Of a stretch of 64,000 bases of DNA, positions 1 to 64,000 are shown piece by piece; positions within the stretch are counted from its first letter, which is position 1, and each line of letters opens with the position of its first letter. The translations under genes were made by a program, and so were the position numbers. Below the pieces are notes generated by a model, which saw only the letters and a program-made list of their open reading frames with translations, had not been told where the DNA came from and did no database searches. The DNA is from Sedimentisphaerales bacterium (GTDB lineage Bacteria > Planctomycetota > Phycisphaerae > Sedimentisphaerales > SM23-30): contig CAXXFK010000042.1 of NCBI GenBank assembly GCA_963663965.2, forward strand, positions 182,613 through 246,612, given 5' to 3'.

Positions 1-151
1 GCAAATCTGTGCCATGCGTATCATCGGTGTTTTTTATAAACACTACAAAGATCATATTGACTGGTAGGCGATATCGTTCCTTACCAGATAGTTATATTGA
101 ACGTTCTTTGGAGCCAGAAATATCAGGACTCCTTATTATCAGGATAAATCA

Positions 152-1580
152 TTGAAACCAATCAACAAAACCAAGATCGTTGCGACACTGGGGCCCGGCC
201 ACCTCAACGGTCGATGCCATCGAACGCCTGATCGCCGAAGGGGTCGATATCTTTCGGATGAACTTCTCCCATGGTACCTTTGACAATCACGGCGCTTTAC
301 TGGATGCCATCCGAACCGCTCAAAACCGTGCCGGGCGGGTCACTGCCATTATGGGCGATCTCTGCGGCCCCAAAATCCGCACCAGTCCCATCGAGTCCGG
401 TCCCGAAATCCAGCCCGGTCAGCGTGTCACGATCCTTCGTGGCGACACCCCAGGTACCACGCAGCGTTTCGGTTCCAATTACGAAGCATTGGTTGACGAA
501 CTGGCGGTTGGCCATCGCGTTTTTATTGACGATGGCCAGATCCAGCTCCATGTCGTCGAATCCCGTCCCGACGAAATTATCTGCGAGGTGATCCACGGTG
601 GTCTTATCAAAAGCCGCAAAGGGATTAACCTGCCCGATACCAATCTCTCCACCTCTTCCATTACCGAACGGGACTGGTCTTTTGTTGACTGGGCCATTGA
701 ACATCAACTCGATTTTCTGGCGCTCAGTTTTGTCCGTTCGGCTGACGATGTCCGCCGCCTCAAAACCTACCTTGCCGGTAAACAGGCTTCCATTCAGGTT
801 GTCGCCAAAATCGAAACCCCACAAGCTATTGCCGATCTGGAAAACATCGTGCGTGAGTCCGATGCCATCCTGGTCGCCCGCGGCGATCTTGGGGTTGAAA
901 TGGACCTGGCCGAAGTTCCCATCCTGCAAAAGCGCATGACCCATCTATGCCGCTCCCTCAACAAGCCCGTTATCGTCGCCACCCAGATGCTCCAGAGTAT
1001 GATCGAATCACCCATGGCCACCCGCGCCGAGGTCTCCGATGTGGCCAACGCCATCATGGACTATACCGACGCCATCATGCTCTCCGGCGAAACCGCTGTC
1101 GGCCAGTTCCCGGTTGAAGCAGTCCGGACCATGGGCCGCATCGCCCGCATCACCGAATCCTGGATGGATGCCGAACCCTACATTGCGCCACCCCGTCTTG
1201 AAGTTCGTTCACAACTTGAAGTGGCCGAGTCTTTTATTATTGCCGCCGGCCGCATCGTCGAGCAGGCCCGGGCCGGCTTACTGGCCATCTGGGATGAAGA
1301 AGGGACCCGGGCGCCTCTTATCAGCAAAGCCCGCATCGATACCCCGGCGCTGGCTTTCTGTTCCGAACCGCGGATTGCGGCCCGGCTGGCCATGTCTTAT
1401 GGGATTGTACCACTGATCGCCTCCCGGCCCGATTCCATCCAGTCCTTCATCGAGATCATCGAAGCAACCGCCCTGGCCAATCAATGGGCCCATCGCGGCG
1501 ATCGGATCGTCATCATTGCCTCTCACGCACCCGATCTCATCGGCAACTCCGAAGGTATTTTTCTCCATCACATCGATTAA
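152..1580 (+). CDS. pyk: Pyruvate kinase (apparent +1 frameshift at GGGG 190-193)
   Basis: ORF 180-1580 has PK motifs [51 protein letters not shown]. The conserved N-terminus (KTKIVATLG) is read from TTG 152, behind AGGA 141-144, in another frame. Removing one G restores ...IVATLGPATS. Confidence 0.95.
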
Positions 1581-1599
1581 GTTTAACGCATTAAGTAAG

Positions 1600-2827
1600 T
1601 TAACCTTTGATATCATAAGCCATCAGCGCATCTCCGTGCCGAATATACAAAACGCCGTTGGCAATCGTCGGATGCGCCCAGTGCTCATTAGTCCCGGCGG
1701 TGATCTGAAACTGGCTGATCAGCTTGAATGAATCTTTGCCGGGTTGTACCAGATACATCGTTCCATCCTGGCCATACACATACAGCATGCCATCCGCCGC
1801 CTCCACAATCCCCTGTTTGGTAACCGGTGCGTTCCAGAGCGGTTTGCCGGTCTTCCAGTCCAGGCATACCAAACCCCGGTTCCCGCTCTGCGCCGTTCCG
1901 TAGATACACCCATCCAGCAGCACCGTTCCCTGCATCTGACAATCCAGTGTCTTGTCGGTCCATTTCGGAGTCTCTCCCGTGCCGTCACCCGCCAGCGCCA
2001 GCATTGCGCCGCCGGTACCCATACCGGATGAAATATACACCATCCCATCATTATAGAGCGGTGGATTGGGCTGAACCCCGGCCCGATGTGGATATTCATG
2101 CTGCCAGACTACCTTGCCGGTTCCTGCATCCACCCCGACCGCTTCATTAGCCAGCATGGTTAAAATTACCTTCTGTCCTTTATTCTCCACAACTCGCGCC
2201 GAACAATAGCCGGTCGCTTGTCCCAATCCCCGGCTCTGCCAGATCGTCTCACCGGTGTTGCGGTCCAGCGCCACCAGCGACGCGTCCGGTCCGCCCGGCG
2301 TACAGATAACCTGTTTCCCATCCACCAGCACCGACTCGGCAAAACCAAAGCGCGCCTGTTGCGCGCCAAAACGCTCGATCAAATCCACTGTCTTAATCGC
2401 CTCATGGGTTTTCGTATCGATGATTACCAGCTTGGCAAATCCCGTCATTACGTATATCCTATCCCGGTCCACTGTTGGTGTGCCCCGGGTTCCTGCCACC
2501 GATGGCCCGCGCTTGGCCAGTTCCGGTCCATAGCCCAGTTTCCATTTCAGTGTGCCATCCACTCCATAGGCATACAGAAAACCCTGTTGCTCACCATCCA
2601 TTCCCGTCACATAGACGGTTCCATCCGCTACCACTGCTGAGGAATACCCATCACCCAATCCCGTCTTGCACCAAAGCGGCTTGAGCCCATCCGCCGGCCA
2701 TTGTTTTAACAATCCGGTTTCCGTAAAGATCCCATCACCGGCCTGTCCCGAAACGAGGACAATCAGCGCTCCAAACCCAAACACATATTGCCAGTAAAAC
2801 CACAACTGTCAGAATAGCCCGTTTCAT
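1600..2827 (-). CDS. Secreted PQQ-binding-like beta-propeller repeat protein (BamB-like); apparent frameshift near 2747-2753
   Basis: ORF 1600-2805 has repeated W-x...ALD-x-x-TG-x-x-x-W propeller blades and ends in HWAHPTIANGVLYIR. ATG 2827 (SD AAGGA) gives the signal peptide MKRAILTVVVLLAICVWVWSA-DCPRF in another frame, which joins GQAGDG. Confidence 0.85.
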
Positions 2828-3097
2828 AGCCGTTTTCCTTATGTAATGAGCCACTATTGGTCAATGCACGGAGAAAAATCGCTCTCATACACACTGATCT
2901 ATCATAATCCCGTAAATGTCTGACGACCACTAATTTTCTGAAATACCCGTAATTCGGATATTAGACTTTATGTTGGCTATTTAAATATAAAATCAGATTT
3001 TTTGTCTTTTTGATTGCAACTGCTAGTCGGTTCTTTCCTGTTTAATTGGCGGTTTCAGCTGATTTCAAATTACGGCCTGTTTGTTCAAGAGTATCTC

Positions 3098-4469
3098 TTA
3101 AATTTTCCAGGGCGCTCTCAGCGGCCGGTCAAGCCGCTCGGTTGCCTCTGCGTCATTGATGATCGTCTCGGTTTTTGGATTCCATTCGATCTTGCGTTTC
3201 AACCGGATCGCGATATCGCTCAGATGCGAGATCAAGTCCGAGTTGACCGCCGATTCAATGGAATTAATCGTCGGCTGCCGGTTTAAAATACCATCCACAA
3301 AATTACCCTGCTGACTCACGCTCACATACAACGGCGTATCGTTTGGTTTCAGCTTGGTCCGCAGCATTTCCGGATCGGAAAAATGCAACCCGGCCCGGTC
3401 CACGCTCACCCAGCCTTCCGTCCCGAAAAAGGTGGTTCCATGATCATGGAAATTCCGATATGTCACTACCGGCTGCGCTGTGAGCGTATCCATGAAACGC
3501 ATTTTAACGCCATTGGCATAACGGCAGTGGACATCCCATTCCGCGATGGTGTCGAACAGACCACCTGTGGGAATAGTTCCGGTCCCTTCGTAGGAAACCG
3601 GCGCGCTGTCATCGCTGTTGTTGCCCCATTGCGCGATATCGAGCGGATGCGCGCCCCAGCCGGCGATAAATCCCAGCGCGTTGTCGTACACGTGATACGT
3701 ACCCCAGCAGGTACAGCGCGGCTCGCAGTAAGGCGACTTCGGCGCCGGCCCCAGCCACATCTCATAATCCAGATCCTCAGGCACCGGCAGCGGGGCGGTC
3801 TTGTTATGGAACTGGTCAAAGACGGCTTTATAGTTGCCCGGCGCCCGCATTCCCGAACACCACGCCTCGATTCGCTGCAACTCTCCGATATACCCGTTGC
3901 GTACCAGTTCACAGGCAAACCGGAAATTCTGACTCGAACGCTGCTGGGTGCCGTATTGAAAGACCGCCTTTTTTTTATTGATCAACTCACGCAGCTTCCA
4001 TGCCCAGCGCATCGCCACTCCCAGCGGCTTTTCGATATAGACATCCTTGCCCGCCGCCACCGCGTACATCCCCAGCGGCACATGCCAGTGATCCGGCGTC
4101 GCGATCACCACTCCGTCAATCTCCTTATCCGCCAGCAGTTCCCGAAAATCCCCATAGGTCTTCACCCCTTTCCAGTCCGGTTTACCGGCCAGATCGGCGT
4201 AGCGATCCTCAATCGTTTTAGCTGCCTGGGCCCGCCGACTGGCAAAACAATCGCAAAACCGCCACCGATCGCGCATTCTTCAAATTCAAACAGTTCCGCA
4301 GCAACCCGCTGCCCTGACCGCCCACCCCGATATGGCCCAGTACCGCCCGCTCACTGGGCGGTGGTGTCTCAGTGCTGCCCAGGACCGAAGCGGGTACAAT
4401 TGCAGGGGCAGCGACAGCCAGGGCGGAAAACTTCAAAAAATCTCTGCGTTTTAATGTGCTGTTAATCAT
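3098..4469 (-). CDS. Tat-exported Gfo/Idh/MocA family oxidoreductase; apparent +1 frameshift at 4255-4258
   Basis: ORF 4218-4469 gives a twin-arginine signal (KRRDFLK) and GHIGVGGQG. ORF 3098-4276 gives ATPDHWH, YIEKP and GTQQRS. Removing one T from TTTT joins them as SVAV-CDCFASRR. Confidence 0.9.
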
Positions 4470-4622
4470 GGGAGTCTCCGGATTGGATGAGAATGGGTTG
4501 TTTGCATGGCTTATGATAGATTGTTGGTTGTGGTTTCAATTTCGTGGCGTTCCAACTGTCAGGAGGTGAGATCACAAGATTTTTCATAACGGATATCCTG
4601 AGGCATGATCGACAGGATCAAC

Positions 4623-5449
4623 TCAATTCAGCAGCTGTTTCAAATGAGAAAAGCTGGCAATCGCCTGCTCGACCGTGCCGCACTCAACACTGAAAACAAT
4701 ATCCCGGGATGATTGACGACAGATGTTAATGGTTTTTTGCCAGTCAATGACTCCCTCTCCACAGGCACAACCAACCGGTGTCCCGGTCACTTTTCCCCGT
4801 TCGGAGTCGGATTGTTGCATCGTAATGTCTTTGGCATGAAGGTGGATGAGCCTGTCGAGAACATGTTCCAGCCAGACATAGGGATCCTGGCCTCCCAGAT
4901 AGCCATTGCCGGTATCGAAATTGATACCAATAGCAGGAGAATCGACCAGACTGTAAATCCGGTCGAGGCCATCCGGTGTTTTGCTGTACTGTTGGTGTGG
5001 TTCCAGTCCGATTCGTATCCGCGCGCTTCGGCGACGACCGCCGCTTCCTGCAGCACGTAACGCATCAGCACATGATCTTCTGCAGAGGTGGTCCAGCCCG
5101 GTTTGGGGCCTTCGTCGGTATTGACAACCGGAGCGCCGCATTCCGCCGCGAAACGAACAGCCTGCTTGAGATATTCACAACTGATCTCCGGTTTGCATAA
5201 TGGACAATGAGAACTGAGCCCGGATAATTTGACCCCGGCTTTCTCACAGGCGCGTTTGACGCGGTACGGATCGTCCAGCATGGAAACGCTGTGAAAATAA
5301 CCCGCTTCGCTCAGCAATTCACGACCCCAGTGGACCATCGGCTCAACATATTCATAGCCGATTTCCGCCGCTTTTTCCACACCCCATTCGAAGGGCCTGT
5401 CCTCATGTCTGACAAATTCCAGGTTGATTCCGATTTTGATCTGTCCCAT
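4623..5449 (-). CDS. Sugar phosphate isomerase/epimerase (xylose isomerase-like TIM barrel); apparent -1 frameshift near 5019-5020
   Basis: N-terminal half in ORF 4787-5461 (ATG 5449 has a GGAG SD). C-terminal half in ORF 4623-5141 with GLEPH, NFDTGN, HLHAKD and SVEC metal-ligand motifs. Adding one base gives EARG-IRIGLEPH. Confidence 0.88.
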
Positions 5450-5769
5450 TTTTGGCTCCATTCATGATAATATGACACTTTTGATGGCGCTTGTTATCAG
5501 GTATTCATTTTAGATGAGTATTTAACCAGAATGCAAATCATTTTTTTGCTACCAGATATTACCGTTTCATCTGCTGCGGAATTTCGATCAAATTATCATG
5601 GCGTCTGATTATATTTATTTCAAACTATTCCATCAATTTGCAGACTTAGAATTTCAGATTACATAAAATTCCAAACGAAGCCAGTGATGTATCATAACGT
5701 TTGGATTCCGGCCCGATCTTCCATCAAGACGGGTGCTGCTAAACGAACCGAATGGATCCTCAGATGAAT

Positions 5770-5803
5770 AAAAAAAGGCATTTACCCATAAGAGTAAATG
5801 CCT
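5770..5803 (-). terminator. Rho-independent terminator of the giant surface-protein gene
   Basis: On the minus strand AGGCATTTAC-tcttatgg-GTAAATGCCT (10-bp perfect stem) is followed by a T run, about 35 nt after the stop at 5839. Confidence 0.85.
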
Positions 5804-5838
5804 GTTATCTATGAAGATATAGATTTTTAGCGGATAGA

Positions 5839-8800
5839 TTAATATCCGGTCACTGATCCCATCGCCGCTATCTGAGGATTGGTCGCTCCCACCACATAGG
5901 TTGAGAAGTGGGTGGTATTAAACTGGACCGCTCTCAGGGTCGAACTGACCGGGATATCCTTGATATTCGAGATACCCGACTGGCTCAACTCGCCGGTGTT
6001 GGGATTCAGCCAGTAAACCGTCGCGCTGACTTTCTGGCCGGCCGGTATGGCGTAGGGGATCGTAATCGTCACCGGACGAATGAATTCCATCTTGCTGCTC
6101 GGGCCAAATTCATAGAAGGCCAGCGACTGCAACTTGGCGCTCAAACGCGGGAAGTCGATCTTGGAGATACTCACGGTGACATCGGACCAGAACGCGTTGG
6201 CCGGCACGGCCAGTGAGACATCATTCACCGATTGGATCTGGCTGGTTGCCTTGCCGATCTGGCCGCCATCAGCCGCTACCAGTTCATCACGTTCCAGCGG
6301 TTGATTGTGGATTGCTGTTGAGGTGGCGCCGTAAATCGCGTTAACGCCATTACGGTCATCCACCCAGATCATATAGGGCAGGCCATTGCCATCGGCACAA
6401 ATCGCCGGACAGGTCTGGCTGGCAGCGCCGCCATCATCCGGGACAAAGACATTGGTACCAAACCGGCTGTCGCCTATCGGCATTTCACTGAAGTAAATGT
6501 CGTTGTCATTGTTATTACTCAGGTTACGCTGATCCTGCCAGCAGGTATACACCTTGCGGACCCCATCCACCGTACTCACGGCAATCGCCGGACAAACCTG
6601 AGCGCGATGGCTGGAATCATCCGATACCAGCGTACCATTGATCGAACCGGAAGGCAGATCGGTCAACCGGGCATATCGGATATCAAAATCGTTGGCAGCT
6701 TCATCGGACCAGATCAAATACAGGTTGCTAGTGACACTGTCAATGGTCACCGCCGGGGCGCATTGGGCCCCGGTTATTACCACAGATCACCTTATTCGTC
6801 CAGTTCGACTGCGTCGTTGACGTACCATAAATATCGCCGCCGTCTTTACGCTTGTCAGTCCAGAACACAAAGGTCTGTCCGGCCGGAGTCATTCCAACCG
6901 CCGGTTCGATCTGATCGGCAGTATGGCTGGTCAATCTGGCTTGCGAGCAGGTGGCAAAACCGTCTGCTGTGCTTCCCAGAACGATGTCCCAGTTCCCGGC
7001 TTCCTGATCCTGCCAGACCAGGGCGGCTTTCTTAGCCACATCCGGATCACAAGCCAGCGCCGGCGCTATCTGATCCTTATCCGATTCAGTCATACATACT
7101 GGAGCAGACCAGGTAACACCATCATCACTGGTGGTCAGGTAAATATCCCAGTTGCCATTGCGGTTATCCTGCCAGGCGACATAAACACTGCCATCAACAC
7201 CAGTTGCCACTGTCGGATTGCACTGATCCGCTTCATGATGGGTCAGGTTGATCGCAGTCGCAAATGACCAGGTATTGGCGGCAAGAGAACTCAAGTAGAT
7301 TTCTCGAGCGCCGACTGAGCCAGATTGCCAGACCGCCCAGATGGTGCCATTGCTGCCGCAAACAGTCTGCGGCGCGTCAGGTCCGGTATTGGTGGTCGAT
7401 AATGCGGCAGAACTGCTGGAACGGAACCGGTCATATTGAATAGCAGATGAAGAAACCGGCGTAACCGGGGTATTGCCGCCAAAACTGCGCATCTCGGTCC
7501 GGAAACTGAATACATAGGTTTCCATTTCGTTCCCGCTGTTATCGCTGGCGTCAATCGATACCGTGACTTCCTGATCGTTGGTAAACAGATCATCGTTCTG
7601 ATAGGTATACACGTAACGGGTAGAGCGTCCCTGGCGGCGGCAGACACCGCTGTCAGAATTATATTTAACCAGGTCACCCTGATAAACCAGTGTCCCTTCA
7701 ATGGTTATGGCGACACTGTTCAGGTCCAGGCCGGTCAGGATATCAGCCAGTTCGATCGTAATAACGGTGTTCAACGGCGCCTGGATACTGCCCGGAGCCG
7801 GAACCGTCTGAAGCACGACCGGTGGATCGTTATCAGGAGCGGCGGCCTTAACCGTAATGACTATCGATTTGTTTGTGGTCAATTCGCCATCGCTGGCCGT
7901 AAAGATAATAGTGTGTGTGCCCACCTGGGTTTGAGTTGGTTTCCAACTGAACCGGATTCCATTGAAGCTGGCTCCAGTTGGCAGACTTCCGGCAGTAATC
8001 GTGACCTGGTCATCATCCGGATCCGTTGCGTTGACGTTGAACGCCAGCGTATCGGCATTGCCCGCCAGGTCAAGTTGAACCAGTTGGTTACTCAATGCGT
8101 CAAATACCGGTGCACTATTTGAGACTATCGGATCCGCGGGATCTTCCGATACGGTAATCGTAATCGTCTGTGGTGTGGAAGCCTGGCCATCCGAGGCAGT
8201 AAAGGCTATCGGATAGCTACCGGCTTTTTCCGGTGAAACTGTCCAGGTCAGGGTATTACTGTTAAAGGTTGCACCTGCCGGCAGTCCACTGGCTGAAATC
8301 GTGATCGCATCACCATCGGCATCGCTGGCAGATACTACTATTGACAGAGTCGGGTTCGGTTGGGTATTACTGAATAATACCGTGCGATTATTCAAACCGA
8401 TAAATTGCGGCGCGGTATTGGTGGGAGTAGTCCCCCCACCGGTATTGCCGCCCCCAGTATTGCCGCCGCCGGTATCACCACCACCGGTATCCCCGCCGCC
8501 ATCGGTTGGAGCCGTGACGGTTATCGTAACCGGCTGGCTGGCAGAGGCATAGCCATCGCTGGCCACAAAGGTAACGGTATAAGTTCCGGCACTGGCAGGG
8601 GTCCAGCTAAAACTGTTACCATTAAAGACGGCGCCGGCCGGCAGGTTCAAGGCCTGATAGACTAACGTGTTATCAGTATCCGGATCGCTGGCTGTGACGG
8701 TAAAGGTCAGTGACGATCCCGCCGCAACCGTCTTGTTACTCAAACTTAATGAGGGTTCCCGGTTGATGTTATTAATGACGATTTCTACATCTTTATCAAC

Positions 8801-11800
8801 GGTGATAGAACCATCGCTGGCCGAGAATGTGATATTATAGAGACCTGCCTGTAAATAAGTTGGAGTCCAGATAAAGGTCGAACCATTAAAGCTCGCCCCC
8901 ACAGGCAATCCACTGGCGCTGAGCGTAACCGGATCATTATCCAGATCGCTGGCGCTGACCGTAAAGCTCAGGCTCTGGCCTTCTTCGTGGCTGACCGCAT
9001 CGGCGGCCGTTATAACTGGAGGCCGGTTGGCATTTCCAACTGTGATAATCACAATTTGCTGGTCCTGGCTGGTTCCATCAGATACAGTTGCCAGAACACT
9101 GACCGTGCCATCCTGACCAGTTGTAGGTTTCCAGCTGAATGTCCGGCTGGTGGCATTAAAACTGGCGCCGGTTGGCAAATTAGACATGGTATAGGTCAAT
9201 GGATCGCTGTCGGCGTCGGTTGCACTTAAGGTGAAAGACAGTGTCTGGTCGGTCATAGCCTGCTGAGCGGCGATATTAGCCAGTACTGGATCACGATTGA
9301 CATTATTAACGGTAATCCCAACGGTGCGATTGATGCTTTCGCTGCCATCAGACGCCCTGAAAGTTATCAGGTAATTTCCCGCCTGACTGTAACTGGGTGT
9401 CCAGTGGAACAAACCGCCGGAATAGCTGGCGCCGGTGGGAAGATTGGAGGCGGTGATACTGACAATATCGCCATCCGGATCGGTGGCGCCCAGATTAAAC
9501 TGCAGTAACTGGTTTTCTGCCACGGTCTGATCCAGTAGCGTGGACCAGACTGGGGCACGATTCACGTTAGTTACAGTAATATTTACCACGCTATAGGCAT
9601 AGGAAGTTCCATCCGTGACTAAAAAGTATTGTTCGTACTCGCCAGCCTGGCTATAACCCGGTGTCCAGGTATAAGCATGGGTGGTTAAATCAAACGTTGC
9701 CCCACTGGGGGCGACACCGGCGTAAAAGGTCAATATATCGCCATCCGGATCGGTCGCGCTGACCGTAAAAGTCAGGGTTTGATTTTCCGCAATGGTCTTA
9801 GCCGGGATGGCCGTCAGTACTGGAGGACGATTCACATTGCCCACGGAAATAGTAACGGTTTCGCTATCGGTAGCGCCGCCGGCATCGCTGACGGTAAAGA
9901 CCACGCTATAGGAACCATCGCTGCCGTTACCGGGAGTCCAGCTAAAGGTTTTATTCGTCGCGTTGAAACTGGCGCCGGTTGGCAAGCCGCTGGCGCTGTA
10001 GGTCAGGGCCTGACCTTCGGGATCGGTCGCGCTGAGACTGAAGCTCAAAACCTGGCCTTCATCGACAGTTTTGGCGCCAATGGCCGCCAGAACGGGTGGC
10101 CGGTTCGTGTCGGTTACAGTGATGGTGACGGTTTCCATGGCCGATTGGTTGGCCGGATCTCTCACGATGAAAGTAACATTATAGCTGCCGGCATCGTCAT
10201 AATCGGGTGTCCAGCGAAAGACGCCGTCAGTCAGGGTCGCCCCAACGGGACTGTTGCTGGCCTGATAAGTCAGGGCATCGCCATCCGGATCGGTGCCATT
10301 AATGGCAAACTGCAGAGCGGAGCCTTCCGCTACGCTCTTGGCGCCAATGGTTGGTATGGTCGGAGCCCGGTTAATATTGGTGACGGTAATCGTCATGGTG
10401 TCGCTGTCACTGCCGCCATGCGGATCCGTAACCGTAACCGTCAGTTCATGGACACCGGCGCTGTCATAATCCGGGAACCAGATAAAGGAACGATATTGAC
10501 TGTTAAAGGTTGCGCCGGTAGGCATTGGGTCGATACTGTAACTTAAGGTGTCTTCATCCGGATCGCTGGCGCTCAGACTGAATGAGACAATACCGCCTTC
10601 AATGGTTGTTTTGTTTACCAGTGCGCTCAGAACAGGTAACCGGTTGTTGTTGTTAACATTAATGGTTATGGTTTCGCTATCAACGCCGTTTTTACCGTCG
10701 CTGACCGTGATAGTAACCGGATAACTGCCCGCCTGGGTATAATCCGGCGTCCAGGTGAATACCCGGGTACTGGTATTGAAACCGGCTCCGGCAGGCAACT
10801 CACTGGTTGACCAGATTAATGTGTCCCCATCGGAATCGGTAGCGTTGGCCGTAAAGCTCAATGCATTGTTTTCCACCACGGTTTTATTCCCAATCGCCGA
10901 TAAAACCGGGGAACTGTTGCCCGACCAGTCTGCAACTGTAATCGTAATGGCTTTGCTACTGCTGGCCGTACCATCACTTACTGAAACATTCAAGGTGTAC
11001 TGGCTGTTGGTAGGCAGACTATCTACGCTAATTGGGAAAACCTGAGACGTACTGCCGCTTTTCCAGCCGGAATAGGTATAGGTCAAAGTCTCACCATCGG
11101 GATCGGTAGCTTTCTCTACTTGATCGTAGGTGAGTGGATCACCTTTGTTAATGGTCATGCTTGATGGAATGGTGGTTACTACCGGCAAGCGGTTGACATT
11201 GCTGACCGTTACGGTTGTTGTGCGGTTGATCGTAGCAGTACCATCCGTCGCGCTGAAACTCAGGTTATAGGTACCCGCCTGGCTGTAACTGGGTGTCCAG
11301 TTGAACGCGCCTGTGGCGGTATTAAAGGACGCGCCGGCGGGGGGGTTGGCCAGACTGTAGGTCAGGGTTTCATTATCCGGATCGGTCGCCGCGACGGTAA
11401 AGGCCAGCGTGCCGTTTTCCTGAACGGTCTGGTTACCCAGGACGGCCCATTGCGGACTACGGTTGACATTGGTGACGGTAATGACCATCGATTGATCTGC
11501 GTTGAATTCACCATCTGTTACCCGGAAGGTCAGGTTGTAGCTGCCCGCCTGGGTATAGGAAGGGGTCCAGGTAAAGGCCGAACCGCTCAGGTTGGCCCCA
11601 GTTGGTTTGGCTGTGGTCAGGCTATAGGTTAATGAATCGTTATCGGGATCGGTTCCTGCCAAGGTAATGCTAACCGCCTGGTTTTCAGTAACGGTCAGGT
11701 CGTTCAGAGCGGCCAGAGTGGGGGGGCGGTTGACCGCGCCCACTGAAATCATACAGACCTCACTGTCGCTGCCGCCTTTACTATCGCTGACACCGAAGGT

Positions 11801-14800
11801 TACTGAATAGGTCCCTGATTGGTTTACTGTTGGGGTCCAGCTGAAAGTCTTGCTGGCCGCATTGAACGTTGCCCCGCTGGGCAGACCGCTGGCGCTGTAG
11901 GTCAGGGTGTCTCCATCGGCATCGGTGGCGCTCAGGGTAAAACTCAGCACATTGCCCGGATCGATGGTTTTGTTGCCAATAACGCTCAAGATCGGCGCGC
12001 AGTTGGTGTCTGTTACAGTAATGGTAATTGCTTCCATGGCCGATTGATTACCGGGATCTTTTGCCACGAAGGTGACCGGGTAGCTGCCGGCCTGGGTAAA
12101 GTTGGGCGACCAGCTGAAAGTCCGGGTGGATGCGTTAAAACTGGCGCCTGTTGGGCTGTTAAGGACCAGATAAGTCAGCGAATCGCCATCCGGATCGGTC
12201 GCCTGTAAATTTATCGTTAAATTGCCGCCCTCAGCCACGGTTTTATTGCCAATAGCCGTCATAGTGGGGGCCTGGTTGACATTGCTGACCGTGATCGTAA
12301 CGGTTTCGCTGTCTGTGCCGCCTTTGCCGTCACTGACCGTGATGGTTACGTTATAGGACCCGGCCTGGGCATAACTGGGGAACCAGACAAAACGATTCGT
12401 CGAGGTGAAAAAGTCCGCGCCGTCCGGTAACCCGCTGGCGCTGAAACTCAGCGTATCCCCATCGGCATCCGTCGCGGTAGCGGAAAATTGACATATTCCA
12501 CCCTCAATAGCGGTTTTATTCCCGATCGCAGTCAGCACAGGCGCTTGATTGGCCGGTACATCCCTCACCGTGATCGTAATCGCCTTACTGGCTGTATCGG
12601 TCCCGTCACTGACGGTCATATTCAAAGTATAATTGGTATTCTGCGACACCTGCCCAATGGTAAACGGAAACACCTGACTGGAAGTCCCATTCCGCGGCCA
12701 CCCGCTGTAAGTGTAAGTCAGCGCATCGCCATCCGCATCCGTCGCCAATTCGAATATAGAGGCCGTCAAAGTTGATCCTTCATCAACTGTGACTGATGCA
12801 GGGACATTCGCCACCGAAGGCGCCGTATTCGCCGGCGCATCCGGCGCTACTACCTCAAAAGTCACCGTCTGGCTGGTGCTGGCGTTCCATTCATCCGTGG
12901 CAGTAAAGGTAATATGGTAGGTCCCCACCTGGTCAATCGTTGGTGTCCAGGTGAATGGACTGTTAAGTGTGGCGCCATTTGGTAGATTGTTAGAAGCAAC
13001 GGTGACTTCATCCCCATCTGGATCATTAACAGGAATAGTTAAAATAAACTGTTGTCCTGCCGGTATGGTTTGGTCTGCAATAGGGGGGATTACTGGGGGT
13101 GAGTTTGATTGTAACGATTGAAAATTAGCAGTAACAGATTTGTTACTATCCATTTTGACTGTTATTGGATTATCGTTGCCTGCATCTATACCATTAATAG
13201 ACCATCCAGTAAATCGATAACTGTCATCCGGTATGGCAGTCAGTATAATGTTCATACCCTGAGAGAATGATGTTGCATTGGTTACGACTAGACCAACCTC
13301 TTTTTCTATGCGACCATGGGAAGCTGTAATATTGAGGCTTTGGGCTCCAGGATAGCCGGTTTTATCTGGCCAGATTGGGCCATAATCAGAACGGTACCTA
13401 TCCCACATTTCCTCAACAAAGCGATTATAACATCTGGTATTTGTCCCGGTTCGTCCCATGGCTGCATTAACAACCATAGCGCGATCGGTGAAATCAAACA
13501 TGGCATCATGATTCCAAAGTTTTTTTGCGCTATTGCCTGGTCCTAATACCTGTTCATTCATAATCAGCGCTGCTAATACCCAACCTTGCCAGGTGGTGGG
13601 ATTTTGTGTTTGATAGCTTTGATCCCAGCTATTCCCGTCATTCGTGGGATTTCGAGAGTGAATAATACCCCATGATGGAATTCCTATATCCGTGGAAGTA
13701 AATTCGTAGCGATCATGTGAATCAGACCATCCATGACCATACCATACCATGGTAGAAATCATATAATTCTTTAAGGTATATTCGGTTCCATCTGGGTCAT
13801 CAGGCCAACCACGATATGGTTCTGTCAATTTAATCTCAGTATCCGATAAGAACAGGCTCGAATAATAGGGTGTATTTGATATCCATTCTGGACCACCTTC
13901 TCCTCCTTCTTCCCAATACTGTAATCCATTTAAAATTTCATTGCCTGGCACTCCTTGGGTTGTATAGCTTCCATCTGCTTTCCATATGCCATCACTACCG
14001 TCGCCCCCCAATCTCCAATATGTATCTGTTTGAGACCCTACACCTGGTTCTCGTTGTGGAGCGGCATTATGGCTGTAAATACAGATATAATTATGCCCAT
14101 TGTGTGACACTTGACTATAGGATCCGCCTTCACTGGTTCGAATACAATGATAATTTTTCCCGAGATAGGTTACCTGGCTACCCAATACGAAATAGGCTTT
14201 ATTTTTCGGATCATAGGCTCCGGGATCACCCTCCACGGCAAACATTCTTCTTGGCGATTGTGCGTGTGTGTTTAGTAATGTCCATGTAGTTCCTGTGCCT
14301 TTTACAACGTTGCTTCCCTTAGTGAGTGTAACCGTTCCATGCCATGCTGCGGTTTTACTATCATCGCTGTTTCTATGCAAGGCATAAGGGGGATTATAAA
14401 TGTCGCCGGTAGTGTCGCCTGGTATGCCAATGCCGGGCAGTCCAGAATTACAGGCACGAACATAAAAGGTAGTACCATCTTCACTGAAGTCAATATAATC
14501 TTCCGGTGGATTGCCTGGACCCTTTCCCATGACTTCATATAAATAGTCCCCACTTTTATCTCCAATGGATTTCATGCCATTGTCATCAAGCATGATACCT
14601 GCAAATAAAATGGGCCATTTATGCCCTTGAGTACATCCGCCATCAGGTTTCCAACCGGTGCTTCTCGTTGCCACGCTATAGTTATCGATACCTAATTGTA
14701 TAAAACGGATCAGTAAGGTCTTTTTTTCTTCATATGAAAATTCACTATGTAAAATCAGTGATGCAACCGATACTTGCACAGCCGAATCTCGCCCATATTT

Positions 14801-15967
14801 GCACATATTGGCCTCAGGTCTATAATATAAACCGGCGGCATCGGTAGTATGATTGAGCCAGACCCGTTCAAACATCCGTTCTATCGTTTCCTTTTGAGCA
14901 TTTATGGGAAGTAATGAATTGTCAAGTACCTCTTTATGCAATACCGGAACGTGTTCGCTGGGATAAAGAGAGGTGAGATCAAGAGTCTCTAAGTACCCTT
15001 TATTTGCATCTATCGTAGCCACGTTCCCTGGTATCTGTTTTTCTATACTGCAATAGCCGGGGCGAAAACTTCCATATGCGGGAATCGATTCTAAAATTGT
15101 CAAAACAGATGCATGTATGAGCTTTGGCCAGACATTCGATTCATCTTTGCTGACCGTTGATACTAAAGAGGTGTCAGTTTTTACGACAAGAGGGTTTGTA
15201 TCAGAAACCCCAACCGCAACATTCAGGCGATGATCGTATCCATGTGGCATTCCATAAATGCGACTGTCATAACCTATCCTGTCATTGGGCGTGATGTTCA
15301 TCATGGAACCATTTTTTATGTGGCTGTTTTGATAAACAGTATTATTCGTCCAGGTCCCATCTTCTCCATTACCGCCAACTTCCCAATAAAGTTCCCAGTT
15401 TGACCCGATACCGGGTTCATTATAATGGGAAGTTACACTGGAGGTATGTCCCAAAATGCATCGATAATTAACCCCATTGTGTGAAACTTGTGATGCCGTG
15501 TTATCATCTTCACAAGGTGGATCGATTTTAATGATCTTAACGGTTTTATGGCCCTCATCATCAATTTCACGAATAACCCACATGTCATGGTTGGCAAATT
15601 GACCAATTTGGTAGTCCTTGTCAAATGTCCAGGTTATGGCAAATTGACTGATGGTTTTAGCCAGATACTTTTTGGCAGGAGGCCAGTCAACAGACGTAAT
15701 GCTGTAATCCATATTCCGGATATAAACTTCATCATCAGATGTGACTTTTTCAGCAAGTTTGCTAATAGACCTAAATGGAGTTTCTTCTGTTAATCCAAGA
15801 TTGTTATTTAAACCATTGAGAGGATCGACATAATACTTCTCACTTTTAGCAGCCTTGGTTAAAATGAAAAGAATAAAGAAAAATATCAAAAAAATCCGGA
15901 CAGATTGATATGAAATATTACTTTTATCAATAAGTGGCCGGCATTCTCTTCTCTTATATTGGTTCAT
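5839..15967 (-). CDS. Giant secreted adhesin-like protein (~3375 aa when joined): modular head, InlB-B-like repeat, 19 cadherin/He_PIG-like Ig repeats, Ig domain, beta-propeller, ZU5-like C-terminus; apparent +1 frameshift near 6774
   Basis: ORF 6740-15967 (3075 aa) has a hydrophobic signal segment and N-x-x-P...DPDGD...LPxGA...FxWTP...DG repeats. ORF 5839-6783 continues the same propeller blades (WQDxRN..DIY). Removing one A from GGTAATAACCGGG joins ICGN-TGAQCAPAV. Confidence 0.88.
7850..13105 (-). repeat. Tandem array of 19 Ig/cadherin-like repeats (~90 aa) within the giant protein
   Basis: Counted from the translation, NSPP through NSAP, each with a D-[PAL]-D-x-D-type Ca-binding-like motif. 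Confidence 0.85.
8432..8500 (-). repeat. Coding 15-nt repeat encoding a (GGG[D/N]T)n flexible linker
   Basis: Translation GGGDTGGGDTGGGNTGGGNTGGG between Ig repeats 17 and 18; synonymous positions have diverged. Confidence 0.9.
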
Positions 15968-16569
15968 GACTCATATCCTCAGCAGTGATAATCTGGGCAG
16001 TTTGATAATTATATTGTATCTTCATTCTAAATTTCATTTTTAAGTCTGGCAAATGGGGAAAGAATTTCCTTCTGGGGAAAATAGGAATTGTCAGTTAATA
16101 TTTCGGAGTTATTCTGTTTTTAGTGATTATTATGTGTAGAAATATGGATTCACAGCCATACGCGCGCTAATATAACTATTTTATATTAATGTGTTTACAG
16201 GATTTTAATTGGTGGCTGGACTGACGAGATATAAACTTGGAATCATTTGATTTATTATTCCTTATCCCTGTTTACTACCAGAGCCTAAATCAGCATAATC
16301 GTTATAATCGGAAGAAATTTATCTGTGGGATAGAAGGTGCAAAAGATTTTAGGCATCAGCCATTTATTATTATTAATTAACAATTTGTATAGTTATGCAT
16401 CTATTCGCCGGGGAAATATATACCTTTTCTTAACTTCGAGCTTTTAGATTAAAACAAAGTATTACCGGATCTAAACTCAAAATCTGAGTAATCTTTAGAC
16501 AAAAGGTCTTAATCTGAGTTTAGAAACAATCGATAATAATCAGGTAACAATCTTTTAATTAGATGACTC

Positions 16570-16585
16570 TACCTCATTTGGGGTA
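16570..16585. promoter_or_regulatory. 7-2-7 inverted repeat resembling a NarL/FixJ(LuxR)-type operator
   Basis: TACCTCA-TT-TGGGGTA in the divergent intergenic region between the adhesin and the EPS operon. Confidence 0.35.
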
Positions 16586-16960
16586 TACAATAATAAGTAG
16601 TCATAAACTTTTCGTTTGAATTTTACTTTAGGCTGTTAATAAAAAATTAGTGCATACGGGTAAATCACCCACGGGGACAGGGTGCATCTGTTAATGCTAC
16701 ATAAGTATATATAACTGACTACATGATATTCCTGAAGTTAGTAACATTTCCTTATGAATCTTCGATTTATACCGGATGGGTATGAAGATTCCAGATCGAA
16801 CGCAAGATAAGTATTTACACGTGTAGAACTTATCTCACGGCCCAGGGGGCATTTTCAATTGCAAGCAATAACCATGATGAAAACTTATAACGGCTGTTTT
16901 ATAAAAGCTACTATTTGACAATACTATTTAATCGTACAAAAAACCGGGAATTAAAACTAA

Positions 16961-17123
16961 AGGGTGACTCTAATAATTGCTTTAGAGGCGGAAGCGAGGT
17001 TGATTTTTCTCTGGCAAGGAACAAAGAACCGGGCATATTCGTCAATATTCACGGTTTTTTGTGACGCAGTCCAGAGGAAAATCAGACCGCTTGGCAGCCC
17101 TGAATGAATTTTTGAGGTTCCCT
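16961..17123. mobile_element. MITE-like palindromic element, family A, copy 1
   Basis: Imperfect terminal IRs AGGGTGACTCTAATAATT / AATTTTTGAGGTTCCCT. Internal stems TGATTTTTCTCTGG/CCAGAGGAAAATCA and ACAAAGAACCG/CGGTTTTTTGT. A homologous copy lies at about 22975-23141. Confidence 0.7.
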
Positions 17124-17242
17124 AAAGGACAGGGAACATATTTATACGTGCATGACATTGGTTAAATCGCAAAGTATGAACTTGCTATGATCTATAAAAA
17201 TTGTGATATTGTAATGTATTATTTATTAAAAAACTCACATTC

Positions 17243-17944
17243 TTGAAAAATACTTTAATTTTGCTATATAATAATAAACAAAATAGCGTGTTATGGTTAA
17301 TTATCTGCCTTGTAATCATTGCTTTTGGCTGGCATTATCGTTCCTTTTCGGAAAAGTATGGTGATTTTTCTGGCGGTAAGGTTCAATTACCGGTTCCTTT
17401 AAAAGAATTTCCTATGGATTTTGGCGACTGGCATGGCGAAGATGTTGAATTATCGGACGTAATCCTTAAGGTCGCTGGTAATGATGACTACCTTAACCGC
17501 CTATATGTCAACACCAAGACAGGCGAATGGTTTAATCTCTATTTAGCATATACCGGAGATCCACGTACCATGCTTGGTCACCGACCTCAGGTCTGTTACC
17601 CTGCTGCCGGTTGGAATCCTCAATCACTTGAAGAAATCGAAATCTCTGTCAATAATGATCTCAAAGTGCCATGTCTCTTACATCACTTTTACCGCCCTGG
17701 ACGATCGGATCAACCTGGCGCTCAGGTTGTTGTGCTAAATTACTACATACTCAACGGCCAGATAACTAACCAGGAAGAAAGTTTTGATGGTATTGGCACC
17801 CGTGCTCCAAATATCGATGGCGAAACGGCTCGATATGTGGCCCAGATTCAAATAAGCAGTTCAAATGATGGATCAGTACAAAATGGCCTCAAGTATTTTG
17901 CTGGCAAGATTATGGATTTCTTCCCTGGAAGACAACTCGATTAA
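17243..17944 (+). CDS. epsI: Exosortase-associated EpsI family protein
   Basis: N-terminal TM, PLKEFPMDFGDWHGED, DDYLNRLY and the HRPQVCYPAAGW signature. Confidence 0.85.
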   Translation: MKNTLILLYNNKQNSVLWLIICLVIIAFGWHYRSFSEKYGDFSGGKVQLPVPLKEFPMDFGDWHGEDVELSDVILKVAGNDDYLNRLYVNTKTGEWFNLYLAYTGDPRTMLGHRPQVCYPAAGWNPQSLEEIEISVNNDLKVPCLLHHFYRPGRSDQPGAQVVVLNYYILNGQITNQEESFDGIGTRAPNIDGETARYVAQIQISSSNDGSVQNGLKYFAGKIMDFFPGRQLD

Positions 17945-17986
17945 AGGTTTTTTGTATTTCTCGATAATAGTATCAAGTAATGGGAT

Positions 17987-19519
17987 GTGGTTGGGCTTAT
18001 TAAAAAATCAAAACAAATCCAGATTGATCCAAATATTAAATATAAGCAATTCTTTGCTACCGATCATATCAAAGCAGATTTGAAGGGCAAAACCGTACGC
18101 GGCGGCATCTGGACGATAGTAGGTCAGATAGGCAGTTATGCTATCCGCTTGGGCTCGACCATAATTCTTGCGCGATTACTTACACCCGATGATTACGGTT
18201 TAGTGGCTATGGTGGCAGTCGTTACTAATTTTGCCTTGATGTTTAATGATATGGGCCTTTCCATGGCCACGGTTCAAAGTGATACGATTACTCATGAACA
18301 GGTAAGTACCCTGTTTTGGATTAATCTGGCCGTTAGTACTATAGTTGGTTTTTTTCTGGCGGCGATATCGCCGTTGATAGTTTGGTTTTATGATGAACCG
18401 CGACTCCTTTGGATTACCATTGCGCTTGCGGCTACTTTTCCGATGAATGGCTTCACTTTGCAGCATAACGCCCTCCTTCGCAGACAGATGAGGTTTAACA
18501 CTCTTAGTATTATACAATTAATTGCCGCTGCAATAAGTGTGATTGTTGGAATCGTTTGTGCCTGGTGCGGACTTCAATACTGGACTCTGGTTATTATGCA
18601 GTTAATGACGCCTTTATGTTTGATTAGTACGATCTGGATTGTATGTCCATGGCGTCCCGGCAAACTGAGGCTAAAGACCGGTGTTAAACCGATGGTGTTA
18701 TTTGGCGGCAACCTGACAGGTTTTAATTTTATGAATTATTTCAGTCGGAATGCGGACAATCTGTTAATTGGAAAGTTTCTGGGAACCCAGCCTCTGGGGA
18801 TTTATGATAAGGCCTATCAGTTATTAATGCTTCCTTTACGCCAGATTACTTACCCGGTATCCAATGTGACCATGCCGGCACTGAGCCGATTGCAGAATGA
18901 TCCCGAGGGTTACCAGAGATTTTACTATAAAATGGTTAAAACGATCGCCTACATTACTATGCCGCTCATTGCCTTTATGGCAGTCCTCTCAGACGACATA
19001 ATCTTGCTGGTGCTGGGGGAACAATGGCAAATGGCATCGCCTGTTTTCAAAATTCTGGCTTTTGCCGCTTTTCTGCAACCGGTTGCGGCAACAACGGGAT
19101 CCGTGTTTACCAGCATGGGGGCTACCGGCCGGATGTTCAAGTGGGGGATCGTGGCATCAAGTATGACGGTTTTGTCTTTTATCGTTGGGTTGCCATATGG
19201 CATCAAAGGGGTGGCCTTTTGTTATAGCGTTAATGGCTACATTTTGTTCATTCCAGGATTGTTCTATGCTTATAATAAAACGCCTGTCCAATTGGGCAAA
19301 GTAATCAAAATTCTGGTATTCCCAATTACTTATAGTGTGATTTTATATGGCATTATAGAACTGATGCGACATTATATTTCTCTGACGGCGGTGGTGAATA
19401 TCTCTGCCTCGTTTATCGTTCTGATGGTTTTGGGTCTGATATTCTATCACTTGAGTCGTCAAGTGCGATCGGATGTTAAATCTATTATGGATTTATTCAT
19501 GATAAAAAGGAAAGTCTAA
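17987..19519 (+). CDS. wzx: Polysaccharide flippase (Wzx, WzxC-like)
   Basis: ILARLLTPDDYGLVAM, multiple TM helices, NADNLLIGKFLG..LGIY and PALSRLQ motifs. Confidence 0.92.
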   Translation: MVGLIKKSKQIQIDPNIKYKQFFATDHIKADLKGKTVRGGIWTIVGQIGSYAIRLGSTIILARLLTPDDYGLVAMVAVVTNFALMFNDMGLSMATVQSDTITHEQVSTLFWINLAVSTIVGFFLAAISPLIVWFYDEPRLLWITIALAATFPMNGFTLQHNALLRRQMRFNTLSIIQLIAAAISVIVGIVCAWCGLQYWTLVIMQLMTPLCLISTIWIVCPWRPGKLRLKTGVKPMVLFGGNLTGFNFMNYFSRNADNLLIGKFLGTQPLGIYDKAYQLLMLPLRQITYPVSNVTMPALSRLQNDPEGYQRFYYKMVKTIAYITMPLIAFMAVLSDDIILLVLGEQWQMASPVFKILAFAAFLQPVAATTGSVFTSMGATGRMFKWGIVASSMTVLSFIVGLPYGIKGVAFCYSVNGYILFIPGLFYAYNKTPVQLGKVIKILVFPITYSVILYGIIELMRHYISLTAVVNISASFIVLMVLGLIFYHLSRQVRSDVKSIMDLFMIKRKV

Positions 19520-19532
19520 CCAGGGGTATCCT

Positions 19533-20687
19533 ATGGCAAACAATGATTTTATTATTTTTGGTTCCCCATTGATTGAGGAAGATGAAATCCAGGAGGTCGT
19601 GGCCAGCATGCGGTCTGGCTGGCTGGGAACCGGTCCCAAGGTGGCCCGGTTTGAAGAAGATTTCAAGGCCTATAAAAAGGCGTCCTATGCGGCGGCGGTT
19701 AATTCTTGCACTGCGGCGTTGCACCTGGCCCTGATTGCCGCGGACCTGGAACCTGGCAGCGAAGTGATCACCACTCCGATGACGTTTTGTGCGACCGCCA
19801 ATGCCATTATTCACGCCGGTTTGACGCCCGTTCTGGCCGATATTGATCCGGTCACCCTGAATATCGATCCGGAACAGGTTGAAGCCAAAATAACCTCCCG
19901 GACGCGGGCGATTCTGCCGGTTCATTTTGCCGGCCGGCCCTGCGATATGGACCGGCTCTGTGCCATAGCCCGGAAACACGGATTGAAAATCATTGAAGAT
20001 TGCGCCCATGCGATTGAAACCGAATACCATGGCCGGCCGGCCGGCGCTTTTGGCGATTATGGCTGTTTCAGCTTCTATGTCACCAAAAATATCGTTACCG
20101 GCGAAGGCGGCATGGTGCTGGCCCAGCGGGAAGAGGATATTGCCCGGATTAAGGTGCTGGCCCTGCATGGGATGAGCAAGGATGCCTGGAAACGTTTCAG
20201 TGATGAAGGGTATAAACATTATTACGTGACCGAATGCGGTTTTAAATACAACATGATGGATATCCAGGCGGCCATTGGTATCCATCAGCTCAAGCGTGTT
20301 GATGCCTACTGGCAGAAACGTCAGATTATCTGGCGTCAGTACAATGAGGCTTTCAAAGAATTGCCGGTCGGATTGCCGGCTGATCCTGAACCGGATACGC
20401 GACACGCGTATCATCTGTATACGCTCTTAATCGATCAGGACCGTTACGATTTGACACGTGATGGATTTCTGAATAGTATGACCAGTAATGGCATTGGGTG
20501 CGGCGTCCATTATTTGAGCCTTCCGGAACATCCCTGTTATCAGACCCGCTTTGGATGGCTTCCCCAGGATTATCCTCATGCCATGTTGGTTGGGCGTCAG
20601 ACAGTCAGTCTTCCCATCTCGGCTAAATTATCTGAATCTGACATTAACCATATTATCGCGACGGTTAATCGTCTCTTTGGGAAATAA
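19533..20687 (+). CDS. DegT/DnrJ/EryC1/StrS family PLP-dependent sugar aminotransferase
   Basis: GWLGTGP, NSCTAALH, IEDCAHA, FSFYVTKN (PLP lysine), GEGG, GFKYNM. Confidence 0.95.
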   Translation: MANNDFIIFGSPLIEEDEIQEVVASMRSGWLGTGPKVARFEEDFKAYKKASYAAAVNSCTAALHLALIAADLEPGSEVITTPMTFCATANAIIHAGLTPVLADIDPVTLNIDPEQVEAKITSRTRAILPVHFAGRPCDMDRLCAIARKHGLKIIEDCAHAIETEYHGRPAGAFGDYGCFSFYVTKNIVTGEGGMVLAQREEDIARIKVLALHGMSKDAWKRFSDEGYKHYYVTECGFKYNMMDIQAAIGIHQLKRVDAYWQKRQIIWRQYNEAFKELPVGLPADPEPDTRHAYHLYTLLIDQDRYDLTRDGFLNSMTSNGIGCGVHYLSLPEHPCYQTRFGWLPQDYPHAMLVGRQTVSLPISAKLSESDINHIIATVNRLFGK

Positions 20688-21624
20688 CATCATCCATATC
20701 AGCAAAGTTCGGCAGGCCGCCAATGAGGAGTGGGACGATATCTGGTCGCATTGCCCTTATGCGACTTATTTTCACTCCCGGGCATGGGCCGGGATCTGGC
20801 AAAAGTATACCTCGGGAAAAATGCGTTCCGCGCCCGTACTGATCATATTTCAAGATGGCGCAAACGCGCTTTTGCCGATGTCATATACCCGGAGATACAA
20901 AGGGTTGATCAGGAATTATGTCTCTTCACCGGCCGGAACTTATGGGGGCTGGATTTCCAGAGATACTTTAACGGATGATCACGCGGCGCTGCTGTTACAA
21001 TATCTGTTGAAGCGATATCGGAACCTCAAGTGGTGTTTCAACCCTTATGACCCCACGATATCCCAACTGAAGGTGGTCCCAACCCGGCAGATTACGACAG
21101 ACATCATCTATCTAGACCGGTTCGCAAATGAAGACGCGCTGTTGAACCATTATAAGCATTGCGTCAGAAAACAGATAAAGAAAGCGCAACGTGCGGGCTT
21201 GACCGTTTCCCCGGCGGAGAACTGGTCCCAGTGGGAACAGTATTATGCCCTTTACTTGAAAGCCATCGATCGCTGGGGGGACTCCGCCGGATGTTGTTAC
21301 TCTATCGATTTATTTCGTTATCTGTTTGAGGTGACCGGACCATCAATCTGTTTGTGGCTGGTTAAACAAGATGACAGCATTGTTGGGGGGAATATCAATT
21401 TCTATCATCAGAACCATTGCGTGGAATGGCACGCCGCTTTCGATTCGGATAGTTTTAAACATGGGGTTCGCCATCTGCTGATTCATACCATTATTGTCGA
21501 TGCCTTGCAACGCGGTTATCGTTACTACGATTTTAATCCCAGCGGCGGGCATGAAGGGGTAATGAATTTCAAACAGACCTGGAATCCGGATAGAGTCGCC
21601 GTGCCTGTCATTGAAAAAAGATAA
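20677..21624 (+). CDS. GNAT/FemAB-like acyltransferase (start uncertain; ORF open from 20551)
   Basis: ATYFHSRAW, VRKQIKKAQRAG, GYRYYDFNPSGGHEGVMNFK; typical of the FemAB/Acetyltransf_6 fold. Confidence 0.8.
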   Translation: MGNNIIHISKVRQAANEEWDDIWSHCPYATYFHSRAWAGIWQKYTSGKMRSAPVLIIFQDGANALLPMSYTRRYKGLIRNYVSSPAGTYGGWISRDTLTDDHAALLLQYLLKRYRNLKWCFNPYDPTISQLKVVPTRQITTDIIYLDRFANEDALLNHYKHCVRKQIKKAQRAGLTVSPAENWSQWEQYYALYLKAIDRWGDSAGCCYSIDLFRYLFEVTGPSICLWLVKQDDSIVGGNINFYHQNHCVEWHAAFDSDSFKHGVRHLLIHTIIVDALQRGYRYYDFNPSGGHEGVMNFKQTWNPDRVAVPVIEKR

Positions 21625-21718
21625 TAGCTCATAACTATTATCAATAAACACCAACTGATTATAGTTTTTTATGAATAAAGAATGCAATTTTATCGACTGA
21701 TGGAAGAAATTTTAAATT

Positions 21719-22768
21719 ATGAGTAAGTTGAATGCATGTTTTTTTTATGGACGTCAATCACCATTTGGTATGGCTCACCTTAAACCCATATCTGAACATT
21801 TTAATATCCAGGCAATCATTGTCCCATCGGAAACCAGGATAAAAAGATTTGTAACTTCATTGTTAGGAAAAGATTACTACGAAAAAATATCAACAAAAAA
21901 ACAAATAAAGAATTTATTGAAAAAATTTATTCCTCAGATAATCATTGAACATAAAAGGGTAAGACAAATAAGAAACAGAATTCATGAAGTTATTGGAAAT
22001 GATAATATTCCGATTCTTATTTGTGATGATGTAAATTCAAATTTATTCATTCAAGATATAAAAAAACACATGTCAACAGACAGCTATATGCTTGTCGCTG
22101 CATACCCGCAGATTTTCAAAAGAGAAATATTAGATATATTTCAAGATAGAGCAATAAATTTCCATCCATCACTCTTACCTAAGTATAGAGGTGCTCATCC
22201 ACATTTTTGGACAATTGTCAACGGTGAAAAGGAAACTGGTTTATCTGCTCATTATATGACAGAAGGAATCGATGATGGGAATATTATAGCACAACAAAAG
22301 ATTTTAATGCCAGAAACTTATAGCGAATTGTATGATCTGATTATAAAAGAGATACCAATATTCTTCCAGAAATTTGTAGAAAATTTGACTGAAAGAAAAG
22401 TAAGTATCCCACAAGACGATTGTGATGCAACATATTATCGTAATGATAGAGCAATTCATAGAAAAATTAATTGGGATTTTGAACTTGAAAAAATCTATAA
22501 CCTATGTCGAACAGAATATGCATTTTGTTTTTTTCGAAGTAGAAAAATGGTAATTAAAAAAAGCAGTATTTCAAAAACAAATAGAAATATTACAAATAAT
22601 TTGGAAGTACAGAAAGGGGTTATAGTTGATTGCGTTATCGATGCATTGGTTGTAAAAACAAATGGGGGCTTTCTCCAAATAGAAAAAATGGAAATGGATA
22701 ATAAAATTTTTAATGCAAACAGGTGGATTAATATTTATAATCCAATTGTCGGAGAGAGATTAACTTAA
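21719..22768 (+). CDS. Formyltransferase (Fmt-like), probably a nucleotide-sugar N-formyltransferase
   Basis: INFHPSLLPKYRG and HYMTEGIDDGNII motifs; EPS context; markedly AT-rich. Confidence 0.85.
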   Translation: MSKLNACFFYGRQSPFGMAHLKPISEHFNIQAIIVPSETRIKRFVTSLLGKDYYEKISTKKQIKNLLKKFIPQIIIEHKRVRQIRNRIHEVIGNDNIPILICDDVNSNLFIQDIKKHMSTDSYMLVAAYPQIFKREILDIFQDRAINFHPSLLPKYRGAHPHFWTIVNGEKETGLSAHYMTEGIDDGNIIAQQKILMPETYSELYDLIIKEIPIFFQKFVENLTERKVSIPQDDCDATYYRNDRAIHRKINWDFELEKIYNLCRTEYAFCFFRSRKMVIKKSSISKTNRNITNNLEVQKGVIVDCVIDALVVKTNGGFLQIEKMEMDNKIFNANRWINIYNPIVGERLT

Positions 22769-22974
22769 TAATTGGTCCGATCATAATAAATTTTAAATGA
22801 AATCTGAAAGTTTATTAAGATGCATAACTTATGATAGTAGAAAAATGTTATTAGCGAAATCTTCAAGATTAATCAGACTTACTGAGAAGATAGTTTTTCC
22901 TTTAAACCTCAAAGAAACACGGATACTAAAGTTTAGTCAGATAAAAATGAATTTTGGATTGGTCGTGATAAACT

Positions 22975-23141
22975 AAAGTATCTCTCAAAATTGCTTAATA
23001 AGTAAAAAAAGAAAATGGTTTTTCTAGGGCAAGGAACAAGGGACTTGGCATATTTGACGATATTCGCAGTTTTTTGTGACACAGCCCAGCAGAGGAAAAT
23101 CAAATAGCTTGCAGCCCTGAATAAATTTTTAGAGGTTCCTT
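22975..23141. mobile_element. MITE-like palindromic element, family A, copy 2 (diverged)
   Basis: Shares GGCAAGGAACAA, GGCATATT, TTTTTTGTGAC, CAGAGGAAAATCA, GCAGCCCTGAAT and GAGGTTCC in the same order as copy 1. Confidence 0.7.
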
Positions 23142-23189
23142 ATAATCTTTTGTTAGTGTTGAATATACTGTGTTACAACCAATCGCTTC

Positions 23190-24419
23190 GTGTTAAAAAA
23201 TATGGAGGCAACTGGCTTGTCAATTCCAGTTAATAAATCGTTCACGGTATTGCACAATTATCTGGTCTGGTTATCTCAGACAGAAAACTGGATTTATAAT
23301 CAAGTACGCTTCTCGACGATTGGCGTGAGACCGTATGTGGTATGCAAGCAATGTATAAACCGTGATTTATTTGAATGGCCGGATATTTATTGCTATACCG
23401 ATATCCCGTTGTGGAAACGAGTCGTGATTGGATTGAAAAGTCTAATACCTCTGAACATCCATTTCAGGCAACAGGCGGCCTTGCTTTGTCATGCGGCCAG
23501 CCAAACCGGCGCCTCTTTGGTACATTCGCATTTCGGCTATATTGGATATAAATATGCCATGGCTATAAGACGAATGAAATTAAAACATATTGTGACATTC
23601 TATGGTGTAGATATCAGTATGCTTCCCAAACAGGATCCCGTTTGGATAAAGCGTTACCAGGAGATGTTTCAATTAATTGATCTTGTTTTGTGCGAAGGGC
23701 CGCATATGGCCCGGTGTGTGATGTCTTATGGTTGTCCGGAACATAAAGTGAAGGTTCACCATCTGGGCATTTGCCTAGACGACATCGCTTTTCAACCCAG
23801 GCAATGGACCCGTGGCCAGGTATTAAAGGTGTTGATTGCCGCCTCATTTCGGGAAAAGAAGGGAATCCCCTATGCTTTAGAGGCCTTGGGGAGATTTCAA
23901 AATGAACAGGAGTTGCATATCACCATAATTGGAGATGCGGGACAGAATCCTGAGACTCAGACGCAAAAGAATGAAATTCTAACAATCATCGAAAAATACC
24001 GTTTAAATGGCCGGATCGATTTAATGGGGTATCAACCGCATGCAGAAATGCTCAGACAAGCCTATCGGCACCATGTTTTCATCTCTCCAAGTATTACGGC
24101 TTCAAACGGTGACACGGAAGGAGGAGCGCCCGTCGGATTAATCGAAATGGCCGCCACGGGGATGCCGGTAATCAGTACGACTCATTGCGATATTCCTGAG
24201 GTTATCCAGCACGGGGTTAGTGGTTTGCTCGCCGATGAAAAAGATATCGATGGTCTGGTATCCCATTTAAGATGGCTGACTCAAAATCCGGATCGCTGGA
24301 AAACGATGGCGGCCATGGCGCGTCAACATATCGAAAATGAGTTTGACGCGCGCCGGCAAGGTGAACGGCTGGCCGGCATATATCATGAATTGTGTGACTG
24401 TTCAGGTGAATACCGGTAA
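23190..24419 (+). CDS. Glycosyltransferase family 4 (WcaL-like)
   Basis: HSHFG, FREKKG, GDTEGGAPVGLIEMAATGMPVIST. Confidence 0.92.
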   Translation: MLKNMEATGLSIPVNKSFTVLHNYLVWLSQTENWIYNQVRFSTIGVRPYVVCKQCINRDLFEWPDIYCYTDIPLWKRVVIGLKSLIPLNIHFRQQAALLCHAASQTGASLVHSHFGYIGYKYAMAIRRMKLKHIVTFYGVDISMLPKQDPVWIKRYQEMFQLIDLVLCEGPHMARCVMSYGCPEHKVKVHHLGICLDDIAFQPRQWTRGQVLKVLIAASFREKKGIPYALEALGRFQNEQELHITIIGDAGQNPETQTQKNEILTIIEKYRLNGRIDLMGYQPHAEMLRQAYRHHVFISPSITASNGDTEGGAPVGLIEMAATGMPVISTTHCDIPEVIQHGVSGLLADEKDIDGLVSHLRWLTQNPDRWKTMAAMARQHIENEFDARRQGERLAGIYHELCDCSGEYR

Positions 24420-24596
24420 TTCCATGAAGCTTAAATCGCTTGGCATTTATCGGCGTGAATTAACAGGTTGTATCAAAATAAGGCTGGTAATTTCTGCTCA
24501 ATTGATCAAGATTTGACCCGGACGATTAATCAGCCAGATATCAAATATTTGTGAAGATGTAATTGCACTCATTCAATGCGGATATTCAGGTAAATA

Positions 24597-25424
24597 ATGA
24601 TTGATAACATTGATATTTTGATGATTACCTATAACCGGCCTGGTTATACCAGGTTGTCTTTGGGCCGTTTGCTGGAAACATGTGATTCCACAATGCGTGT
24701 CTGGGTCTGGCAAAATGGCAGTGATGAAGCAACGATGAACGTTGTGGAATCGTTTCGTGGGCATCCACGTTTTTATGAGTATTACCACAGTTTGGAAAAC
24801 AAGAAGTTGAATGCGCCAACCAACTGGCTCTGGGGGAATTCCGATGCAGCTTATTTTTCCAAAGTGGATGATGATTGCCTGGTGCCGGATGAATGGGCGC
24901 AGACTTTGAGAAAGGCGCATGAAGATAATCCGGATTTCGGAATCATCGGGTGTTGGCATTTTTTCCCGGAAGATTATGTGCCTGAACTTGCGGCCAGAAA
25001 GATACAAACATTTCAAGGTGGACATTCACTCATGCGCAGCTGCTGGCTGGGAGGGAGTGGTTATTTAATGAAACGGGCTTGTTATGAAAGCTTGGGGCCG
25101 GTGCCGCCGGATTCAGGATTTACCCGTTATGGAATTCAGTTGTCTTTAAAAAATTATATTTGTGGTTGGTATTACCCATTCATATATCAGGAGCATATGG
25201 ATGATCCGCGTTCTGAATATACCGCAATAAAAACAGATGAAGATATCAGAAATCATATGCCTTTGACGGCGGCAAATTTTAGCATTCAATCCGTCCGGCA
25301 GTGGCTGGAATTTTTGAAAAATGAAGCGATTGTAACTCAGACTTCTGATATTGATCCAAGAAATTATATCGGATGGCGCAGAAAGATTAGAAATATTAAA
25401 CAAAGACTTTCTAACTGGTTTTGA
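24597..25424 (+). CDS. Glycosyltransferase family 2
   Basis: ILMITYNR N-terminus and KVDDD DXD motif. Confidence 0.85.
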   Translation: MIDNIDILMITYNRPGYTRLSLGRLLETCDSTMRVWVWQNGSDEATMNVVESFRGHPRFYEYYHSLENKKLNAPTNWLWGNSDAAYFSKVDDDCLVPDEWAQTLRKAHEDNPDFGIIGCWHFFPEDYVPELAARKIQTFQGGHSLMRSCWLGGSGYLMKRACYESLGPVPPDSGFTRYGIQLSLKNYICGWYYPFIYQEHMDDPRSEYTAIKTDEDIRNHMPLTAANFSIQSVRQWLEFLKNEAIVTQTSDIDPRNYIGWRRKIRNIKQRLSNWF

Positions 25425-25434
25425 TGGGTATATT

Positions 25435-25986
25435 ATGAAAATTAATTTTGTTAGAATCGCTTCTGTTTTTCACAGTTATTTACAGTGGAAATGGCGCTTG
25501 GGTAAAATGGGAAAGAGAGTTATTCTGGTCAGGCCCATGATGATTACTAATCCCAAAACGATTAGTATTGGGGATTATACGGTTATTGCCGATGGCTGTG
25601 TGTTGTCGGATTTGGCGCCAGGCCGGGGGCAGGATCCTAAAATATCGCTGGGCAAACATTGTACGATCATGTATCGCTTTCAGTGTAATGCCGCCCAATC
25701 GGTGACGATCGGTGATTATGTGTTGATGGCATCCAATGTTTTAATCACTGATTCGGACCATGTTGTGGAATCCAATGGATTGCCTGTTACAAAAAATAGC
25801 AAGTTTAACACCCGGCCGGTTGTTATCGGAAATAATTGCTGGATCGGACAAAATGTGGTTATTTTAAAAGGGGTAACCATTGGTGATAACTGCATTATCG
25901 GCGCTAATAGTGTGGTGACCCGAAATGTTGAATCCAATTCAATTGTGGCGGGGAATCCGGCGAGATTGATTAAGAAAATTTCATGA
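25435..25986 (+). CDS. Hexapeptide-repeat O-acyltransferase
   Basis: ITDSDH, VVIGNNCWIG, GVTIGDNCIIGANSVV, VAGNPARLI. ATG 25435 chosen because it follows the upstream stop. Confidence 0.92.
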   Translation: MKINFVRIASVFHSYLQWKWRLGKMGKRVILVRPMMITNPKTISIGDYTVIADGCVLSDLAPGRGQDPKISLGKHCTIMYRFQCNAAQSVTIGDYVLMASNVLITDSDHVVESNGLPVTKNSKFNTRPVVIGNNCWIGQNVVILKGVTIGDNCIIGANSVVTRNVESNSIVAGNPARLIKKIS

Positions 25987-26075
25987 TAGATTACATTTTG
26001 AAATTTGATCCTGACGAACATGAAGAATGTTTCAACCCGATTCGTTGACCCGTTCGTTTATCCCAAAATTATCAT

Positions 26076-27431
26076 ATGAATGAAGAACCCCAAATCGTAG
26101 GATTTGCGGCGAACGCAAATCAGACGACTGTTCATCCCATTGGATTATTGGCAGTTGTTATTCTCGGAATATGCGTATTGATAGTGCCTCGGCGCTGGTC
26201 TACCATCCCTTTTTTGATTATTGCCTGTTTCATTCCATCGGCACAGCGGATTGTCATTGCATCGTTGGATTTTGATTTCTTGCGGATCATGGTGATTTTT
26301 GGCCTTTTCCGTATTATGATGCATAAGGAACATTTGAATTTTGTGCGGAAGCCGCTTGATAAAATTATCATATTCTGGACCATCAGCTCGGTATTCTTTA
26401 TGACTTTGAGAGTGGGTACCTTGTCGGTACTCATTAATCGGATTGGTTTTGCTTTTGACGTGATTGGCATGTACTTTGTGTTTCGTTGTCTGATTAAGAG
26501 TTGGGCGGATTTGGATAAACTAATTTATGGCATAATATTAATTAGCATACCTGTTGCCATTTTTATGTTTATCGAGAACAAAACCGGAAGAAATTTGTTT
26601 GCGATTTTTGGGGGGGTCAGTGAATTTACCGGCATTCGGGATGGCCGGCTTCGTTGCCAGGGGGCATTTTCCAGCCCAATTTTAGCAGGATGTTTTTGGG
26701 CTTCTTGTGTTCCATTAATTGGCGCGTTTTGGTGGAAGTCTCAACAGGCCAGAATGTGGTCTGTCATGGGAATAATCACCTCCTTGGTGATCATCTTTTG
26801 CAGTGCGTCCAGTACTCCCATAATGGGTTTAATTGCGGCAATCCTTGGTGGCTTGATGTTTTACTTCAAGGCCTTTATGCGACATATCCGTTGGGGAATT
26901 GCCATCATGATTGTCTTATTGCATATCATTATGAAAGCGCCGGTCTGGCACTTGATTAGTCGCGTCAGCGCCGTGGGGGGGTCAACCGGATATCATCGGT
27001 ATATTTTGATTGATCGAACGATTAATCATTTTAGTGACTGGTGGTTTAGTGGTTGTTCGGGATATGTTGTTTTGTCCTGGGGAATATACCGGGGGGATGT
27101 GACAAATCAGTATATTGCCGAAGGTGTAAATGGAGGACTATTGACGATGGCGCTCTTCATCGCATTGATTGCATATGCCTATCGCGATGTCGGCAGACTG
27201 TGGAGAATGAATAAAAAAAATGCTTATCAACTGGCATTATCCTGGGCATTGGGGTGTTCCTTATTTGTCCATTGTGTAAACTATATTGGGGTGAGTTATT
27301 TCGGCCAGATTGTAGTGGCAAGATATTTATTATTTGCAATTATCGCCAGTTTGTCTGTGTCAAAATCTCTTTATTTTAAACGAAGTTGCCCTGGAATAAT
27401 AGAAAGCCGATTACGCAAGGTTGGTGAGTAG
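26076..27431 (+). CDS. Wzy polymerase / O-antigen ligase-like membrane protein
   Basis: About 10-12 TM segments, RCQGAFSSPILAG loop and DVTNQYI motif; located in a Wzx/Wzc locus. Confidence 0.75.
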   Translation: MNEEPQIVGFAANANQTTVHPIGLLAVVILGICVLIVPRRWSTIPFLIIACFIPSAQRIVIASLDFDFLRIMVIFGLFRIMMHKEHLNFVRKPLDKIIIFWTISSVFFMTLRVGTLSVLINRIGFAFDVIGMYFVFRCLIKSWADLDKLIYGIILISIPVAIFMFIENKTGRNLFAIFGGVSEFTGIRDGRLRCQGAFSSPILAGCFWASCVPLIGAFWWKSQQARMWSVMGIITSLVIIFCSASSTPIMGLIAAILGGLMFYFKAFMRHIRWGIAIMIVLLHIIMKAPVWHLISRVSAVGGSTGYHRYILIDRTINHFSDWWFSGCSGYVVLSWGIYRGDVTNQYIAEGVNGGLLTMALFIALIAYAYRDVGRLWRMNKKNAYQLALSWALGCSLFVHCVNYIGVSYFGQIVVARYLLFAIIASLSVSKSLYFKRSCPGIIESRLRKVGE

Positions 27432-27571
27432 TCTTATTCTTTGCGGCGGATAGGGTTGGCAAAATGCCAGTTGCTCACTGTACATATGTGATTCTTTAAA
27501 AACAACATTTTCGGTAAGGCGTGCTTAATAAGTTGTTTGTCAAGCCCAAATACCGTTGAGGACTTAAAACA

Positions 27572-28738
27572 TTGTTAAGAGTTCTTTATTCATATCATTC
27601 GCGATTAAATACTAGTACTGGAATAGGTCTTGCGGCATGGCATCAAATCGCCGGATTAATAAAATTGGGAGTGGCGGTTGATTTATTCTGCGGGAGTTGC
27701 GACGTTGACATTGATCCTGACGTAAACGTCAGAGAAACAATGGTCCCATTGGGAATACGTATTCCCTTAAGATTATTAGGGATGAAAACCGGCCTTATTC
27801 ATGATTACATAGTCTCAAACTACCTTAGGAAAAATTTTCGAAAATATAATATTGTTCATTGTTGGCCTTCTGGCGGATTGCGGACACTTCAGGTTGCCAA
27901 AGAAAAAAATATCATTTCGTTTAGTGAACGTCCGAGTTCTCATACGCGTTATGTGTATGAAGTAACTGCCAGGGAAAACAGCAGACTTGGCATTGAAATA
28001 TCCGAAAAACATTATGCCGCATTTAAACATGAAATTCTGGAACGTGAGGAAGCGGAGTTTGAAAGTGCCGATTTTCTTCTTTGCCCATCGGATTTTGTTG
28101 TCGAGACGTTTATTAATAAGGGATACAATCGAGCTAAAATGAAAAGGCATCAATACGGTTGTGATCTAAAAAAATTCACGCCGGATGGAAGGCGTGATCA
28201 AGAAGATCGTCCATTCCATATGATTTACATCGGGGAATGTAATCCATTGAAAGGTTTGCATTTTGCTTTGGAAGCGTGGGTGAAATCGTCGGCATGCCAG
28301 ACCGGTAAATTCAGCATATGCGGTCCGGCGTTTGTGCCGAAATATAAACAGGTCTTGCAGAATTATCTTGATCATCCCAGTGTCGAACATGTTGGTTATG
28401 TTCGGGATTTGCCTGCATTTATTAGACAGAGTGATGCGTTGGTAATGCCCTCTCTGGCTGAAGGGAGTTCGTTGGCAACGTATGAAGGCAGGGCATGTGG
28501 CGCTGTGTTGCTGGCATCTCACGCCTCCGGCGCTGTCTGCGAGCATCAGGTGAATGCGTTAGTTCACGAAGCGGGTAATATTCAAATGCTGAAAGAACAG
28601 ATTGAACTTTTAGCCAATAATTCCAACTATTTAAAACAATTGAGGGGAAATAGCCTGGAAACTTTAAATGAGCTAAGCTGGGACCACGCGTCGAATTTAT
28701 TATACAACATTTATCGGGAAGTATTACGAATGGATTGA
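27572..28738 (+). CDS. Glycosyltransferase family 4
   Basis: KGLHF and PSLAEGSSLATYEG (EX7E) motifs. Confidence 0.9.
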   Translation: MLRVLYSYHSRLNTSTGIGLAAWHQIAGLIKLGVAVDLFCGSCDVDIDPDVNVRETMVPLGIRIPLRLLGMKTGLIHDYIVSNYLRKNFRKYNIVHCWPSGGLRTLQVAKEKNIISFSERPSSHTRYVYEVTARENSRLGIEISEKHYAAFKHEILEREEAEFESADFLLCPSDFVVETFINKGYNRAKMKRHQYGCDLKKFTPDGRRDQEDRPFHMIYIGECNPLKGLHFALEAWVKSSACQTGKFSICGPAFVPKYKQVLQNYLDHPSVEHVGYVRDLPAFIRQSDALVMPSLAEGSSLATYEGRACGAVLLASHASGAVCEHQVNALVHEAGNIQMLKEQIELLANNSNYLKQLRGNSLETLNELSWDHASNLLYNIYREVLRMD

Positions 28739-28909
28739 TGGTGAAGGGAAATGCCAATGGGGTACACAGGTAGAAATGGGAATATCGCTTATCATGCTGA
28801 CAGACGAAGGTTCCGTTGAGGATCGAATGTCCCGTCAGCTTTGTTTCGTTGAATGTCACCCAATGAAAAAGTACTCGTTATTCTTTAAAACATGAAATAA
28901 TCGAATTTA

Positions 28910-29863
28910 ATGGAATCTACAGCGCTATCAATTATTATCGTTAATTGGAACACATCAATTGTGACATGCAATTGTTTAGCGTCAATCTATGAACAGGTTA
29001 CGATCGACGATTATGAAATTATTGTTATTGATAATGCATCTTCGGACGATTCCGTTATAAGTATCAAATCCAATTATCCTCATGTTAAACTGATTGTGAA
29101 CAATGAAAACCGTGGTTTTGCCGCGGCCAATAATCAGGGGATTGAAGTGGCCAGAGGCCAATATATCTTGTTATTAAACAGTGATACAATCATTTTAAAA
29201 GATGCGATCCTGAAAACACTCGAATTTGCCGGAAAACATCCTCAATATGCAGTGGTCGGTTGCCAGGTGTGGGAAGATGAAAATACCATTCAAAAAACCT
29301 GTTTTCGATTTCATAATCCATGGAATTTTTTTTGTGTTTTAACCGGACTGGCGCGGTTGTTCCCAGGGTCACGTTGGTTGGGTGGCGATAAAATGCAGGA
29401 ATGGGACCGGAAAAGTGACCGGGAAGTGGATGTGGTCTCAGGGATGTTTATGCTGGTTCGGCGAGAGGTAATACAAACGATTGGTTATTTGGATGAATCT
29501 TTTTTTATCTATGCCGAGGAGGCGGACTGGTGTTACAGAATGTATCAGGCCGGCTGGCGGAATTATTTCTGGACAGGCGCCAGAATTATTCATCTCGATG
29601 GTGGAAGTAAGAGTAGCGCTCAGGTTAATGTCAAAATGGAAGTACAGAAGGTGAAGAGTTTATTGATTCTGATTCGTAAGCATTATGGCTGGCTGGCGGA
29701 GCAGTGTGTCCGATTAATCGTTTGCATGAGCGCCTCGTTCAAATGGCTGTTATTGGCGATGGTATTCCCTTTCGCGTCAAAAAAAATCAAGCCCAAATTA
29801 CCTAAATTTGCTGGAATCATCAGTTATTGTTGTAAGGGAATATTTCCTGGTTTGTCAATATGA
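28910..29863 (+). CDS. Glycosyltransferase family 2 (rhamnosyltransferase-like)
   Basis: SIIIVNWN, IDNASSD, NRGFAAANNQG, LLNSD, FFIYAEEADW. Confidence 0.92.
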   Translation: MESTALSIIIVNWNTSIVTCNCLASIYEQVTIDDYEIIVIDNASSDDSVISIKSNYPHVKLIVNNENRGFAAANNQGIEVARGQYILLLNSDTIILKDAILKTLEFAGKHPQYAVVGCQVWEDENTIQKTCFRFHNPWNFFCVLTGLARLFPGSRWLGGDKMQEWDRKSDREVDVVSGMFMLVRREVIQTIGYLDESFFIYAEEADWCYRMYQAGWRNYFWTGARIIHLDGGSKSSAQVNVKMEVQKVKSLLILIRKHYGWLAEQCVRLIVCMSASFKWLLLAMVFPFASKKIKPKLPKFAGIISYCCKGIFPGLSI

Positions 29864-30654
29864 TTCAATCTATAAAGATATTTATTGCATCGGTTTACAG
29901 GCTATTCCAGGTTCTTGGAGGGCAAAAATTCAGTCGAGGGATTTTATATTATCATGGAATACCGGATGCCGAAAAAGATTTGTTTATTCGACAGATAAAA
30001 TTGGTCGCCCGGTTTTGTACCATAGTGCCTCTCCGTGAAATTTTAACGGTACCGTTTGAAGATAAACCGATTGTTGCCATCACATTTGATGACGCCTTTG
30101 CGAATTTGCTGAACAATGCCATTCCCTTTTTATTGGAAAATAAATATCCCGCTACTATTTTTATCCCCACGGAGAATTTGGGGGATAGGCCCGGATGGGA
30201 TATCAATCCTGATCATCCCGATAAAACGCAGTTGATCATGACCCTGGATCAAATCAGGCAACTGGGTCATATGGGATTTGCGATTGGTTCTCATACTTTG
30301 ACGCATCCTCATCTGACACGCCTGTCCGATGAGGACTTGAAACGGCAGTTAATGGAATCAAAACAGCAGTTGGAAAAATGGATGGATCGGGAAGTCGATG
30401 CGATTAGTTATCCCCATGGAGATTATAATGACAGGGTATTGGAGATGGCCCGTCAGGCAGGATATGCCAGGGGCTATACCGTTGAACCGCGATGCGTCAG
30501 GACAAATGATGATCCTATGGCCATACCCAGATTTGCGGTTACGCCCGGGGATAGCCTGTTTAAGCTGAAACTGATTCTTGTCGGTGCCTGGGAGACGGAT
30601 TATTATTTGCGCAGAATTAAACTGTTCATAACAAGATTCTTGAGATTAAAATGA
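29860..30654 (+). CDS. Polysaccharide deacetylase (CE4/NodB)
   Basis: ITFDD, GSHTLTHP and SYPHG motifs. Confidence 0.92.
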   Translation: MIQSIKIFIASVYRLFQVLGGQKFSRGILYYHGIPDAEKDLFIRQIKLVARFCTIVPLREILTVPFEDKPIVAITFDDAFANLLNNAIPFLLENKYPATIFIPTENLGDRPGWDINPDHPDKTQLIMTLDQIRQLGHMGFAIGSHTLTHPHLTRLSDEDLKRQLMESKQQLEKWMDREVDAISYPHGDYNDRVLEMARQAGYARGYTVEPRCVRTNDDPMAIPRFAVTPGDSLFKLKLILVGAWETDYYLRRIKLFITRFLRLK

Positions 30655-31673
30655 GTTATCGAGTCGAATTAGATAATATCAGCCGTACCGATTGGGAAAA
30701 CCAAGCCCTTCATTTTCAGGATTACACGATTTACCAGACCTGGTCCTACCAGGAGAACCGGGCGCGAATGGATGGGCAGAATTTAAGGCGACTTATGGTA
30801 CGGTCTGGATCTGGCGATGTGTGCCTGATGGCTCAGGTCCGTGTTCAAAATGTGCCTTTGCTGCCTTTTCGGGTGGGGTATATTCAAAACGGACCGCTAA
30901 TGTGCAGGGAGGGTATCGTTCCTGCCGATAGGATTGAAATTTTCCGTGTCATGGTCCGGGCTTTATTTGATGACGGGATACATGTTTTACGAGTGGTCCC
31001 CAATGTTGTTGAAGATGAGCGGGGGAATGATATCGCAGCCGCCTTATCAGCCGCCGGCTTTAAAAAAGCAGAAAGAAAACAGCCATATCATACCTTTAAA
31101 GTAGATGTCAGCGATTCGGAAGAAGCAATCCGGGCACGCTTGCGGAAAAGTTTTAGGCGAGATCTGAAAAATGCCGAAAAGTCCGGTCTGACTGTTCAGG
31201 CGGGATCCAATGATGACTGCTTTTCAGTTTTGGCTCAGTTATATGAGGAGTCAAAAGGACGTAAAGGCTTTAAAGGTTTAGAGATCGAAGAATTCAGTGT
31301 TCCTCAGAATGAATTGATTGCGTCTGAAAAAATGAAAGTTTTCGTGGCCTGTTGGGAAAACCAACCGGCTTCCGCTCTGTTGTCTACCGAACTGGGCGAT
31401 TCTGCCATCGTCCTGCTGGCGGCCAGCAATCAGACGGGTTTGGAAAAAGGTTCATCTTACTTGCTTTGGTACCAGGCGTGTCTGTCGGCCCACTCTCGAG
31501 GTTTAAAATGGTGCGACTTGGGTGGCATCGATCCTGATAACAATCCCAGCGTTTTCCAGTTTAAATCACGAATGGGCGGTTTGGAGGTTCGGCACATTGG
31601 TACGTATGATCTCTGCAAAGGTAAAGTCTCCCAGGGTTTGCTCCAATTGATAGAGAAGTTTAAGGAGAGATGA
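30651..31673 (+). CDS. FemAB-like GNAT-fold transferase
   Basis: TIYQTW, NGPL, RRDLKNAEKSGL, DLGGIDP...VFQFKSRMGG. Confidence 0.8.
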   Translation: MSYRVELDNISRTDWENQALHFQDYTIYQTWSYQENRARMDGQNLRRLMVRSGSGDVCLMAQVRVQNVPLLPFRVGYIQNGPLMCREGIVPADRIEIFRVMVRALFDDGIHVLRVVPNVVEDERGNDIAAALSAAGFKKAERKQPYHTFKVDVSDSEEAIRARLRKSFRRDLKNAEKSGLTVQAGSNDDCFSVLAQLYEESKGRKGFKGLEIEEFSVPQNELIASEKMKVFVACWENQPASALLSTELGDSAIVLLAASNQTGLEKGSSYLLWYQACLSAHSRGLKWCDLGGIDPDNNPSVFQFKSRMGGLEVRHIGTYDLCKGKVSQGLLQLIEKFKER

Positions 31674-32872
31674 TGACATTAACGATTGATGAATATCAGA
31701 GTTATGAAGATTGCCGGCATCTGGAGCAGGAGTGGGACCGGTTTGTCGCCGATAATGGCTCCGATATTTTTTTGACCTATGGTTGGGGGCGGATCTGGTG
31801 GAAATACTATGGAAAGAATCGAAAACTGATATTATTGATTTTTCGGCATGAAGGGAATATGATTGGCGTTTTACCTTTGTTCAAAGAGATAATACATATT
31901 GGAATTTTTCCTATTCAGATAATCAAGATCGTTGGCTCCGATCACACATTAGCACAATTTAATTTGCCCTTATTAACTGAACACTTAGATACAATCACCA
32001 GTTTTTTGTTTGAAAGATTAAACAATCACGGTTGGGATATATTGCTTCTGGGTGCTTTGGCGGGAAATTATTCATGCCAAGATGAATTACAATCGGCATT
32101 GAACAGGCCTCGAATTTATTCTTTAGTCACGCAAAAAGGGTTTGTTCAAACTTACTTTAATGTAGTTGAACCTGAGGCATATCTGGCTGGGTTGAATAAG
32201 AATGAACGGACTGATATTCGCAGAAATTATCGTAACTTGGAAAAATTATCAAACGGGAATGAAAATCAAATCAATTTGGAGGTGGCTAAAATTGATAATT
32301 GGGCTGATATTTTCGCGCGCTTTTATCACGCACACCAGAATTATTGGCTGAACCAGGGCAAATTAGGGCATTTTGGCGATTGGCCCCAGGCAGAGAATTT
32401 TCACCGGGAATTGGTAAAATGGGGAGTCGATCACGATTATTTGCGCTTGTTTCGGATAAGTTATGGGGATTTGGATATTGGTTATGAATATAATTATAAA
32501 TGTGGCGGTATCTATTATGAGCTGTTGAATAGTCGAAATATCGATAATGATCTGCAAAAAATCAGTACTGGTAAAATTATCTGTTTTGAATTGATTCGGG
32601 CGGCATTTCAGGATGGCGTGAAACTCATTGATAGTATGCGCGGATATTATCCCCATAAAATGAAACTGGGTGGGGAGGTCCGTGATATGGTTTCCCTTAT
32701 TGTTGTCAAAAAGGGATTCGCTCAATGCAAATATTTATTATTACGTAGTTGGGCCAGGATGTTTAATTTGCTCTATTACAAGATCTGGTTTGGCCGTATT
32801 GCTCCAAGATTACCTCATAGGTGCCGTCGGCCTTTGAATCGACATTGGATTCGTACAAATATGTTTAGTTGA
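31670..32872 (+). CDS. CelD/BcsL-like GNAT acetyltransferase
   Basis: IFLTYGW..WWKYY, GVLPL, STGKI, IDSMRG..PHKMKLGG. Confidence 0.8.
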   Translation: MMTLTIDEYQSYEDCRHLEQEWDRFVADNGSDIFLTYGWGRIWWKYYGKNRKLILLIFRHEGNMIGVLPLFKEIIHIGIFPIQIIKIVGSDHTLAQFNLPLLTEHLDTITSFLFERLNNHGWDILLLGALAGNYSCQDELQSALNRPRIYSLVTQKGFVQTYFNVVEPEAYLAGLNKNERTDIRRNYRNLEKLSNGNENQINLEVAKIDNWADIFARFYHAHQNYWLNQGKLGHFGDWPQAENFHRELVKWGVDHDYLRLFRISYGDLDIGYEYNYKCGGIYYELLNSRNIDNDLQKISTGKIICFELIRAAFQDGVKLIDSMRGYYPHKMKLGGEVRDMVSLIVVKKGFAQCKYLLLRSWARMFNLLYYKIWFGRIAPRLPHRCRRPLNRHWIRTNMFS

Positions 32873-33133
32873 ATACGCAATACTATTAAAAGAGATAATG
32901 CTCTTTTTCTTTGATTTTGGTCTGCAATAATATGCCAGGGATGCTTTGCCGGGTTTCTGGCACAAATCGTGATGACTTCTATGATGAGCCTGATCCATTA
33001 GCCGTGAATATATTTGTGCCATTTGTAGTCAAAAAGGGCGATTGTAACCGTTGAATGAGGATGCTAATTCTTTTGGATTTGTATGCAAATCAAGGCTGAC
33101 CGGATAAGTTTTTTAAATGACAGGAGTTAGTTT

Positions 33134-34198
33134 ATGAAAGTAATGTTTGAAGAAAACTTACCAATCGAAATACAAGCTGACCTGACCGATTTTTGGTTGA
33201 ATTGTGATTCGGCCCACATCTGGCAGGCTCCTTTTTCTTCTTCGTATTATGACATCCAAAACAAGAAAACTATCAAAGTTATCGGGATTGATGATGATGG
33301 GAAGGTGTGTGGATTTGGCCAGTTTTTTTACACGTTGAACAATTTTGAAGCGGTTTGTTTGCGAGGTCCGGTTGTTAAATCTCCTGATCATTTTGAGCCT
33401 TTTATGCAGTTAGTAGAGAAGTATTTCTTGGATAGAAAGGTTGGGCAATTACGAATATCTCCCTACTGGGCGTATCCCGAAGCTGAACAGATTGTAAATC
33501 GATTAAAAAATCTGGATTATTCCGCCTATTACAAAGATGAGGTCTATACTAAGACAGGACGAGTATCATTAGATCGTTCCTTGGATGACATTTGGTTGTC
33601 ATTTTCCAAAGATACAAGAAAACACATAAAAAAGGTGGATAAGTATAATATTCTGATAAAAAAGCCTGATTCGTATGATGACGCCCTTTCCGGCTTTAAT
33701 ATTTTGAAACGAATGAGAACGGCCAGAGGTTTGACACCCATGGATGAGAATGAATTCAAAGGTTTTTATGAATCGTTCACTTGCGGAGATGATTGGGGTA
33801 CGCAATTTAATGCTTACCATGAATCAGATTTTCTAGGGACATTGTGGTTGGCGAGAATGAAAAATATTTCCATTACTGTGGGTTACGCCGTTGATCGGGA
33901 TAAATGTCCCAACGGGATTTCAATTGGGATTCCGTTATGGTGGGAAGGAATAAAATGGGCCAGGGAAAAAGGTTGCATTTTATTCGATGTTGAAGGGTAT
34001 GATCCAGATACCCCGGTTGAATCTCCCTTGTATCATATCCATCAACATAAACAAAAATTTAGACCGGAACCGGTGCAGATTATATCTGAGCATATCAAAG
34101 TACTGAATTCCCAGAAATGTCTAATGTATAAAGCGTTTGATTTGAAAAACCGCGTGCAAAAGAAATTAAACAAGTTCATTCACAAGTCATCGTATTGA
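33134..34198 (+). CDS. FemABX-like peptidyl/aminoacyl transferase family protein
   Basis: HIWQ, LRGPV, TRKHIKK, WEGIKWAREKGCILFDVEG. Confidence 0.78.
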   Translation: MKVMFEENLPIEIQADLTDFWLNCDSAHIWQAPFSSSYYDIQNKKTIKVIGIDDDGKVCGFGQFFYTLNNFEAVCLRGPVVKSPDHFEPFMQLVEKYFLDRKVGQLRISPYWAYPEAEQIVNRLKNLDYSAYYKDEVYTKTGRVSLDRSLDDIWLSFSKDTRKHIKKVDKYNILIKKPDSYDDALSGFNILKRMRTARGLTPMDENEFKGFYESFTCGDDWGTQFNAYHESDFLGTLWLARMKNISITVGYAVDRDKCPNGISIGIPLWWEGIKWAREKGCILFDVEGYDPDTPVESPLYHIHQHKQKFRPEPVQIISEHIKVLNSQKCLMYKAFDLKNRVQKKLNKFIHKSSY

Positions 34199-34224
34199 TG
34201 GCGCCGGATTGATTTTCAGTAATC

Positions 34225-35379
34225 ATGCTGTATAATGGTTTGCCATCGCTAGTTATAAAAGATGTTATTGGCTCTTCGAAAAAGCATAACATTCTGGATC
34301 ATTTTGATTGCATGCAATGTCATAAAACTCGAGTGGGTATCAGTTTGATTGCTCAACTTTTATCCAGAGGGGATAGAAAAAAATTTTTATTACCAGCCTA
34401 CAATTGCGGATCGGAAGTGTCGCCGTTCTTGAAAAATAATTTATCAATTGAGTTGTATCGTGTACGGCAGGACCTGTCAATTGATCTTGAAGACCTCAAA
34501 GCCAGAATCACGCCCGCGACCCGGGCCATTTATGTAATTCATTATTTTGGTTTTCCTCATGATTTGACTGAAATTAAAACGTTATGTGCAAGCAATAAAT
34601 TGTGGTTAATTGAAGATTGCGCGCTATCGTTATTCAGTTGCTTTTCAGATGGCAGGCCAGTCGGTTCGGTTGGCGATATCGCTCTTTATAACTACCCAAA
34701 GATGTTGCCGGTTCCGGATGGGGGGGCATTGGTCATTCATAATCCTGAGATTCGGTTTGAAGGGGATGAAACTTGGAATTTTCGCCAACCCCCAGTCTCT
34801 GGCACTGTCCGGTCTCTATTGCCATTTGCCAAACGCAATTTATTAATGATGCTATCTGGAACCCCTTTATTTCAAGTATTTTGGAATTTATTGCAAAAGC
34901 GTCAGCCTCATGATGCTGCCTTGAATGTCAGATTTCCTGATATGCCCGATTCATATTACTATGATTCGCGATTGGATCATCTAGGCGTGTCGGGAATAAC
35001 ACGCTGGCTGTTATCCCGGTTCGACAGTGAAGAAATTCGCGGAATAAGAAGAAGAAATTATCTGAGGTATCTTGAGCGGCTCGGCCCGGCAAAAGGGCTG
35101 TCTCTCATCTTTTCAAGTTTGCCTGATGGGGCATGTCCTTTGCATTTCCCGGTGTTAGTTGCCAACCGTAACGAGATTTGCCGCTGCTTGCATGATATGG
35201 CGATTGAGGCGATTGCCTGGTGGTCAGGTTATCATCAGGGATTACCCTGGCTAGATTATCCTGATGCCTGTTATTTAAAGGATCATGTGGTGGCTTTGCC
35301 GGTTCATCAACAAATGAAGGACGCCAATATTGATTATATATCTGAGCAACTTATCAATTGCATGAAGCATGATGCCTGA
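34225..35379 (+). CDS. DegT-like PLP-dependent aminotransferase (divergent)
   Basis: LLPAYNC, IHYFGF, IEDCA, PKMLPVPDGG, ALPVHQ. Confidence 0.82.
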   Translation: MLYNGLPSLVIKDVIGSSKKHNILDHFDCMQCHKTRVGISLIAQLLSRGDRKKFLLPAYNCGSEVSPFLKNNLSIELYRVRQDLSIDLEDLKARITPATRAIYVIHYFGFPHDLTEIKTLCASNKLWLIEDCALSLFSCFSDGRPVGSVGDIALYNYPKMLPVPDGGALVIHNPEIRFEGDETWNFRQPPVSGTVRSLLPFAKRNLLMMLSGTPLFQVFWNLLQKRQPHDAALNVRFPDMPDSYYYDSRLDHLGVSGITRWLLSRFDSEEIRGIRRRNYLRYLERLGPAKGLSLIFSSLPDGACPLHFPVLVANRNEICRCLHDMAIEAIAWWSGYHQGLPWLDYPDACYLKDHVVALPVHQQMKDANIDYISEQLINCMKHDA

Positions 35380-35420
35380 GTTAGATAATTATTTGCAGTA
35401 AGAAAACGATATAAATAAAA

Positions 35421-36431
35421 GTGGTTAAGATGAGAGGCAATAAAATTTCTTATGTCATTCTGACTCCCTGCCATAATGAGGAACAGTATATCGAATTTCC
35501 CTTGCGTTCGGTAATTGCTCAGACCCTCAAACCCGCCATGTGGATGATTGTGGATGACAGTTCAACCGATGGTACCGGCAGCCTCATTAAACAATATGCG
35601 TCTGAATATGAAAATATTCATTACCATTACCGGACCAAACCGGCCGGGCAGGCATATTTCGCCAGTAATGTGTATGCGATTATGGAAGGATACGGAGAAA
35701 TTGGAAAATTAACCGGTGCGCCGAGAAACGAGGGAATGGGAAATGGTGAAAAGCCGAATGGCCCAAATGATACCCATGGCCATTCGAGCCAGGGACCTCG
35801 CCTCCTGGATCCCTCTTCTCCTGATGGGGCTTATCGATATATTGCTATTCTCGATGCCGACATTACCCTGCCGCCGGATTACTACGAATCGATTATCCAC
35901 CGCATGGAAGCGGACCCCAAACTGGGAATAGCCAGTGGGATTTATGAAAATCTGATTGATGGCAAGTTGGTTGCGGTCTTGAATGATCGACGCAGCACAC
36001 CCAAGGCGATCATGGTGTTTCGCCGGGAATGCTTTGAGCAGATAGGCGGTTTTTTGCCATTGAAATATGGCGGTGAAGATACTGCCGCCTGTGTGATGGC
36101 GCGGATGCGTGGCTGGAAAGTCTGGTCTTTCCCTGATGTAAAAGTGATACATCATCGCCCAACCGGAATTGGCAATGCAAAATCGTTATTACGGGCCAGG
36201 TTTCATCAGGGAAAATGTGAATATTACCTGGGCAACCATCCCACATTCTTTTTATTGAAATCCATTAGGCGCTGTCTTAAAGAGAACCCGTTTATCATTG
36301 GAGGCCTTATGAGAATCGCAGGATATCTTGGGGCATGTTTCAGTCGGGAAAAAAGGATTTTACCGGATGGCTTTTTAGATTATATCAGGAGAGAGCAACT
36401 GAACCGGATCTTTCGATTGAACAAAATTTAA
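35421..36431 (+). CDS. Glycosyltransferase family 2 with an in-frame low-complexity insertion
   Basis: TPCHNEE, VDDSSTDGT, ILDAD and GGED motifs; a G/P/N-rich stretch of about 35 aa precedes the DXD strand. Confidence 0.9.
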   Translation: MVKMRGNKISYVILTPCHNEEQYIEFPLRSVIAQTLKPAMWMIVDDSSTDGTGSLIKQYASEYENIHYHYRTKPAGQAYFASNVYAIMEGYGEIGKLTGAPRNEGMGNGEKPNGPNDTHGHSSQGPRLLDPSSPDGAYRYIAILDADITLPPDYYESIIHRMEADPKLGIASGIYENLIDGKLVAVLNDRRSTPKAIMVFRRECFEQIGGFLPLKYGGEDTAACVMARMRGWKVWSFPDVKVIHHRPTGIGNAKSLLRARFHQGKCEYYLGNHPTFFLLKSIRRCLKENPFIIGGLMRIAGYLGACFSREKRILPDGFLDYIRREQLNRIFRLNKI

Positions 36432-36459
36432 TCAAAGGCATTTAGAGGAGTATTATATC

Positions 36460-37230
36460 GTGTCACCAGGGATTGTCTTCAAATTCGTCGATTTATTAGG
36501 AGCCAAAGTCTGGTTTATGAACATGAAGAATGTCATCGAAGAATCGGACAAGGCGATTCAAACTCGGACTTCTTTATTAATCGGCGTGGTGAACGTGGCC
36601 AAATTGGTGAACGCGCGCAAAAATCCGGAACTCAAACGCAGTCTTGAAGAAACGGATTTCACCGTGGCGGATGGCTTGCCCGTCGTATGGCTGTCTCGTT
36701 TGTGCGGCCGGCCTTTGCCGGAACGGGTCGCAGGGATAGATATCATGCATGAGTTGTTGAAGTTGGCTGACGAAAAACATTATGGCGTCTATTTCCTGGG
36801 AGCCAAGCCGGAAGTTGTCGAAAATGTGGTTGACTGGACCCGGCGGCACCATCCGGGTGTGAGGATTGCCGGTTGGCGGGATGGCTATTTTAAAGAGGAT
36901 CAGGAATTGCAGGTCGCCGAATCGATTCGGGATAGTCAGGCGGATATCCTTTTTGTGGCGATCACGCCTCCCAAAAAAGAGATCTTTTTACGCAAGTACA
37001 GCAAAATGATGGGAGTCCCGGTTTGTCATGGCGTAGGGGGGAGTTTTGATGTGGTTGCGGGTGTGACCCGGCGTGCTCCGCGCTGGATGCAGAAAACGGG
37101 AATGGAGTGGTTTTATCGGGTGATGCAGGAACCTGGCCGGATGTGGAAACGGTATTTTGTTACGAATACAACATTTATCTGGCTGAGTATGGGAGAAATC
37201 GCCAGGTATCGCCTCGGATTTAAAAAATAA
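36460..37230 (+). CDS. WecB/TagA/CpsF family glycosyltransferase
   Basis: ADGLPVVW, ERVAGID, PPKKE, GVGGSFDV, RAPRWMQKTGMEW, EPGRMWKRY. Confidence 0.95.
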   Translation: MSPGIVFKFVDLLGAKVWFMNMKNVIEESDKAIQTRTSLLIGVVNVAKLVNARKNPELKRSLEETDFTVADGLPVVWLSRLCGRPLPERVAGIDIMHELLKLADEKHYGVYFLGAKPEVVENVVDWTRRHHPGVRIAGWRDGYFKEDQELQVAESIRDSQADILFVAITPPKKEIFLRKYSKMMGVPVCHGVGGSFDVVAGVTRRAPRWMQKTGMEWFYRVMQEPGRMWKRYFVTNTTFIWLSMGEIARYRLGFKK

Positions 37231-37295
37231 CATGTCGTAAAATGTAAGGGAAATTCCTAACTGCTTGAATTTTATCCATCCCATTTGATGAGACT

Positions 37296-38390
37296 ATGAA
37301 TATGAAAATCATCCATATTGCGGGCGCTCGTCCCAATTTCGTTAAAATTGCCAGCATTATCAAAGCCTGTCAGTTGCGTCCGGAACTGAACAATATGCTG
37401 GTTCATACCGGCCAGCACTACAGCCCTCAGATGAGCGAGGCCTTTTTTCATGAATTGAATATCCCGGAACCTGATATCAATCTGGAAGTGGGCTCTGGCA
37501 GCCACGCCCAGCAAACCGCTGAAATCATGAAACGTTTCGAATCTGTCGTGCTGGAACAGAAACCGGATGCGGTTTTAGTCGTCGGGGATGTCAATTCAAC
37601 CGTTGCCTGTGTGTTGACTGCCGTCAAGTTGGGGATTAAAGCCATTCATGTCGAGGCGGGTTTACGCAGTTTCGACCGGACCATGCCGGAAGAAATCAAC
37701 AGGGTCGTGACCGATTCTATCAGCGATCTGTTATTTGTAACCGAACAGAGTGGGGTTGACAATTTGCTGGCCGAAGGGATTGCCGATGAGAAAATTTATC
37801 TGGTTGGGAATGTCATGATTGATACCCTGCTCCAGAACCGGGCCAAAGCGGAACAATCGCAAATTCTGAAAACCCATGACTTAGAAGGCCGCGATTATGC
37901 GGTAATTACTATGCATCGCCCCTCCAATGTGGATAACCTTGAGGTGTTTGGCAGGATCCTGGACGCTTTTGAGGTTATACAGAATGATATGAAAATGATT
38001 TTCCCGATTCATCCTAGAACCTTGAAAAATATGCAGTCCAATGGCCTTTATTCCCGCATTACCGCTATGCCAAATATGGTTCTGGTCGAGCCGATGGGCT
38101 ATCTGGACTTTCTCAAAATGATGTCTGAAGCCAGTATCGTAGTGACCGATTCCGGTGGCATCCAGGAAGAAACTACGATTCTGGGCGTGCCATGTTTGAC
38201 TGTACGGGAAAATACCGAGCGTCCGGTAACCATCACTCAGGGCACTAATCAACTGGTGGGTATGAATCCTGACAATATCCTGGCGGGTTATAATAAGGCG
38301 CGTCGTGGCGATATCCCGGCGCAGGTTCCCCCCTTGTGGGATGGCAATGCCGCTCAGCGAATCGCGGAGATTCTGGTTGCACAGCGGTAG
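37296..38390 (+). CDS. wecB: UDP-N-acetylglucosamine 2-epimerase (non-hydrolysing)
   Basis: GARPNFVK, HTGQHY, HVEAGLRSFD, PEEINR, TDSGGIQEE, TERP. Confidence 0.96.
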   Translation: MNMKIIHIAGARPNFVKIASIIKACQLRPELNNMLVHTGQHYSPQMSEAFFHELNIPEPDINLEVGSGSHAQQTAEIMKRFESVVLEQKPDAVLVVGDVNSTVACVLTAVKLGIKAIHVEAGLRSFDRTMPEEINRVVTDSISDLLFVTEQSGVDNLLAEGIADEKIYLVGNVMIDTLLQNRAKAEQSQILKTHDLEGRDYAVITMHRPSNVDNLEVFGRILDAFEVIQNDMKMIFPIHPRTLKNMQSNGLYSRITAMPNMVLVEPMGYLDFLKMMSEASIVVTDSGGIQEETTILGVPCLTVRENTERPVTITQGTNQLVGMNPDNILAGYNKARRGDIPAQVPPLWDGNAAQRIAEILVAQR

Positions 38391-38515
38391 GCGGACTCAT
38401 GATCCTATGACCAATCAAACCATTTTGCGTGTCAGAAATCGGCTCAAAACCGATAAATCATCGCTCACTTGGCGCCATATTATGAATCGCAATGACGGAA
38501 CTTGAATTATTCAGC

Positions 38516-38562
38516 TTAGGGGCTGTCCATAAATAAATACAGCATTTATCTTTCAGGCCTTT
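38516..38562. repeat. Short palindromic element, family B, copy 1
   Basis: TTAGGGGCTGTCCATAAATAAATACAGCATTTAT aligns without gaps to the reverse complement of the element at 46943-46994. Confidence 0.55.
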
Positions 38563-38622
38563 TCCCATTTTCCGGTGTTTACTGGCCTGTCATACGGTTT
38601 AAAATCTTTTCTGGAGCCAATC

Positions 38623-39492
38623 ATGAAAGGCATCATCCTCGCCGGCGGTAGCGGCACCCGCCTCTATCCCATGACCCAGGTGGTCAGTAAACAACTACTG
38701 CCTGTTTATGATAAACCCATGATCTATTATCCACTCACCACGCTCATGCTGGCCGGCATCCGCGAGATATTACTGATTTCCACCCCGCACGACCTGCCCC
38801 GGTTTCAGGAGCTATTAGGCGATGGCTCTCAGTGGGGCCTTGAACTGAGCTATGCCGAGCAACCCCGTCCCGAAGGCCTGGCCCAGGCCTTCCATATCGG
38901 CCGCGCATTTATCGCCGGCGGCCCGGCCTGCCTGGTCCTGGGCGATAACATCTTTTTTGGCGCCGGTCTGTCTGCCAAACTCCAGCGCGCCGCCCAGCTT
39001 AAAGAGGGCGCCACTGTCTTTGGCTATTGGGTTGAAGATCCCGAGCGTTATGGTGTTGTCGAATTTGATGCGGATAAAAAAGCCATATCCATTGAAGAAA
39101 AGCCTAAGCAACCTAAATCCAGCTACGCCGTGGTAGGACTCTATTTCTACGACAGCCAAATAACGGATATTGCCGCTGCCGTTAAACCATCGGCCCGCGG
39201 CGAGCTTGAAATTACCGATGTCAATAATGCCTATCTCAAACAGGGCCAGCTTAATGTCGAACTGCTTGGCCGCGGCATGGCCTGGCTCGACACCGGTACC
39301 GCCGATTCACTGCTGGAAGCAGGTAATTTTGTTGCCACCATCGAAAAACGCCAGGGTCAGCAAATTGCCTCTCCCGAAGAAATCGCCTGGCGCATGGGCT
39401 GGATCACTAAAGACCAGTTCCTCACCCGCGTGCAGCAGCTGGGCAAGAGTCAGTATGGACAGTATCTGGCCCATCAGATTAAGCGGCCATAA
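38623..39492 (+). CDS. rfbA: Glucose-1-phosphate thymidylyltransferase
   Basis: [56 protein letters not shown] upstream. Confidence 0.97.
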
Positions 39493-39562
39493 AAATTGCC
39501 ACTGATACCGCTGAAACAAGGATAGAATATATGGATGATGTTGAATTGTTGATTGGCCATTA

Positions 39563-39970
39563 TTGAATAAAGGGAGTGTGAATCTGGAAAAATATCAGGA
39601 TTATAAGCATAGCGATATTACTGGGAAAATTAATCGATGTGCCGTTATCGTATTTGACAAGCTTGGATGGGGATTTCTCGAAAAAGTATACGAAAATACC
39701 ATGGCTATCGAATTGGAAAAGTTGGGTATAGCATTTGAAGTACAAAAACCTCTTTCTATCTACTACGATCAAAAGATCATTGGCGATTATTATGCCGATA
39801 TTGTTGTTGATGATAAGGTAATAGTTGAATTGAAGGCCTGTAAAGCACTTGAAGAGATACATTATGCCCAACTTTATAATTATCTGCGAGCAACAGGTAT
39901 TGAAGTGGGTCTTTTAATCAACTTTGGACAGAAGCTGGATATCAAACGAAGGGCCATATACAAGAATTAA
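39563..39970 (+). CDS. GxxExxY protein (PD-(D/E)XK-like fold)
   Basis: GFLEKVY motif, ADIVVDDKVIVELKA, AQLYNYL, GLLINFG. Confidence 0.92.
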   Translation: MNKGSVNLEKYQDYKHSDITGKINRCAVIVFDKLGWGFLEKVYENTMAIELEKLGIAFEVQKPLSIYYDQKIIGDYYADIVVDDKVIVELKACKALEEIHYAQLYNYLRATGIEVGLLINFGQKLDIKRRAIYKN

Positions 39971-40025
39971 ACTATTACCATGTATCCTTGTTTCAGTGGC
40001 TATTATTTCTTTTAAGGTGTAAAAA

Positions 40026-41033
40026 ATGAGTAAGTTATTTGTAACCGGTGCCGCGGGCTTTATCGGGTCCAACTTCGTTCGTCTCATTCTCAACGAAACT
40101 TCCGATTATGAAGTTATCGCCTTCGATTCCCTCACCTACGCCGGGAACCTGGCCAACCTGGCTGAATTTGAAGGCAATCCCCGCTATCAGTTCATCAAAG
40201 GGGACATCTGTGATGAGGACCAGGTTAATGAATTACTTTCCGGTGTCGATATTCTGGTCAACTTTGCCGCCGAGAGTCATGTCGACCGGTCGATCATGTC
40301 TTCCGAACCTTTCGTGCGGACCAATATCGAAGGAACCCGCATCTTGATTGACGCCGCCCGGCGACATAACATCCAGCGCTACCTGCAGGTTTCCACCGAT
40401 GAAGTTTATGGTTCGCTGGGTAAAACCGGTCTTTTCACCGAAACTACCCCGCTGGCCCCCAACAGTCCCTACAGCGCTTCCAAAGCCGCCGCCGACCTGC
40501 TGGTTATGGCCTATCATCATACCTATGGCTTCCCCGCGCTCATTACCCGCTGTTCCAATAATTACGGTCCCTACCAGTTCCCTGAAAAGCTGATCCCGTT
40601 GTTTGTAACTAATTTGCTGGAAGAAAAGAAAGTTCCCGTCTATGGCGATGGCATGCAGGTCCGCGACTGGATCCATGTCATGGACCATTGCCGGGCGATT
40701 CTCACGGTCATCGAAAAAGGCCGCGACGGCCAGGTTTATAACATTGGTGGTGAAAACGAACAATATAACTTGACGATAACAAAACTAATCCTCCAGGCCC
40801 TTGGCCGGGATGAATCCTTTATTGAGCATGTTAAAGACCGGTTGGGCCACGATCGTCGTTATGCCATCGATCCGACCAAAACCCGTGACGAACTGGGTTG
40901 GCGCCCCCAGATCCCTTTCGAGCAGGGTCTCAAAGAGACTATCGAGTGGTACCTGTCCAACAAAACCTGGTGGCGTGAGATCAAGTCGGGAGAATACATG
41001 CATTATTATGAAAAACAGTATGTGACTCGATAA
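40026..41033 (+). CDS. rfbB: dTDP-glucose 4,6-dehydratase
   Basis: TGAAGFIGSNF, AAESHVDRS, STDEVYG, YSASK, NNYGPYQFPEKLIP, GHDRRY. Confidence 0.97.
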   Translation: MSKLFVTGAAGFIGSNFVRLILNETSDYEVIAFDSLTYAGNLANLAEFEGNPRYQFIKGDICDEDQVNELLSGVDILVNFAAESHVDRSIMSSEPFVRTNIEGTRILIDAARRHNIQRYLQVSTDEVYGSLGKTGLFTETTPLAPNSPYSASKAAADLLVMAYHHTYGFPALITRCSNNYGPYQFPEKLIPLFVTNLLEEKKVPVYGDGMQVRDWIHVMDHCRAILTVIEKGRDGQVYNIGGENEQYNLTITKLILQALGRDESFIEHVKDRLGHDRRYAIDPTKTRDELGWRPQIPFEQGLKETIEWYLSNKTWWREIKSGEYMHYYEKQYVTR

Positions 41034-41054
41034 GAAAGTTGTAGTAAAAAAACA

Positions 41055-41930
41055 ATGAGCAGTAATCAGGGAATCCTTATCTTTGGCGCTACCGGCATGC
41101 TGGGCAGTGAAGTTGTCCGACAATGCCAGGCTCGTGAATTGCCCATGGTTCTGGCCACCTGGCCAGATCAACCGCAAGGGGCCCATAAGGCTGATATAAC
41201 CAATCAGGACCAGGTCAACCAACTGATTGCTGATACTCAACCAACTGCGGTGATTAACTGCTGCGCCTGGACGGATGTGGATGGCGCTGAAACGAATGAA
41301 TCCGTGGCAACCACTGTAAATGGCACTGGAGTTGGCTATCTGGCTCAGGCCTGTCATCAGATGGAGGCCAAACTAGTCCATGTCAGCACTGATTATGTCT
41401 TTGCCGGCGATGGCGCACGACCGTATCAACCCGACGATCCTGTCGCTCCGGCCGGTGCCTATGGCCGTAGCAAACTCGCCGGCGAACAGGCCATCCAGAA
41501 AGTAGGGGGGCACTATGCCATTATCCGCACTTCCTGGTTGTTCGGCGCCGGTGGCAAAAACTTTGTCGATACGATTGTCCAGATCGCCCGTCAGCGTGAA
41601 TGCATTAAAGTCGTCAATGACCAGGTTGGCTGCCCAACCTGGACCGTGGATCTGGCCCGCTGCCTGATCGATTTTGCCTTAAATGATGATCAGGGCATCT
41701 TCCATTTTTGTAATCCACCCCAATGTACCTGGTATGACCTGGCCTGCGAAGCGATTCGAATTGCCGCAGTTAGTTGTCAGGTTCAACCTTGTACAACGGC
41801 CGAATTCCCGCGTCCGGCTCCCCGGCCCGCCTGGTCGGTAATGGACTGCACCAAAACATTCGCCGCACTGAACTGGCAACCCCGTCCCTGGCAGCAGGCC
41901 GTTAAAGATTGCTTGAAAGACAAAATGTAA
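41055..41930 (+). CDS. rfbD: dTDP-4-dehydrorhamnose reductase
   Basis: GATGMLG, STDYVF, YGRSK, RTSWLF, DQVGCPT, RPAPRP. Confidence 0.95.
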   Translation: MSSNQGILIFGATGMLGSEVVRQCQARELPMVLATWPDQPQGAHKADITNQDQVNQLIADTQPTAVINCCAWTDVDGAETNESVATTVNGTGVGYLAQACHQMEAKLVHVSTDYVFAGDGARPYQPDDPVAPAGAYGRSKLAGEQAIQKVGGHYAIIRTSWLFGAGGKNFVDTIVQIARQRECIKVVNDQVGCPTWTVDLARCLIDFALNDDQGIFHFCNPPQCTWYDLACEAIRIAAVSCQVQPCTTAEFPRPAPRPAWSVMDCTKTFAALNWQPRPWQQAVKDCLKDKM

Positions 41931-41955
41931 AATTTACGATGCAAAATGCAAAATG
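41921..41955. repeat. Five heptamers (consensus YAAAATG), left arm of the inverted repeat around the four-helix-bundle gene
   Basis: caaaatg taaaatt tacgatg caaaatg caaaatg; includes the rfbD stop and the next ATG. Confidence 0.8.
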
Positions 41956-42321
41956 AAAAAATATGACATTTATGACAAAACATTCCAGTTCAGTGTTGAC
42001 AATGTCCGGTTATGCAATCACTTGTTCAAATATCGGGATGCGAGAACTGTTATTGCTCGTCAGCTTGTACGATCAGGCACTTCAATTGGAGCCAATCTTG
42101 AAGAAGGTCAGGCTGCCCATAGTCGACCGGATTTTATTTTTAAGTTAACCATTGCTCTCAAAGAGGCACGTGAAAGCCATTACTGGTCGAAATTGTTGAA
42201 AGTTACGGCTAGTGAACATAAAGATGAAATTGATCCATTAATACGCCAGGTTAAAGAGTTAATTGCGATTTTAACTACCATTATCAAGAACACCAAACAA
42301 AATAACAAGACTAACAAGTGA
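41953..42321 (+). CDS. Four helix bundle protein (23S rRNA intervening-sequence protein family)
   Basis: QLVRSGTSIGANLEEG, DFIFKLTIALKEARESHYW. Confidence 0.93.
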   Translation: MKKYDIYDKTFQFSVDNVRLCNHLFKYRDARTVIARQLVRSGTSIGANLEEGQAAHSRPDFIFKLTIALKEARESHYWSKLLKVTASEHKDEIDPLIRQVKELIAILTTIIKNTKQNNKTNK

Positions 42322-42342
42322 TAGAGGTTCTCTTGCTTTCCC

Positions 42343-42377
42343 AATTTTGCATTTTACATTCTGCATTTTAAATTCCA
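42343..42377. repeat. Five heptamers (consensus CATTTTR), right arm of the inverted repeat
   Basis: aattttg catttta cattctg catttta aattcca; reverse complement of the left-arm unit. Confidence 0.8.
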
Positions 42378-42384
42378 ATTCCTT

Positions 42385-43383
42385 GTGAATCATCTGGTAA
42401 ATAATAATTTGAAAGACATCCACGCCGTCATTCTGGCCGGTGGTACCGATTTTGGCCGTTGCCGCCTGACCTCCCGTCTCCCGGCAGCGTTCTGGCCGAT
42501 AATCGGTAAACCGGCGTTGATTCGCGCTATTGAGGATTTGTCGCGGCAGGGAATCACCCGCTTCACGATCTGTTATTCCGGTCAGGGCGGCAAAATTCAA
42601 GAGCTTCTGGGGCAGTGTGAAGAGGATATCTCGGTTGAAATTTTTATCGAAAACATGCCCCTGGGGACTGGGGGTTGTTTACGGGAGGTTGCCAGAAAAA
42701 ATGAAGCGCCCGCCTATTTCCTCTGTCAGGGAAATCTTTCTGCGATCATGCCGCTGGCCCCGGTTATGACTGAATTTCAGCATCATTCCGGCAGTCTTAC
42801 CGTCCTGATCAACGGGCTCGAATCACCCCATCGACCTAACCGAAAAATTGTGGCCGGTTACTTGTGCGGCCGACAGGTCATTGAACATATTACTCTGGAA
42901 GGATACTGTGATATCAAAGAGGCCTTGGTTCCCAAACTGGCCAAACTGGGGCAACCGGTTTATGCCATTCATCTTGCAGATTCTGTCGGTCCCTTTCGCG
43001 ACTGGCCCGGTTACTTAAGAACCACGCCACTGGCCATGCAACGGTTTTTTGAAAAACGTGATCTCGACATGTATGGTAGTACTCCTATATCGGATTGTGC
43101 CTGGATCAGCGCTCAAGCTAAGATAGCGCCAACTGCTCGCCTGGTAGGCCCTGTTATTGTGCTCGATGACGTTGATATCTCGGATAAAGCGATTGTGATC
43201 GGGCCCACCGTGTTGAGCAAAGGAGTACGTATTGGTTCAGGGGCATTGGTTGACAGTTCTGGCCTCTGGGAGGGCGCTCGGGTCGGCCCTGGAGCCATGA
43301 TACAGCGTTCCCTCCTAGACCGTGGCGCCAGGATTTCTGCTAAAACTGAAATCATCGATCAGTACGTCGATGGATCATTTTGA
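42385..43383 (+). CDS. NDP-sugar pyrophosphorylase-like protein (nucleotidyltransferase + left-handed beta-helix) with degenerate active-site motifs
   Basis: AVILAGG, WPIIGKP, ENMPLGTGG and C-terminal hexapeptide repeats; no GxGTRL or EKP motif. Confidence 0.8.
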   Translation: MNHLVNNNLKDIHAVILAGGTDFGRCRLTSRLPAAFWPIIGKPALIRAIEDLSRQGITRFTICYSGQGGKIQELLGQCEEDISVEIFIENMPLGTGGCLREVARKNEAPAYFLCQGNLSAIMPLAPVMTEFQHHSGSLTVLINGLESPHRPNRKIVAGYLCGRQVIEHITLEGYCDIKEALVPKLAKLGQPVYAIHLADSVGPFRDWPGYLRTTPLAMQRFFEKRDLDMYGSTPISDCAWISAQAKIAPTARLVGPVIVLDDVDISDKAIVIGPTVLSKGVRIGSGALVDSSGLWEGARVGPGAMIQRSLLDRGARISAKTEIIDQYVDGSF

Positions 43384-43439
43384 GATTCGCTATTGTGAAA
43401 TTGTGGTTAAACAAGAATAATTTATAAGGGACATAGAAG

Positions 43440-44462
43440 TTGCCTATCTGGGTATGGATATTATTTGTGTTTTTTGCTGCTTTGCCTTTTATTGTTTTAG
43501 GCGTCTGGCTGTTTATTACGCGTGATTATTCAACCAATGAACCGCTCCAGGCCGAAAGCTTAACTGTTGACGCCTTTACTAATCAGCCCGGTTTGCTTGC
43601 CATGATGGCCGCTCTGGTTGCGGTTTATCTCTGGACCTGGTGGCCCACCTTCGGCAGTCTCTGGCAGATCTGGATGCGTAGTGATGAATATTCCTGCGGT
43701 TTGCTGGTCTTTCCACTAGCCATCTATGCCGGTTTCAACCGCAAGCGTGGCTTGCGTTCCACACCGGTCCGGCCATTCCTTTGGGGATTGCTGTTTCTAG
43801 GCATCACCCATGTCTTCCGTTGTGTTTTCGGTCTCTATTATGGATTCGGCTCTATCGATCGCATGTCGATCGTTGTCGGCTTTATTTTTCTGGTCATGAC
43901 GACCGCCGGGTTGCGTTTCACCTGGAAAGTCTGGCCCTTGTTGATTTATCTCTACCTGATGCTGCCCCTGCCCAATCGCGTTCATGCCATGATCGCCGGC
44001 CCCTTACAGCATTATTCCACGATTTCCGCCGTTTTCGTGTTGGAAACACTGGGCTATGGCGCCGTGCGACAGGGCAATGTGATCCAGATCGGCGATACCA
44101 CCGTCGCGGTGGCCGAAGCCTGCAACGGCCTGCGCATGCTCACTGCCTTTTTCGTCATCAGTGGCCTGGTTGTCCTGATCGTCAACCGCCCCTGGTGGCA
44201 AAAACTGGTCATCCTGCTAACCACCATTCCCATTAGCTTTCTTTGCAACACCATTCGCCTGGCCATCACCGCCATTGCTTTTACCATGATAAACACCCAG
44301 GGCTGGGAAAAGGTCTTTCACGACTTCGGCGGCTATGCCATGATGCCTCTGGCCCTTGCCATGGTTGTTCTGGAACTCTGGTTTATGAAAAAATTGGTAG
44401 TGACTGACGAAGACAACAAACCCAGGGAACAAATCATTCATTTTAATGCGAAAAATAATTAG
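43440..44462 (+). CDS. Exosortase (EpsH/archaeosortase family transpeptidase)
   Basis: Multi-TM protein with the Cys-Arg-His triad VAEACNGLR, NTIR, FHD. Confidence 0.93.
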   Translation: MPIWVWILFVFFAALPFIVLGVWLFITRDYSTNEPLQAESLTVDAFTNQPGLLAMMAALVAVYLWTWWPTFGSLWQIWMRSDEYSCGLLVFPLAIYAGFNRKRGLRSTPVRPFLWGLLFLGITHVFRCVFGLYYGFGSIDRMSIVVGFIFLVMTTAGLRFTWKVWPLLIYLYLMLPLPNRVHAMIAGPLQHYSTISAVFVLETLGYGAVRQGNVIQIGDTTVAVAEACNGLRMLTAFFVISGLVVLIVNRPWWQKLVILLTTIPISFLCNTIRLAITAIAFTMINTQGWEKVFHDFGGYAMMPLALAMVVLELWFMKKLVVTDEDNKPREQIIHFNAKNN

Positions 44463-44572
44463 GCGCTCGGCGATAGTCTGAAGTTATCAGTAATTTTGAA
44501 AAATGCTTCTCTGACAACGATTAGCAATAACGAATGACCACGATTCTGTAATTCGAAGAAAAGAGGACTCTT

Positions 44573-46936
44573 ATGAATACTGAAATCAACCGTTACGACG
44601 ATTTCGAAATCAATTCCCATTATATGCGTAATTTCCCTCCCGAGGAAAACCAGATGAATGCATCCAACAACCTTGTCGGCGACCTGCTCCGGCGCTGGAA
44701 ATTGATCCTGCTGATATTTATTCTTATCGGTTCGGTCGGAATCCCGGCCGTTTGGCTGTTTATCCCCGACCAGTATCAGGCGATCGCGCAGGTCCAGATT
44801 AAACCGGTGATCAATAGTTTTTTGTTTAGCGATGCCGAAATGGGTGAGTCTATGCCGGCTTATGATAGCTTCCGCAACACCCACGCCGAATACATGACCT
44901 GTCCGATTGTTGTCACTGAAGTCGCCAACCTGCTTGCCAAGAGTGATTTGTCAATCTTCAGGCCTGCCCCCAAAGGACTTAAAAATCTGCTGAAAGAAAT
45001 CTGGGCCTCCAAGGACATTACTCTTTTGACAAAAAAGAATCTGGATAGAGAGGAAGTATTGAAAGCGCTGGTAAGAAACGGGAAGATCAAGGCGGTGCCT
45101 AAGCGAAACAGTGAAATGACCATGCTGGTGTTCGAACATACGGATCCGGAAGAGGCGTTAACGGTGGTTAAGGCGTTTTCTCAGGCGTATATGACTAAAA
45201 TCGTAAAGCCGATGGAGCAAAAAACTCAGCTATTAAACAATCTGCAAACCGAACAGGATAACGTGCGAAGAGATGTGTTTGATGTGGAATCGAAGATTCA
45301 AACAATTGCTTCAAAACATGGCTCGCGGGATTTGCAGAAATTACAGGAAATCACGTTAAACCGGATTTCGGACTTACAGAATCAACTGGCCAAAATGGAA
45401 TTGGAACAGCTTGATTTAAATAATATGATTAGCTCGCTTGAAAAAGAAGAAGTGTTGTCTGACAAAGAGGATATTTTTAAAATAGAACAGGAAAATCTCC
45501 AGAAATTAAAACTGTATGTCAATAGTGATCCGCGAATTCAGAGCCTGACCCAGAATATCATTCAGGCAGAAGAACGGTTGATTATCGCGCAGCAGGAACT
45601 CAGCCCTGAAAATCCAGAACTCAAGCGTATGGAAAAACTCATTGAAACCCTGAATAATAAATTGGATGAAAGAAAACGGGTTTTGGAGGATGAATATGAA
45701 GGAGTCAGTTTGGTTTTAAATAAGGAAGGTGAAACTCCGGATCAGGAAACGCTTATCAAAAATCAGAGAAAAAAAATCCTGAATGATGAATTGGTTAAAT
45801 TGAATGAAAACATTGAACTGCTCTCTGCTGAGATACAGAAACAGGAAGAAAAATATAAAAGTATCGGATTGGATCAACTGGAGATGTTAGACCTGAAAGA
45901 TAAACTGACGTTGACAAAAACAGTTTATGATAGAATTCAGAATAAAATCCAGGCGATTGACATCGAATCCGACAAGAGACCGGGACGTATTGAAACGCCT
46001 TATGAACCCTCATCGGTTGAAATGGCGAATAAAAAGATGAAACTTCTGGCCGGCGTCGTATTTGCGGCCCTCGGCGCTGGGGTGGGTTTCGCCTTCCTGT
46101 TGTCCAAATTGGATAAGAGCCTCCGTACGCCCATGGATGTCACCCGTCGCATCGGCGTCCCGGTCATCGGCACGACCATCAGTGTCGATCGTGTCGATCG
46201 CAAATTGCTGCCGGAATATCTTAATAATGATTATCAGAATATTCGAGCGAACCTCAATATCCTCAGCCAGGGCAAAAATCTCAAACGCCTGGTTGTCGCC
46301 AGCGCCGGACCGCGGGAAGGCAAGACGACACTGGCCATCAACCTGGCGGCGTCCCTCTCCCAGACGGGCCAGAAAGTCCTGCTGATCGATGGCGATTTTA
46401 GAAAACAGGGAGTGAAACATACCCTGCGTCTGCCGGTCGAACTGCGTGGTTTTTACGAGGTGGTCATGGGCGATTGTGCCATAGAAGATGCGATTTATTT
46501 TTATCCGAATGCCGGTTTCAGCGTCATGGTTGGCAGTTGCCGGATGGGTTTTGATCCGGTCGATCTGCTCTCCAGACCCCAGACCATCGAAATCCTCGAT
46601 ATCATCGCCCGCCAATACGATCATATCATTATCGATACTCCGCCGGTTCTGGTCGCTCCCGATGCCGTCCTGTGGGGTAAACTTTCCGACGCGGTGGTCC
46701 TCAGCAGTTTCGCCGGAACCACTGCCGCTCCGGCCCTCAAAGAGGTTCTGGATAAATTTGCCGCCGCCCGTGTCAAAGTGCTGGGCAATGTCCTGGGCAA
46801 TGTGGATAGCCGCTCTATATATGGCTACTATGGTTATGGTTACGGTTACGGCCCGGATGCGGCCAGGAAACGTATAAACGCCATCACCGATAGCAGTTCG
46901 CTGCTCATTCAACATGATACTGGCGAAATGTCCTGA
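44573..46936 (+). CDS. wzc: Polysaccharide co-polymerase / tyrosine autokinase
   Basis: Two TMs flanking a coiled coil, Walker A GPREGKTT, LLIDGD, IIIDTPP, C-terminal YGYYGYGYGY cluster. Confidence 0.93.
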   Translation: MNTEINRYDDFEINSHYMRNFPPEENQMNASNNLVGDLLRRWKLILLIFILIGSVGIPAVWLFIPDQYQAIAQVQIKPVINSFLFSDAEMGESMPAYDSFRNTHAEYMTCPIVVTEVANLLAKSDLSIFRPAPKGLKNLLKEIWASKDITLLTKKNLDREEVLKALVRNGKIKAVPKRNSEMTMLVFEHTDPEEALTVVKAFSQAYMTKIVKPMEQKTQLLNNLQTEQDNVRRDVFDVESKIQTIASKHGSRDLQKLQEITLNRISDLQNQLAKMELEQLDLNNMISSLEKEEVLSDKEDIFKIEQENLQKLKLYVNSDPRIQSLTQNIIQAEERLIIAQQELSPENPELKRMEKLIETLNNKLDERKRVLEDEYEGVSLVLNKEGETPDQETLIKNQRKKILNDELVKLNENIELLSAEIQKQEEKYKSIGLDQLEMLDLKDKLTLTKTVYDRIQNKIQAIDIESDKRPGRIETPYEPSSVEMANKKMKLLAGVVFAALGAGVGFAFLLSKLDKSLRTPMDVTRRIGVPVIGTTISVDRVDRKLLPEYLNNDYQNIRANLNILSQGKNLKRLVVASAGPREGKTTLAINLAASLSQTGQKVLLIDGDFRKQGVKHTLRLPVELRGFYEVVMGDCAIEDAIYFYPNAGFSVMVGSCRMGFDPVDLLSRPQTIEILDIIARQYDHIIIDTPPVLVAPDAVLWGKLSDAVVLSSFAGTTAAPALKEVLDKFAAARVKVLGNVLGNVDSRSIYGYYGYGYGYGPDAARKRINAITDSSSLLIQHDTGEMS

Positions 46937-46942
46937 TGGGAC

Positions 46943-46994
46943 TTAAGCGGCCGCAGTTAAATAAATGCTGCATTTATTTATTTACGGTCCCTAA
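46943..46994. repeat. Short palindromic element, family B, copy 2
   Basis: Perfect 11-bp IR TAAATAAATGC-T-GCATTTATTTA (46958-46980), ending in ACGGTCCCTAA. Confidence 0.6.
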
Positions 46995-47199
46995 ATGGTA
47001 ATTGTTATCTTTAATTGTCTGGTTGGCATGCAAGTAAAAGCCGGGCCAGACACTGACATCGTTACGCCTGATCTGTTTAGTCTCTTACGAGTGAAATCTT
47101 ACGCAAAATGGCAAAGATATCTCGACAGGGAGGCGGATGCCAATGTGACCCTGTTGGGCTCCGGCACTGCCGGTTTAGGATTGGATTAATTATCAGCTA

Positions 47200-48849
47200 A
47201 TGCTTGTTCTTATGTTCAATAACATCCCGGGGACTCATCCCGAGGCAGACGTTCTGAATACCATGTTTACCCAAACGGGTCCGTTTGGGCCAACACTGTT
47301 AAATCATCTGTGCTCTGTCAACGCGGCATTGTTCAATAGCAACCAGGTCAGTTTGGCCAATCCGCCTGTTGATCTGGAGGGATTTGAATGTTTCTCGGAA
47401 AATAACGGGACAATTAATATCCCTTTGCCAGACCGTCATAACGATTCCGAATCAAGTTGGTTGTTCCTCACTAACGGCAATTATCTGGCCCAGACTGATC
47501 CCATATGGCTACAGGAATTACTGGCCAGCCGGCATCATGAAGTTGTTTTCCTGACCGTCGATCCCGAACTCAGTTCGTTTCGCGAAAAAGTACGTTATAA
47601 CCAGCAGGGACAAATCATCGGTTTTCGTCGTCATTATGCCGATGTGGCCTGGCAAGACGACCTGCCGGATAACTGGCCTCATCATATCCTGGTCCGAAAA
47701 TCAGCTGTCCAGAAAATGCTTTGCCAGGGACAACTCCAGTTGAATTTGAACTTCGGTCAGTTCCTTGATCGTTGTGGCCAGATCGGTGTCAAGTTTCATT
47801 CTCTACGGATTGCGGGATTTTTGACGGACTTGAATAATTCCGGCGAATTGCGTGAGCTGACCCGGGTCGTTTTACAAAACAATCCGTTGGCCCCGATAAA
47901 ATTGAATTCCCATGAAAGCTTAAGTCAGAATGATTCCCCCTGCCTGTTTGGCCGCATCAGCCGGGGACACAATGTCCGGATTGACTCGAGTGCAATTATT
48001 ATCGGCCCCACAGTCATCGGTGATAATGTAACGATTGGCCCGGATAGTATCATCAGGAGCGCTGTCATTCCATCCGGTGCGACGGTTTCTGCCCATCAGG
48101 TGATCGATAGTTGTGTCCTGCCTGCCCCCGGGCGGTGCTCACTGGCCGGCGCGCCCCGTAATCCCACGCCCGACTGGTTGTTGCCCGGTCCGCCCCCGCG
48201 AACCCAGTGGTATAAATCATGGCCGAAATATTCTTACGTTGAGTTGTATAAGCGTTGGGCCGATATCGCGTTTTCACTGATAATCCTGACCTTGTTTCTG
48301 CCATTTTTCCCGATTGTGGTTGCCGCCATCAAAATCAATTCTCCCGGTCCGATTTTTTTTAAACATAAACGACAGGGACGCTATGGCCGAGAATTCGGCT
48401 GTATCAAGTTCCGCACGATGATGAAAGACGCCGATAAAATGCAGGATCAGCTGCGCTTGCTTAACCGTAATCAAGTCGACGGTCCGCAATTTAAAATGGA
48501 AAATGATCCTCGTGTCAGTACCGTGGGAAAATTCCTGCGGGATACTTCCATTGATGAAATTCCTCAATTCATCAATGTCCTCATGGGACAGATGAGCGTG
48601 GTAGGCCCACGTCCGTCGCCCGAACGTGAAAATACCTTTTGCGCCAGTTGGCGTGATGCCCGTCTTTCCGTTCGACCCGGTATTACCGGTCTCTGGCAGG
48701 TCTGTCGTACCCGTGAAGAAGGACGGGATTTTCAGGAATGGGTTGTCCACGATACCCGTTATGTCAGGGAAGTTAACTGGAAACTCGATATCTGGATCTG
48801 CTGGAAAACCGTCATTTATATTATCAAAAGTATTCTTGATAAATTCTGA
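47200..48849 (+). CDS. Priming sugar (phosphoglycosyl) transferase fused to an N-terminal degenerate nucleotidyltransferase/beta-helix region
   Basis: C-terminal KRWADI, KFRTM, DPRVS, IDEIPQFINVLMGQMSVVGPRP, RPGITGLWQV; hexapeptide repeats upstream. Confidence 0.92.
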   Translation: MLVLMFNNIPGTHPEADVLNTMFTQTGPFGPTLLNHLCSVNAALFNSNQVSLANPPVDLEGFECFSENNGTINIPLPDRHNDSESSWLFLTNGNYLAQTDPIWLQELLASRHHEVVFLTVDPELSSFREKVRYNQQGQIIGFRRHYADVAWQDDLPDNWPHHILVRKSAVQKMLCQGQLQLNLNFGQFLDRCGQIGVKFHSLRIAGFLTDLNNSGELRELTRVVLQNNPLAPIKLNSHESLSQNDSPCLFGRISRGHNVRIDSSAIIIGPTVIGDNVTIGPDSIIRSAVIPSGATVSAHQVIDSCVLPAPGRCSLAGAPRNPTPDWLLPGPPPRTQWYKSWPKYSYVELYKRWADIAFSLIILTLFLPFFPIVVAAIKINSPGPIFFKHKRQGRYGREFGCIKFRTMMKDADKMQDQLRLLNRNQVDGPQFKMENDPRVSTVGKFLRDTSIDEIPQFINVLMGQMSVVGPRPSPERENTFCASWRDARLSVRPGITGLWQVCRTREEGRDFQEWVVHDTRYVREVNWKLDIWICWKTVIYIIKSILDKF

Positions 48850-48974
48850 TCCCATGATAAGATCATCTGATAATGGTGGATATAGTCTGCCTAAAGCGGA
48901 ATGTTCATTTTTTTGTTGTCCGAATCAATCATCTGGATATGCCAATCCGACTGAACCTGAAAGGGTAAAATCCA

Positions 48975-51900
48975 ATGTCAAAAGGACGTATCAATTGGCC
49001 CGTTATTATTGTAGCCATTCTGGCGATTGCCGTTGTCGCCGGATCCGCCATAGGTCTGCGCGCCTGGAACCGGTCTAATCGTATGATCCAGGGAAAAACC
49101 CAGGGGCTTAAAGCCTGGGATGAACAGCGCTGGAACGATGCGGCTTCCTTTCTCGGAAGATATCTGGAGGTCAAACAGGGGCTGGATGTTGATGACCCCG
49201 AATACCCGGTCTATCAGGATATCCTCTATAAATATGCCCAGGCTCAACTCAAGATCAGACCCCGCAGTCGGGGGAATTTAACCCAGGCGGTGAACGCCTT
49301 CAACATCCTCCTGCGGGCTGACTGGAACAAATTAAATGATGAAGGCAAGGTGAACTACCTGACTTCGGCGAATTCTCTGGCTGAAATTTATATTCGTCAG
49401 CAGCCCGGTGAGGCTGTTTCTGTTTGTGAACGGGTTATCAAGGCGGTCGAAGACACTGATTTCGAAAAACTGTCAATAGACCGGAAGGATAAGGATATTT
49501 TCTGGGAACTGCACCAAAAACACCTCATAGCTCTGACGCTCCAGCGAAAGTACCCGCAAGCGGGCGAAGAAGCTCTGGCGATCCTGGCAAAGAAACCTGA
49601 TCTGATTATTGCCTATGAAATCATGGCTCAGGTGGTGGATAAAGAACCTGAAAAATTTGAGGGTTCCAGTATTGACTGGCTCAACAAAGCCGTCCAGAAC
49701 AATCCGGAGCTATCCCAGGCCTGGCTTGTCCGGGCTGCTTATTACAATAATCTGGCCGGGAAAAATCGGCGCAATCAGGAATTGGTTGCAAAATATATCG
49801 GCCAGGCCCTCTCAGATACCCTGAAAGCGGTTGCCTTGCAGCCCGGCGAAATAAATCTGAAAATTCAGGCCGCGTTGCTTTTAAATCAACTGGATAAACC
49901 TGATGATCCTCAGCGGTCTGGATTAAGGCAGCAGGCTCAGGGTATTTTAAACGAGGTTCAGCAGGAGGATCCTCTATCTCTGGCCCTTTGGAATGCCCGC
50001 CTGGTCATGGCGAGTACTGGAGGGAGTGATCAGCAGGTTGCCGAAGTGGTTGACCAGGCGCTGGCGACCCTGACCTGGCAGAAGTGGGATCTCTATCCTC
50101 AAGCGATCGAAATATATATTCAGGCGGATGAATTGGATAAGGCGGATTCCCTGATCAAAGAAATACGTGATTCTAAGATGATGGAATCCGATGTTGCGTT
50201 CTGGCAGGGATGGGTTGCCATGCGGCGCAACGAAGTTCAAACCGCCCGGGAATCCTTCGAAAGGGCTTATGGTTTGGGTCAGAAAGATATCCGTATCCGC
50301 CTGTTTATGGCCCAACTTTACGCTCAGATTGGCGATCTGCTCACCGCAGAGTATCACCTCCGGGCATTGGTTGCCGAAAATACTAAAAGCGCCGCATTAC
50401 GCTTGGCATTAGCCCGGTTGCTCATGCAGCGTGGCAATTATCTCGATGCCGAAGTTCATGCCCAGGAAGCGGCCCGACTCGATCCCGCCAATGGCGAAGC
50501 CGCGGTTCTGGTTATACAGGCCCGCTTGCGAAATATCGAAAGTCAGAATCGGGATCCCGATCCGGTTTCCTGGCGGAATCTTAAAGCAAGTGTCCAGAAT
50601 ATGGCTCAGGGTGTTCCGGAGTCGACCAGTATCAAACTGCTTCAATTTAGAGTGGCCTTGCAGGAAAAACAATACGATCAGGCTCGCCAGATCCTTCAGC
50701 AGGCAGCCCTGGCAGCCCAGGCAGCTCAGTCCGAGTCGGACAGCCTGGCGGTTAAGATTGCCGAAGTCGAACTGATGATCGAACAGCATCAGGATGAGCA
50801 GGCGATCGCCAGACTGAATGAATTTATCTCGGAATACCCGGATAACACCAGCTTGGTTACGGTGCTGGTGCAATCCTATCTGAAAAACAAACGCTACGCC
50901 GAATGTGAATTGGTTCTGCGGGAAGCCTTGACTCGATTTGAAAAACCCATACAGAAACGCGAACTGGCGCTTCAGCTTGCCGATATTTATGATCTTTCGG
51001 AACAAAATGATAAGGCCCGTGAATTGCTTCAGACCATGGATACCCAGCTTAAAGAGGATATCCCCCTCAAACGCCGGCGTCTTAATTACCTGGATCTGGA
51101 TATCGCTCAGATTATAGAACGGCGAAATGGTATCCTGAGCAACGATAAAAAAGCCCGCACTCCCGAGCTTGATGACCAGGAACAGCAGTTGCGTCAGCAG
51201 GCCCAGGTCATTATCGACCAGATCAAGGCCATTGAAGGCGAAACTTCAGGTTGGCAATGGCGACTGGAACAGGCCCGGCTCTGGATGTTGGGTGATACTT
51301 TTGCCGCCAAACAGTTTGATATTGACAATCTGCTTAATGAAAATGTCAAAAACAATAATTCCGATCAGGATAGCCGGTTGCTGCTGGCCAAAAGCGCCGA
51401 ACGGGCCGGTAAACTCCGTCTGGCCCTGTCTCTCTATCAGGAAGCCTATAGCCGTGCTCCCGGCAGTATTCCGCTTCAGATCGAAATGGCGCGAATGAAT
51501 CTGGCTGTTGGCGATCAAGGCGCGGCTGAAGAATTTATCGACATGCTTAAGAAACGGGACCAGAGTGCCGCGGAAGGTCTCGGTCTGTCTGATGAACAAC
51601 GCGCCATTGTCATGCGGCTGGAAATGTTTTTGCTGAGCCAGAAAGGCGATCTGGATGCGGTCGAAAATATTCTTACCCAGTTTATTAAGGAGAATCCCGG
51701 CGAAATCTCCAATCGTCTGACCATGATCAATTTGAAAATCCGTAATGGTGAGTATGATCAGGCCGAAACGATGCTCCAGGCAATCCGTCAGGAGAATCCT
51801 GATTCCTATGAAGCCGCCGTTATGGAGATCCAACTGGCCAATGTCCGGGGGCAGCAGCAACAGGGTGACGCCGAACGAAAACAGGCGCGGCAGCAAGTAC

Positions 51901-53537
51901 TGGCCTTGAGCGATCAATTGGTCAATCAATTCGGTGGCGACCGGGCCGGGCCCTATCTGATTCGTTCTCAGGCTTATGTCCTCAATGACAATCTGGTTTC
52001 CGCGCGGGCCGATCTTGACAAAGCCGGGCAACTTGAACCGGAAAATCCCGAAGTTTGGAACCGTATCAGTCTGTTTGATGAGATCGAGGGTAAAACGGCC
52101 AATGCCATTGCGGCTTGTCAGAAGGCGCTGGACCTGAGTCCCAACAATGCTGAATTGGCCCGCCGGCTGGTGGCCTTGCATCTGACTTCCGGTGACCCCG
52201 ATCTCCGGATCAAGGGCCGCAATGAATTGCTGCCGGCATTCCTGGAAAAATTCCCCGATCACACCGGGCTTAAATTTATTCAGGTGGGCCTGCTCCTGCA
52301 GGATGACAATCCTAGTATGGTAATGGACGCCGAACGCATTTTGGAAAAAATGGTAGCCGAACAACCGCTGAACCGGCTGGCCTGGAGTATGCTGATCGAT
52401 CGGGCGATGGCGGCCGGGCAGTCTTATAAAGCGGCTGATGAGAAAGACCCGGCTGACATGCAATTCCGTAAGGCGGTAGACTTGGCCAATAAGGCCTTGG
52501 GCTACTTGCCCGATAATGCGGCGTTAATGGTGCAAAAAGCCGCTGCCCAGGAACAAATCACCGGTATTACCGATGCGGAAGTGACCCTGAAACAATTACA
52601 AGAGCTATATAGTTCCAATTTACAGATTGCCGACCGGCTGGCGTCACTCTATATGCGACAGAATAAAATCGATCAGGCCATCGAAATTTATAATAATATG
52701 CTTGCTCACGCCAATTCCGATGATGAAAAAATGACGATCAGCGCCGGCCTGGCTGTCGCCACCTTTATGAAAGGCGAGGAACAGGCGGCTTGGGATCAGC
52801 TTCAGGCCATGCGCAAACAGGCTCCCGATAGTGTGATTCCGGTGATTGCCATGTCCCGGCTCTATGCTCGTCAGAAACAATGGGATCAGATCGCCGCGCT
52901 GGCCGATGCCTGGCATGCGGCCCATCCGGATGATCTTGATGCCCTGCGGCGAATAACAACAGAACTGGTAACTTCCAGGGATAAGCATCCACGCGATCTG
53001 GCCATAAAGTATCTTAACCTGATTGTGGCTAAAGATCCCCGGGATCAGCAATCGGCCCTGTACCTGGCGATCTTCCAGCAAAGTTCTGGTGAATCCAGCC
53101 AGGCCGCCAAAAATTACCAGAATATTCTGGCTCAACAGCCCGATAATTACACCGCCATGAACAATTATGCCTGGATCCTGTGTGAAGAGTTCAAGCAATA
53201 CGATCAGGCCCTCGAAATTGCCAATCGCGGCTTGGCGCTGGCGCCGAACTACCTTGATCTGGTTGATACTCGCGGCATGATCCAGTTTCGGATGGGCAAA
53301 TTCCAAGGGGCGCAGGTGGATTTCAAACGCTGTGTCGATGAATATGCCAAAAGCGCTCCCGGGCGCGTCGGCAGCATGTTTCACCTTGGTCGTACCCTGA
53401 TCAAACTTAATCTCGTCGAGGAGGGGAAACACTGGCTTAGAGAGGCTGAAGTTGCCAGTCAGGCATTTAAGAACTCTCCGATCCCTCCTCTCACTGACAA
53501 CGATCTGGAAGAAATCCGGCAACTTCTTGCTCAATGA
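48975..53537 (+). CDS. Large membrane-anchored tetratricopeptide-repeat protein (1520 aa)
   Basis: N-terminal TM followed by many TPR-like helices (A..L.P.N pattern, NNYAW, DTRG). Confidence 0.88.
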   Translation: MSKGRINWPVIIVAILAIAVVAGSAIGLRAWNRSNRMIQGKTQGLKAWDEQRWNDAASFLGRYLEVKQGLDVDDPEYPVYQDILYKYAQAQLKIRPRSRGNLTQAVNAFNILLRADWNKLNDEGKVNYLTSANSLAEIYIRQQPGEAVSVCERVIKAVEDTDFEKLSIDRKDKDIFWELHQKHLIALTLQRKYPQAGEEALAILAKKPDLIIAYEIMAQVVDKEPEKFEGSSIDWLNKAVQNNPELSQAWLVRAAYYNNLAGKNRRNQELVAKYIGQALSDTLKAVALQPGEINLKIQAALLLNQLDKPDDPQRSGLRQQAQGILNEVQQEDPLSLALWNARLVMASTGGSDQQVAEVVDQALATLTWQKWDLYPQAIEIYIQADELDKADSLIKEIRDSKMMESDVAFWQGWVAMRRNEVQTARESFERAYGLGQKDIRIRLFMAQLYAQIGDLLTAEYHLRALVAENTKSAALRLALARLLMQRGNYLDAEVHAQEAARLDPANGEAAVLVIQARLRNIESQNRDPDPVSWRNLKASVQNMAQGVPESTSIKLLQFRVALQEKQYDQARQILQQAALAAQAAQSESDSLAVKIAEVELMIEQHQDEQAIARLNEFISEYPDNTSLVTVLVQSYLKNKRYAECELVLREALTRFEKPIQKRELALQLADIYDLSEQNDKARELLQTMDTQLKEDIPLKRRRLNYLDLDIAQIIERRNGILSNDKKARTPELDDQEQQLRQQAQVIIDQIKAIEGETSGWQWRLEQARLWMLGDTFAAKQFDIDNLLNENVKNNNSDQDSRLLLAKSAERAGKLRLALSLYQEAYSRAPGSIPLQIEMARMNLAVGDQGAAEEFIDMLKKRDQSAAEGLGLSDEQRAIVMRLEMFLLSQKGDLDAVENILTQFIKENPGEISNRLTMINLKIRNGEYDQAETMLQAIRQENPDSYEAAVMEIQLANVRGQQQQGDAERKQARQQVLALSDQLVNQFGGDRAGPYLIRSQAYVLNDNLVSARADLDKAGQLEPENPEVWNRISLFDEIEGKTANAIAACQKALDLSPNNAELARRLVALHLTSGDPDLRIKGRNELLPAFLEKFPDHTGLKFIQVGLLLQDDNPSMVMDAERILEKMVAEQPLNRLAWSMLIDRAMAAGQSYKAADEKDPADMQFRKAVDLANKALGYLPDNAALMVQKAAAQEQITGITDAEVTLKQLQELYSSNLQIADRLASLYMRQNKIDQAIEIYNNMLAHANSDDEKMTISAGLAVATFMKGEEQAAWDQLQAMRKQAPDSVIPVIAMSRLYARQKQWDQIAALADAWHAAHPDDLDALRRITTELVTSRDKHPRDLAIKYLNLIVAKDPRDQQSALYLAIFQQSSGESSQAAKNYQNILAQQPDNYTAMNNYAWILCEEFKQYDQALEIANRGLALAPNYLDLVDTRGMIQFRMGKFQGAQVDFKRCVDEYAKSAPGRVGSMFHLGRTLIKLNLVEEGKHWLREAEVASQAFKNSPIPPLTDNDLEEIRQLLAQ

Positions 53538-53699
53538 TTGCCGCCTGCTGAAGCATTCATGATCTTCTGCCATTATGCAGCTATTCGAATCATCGGGTAT
53601 GGCGCTGTGTAAATAGCCGGTGATTGCGCCGATTGGTCTTCCGCTGATCTGTGCGATCTCCAGAAAATCTGCTACGCATTTCTTTTCTCAACGCTTTAA

Positions 53700-54014
53700 A
53701 TGAACGACTATCCCTCCAGAGATCCATCATTGGATTCCGACCCTCGTGATGTTATGATCAATCATTACCGGTTGATCGCTGTCCGTCAATGGTCCTTACT
53801 TAAGTCTTATTTTCAGCTGACTGACCGCGAACTCCAGATTGCCCAGTTGGTCTGTCAGGGGCTGGAAACTGATCCTATTGCCGGACTGCTTGCGATTTCA
53901 GCGGGTACGGTAAAAACGCACCTGAGGAATATTTATCGCAAAACCGGGGTACACAATAAAGTCTCACTGCTTCTGCTTTTCCTGAGAGAAATATATCACC
54001 AGGAAAAAGCGTAA
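53700..54014 (+). CDS. Stand-alone LuxR-type helix-turn-helix regulator
   Basis: LTDRELQIAQLVCQG...IAGLLAISAGTVKTHLRNIYRKTGV; no receiver domain. Confidence 0.9.
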   Translation: MNDYPSRDPSLDSDPRDVMINHYRLIAVRQWSLLKSYFQLTDRELQIAQLVCQGLETDPIAGLLAISAGTVKTHLRNIYRKTGVHNKVSLLLLFLREIYHQEKA

Positions 54015-54025
54015 CTATAATCAAT

Positions 54026-54051
54026 AACCGCAGGCCTTCTGCGGTTTTTTT
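54026..54051 (+). terminator. Rho-independent terminator
   Basis: AACCGCAG-gcctt-CTGCGGTT followed by a T run, just after the LuxR stop. Confidence 0.85.
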
Positions 54052-55124
54052 GTTAAGCTGTTTTTCAGAACGGGATTTTATTTCTGGAAACCAGGAATCA
54101 GACGAACCAGGGGTGATTCTCCCTGAGCTGAGACCAATCTTTGTTCTGATCATGCCAATCTATTTATTGGTCCTGTCTGGTTCATTTTCACTCAATTGCA
54201 CATCTCTAACCGCGTCGTAACCATTTCCTAATGCTATGGAATAAAATGATTTGTGTGCTATGATGGCACCGACCATACTGAAAGTTTGCGCATCTTACGC
54301 ATATTACCTCTTTTATCAGAATAATTTTTTAAAAAAATGAAAATGATGGAAAATACTAAGATGACAGGACTTGAATTATTCGTTTATTCTGGATATAATA
54401 TGGTAAAGTTTAACGACTGTATGGATTAATCAGTCTGTAACAATTATATAGGTTGAAACAGTGGATGGGAGAAAACTCATTATTCCTTCCTCTTTCCTTC
54501 CCCTGTCTGTTAACCGGTATGCCCGATCCCAAACCGTGTGGAGGGTTTGGAGTTGGGTTGGTGATCTTGTTCTGAATTGATAGCATGCGAAGCGGATGGT
54601 CTGCTTCAGATTGTTCTCAGTGTTGATATCGACACAAAGAATTATCATGATCTTTTTGTCTTTCAGCTGACCCTCAAAGATGGTAGTCAGCTTTGAGTCA
54701 AAGGCTTATTGTAGAGCCAGCAAATTAACATGAAGATGAACCCTGACATATTGGTTTTATGGATTGTTTCTCTCATTACTTTCGATATCCAGGAAGGCCA
54801 CGCTAACGACTGGCTGACTTCTTATTCTATAAAGCAATCTATGGGTGTTTGGCCACATGATCCCTATGCAAAGATTAATCTAACACTGGTTACGGGTATT
54901 AATCTTTTGCGACGCATTATGACTGTATCTACGATTAAGATAACCTGTCCAACTCTCAGCTTTGGACAGTTAAATATATATAGTAGGATCCGCTTCCCGA
55001 TATCAGCCCGAGTATACCTCAAATAATTTGCGAGGAAAATTAAGAAATAAATCGCATGGCTGGGTAACGATCCTTGAGTTTACGAAAACGATTAATTAAA
55101 TTGAAATTACTATCAGGAGATTTT

Positions 55125-55748
55125 ATGAAAAAGTTAATTTTTTTACTTGCACTTGTGTTCTTTATTGTGCCGGCGTCCGCAAACGTGACGCTCGAAATAG
55201 GTGGGCCTCCAGTCAACGTGACGTTTGCAAGCCTTTATGGGCATTCCCCTGCGGGCATCTATAATCTTAATGTTGAAGGCACCTTAGTTAAAGCTTTCTG
55301 CATTGATCTGAAGCAAACTTCGCCTTATTATGGTGGCATGTACGATGTTGTTGAGCTTAAAGATGCCCCCAAACCGTATGGCACTTATCCGAACTACCCA
55401 ATGCTCGAAACCAGAGCCAATAAAATCGCCAGTTTATGGGCGCAGTATTATAGTTCAGTTGATACGCTGGCGGAAGCTTCTGCATTTCAAATTGCAGTTT
55501 GGGAAATTGCCGTCGATAATAATGATGGTCTTGGAGCCGGGGATTACATGTATTCTGGGGTAGATTTAGCTTTAGCGAATACCTATCTGACGGAAATTAA
55601 TTGGCAATCCGGTATGGCTGGTGGTCTGGTAGCTTTAGTGAGTGATGATTACCAGTGCTATGTTACACAAGTTCCTGCTCCAGGCGCCATTATCTTAGGT
55701 GGCTTGGGCACGGCTTTCGTCGGCTGGATTCGTCGTCGTAAAGCCTGA
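55125..55748 (+). CDS. PEP-CTERM-type (VPAPG) exosortase substrate with thioester-domain-like motifs
   Basis: AGGAG SD, signal peptide MKKLIFLLALVFFIVPASA, C-terminal VPAPGAIILGGLGTAFVGWIRRRKA; FCIDL, FQIAVW and DYQCY motifs. Confidence 0.88.
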   Translation: MKKLIFLLALVFFIVPASANVTLEIGGPPVNVTFASLYGHSPAGIYNLNVEGTLVKAFCIDLKQTSPYYGGMYDVVELKDAPKPYGTYPNYPMLETRANKIASLWAQYYSSVDTLAEASAFQIAVWEIAVDNNDGLGAGDYMYSGVDLALANTYLTEINWQSGMAGGLVALVSDDYQCYVTQVPAPGAIILGGLGTAFVGWIRRRKA

Positions 55749-55818
55749 ATAATAATTGCATAGGATTTCTGTTTAAATTTGCTGGGCAAATGTGAATTTG
55801 CCTGCTTACAAACAAAAT

Positions 55819-55855
55819 GGCGCTGAAAGGGACCCCCTTTTCAACGCCTTTTTTT
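55819..55855 (+). terminator. Rho-independent terminator between the convergent PEP-CTERM genes
   Basis: GGCGCTGAAAGGG-accc-CCTTTTCAACGCC followed by T7. Confidence 0.8.
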
Positions 55856-55952
55856 CTATATCTCGTACCGGTATGGCTAAAGTGCGCATTAAAAAAGCGA
55901 CAACTGTTCAAGCTGCCGCTCTGGTTATTCTATGATGCCTGCGACTTTGGTC

Positions 55953-56693
55953 TTATTTCATATTCTTTCGCTGACGGATCCAGCCGACAAACATTGTGCC
56001 AAGACTGCTCAGCAACAACGCGCCTGGCGCCGGTACCGTGCCTTCGCCGACATAGCACTGATAGTTATCGCTGACATAAGCCCGCAGATTGATTGGGTCA
56101 GCATCGATATTTCCATCCAGACTGTTCAGCCAGCCCTGAGCCATATTCAAGGCATTGTCGAAATTCGTCTGGCTGGCACCTGGGGCATAGTCATTGGTCG
56201 CCCAGAAGCCGTTTCCACTGGAAAGATCATAAGCGGCGCCTTTTTCTTCGTGTACGATTTCCCAGATAGCCAACTGGAATGCGGCGGCGGTAACGCCATT
56301 TGACACACTGGCAATGTTTTCCGCCCATAACTCTCTGATATCATTTGCCTTCTTGTTATTCATCGGATAAATATCGTTGCCGTCATTGTCATCATAAGGT
56401 CTGGGGGCGTCTTGCAGGGCTACGATTTCATAGGGAACAGTATTCGTCGTTGCGTTCTGGCGAAGGTCGATGCAGAATACGCGTTCATGCGTGCCGTTAA
56501 CCAGAATATCATAGATACCAGCTGTTCCGGCATAATCACGGCTATAGGCTGGAGTGGCCCCGGTGCTTTGGAAATGGACTGATTTGCAACTAATTCCAGA
56601 GATAACTTTCTGGAAATCAACCGAAACGGTTGGATTCGCCATTGCCGGGACTGCGATTGCCAGTGCAATCAATGTCATCATAATTTTCTTCAT
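55953..56693 (-). CDS. PEP-CTERM-type (VPAPG) exosortase substrate, paralog of 55125-55748
   Basis: Signal peptide MKKIMMTLIALAIAVPAMA, C-terminal VPAPGALLLSSLGTMFVGWIRQRK; FCIDL, FQLAIW and NYQCY motifs. Confidence 0.88.
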   Translation of the reverse strand: MKKIMMTLIALAIAVPAMANPTVSVDFQKVISGISCKSVHFQSTGATPAYSRDYAGTAGIYDILVNGTHERVFCIDLRQNATTNTVPYEIVALQDAPRPYDDNDGNDIYPMNNKKANDIRELWAENIASVSNGVTAAAFQLAIWEIVHEEKGAAYDLSSGNGFWATNDYAPGASQTNFDNALNMAQGWLNSLDGNIDADPINLRAYVSDNYQCYVGEGTVPAPGALLLSSLGTMFVGWIRQRKNMK

Positions 56694-56791
56694 CTCTTTG
56701 ATCCTTTCTTTGCTTTACTATTAACTAGTCTATCTTGCTTTTTATCTTTTGACCGGGCCCCTCAGCCTCAGCCGCATAGATATGTTATTAT

Positions 56792-56807
56792 TGCAAACCT
56801 TATGCCA
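56792..56807 (-). promoter_or_regulatory. Sigma-54 (-24/-12) promoter
   Basis: Minus strand TGGCATA-AGGT-TTGCA with exact GG-N10-GC spacing, about 100 nt upstream of the PEP-CTERM start codon. Confidence 0.8.
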
Positions 56808-56921
56808 CAGAGATTGGCGGGCATGACTTTTTTGATAAATCTTATAACGTGTTGACATATAATTGTTTACGTAAAACAAGACTCTTCTGTGTTAAAATGG
56901 GAAAAATTAATCGATCGTAGA

Positions 56922-56942
56922 TGTTGGTAGTTTTTCCCAACA
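56922..56942. promoter_or_regulatory. Candidate enhancer (upstream activator site) for the sigma-54 promoter
   Basis: Inverted repeat TGTTGG-N9-CCAACA, 115-135 nt upstream of the -24 element. Confidence 0.4.
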
Positions 56943-57162
56943 ACCTGTGGTGTCCTATAATGTTGTCAATTTTGTATGTGATTTGTTAATAAATAGTTAT
57001 GTCATTAACAGCCATGAAACCACTCCGGTTCAGATTGTTGCAATTTGGATTTTACCCTTAACATTTTCACCCGGTTAGACTATAGTAACTTTCAGTCTTA
57101 GACTGTTTAATATTAAAAGCCAGGTAATACGTAAATTGAAATGATAGATACCATCTTTAATT

Positions 57163-57756
57163 ATGACTGAACTTCCGATAACTTCCAGCTCAGAGTCCAA
57201 AGACCGATCCAGGATCTCTGCCTGGCGGGATCCCGCCTCCCATGCCCGTATCTGGCCGGTTATGATGATTGGCTTAATAGTGGATTTATGGACCAAACAC
57301 TGGGCCCTTGCCACACTCGAATCCACTCCTGACCGCCCCGGCCGGGCTATTGAAATCATCGATGGTTATTTTCGTTTCGCCCTGGTCAAAAATCCCGGAG
57401 CGGTTTTTGGCTTTGCCGCGGGCGCCCGTGAAATTCTCATCACCGTATCTATTCTGGCTTTGCTTTTTATGATTTTCCTGTTTGTCAAATCCCATCCAGA
57501 CCACTGGCTCTGCCATATCTCATTGGGAATGCTGCTGGGCGGGGCGCTGGGGAATATTCACGATCGAGTTTTTCAGAATGGCCTGGTGACAGATTTCATT
57601 GAAGTGGATTTGGGGTTCTGGCCGGCCGATCCCTGGCCCAATTTTAATATCGCCGATTCTTTGTTATGTGTTGGAGTTGTGCTGCTCATGTGGCATCTCT
57701 TCCGGCTGGAACGAAAGAGCCGTCCTGAACATTCGGAGGGTGGGGCCGCTCGATGA
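57163..57756 (+). CDS. lspA: Lipoprotein signal peptidase II
   Basis: DLWTK, NPGAVFG, GGALGNIHDR, VTDFI, FNIADS (both catalytic Asp present). Confidence 0.95.
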   Translation: MTELPITSSSESKDRSRISAWRDPASHARIWPVMMIGLIVDLWTKHWALATLESTPDRPGRAIEIIDGYFRFALVKNPGAVFGFAAGAREILITVSILALLFMIFLFVKSHPDHWLCHISLGMLLGGALGNIHDRVFQNGLVTDFIEVDLGFWPADPWPNFNIADSLLCVGVVLLMWHLFRLERKSRPEHSEGGAAR

Positions 57757-57831
57757 ATCTCTCAGCAACGGCAGGCGGGCCGTGAACTATTTCTTTGAAT
57801 AGACAGATAATTGAATGAGGTGGTGGTTTCG

Positions 57832-58461
57832 TTAATGTTGACCGGCCAGACGCTTGAGTTGCTCTCGCTGAATATTCATGGAGATCTGGGTCAACCCTTT
57901 CATCAGACAGGTTTTGTCAGAACGTTTTTCACAGCAGACCATTCCATACCGGTAATAACCTTTTGCCATTTTTCGAATATTTCGTATTCGGGTCGGTCCG
58001 TGATAAATCTCGCCTTCGTATTCGATCTTGATATCGATTTTTTGATTTTGATATAAAACCAGCTTCGATTTCACGGCCATTCCGGAAGCGCTGATGTCCA
58101 GAATGTCACATAAATCCCGGTTATCCAGATGTGCTTTTAAGTCGGTTAATACCGTGATGGCGCGAAAGCATTCACGACTTTCCGCCGGTTCTACCTCGCC
58201 CTGTAAATGGCAGCTGGCCAGTCTGGACTTGGAAGTATCAATGATGCTGTCGATAATAGCATTTTGCCGGACAAATTTATTGCCATCTTTGAAGAAGATA
58301 GCTACTTCATGAGGGGGGGCGATAATATCGTAGATCCCTGAATTGAGAAAGATGATGGTGATCTGGTTATCGGTCTGTTCAAGGATGCGTGCGGCATGGA
58401 GCGTTCGATTCGTATTCCCCGGATCGATCTGAACGTGCACTATCTCATTGGGTTTGAACAT
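57832..58461 (-). CDS. PilZ domain protein (YcgR-like, c-di-GMP receptor)
   Basis: RECFR (RxxxR) and DISASG (DxSxxG) motifs. Confidence 0.85.
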   Translation of the reverse strand: MFKPNEIVHVQIDPGNTNRTLHAARILEQTDNQITIIFLNSGIYDIIAPPHEVAIFFKDGNKFVRQNAIIDSIIDTSKSRLASCHLQGEVEPAESRECFRAITVLTDLKAHLDNRDLCDILDISASGMAVKSKLVLYQNQKIDIKIEYEGEIYHGPTRIRNIRKMAKGYYRYGMVCCEKRSDKTCLMKGLTQISMNIQREQLKRLAGQH

Positions 58462-58921
58462 AAATATGATTTCCAGATTGAGTAAAGATATCTATTGTAT
58501 CGTTTGGATAAGCTGGGCGGTTAAGAAAAAAAGTCGTGCCGGCAATAAATATCTAACAGGGAAATTCCGGTTGATTTCATCGTTTCCGGATATGGGGTCT
58601 CTCGTGTTCCGATAAATAGGTTAATTGGGCGCCGATGGCATTAGCCGGACTGATGGTGCGGTCAAATTTGCTCCACGCCCGGTCGGATAAATCTGATAAT
58701 ATTCAGTAAGTATTGTCCGTTTTTAAATGAACTGCTTACAAAAATGAATCGATAATAACTATATGTTTAATTGTGACTTAAATAGAAAATAGCATTGAAT
58801 CAAGGATCTTTCTGCCAGGCATCTATGGGAAAAAGAATAATAGCAATAACTGAAATCAATTCGGTGTCGGTCAGAACACACAGAACGGTTAGCAGTCTCT
58901 TCTGAGTGGAACAGGATCAAT

Positions 58922-61828
58922 ATGTTGTCTATTCGTTCCTTGAATACCCGCATCCTGCTTGTGATCTGTCTGACGCTGCTGTTTAGTACGCTCATCAGCT
59001 CACTGGCGATCGGCCACATTCAAAAACGGTTGATTGACCGCGATCAGGACCGCTTCTACCAATTGTCACTGGATTGGATTGTCGATCAGTTGAAGGTTGC
59101 CCAGTCCGAGCTGGAATCGCTGGGGATCGCCGAGGCTTATCGGGATGAGTTTCAGGAACGTTTCCTCGCCGATTTTCATGAAAAATATTTAAGCGATGAA
59201 AGTCTCAAGTCCAATTTATCGGTCTATCCGTTTATTATTGACCGCACCTATCGAGTGGTGGCCCATCCTTTTCTCGATAGAAATACCGATCTGCTGATTG
59301 AAGCCGGTCTGGATAATGAAGTCAATTTCATCGAGGAAATGGTGCGGTTGCAGAATGGAAGTCTCGATTATAATTTCCGGGGCGCAAAAAAATGGATGTG
59401 CTTTAAAGCGTTTGAGCCATGGGGCTGGATGATAGCATATTCCGTTCCGTATGAAGTCAAATACGCCAGCGCCAGACAGATGCGCATGATCCTTTTCACC
59501 ACCCTGTCAATCGCGACACTCATTGCCATGTTGGTGGCCTCCTGGATTGTTTCTGGTTTTATCCGTCCGGTGGGTCAGCTCACCGAAACTGCCCGTCAGA
59601 TCCGGGACGGTGATAATGAGATTCTGGCGCGGGTAAATAGCCAGGACGAAGTCGGGGAATTGGCGGACGCGTTTAACAATATGACCCGTAAACTGCGCAA
59701 CTCCATCCAGGAAGTCAATGCCGTTAATACTATTCTAAAGGAAAATCAGGCGCTTTTGGAGCAGGAAATCAGTGAACGGATGCAGGCCGAACAGGAAAGT
59801 CTCAATGCCCGGGATGCCGCCCAGGCCGCCAATGCGGCCAAAAGCGATTTCCTCGCCAACATGAGTCATGAAATCCGCACGCCAATGAACGGAGTCATGG
59901 GAATGGCCGAACTGTTGTTGAATACGGAATTAAGCGAACAGCAAATCAAATATACCGAAACCATCCAGAAATCGGCTTTGGATCTGCTCGCGATTATCAA
60001 CGATATCCTGGATTTCTCGAAAATCGAAGCCGGGCGGCTGATATTGGATGACCGGCCTTTTGATCTGGGATTGATCGTGGATGACGTGGCCGGTATGGTC
60101 GCCGTTCAAGCCCGTAAAAAGAACATTGAGGTCGTGGTCGATTACGCGCCTCAATTGTCCCGGTGGTTCCGGGGCGATGGTTCCAGACTACGCCAGGTCA
60201 TGATGAATATTGTCGGCAACGCCATTAAATTTACCTGCCATGGCCATGTGTTGATTCAAGTCGAGGTTGGGAATGAATCGACCCAGTCGGCGCGGATTGT
60301 GATACGGATCGAAGATACCGGAATCGGAATCGCGGCGGAGAAAATAGATCACATTTTCGAAAAATTCAGCCAGGGCGATAACTCAACCACACGAAAATTC
60401 GGTGGAACGGGCCTGGGACTGGCCGTGACCAGGGGACTGGTGGAATTAATGGGGGGCGCCATCCGGGTGGAAAGCCAGGTCAATGTCGGCAGTGTGTTCT
60501 GGATTGAATTGACATTGCCCCCGACCGAGCCTCAGGAAACAGTCACGGCGCCGCTCGATGATCTGGCGGATTTTGAGGGAATGAATGTATTGGTCGTTGA
60601 TGATCGTGAACCCAACCGGCATATTCTGAAAGAAATTCTGGAATCCTGGAATTTCATCCCTCATCTGGCGGATGGGGGGGGGAAGGCCCTGGACATGTTG
60701 GAACAGGCGCGGGACCGGCAGCAACCCTTTGATTTAATTATTCTGGATGGTATGATGCCGGATATGGACGGTTTTCAGGTGGCCGAAAAAATACGCCAAT
60801 CCGATGGAGACGCCTACAACCGGTTGCTCATGCTGACCTCTTCCGATTTCGGCAACGAATCGACTCTCTGCCGCGATCTGAACATGGCGTACCTGTTCAA
60901 ACCGGTGCGCCAGCATGAACTGGCCCATGCCATCTTGCGGGTGATGCGCAAACAGGGCGAAACCACCGGCGACTCTCCCGGCCAGGACCTAACGGCCGCC
61001 CAACCCGGTAAACCGGTTGCGTCACACGGGCTGAAACTGTTGCTGGTTGAAGACAACCTTATCAATCAGGAAGTGGCCGTCGGGATCCTGGAATTAATGG
61101 GGCATCAGGTGGTCGTGGCCCAGGATGGCGTCGAAGGGGTGAGTTGTTATCAGAAGGACAAGTACGATTTGATCTTTATGGATATCCAGATGCCGGTTAT
61201 GAGCGGTATCGAAGCGACCGATCAGATCCGGCAGATTGATGCCGCGGAACAGACACATATTCCCATTGTTGCCATGACCGCCAATGCCTTGAAAGGGGAC
61301 CGGGAACGTTTCCTGGCCGCCGGGATGGATGATTACATCAGCAAACCCATTCAGCCGGATGAAATTGCCCGGGTCTTGCAGCGTTTTTTCCCGGATGTCT
61401 TTGAATCGGGATCGGCAGGTCAGTCTCAGGACAATCCGCCGCACCCCTTCCCGGTTAAGTCATCCAATGAGTCAGATATTATCGAACTGGATTCGCTGAA
61501 AAAACGCTGCATGAATAAAGAGGATGTCCTGCTTCGAATCTTGAAAATGTTCGCTCGTAAAATGCCTCAGGTGGTCGAAGAACTCAACAGTCTGCTTCAA
61601 AAAGATCTGCTGGAAGAGGCCTGGCGTCAGGCTCATGCGATCAAGGGGGCGGCGGCCAATATTTCCGCCCCGTCATTAAGTGCGATTGCCGCTGAAGTGG
61701 AACAGCGTGCCCGGATTGGCGCTCGGGAACATGCCTGCAGTTCACTGTTGCAACTCAAGCTGGAAATGAAACGGTGTCTGAATCAAATTGAACGGATTGT
61801 CAGCGACGCACAATCGCTTCAAAATTGA
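58922..61828 (+). CDS. Hybrid sensor histidine kinase (TM-Cache-TM-HAMP-HisKA-HATPase-REC-REC-HPt)
   Basis: DEVGELADAFN, FLANMSHEIRTPMNG, GNAIKFT, GGTGLGL, two receiver domains (LDGMMP, MDIQMP), AHAIKGAA. Confidence 0.95.
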   Translation: MLSIRSLNTRILLVICLTLLFSTLISSLAIGHIQKRLIDRDQDRFYQLSLDWIVDQLKVAQSELESLGIAEAYRDEFQERFLADFHEKYLSDESLKSNLSVYPFIIDRTYRVVAHPFLDRNTDLLIEAGLDNEVNFIEEMVRLQNGSLDYNFRGAKKWMCFKAFEPWGWMIAYSVPYEVKYASARQMRMILFTTLSIATLIAMLVASWIVSGFIRPVGQLTETARQIRDGDNEILARVNSQDEVGELADAFNNMTRKLRNSIQEVNAVNTILKENQALLEQEISERMQAEQESLNARDAAQAANAAKSDFLANMSHEIRTPMNGVMGMAELLLNTELSEQQIKYTETIQKSALDLLAIINDILDFSKIEAGRLILDDRPFDLGLIVDDVAGMVAVQARKKNIEVVVDYAPQLSRWFRGDGSRLRQVMMNIVGNAIKFTCHGHVLIQVEVGNESTQSARIVIRIEDTGIGIAAEKIDHIFEKFSQGDNSTTRKFGGTGLGLAVTRGLVELMGGAIRVESQVNVGSVFWIELTLPPTEPQETVTAPLDDLADFEGMNVLVVDDREPNRHILKEILESWNFIPHLADGGGKALDMLEQARDRQQPFDLIILDGMMPDMDGFQVAEKIRQSDGDAYNRLLMLTSSDFGNESTLCRDLNMAYLFKPVRQHELAHAILRVMRKQGETTGDSPGQDLTAAQPGKPVASHGLKLLLVEDNLINQEVAVGILELMGHQVVVAQDGVEGVSCYQKDKYDLIFMDIQMPVMSGIEATDQIRQIDAAEQTHIPIVAMTANALKGDRERFLAAGMDDYISKPIQPDEIARVLQRFFPDVFESGSAGQSQDNPPHPFPVKSSNESDIIELDSLKKRCMNKEDVLLRILKMFARKMPQVVEELNSLLQKDLLEEAWRQAHAIKGAAANISAPSLSAIAAEVEQRARIGAREHACSSLLQLKLEMKRCLNQIERIVSDAQSLQN

Positions 61829-61880
61829 AAGCAGCAAGTTTATTTTTAACCGCCCTGTTCGAATGGTCGGGTCAATAAAA

Positions 61881-61923
61881 AGACCGCATACAACCTTGAA
61901 TGAATTCTTAGAGGTGTCCTTAA
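61881..61923. mobile_element. Truncated right end of MITE-like family A
   Basis: AGACCGCATACAACCTTGAATGAATTCTTAGAGGTGTCCTTAA matches the copy-1 end AGACCGCTTGGCAGCCCTGAATGAATTTTTGAGGTTCCCTAA. Confidence 0.5.
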
Positions 61924-62001
61924 TATATCGATTTAACGCGGCCTGTTAAAGGCTGGACCTGAAAAGGATGTCTGATTTTTCGATAAGCGATAAAGACGCT
62001 C

Positions 62002-64000
62002 TTAGTGGTTTTCCCGAATGACTCTTAATGGCGGTTCGGTCGCCAGGCGTGTCTGGGCCAGCTTGAAATAAAAAGTCGACCCTTTGCCTATGCCTTCAGA
62101 CTCGACCCGGATACTGCCGCCATGGATTTCAATAATCCGTTTTACGATAGCCAGCCCCATCCCCACCCCTTCCGTTTCGGTATCCAGTTTCTCAAAGAGA
62201 CCAAATACTTTTTGATGATACGAGGGATCGATCCCGCGGCCATTATCCCGGACATACAGGGTTATCGCCTCTTTTCCCTGAATCGCCCCGATTTCAATCT
62301 TTGGATGGGGTTGCGCATCCATAAACTTAATGGCGTTATCCAGGAGATTCTGATACAATTCAATTAACCGCTGGGTATCGCCATAAAGAATGACCGGTTC
62401 ATCGGTGATAACGATTTCGACACCGCGCTCGTCGATCCGGCCGGCGACCAGATCCGCCGCCGTTTGAGCGATCATTTGCAGCGGACTCTCCTCGGGCGGA
62501 TTGACTTTACGGCCGATACGCGACAGATTCAGCAACTCATCCAGCAGGGTGCCCATTTTATGGGCGGCGTTTTTAATGAAATCCATATCCTTGGTGATGG
62601 CCGTTTTGTCATCGTTCTTCAGGTCTTCTTCCAGACATCCCATAAATGCGTTAATCGTAACCAGCGGAGTCTTCAAATCGTGAGAAGCGGTATAGGTAAA
62701 TCGCGTCAATTCATCATTAATACGCTGCAAATCCGCTTCGCGTTCTTTCTGCTCGGTGATATCCATAAAAATCACGATGGCCGCGATGACCTCGCCCGGG
62801 TCATTATGGATGGGCGCGGCGCTGGCTATGACAATACGGTCATCGTCGTCGTCGCGTCGAACGATAAATTCCCGTTTGTTGGTTTCGTTGTATATAATGG
62901 CGCGAGCCAGCGGAACTTCATCGTCTTTCAACGGAGTGCCGTCAAGATCCAGAAGCTGCCAGCTGGCCACATAACGATCGATCCCGATATCTTTGACGAT
63001 CGTTTCATAATCGCCGCCCCGAATAGCCAGACCCGCTTTGTTTACGTACCGCAATTTGCCGTCCGGCGCGTCGGCAATGGCGATTCCCACCGGACTCTGA
63101 TCCATGGCCGCCTGTAATATCGCCCGGGTCTCGCGCAGTTCCGCTTCGACCCGCTTTCGTTCCGTCACATCCCACACCGTGGAGATCATCAATTGCTTGC
63201 CCGGAACCGGCACATTCCGCGCGGAAATATAACGGGTCTCTTGCCCTTGACGGGTAATCGCCACATCACGCCAGAACATCCGTTCCGGATCGCTGCTGGC
63301 GCAATCCTCCAGTACCTGCTTTTTAATCTCCTCCCGGTATTGCGGGTCTTCATAGACGGCGTTCCAGAAATTGTCCGTGTCCTTCAGCGCCTTGCGCGTG
63401 GTTCGATAAAATTTGCAGAAATTGTCATTCAAATAATCGAACTTAACTTCTGGATCGACCGAATTGACGGAAATCCCCACCGGCAGATTATCCATAACCG
63501 TGCGGATAAAGGATTCGCTCTCCTGCAGCGCCTGTTCGATTTCGATCCGCTGGGTAATATCACGGGCCACCGCGTAGGTCAGTCCTTTTTCCAGGATCGG
63601 ATGGGAGGTCCATTCCAGCCAGCAGCAGGAACCGTCTTTTCGAATATAACGGTTCCGGAAGTTGATAACCAGTTCCCCCTGCTGCAATTTCTCATTGACA
63701 ATATCGATCGTCGACTGCATGTCGTCTGGATGGACATAGTCAAGAAAAGATCGTCCCTGCAATTCTTCCTGAGAATAGCCTAAAACGTTGATAAAGGCCG
63801 GATTCACTTTGATAAAGGAGGAGGTATTGATATCGGCCACGCAGACCAGATCGATCGACAGGTTGAACAGGTTCTCCAGTTCTTCCTGGGCCCGCTCTTG
63901 TTCGGTGATATCCATCACGGCCGATTGATAACCAACCAGATCGCCCCTGTCGTCTCGTATCACAGTTGCCAGACTCTGGGCGATAAAAGTGGCGCCATCG
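62002..64000 (-). CDS. Multi-PAS sensor histidine kinase (5' end beyond the window)
   Basis: Several PAS/PAC repeats, TASHDLKTPL, NLLDNAIKF, DNGRGI, GMGLAI. The frame stays open to the window edge (DGATFIAQSLATVIR). Confidence 0.93.
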   Translation of the reverse strand, partial: DGATFIAQSLATVIRDDRGDLVGYQSAVMDITEQERAQEELENLFNLSIDLVCVADINTSSFIKVNPAFINVLGYSQEELQGRSFLDYVHPDDMQSTIDIVNEKLQQGELVINFRNRYIRKDGSCCWLEWTSHPILEKGLTYAVARDITQRIEIEQALQESESFIRTVMDNLPVGISVNSVDPEVKFDYLNDNFCKFYRTTRKALKDTDNFWNAVYEDPQYREEIKKQVLEDCASSDPERMFWRDVAITRQGQETRYISARNVPVPGKQLMISTVWDVTERKRVEAELRETRAILQAAMDQSPVGIAIADAPDGKLRYVNKAGLAIRGGDYETIVKDIGIDRYVASWQLLDLDGTPLKDDEVPLARAIIYNETNKREFIVRRDDDDDRIVIASAAPIHNDPGEVIAAIVIFMDITEQKEREADLQRINDELTRFTYTASHDLKTPLVTINAFMGCLEEDLKNDDKTAITKDMDFIKNAAHKMGTLLDELLNLSRIGRKVNPPEESPLQMIAQTAADLVAGRIDERGVEIVITDEPVILYGDTQRLIELYQNLLDNAIKFMDAQPHPKIEIGAIQGKEAITLYVRDNGRGIDPSYHQKVFGLFEKLDTETEGVGMGLAIVKRIIEIHGGSIRVESEGIGKGSTFYFKLAQTRLATEPPLRVIRENH

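Follow-up and report, generated by a model that had tools for sequence, protein, structure and literature searches.

Two convergent genes beside an exopolysaccharide locus

The window, a 64,000-nucleotide stretch of a Sedimentisphaerales genome (GenBank assembly GCA_963663965.2, contig CAXXFK010000042.1), carries two convergent genes whose products, P0001 and P0002, are 38% identical (Table 1). Both proteins begin with a signal peptide of ~19 residues (judged by eye), which is followed by a mature domain of 163 residues in P0001 and 200 in P0002, and by a tail in which VPAPG, a hydrophobic stretch and a basic end succeed each other from residue 183 (P0001) or 220 (P0002). Three short motifs occur in the same order in the two domains, namely FCIDL (Cys59 in P0001, Cys74 in P0002), FQ[IL]A[VI]WE (Gln122–Trp126 and Gln140–Trp144, respectively) and [DN]YQCYV (Gln177 and Gln212, respectively), the Gln of the last motif being only 6–8 residues away from the sorting motif. 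A preliminary description of the locus had reported this motif order and this signal peptide, domain and VPAPG-TM-basic architecture in two convergent paralogs, and all of its elements are present.

Table 1. Features of the window and related genes elsewhere in the genome (contig prefixes mark genes outside the window).
Feature	Position	Strand	Basis or remark
P0001 gene, 207 aa: signal peptide, TED-fold domain, VPAPG-type PEP-CTERM tail	55125..55748	+	
P0002 gene, 246 aa: signal peptide, TED-fold domain, VPAPG-type PEP-CTERM tail	55953..56693	-	
P0001 mature TED-fold domain, residues 20-182	55182..55670	+	model
P0002 mature TED-fold domain, residues 20-219	56037..56636	-	model
P0001 Cys59 (FCID motif), predicted thioester Cys	55299..55301	+	
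P0002 Cys74 (FCID motif), predicted thioester Cys	56472..56474	-	
P0001 FQIAVWE central-helix motif, TQxxhW equivalent	55485..55505	+	helix in model
P0001 Gln177 (predicted thioester Gln) and Cys178	55653..55658	+	
P0002 Gln212 (predicted thioester Gln) and Cys213	56055..56060	-	
P0002 Cys36, third Cys; absent from P0001 and closest paralog	56586..56588	-	
P0001 VPAPG-TM-basic sorting tail	55671..55745	+	PF07589 17.5 bits, below cut-off of 20.7; tail-class alignment
P0002 VPAPG-TM-basic sorting tail	55956..56036	-	PF07589 below cut-off; tail-class alignment
Terminator-like hairpin and U run after P0001	55812..55860	+	-18.1 kcal/mol, z -4.5
Terminator-like hairpin and U run after P0002	55885..55925	-	-15.6 kcal/mol, z -3.1
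Sigma-54-type -24/-12 consensus site, 114 nt upstream of P0002	56792..56807	-	consensus match only
Exosortase, one of two in genome, candidate processing enzyme	43440..44462	+	PF09721 174.7 bits
Wzy-type EPS locus	17243..53537	+	context; partner role not implied
Further TED-like PEP-CTERM gene, Gln-Cys paralog	C29:30280-31002	-	
Further TED-like PEP-CTERM gene, divergent FCLE...QxAIW...Q[DS] subfamily	C28:306727-307620	+	missed by first profile
Further TED-like PEP-CTERM gene, divergent FCLE...QxAIW...Q[DS] subfamily	C15:200942-201715	+	missed by first profile

The exopolysaccharide (EPS) locus in the window encodes an EpsI-like protein, a flippase, glycosyltransferases, a formyltransferase, an acetyltransferase, two GNAT proteins, Wzc, a priming transferase and a TPR protein, together with the exosortase, two DegT aminotransferases, polysaccharide deacetylase and two FemAB-like proteins that the preliminary description had listed. 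Candidate amine-acylating enzymes are unusually dense between 19533 and 34198 (formyltransferase, hexapeptide acetyltransferase, two GNAT and two FemAB). The operon ends with a 1520-aa TPR protein (48975-53537, + strand) in a position like that of the PrsT-type TPR proteins of PEP-CTERM systems, and just upstream of the locus is a gene for a 3075-aa secreted-type protein (6740-15967, - strand) whose domains include many of the Ig, cadherin-like and PKD types and whose N-terminal region is unannotated. The whole window was also found, with 0 differing letters, in one contig from a public run, which is probably the source sample rather than an independent one. A single 175-nt contig from an RNA library maps on P0001 at 95-99% identity, which is too little to show transcription.

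Predicted fold and comparison with known thioester domains

AlphaFold models of full-length P0002 (pLDDT 87.5) and of the P0001 domain (pLDDT 83.6) each have a β-rich part and three core helices, and so present the barrel and three-helix bundle of a thioester domain (TED). Each model was compared with 48,161 representative chains, and in both cases the best eight matches were all TEDs. These had Z scores of 8.5-11.0 for P0002 (rmsd 3.1-4.1 over 141-165 aligned residues; next match, 4.6) and of 8.8-11.7 for P0001 (rmsd 3.0-4.0 over 135-150 residues; next match, 3.3). Foldseek placed SfbI, CpTIE and Cpa at the top, with a TMq of at most 0.58 for the domain-only model. The structural comparison suggested in the preliminary description thus ranks TEDs first for both proteins, and a non-TED fold was not seen. 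Among the nearest clusters of the ESM Atlas, which are unnamed, one at 0.84 has a TED in 11% of its members, which we take as a lead only.

The sequence motifs of TEDs can be followed on the models. FCID lies at the end of a strand in both, and fits the [YFL]C-hydrophobic-hydrophilic motif. The counterparts of TQxxhW, FQLAIW and FQIAVW, are helical and keep the Gln and Trp, with Phe replacing Thr; according to Walden et al., no residue of this motif is fully conserved (PMC4450167). In the late motif (hydrophobic-Q-hydrophilic-hydrophobic-hydrophobic) the Gln is in place, and the residue that follows is Cys in P0001 and P0002, which is not hydrophilic. We read the register of this Gln from the end-points of the aligned ranges, and for P0001 the alignment ends five residues past Gln177. 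Cpa fits the same register, provided that its Gln is residue 575, as we presume. The alignments likewise end five residues past the thioester Gln of CpTIE (267/272), PnTIE (247/252) and SfbI (261/266), as numbered in PMC4450167. The α0 segment, between strand D and α1, is represented by three-residue helical turns only in both models.

Two classes of TED have been described, of which class II is defined by a ~75-residue β-sandwich insertion after α3 that forms a slipknot (Miller et al., PMC6194298). In the P0001 model, α3 ends at residue 138 and the next strand begins at residue 150, leaving no class II insertion, and the domain is therefore class-I-like. The highest Z scores, 10.2-11.7, were nevertheless to the class II domains BaTIE (6fwv), EfmTIE86 (6fwy) and SaTIE (6fx6), through the common head lobe and by only ~1-2 Z over class I. 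The class I domains (PF08341: SfbI, 5a0l; CpTIE, 5a0g; PnTIE, 5a0n; Cpa, 4c0z/2xi9; FNE, 5dcq) share the barrel and three-helix fold at Z 8.5-9.7, as well as the FC-hydrophobic-acidic motif, the QxxhW helix, the late Gln in register, a short linker (~11 residues) that joins the third helix to the last hairpin, and an N-terminal position after the signal peptide. In contrast to class I domains, P0001 and P0002 (10-18% identical to the solved TEDs) have no stalk domains, carry a VPAPG-type PEP-CTERM tail in place of LPXTG, come from a diderm host, and have Phe for Thr before the helix Gln and Cys (Asp in their family) after the late Gln. Whereas the TIE adhesins of Gram-positive bacteria hold their domain on isopeptide or ester stalks with an LPXTG sortase anchor, here the domain joins the VPAPG tail directly. 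The models give good support to reading P0001 and P0002 as TED-fold domains of minimal size, stalk-less and joined to an exosortase-type tail, in which the FC Cys and the YQC Gln are likely to be the predicted thioester pair. Walden et al. tested twelve TEDs, and every one showed a loss of 17 Da (PMC4450167).

Conservation in the wider family

Conservation was assessed on an alignment of 147 members (138 new top matches and nine from the first search). The Cys, the helix Trp and the late Gln are invariant in 147/147, so that the motifs of P0001 and P0002 are not due to chance; the same holds for the first Pro of the tail, and 145 members retain the helix Gln. Taken with the match to eight solved TED entries and the gap to the next chain, this sustains the earlier reading of the domains as TEDs. 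The distance from Gln to tail is seven in 76/147 members. Since the mature domain has a single Cys in 125 of the 147, a disulfide cannot explain the invariant Cys of the family. In a separate set of 118 genome-derived matches the Cys was present in every one and Cys with Gln in 108, nine of the other ten being unaligned at that column. Cys and Gln are, according to Walden et al., the only fully conserved residues of TEDs (PMC4450167), and a sole invariant Cys together with an invariant late Gln marks such a domain at the level of sequence. No Lys is invariant among the 147 (position 115 is Lys in 90 and Arg in 43), which speaks against a pilin-like self-polymerization.

Profile methods place the family at the edge of what is annotated. 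Pfam TED models match 61 of the 147 members at E≤0.01; P0001 and P0002 score 20.7 and 15 bits against PF08341, under the gathering cut-off of 22, and three relatives lie above it (22.2-26.3 bits). A sequence search of the PDB with P0001 gave 0 matches, and a PDB profile search with the 147 sequences returned no TED and 21 weak, unrelated matches (best E 0.039).

The sorting tail and its cargo class

Both proteins have the PEP-CTERM layout, with a Pro-x-Pro motif (the VPAPG variant), a TM helix (224-245 in the P0002 model) and a basic cluster. They share a signal peptide, a small domain and this C-terminal end with known PEP-CTERM cargo, including the floc-forming PepA (NF033554) and VPLPA-CTERM proteins, and they also have in common with it the many cargo copies per genome and an exosortase in an EPS locus. 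With our own pattern we counted ~74 PEP-CTERM-like genes in this genome (one false match was taken off 75), 28 of them with PAP-type tails, and two exosortases score above cut-off. In this genome, the distinct and highly conserved tail class VPAPGAxLLGxxGxxLVGWxRRR accounts for 28 genes and ordinary VPEP tails for 46; the class is present in 29 of 41 genomes, and one of the two exosortases may be its cognate enzyme. In three relatives (G039, G040 and G008; loci L037, L045 and L160), exosortase ORFs of ~660-680 aa also match a nucleotidyltransferase profile; their counterparts in the window are separate genes (42385-43383 and 43440-44462).

Identity with PepA was ruled out by the NF033554 scores (cut-off 80), which were 19.1 bits for P0001 and no match for P0002; the same family gave no match over cut-off in five betaproteobacterial genomes. 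No NCBIfam family covers the P0001/P0002 domain. A sigma-54-type site precedes P0002, as has been described for pepA (PMC9850573). Such consensus sites are found upstream of P0002 and of its C29 paralog, that is, 2/74 cargo genes (background, 14/3,531), and are absent upstream of the other 72; rpoN is present in the genome. A common sigma-54 regulon for the family was not supported, as only 2/115 TED genes and 2/63 other cargo genes in the fetched loci had a site.

Relationship to exosortases and the EPS locus

The preliminary description proposed that the two proteins form a capsule-anchoring system, in which the thioester would form and take as its acceptor a free amine of exopolysaccharide made by the cell itself, thereby stapling capsule to envelope. 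Support for this idea comes from the position of the genes, since P0001 and P0002 are the only two of the ~74 cargo genes that lie within 12 kb of an exosortase. It also comes from work on other PEP-CTERM proteins, which turn released EPS into cell-bound EPS in Aquincola (PMC9850573) and have been hypothesized in Nostoc to attach to both membrane and polysaccharide (PMC12188702); the binding of EPS to cells by PEP-CTERM proteins is also treated in PMC1569441. A stalk-less build would likewise suit a nearby target.

The remaining TED genes of the genome do not follow this arrangement. Three of the five, including the closest paralog of P0002 (64%), lie at least 24 kb from any scored EPS marker and on contigs without an exosortase. 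Within 25 kb of an exosortase we found 10/38 TED genes as compared with 16/112 genes for other cargo with the same tail (p=0.13, iterated profile; among the matches listed, which are 150 of 202 tail matches from fragmented assemblies, with kin and tandem copies that are not independent). When limited to sequence-inspected genes, a set biased to chosen clusters, the comparison was 10/38 vs. 16/66 (p=0.82). An apparent enrichment of TEDs near exosortases (10/22 vs. 16/128, p=0.0008) arose because the first profile missed divergent TEDs, and it disappeared with the iterated profile. With no significant difference between TEDs and other cargo, proximity is best read as a property of the cargo class and not of the TED.

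The same picture emerges among relatives. Among 51 distinct TED genes from 26 genomes, an exosortase lies close to only 10. An exosortase was found in 41/41 genomes (our genome and 40 relatives), whereas a family match at E≤1e-8 was found in 25, including our own, and in none of the other 16, with at most 71 candidates scored per genome and some matches driven by the tail. Tandem clusters of VPAPG-tail genes follow an exosortase-wzc-priming-transferase block in eight of the 41 genomes (loci L034, L035, L037, L051, L058 and L059 are examples). Five of these clusters, counting relatives and self, include a TED, which speaks for capsule stapling, and three do not; in three relatives the TED-containing clusters are mixed with unrelated cargo. 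In 79 GTDB loci, home-built profiles detected an EPS marker nearby in at least 24 and an exosortase or EpsI in at least eight; for the 34 loci of at least 18 kb, the figures were at least 12 and at least four.

The gene content of the locus bears on the acceptor itself. It had been suggested that the EPS enzymes could generate free amines, and this stands for the deacetylase and the two FemAB-like proteins, which could leave amines. The formyltransferase, the hexapeptide acetyltransferase and the GNATs would, on the other hand, acylate the amino sugars made by the DegT enzymes, and the amine chemistry of the locus is mostly one of capping. In addition, a LuxR-type gene, a terminator-like hairpin and 1.1 kb of AT-rich DNA stand between the EPS operon and the two genes, and the TED literature covered, in its accessible text, names no TED with a glycan target. 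P0001 and P0002 are one of many cargo types of the VPAPG-tail system, and not a dedicated part of the EPS operon. We consider an EPS amine an unlikely acceptor, albeit the one among the alternatives that survives best. A more elaborate version, in which the C-terminus would be anchored to lipid or envelope, the Gln bonded to aminoacylated or deacetylated EPS of the same cell as the missing link between PEP-CTERM proteins and EPS, and the Gln-Cys pair would act in thiol or redox control, is slightly less probable again.

A Gln-Cys variant peculiar to this genome

In 143 of the 147 aligned homologs, Asp follows the late Gln; Cys occupies this position in only three, P0001, P0002 and the paralog on C29, and the 118 genome-derived matches yielded the same three proteins. 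The second Cys, which the preliminary description had made part of the motif, is instead confined to three paralogs, all from this genome. In a quick tree built on 70 of the 147 rows, they fall on one side of a branch with a support of 92, indicating a single origin. The change from Asp to Cys requires two base substitutions. Silent sites between these paralogs are saturated, which marks them as old duplicates, and recent gene conversion is an unlikely source of the common Gln-Cys, as the flanking codons differ.

A Cys in place of the Asp could disturb thioester chemistry. It is therefore conceivable that these three paralogs have TED ancestry and have lost the thioester, with a disulfide to the FC Cys, to Cys36 of P0002 or between chains in the oxidizing periplasm, and that they act as non-covalent surface binders. 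The displacement of a residue kept in 143 relatives, by a two-substitution change that arose once and was retained in such old copies, would agree with this, as would the location of the new Cys, one residue off the site adjoining the FC Cys, and the third Cys of P0002. Against it, all three proteins retain the Gln at 38-64% identity, and the helix Gln and Trp are intact. Neighboring residues of a strand, moreover, normally point to opposite faces. The plain disulfide between the FC and QC cysteines that had been named as an alternative to a thioester thus fails for the family, given its single Cys, and keeps a small chance in the three Gln-Cys paralogs. We regard thioester loss in them as improbable, and marginally more so than an EPS acceptor.

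Proposed mechanism and target

The reading that we favor over these alternatives is that P0001 and P0002 are class-I-like TEDs that likely form their thioester by themselves and then bond a primary amine near the surface, most likely a protein lysine, so that proteins of the envelope or matrix become cross-linked. Based on the predicted fold and the conservation, we give it slightly better than even odds (roughly 50%). As judged from sequence, the proteins would be exported by Sec and lose their signal peptide, and would fold into the barrel and three-helix TED that is predicted with high confidence. Fold, register and invariance suggest that a thioester would then form between Cys59 and Gln177 in P0001, and between Cys74 and Gln212 in P0002, with loss of ammonia. 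By analogy with the PEP-CTERM literature, one of the two exosortases would cleave the VPAPG tail, and the protein would be retained at the surface or in the matrix; the final location of exosortase cargo is unsettled in the available text of that literature (PMC1569441; PMC12188702; bioRxiv 10.1101/2023.06.07.544157). Finally, an amine would receive the acyl group of the Gln, and an isopeptide cross-link would result.

The absence of a stalk, and a Gln so close to the sorting motif, mean that the target of an anchored protein must lie within a few nanometres. While anchored, the domain would have within reach the other proteins of the envelope or matrix, or a surface that it touches directly. 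The characterized target of a TED is described as one particular protein Lys, which is chosen through protein-protein recognition and bonded in a pH-reversible reaction (PMC4450167; PMC13685950); the target identified for SfbI is a protein Lys (PMC4450167).

The short reach also bears on whether the thioester is directed outwards, as a trap or grip for foreign amines on neighbor-cell proteins, predators, phages or surfaces, possibly after release into the matrix. The characterized TEDs, as far as the available text describes them, are all adhesins for foreign targets, one of them serving conjugation in Bacillus subtilis (PMC4450167; PMC8092201), and the 1-5 very divergent paralogs per genome would suit varied outside targets. 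A 3220-aa protein without a PEP-CTERM tail (P0100) has three TED-like copies among SdrD-B-like, DUF11 and RTX repeats, with the TED on SdrD-B-like stalks, a stalked multi-harpoon form that is apparently planctomycete. A stalk-less anchored domain would, however, probably be buried beneath the capsule, and no sign of release was found. We rank this last among the alternatives, and cross-linking of envelope or matrix proteins remains the preferred reading.

Distribution and significance of the family

With a 33-sequence profile that includes the tail, by which the looser counts are inflated, we retrieved 12,229 cluster representatives at E≤0.001, 6,678 at 1e-10 and 1,096 at 1e-30, the last of which sets the minimum size of the family, in clusters at 50% identity. 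The carriers in the 79 GTDB loci, which were found with one planctomycete-biased pattern, are mostly Planctomycetota, and also include Betaproteobacteria, Acidobacteriota and Verrucomicrobiota. Extensimonas soli and Phycisphaera mikurensis are among the carriers with a species name. Two queries of a plasmid collection gave no match. Most named homologs are called 'hypothetical' or have names derived from the tail. One member, MFO0894326.1, is named 'Cys-Gln thioester bond-forming surface protein' by NCBI, and the link to thioesters is thus already latent in automatic annotation.

In the accessible text of the papers concerned, TEDs are described as features of Gram-positive bacteria (PMC4450167; PMC6194298; PMC13685950). 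A full-text literature search, whose scope left out most subscription journals, found no paper that joins thioester domains to PEP-CTERM proteins, and the available portions of PMC9210967, PMC12617251 and PMC8092201 make no mention of thioester PEP-CTERM proteins. The putative TED family on PEP-CTERM tails is widespread and apparently unpublished; the window contributes to it the Gln-Cys variant, along with a test of the EPS link whose outcome was negative.

If our reading is true, covalent harpoon chemistry would be common on the surfaces of environmental diderm bacteria, and PEP-CTERM cargo, for the most part lacking a defined biochemical activity, would gain one for a large class of its members. 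The loss of 17 Da, labeling with an amine probe and the mapping of cross-links would provide a simple assay on how PEP-CTERM proteins tie together cells, EPS and flocs. The domains themselves, at 163-200 residues, would then be candidates for compact protein-ligation tools.
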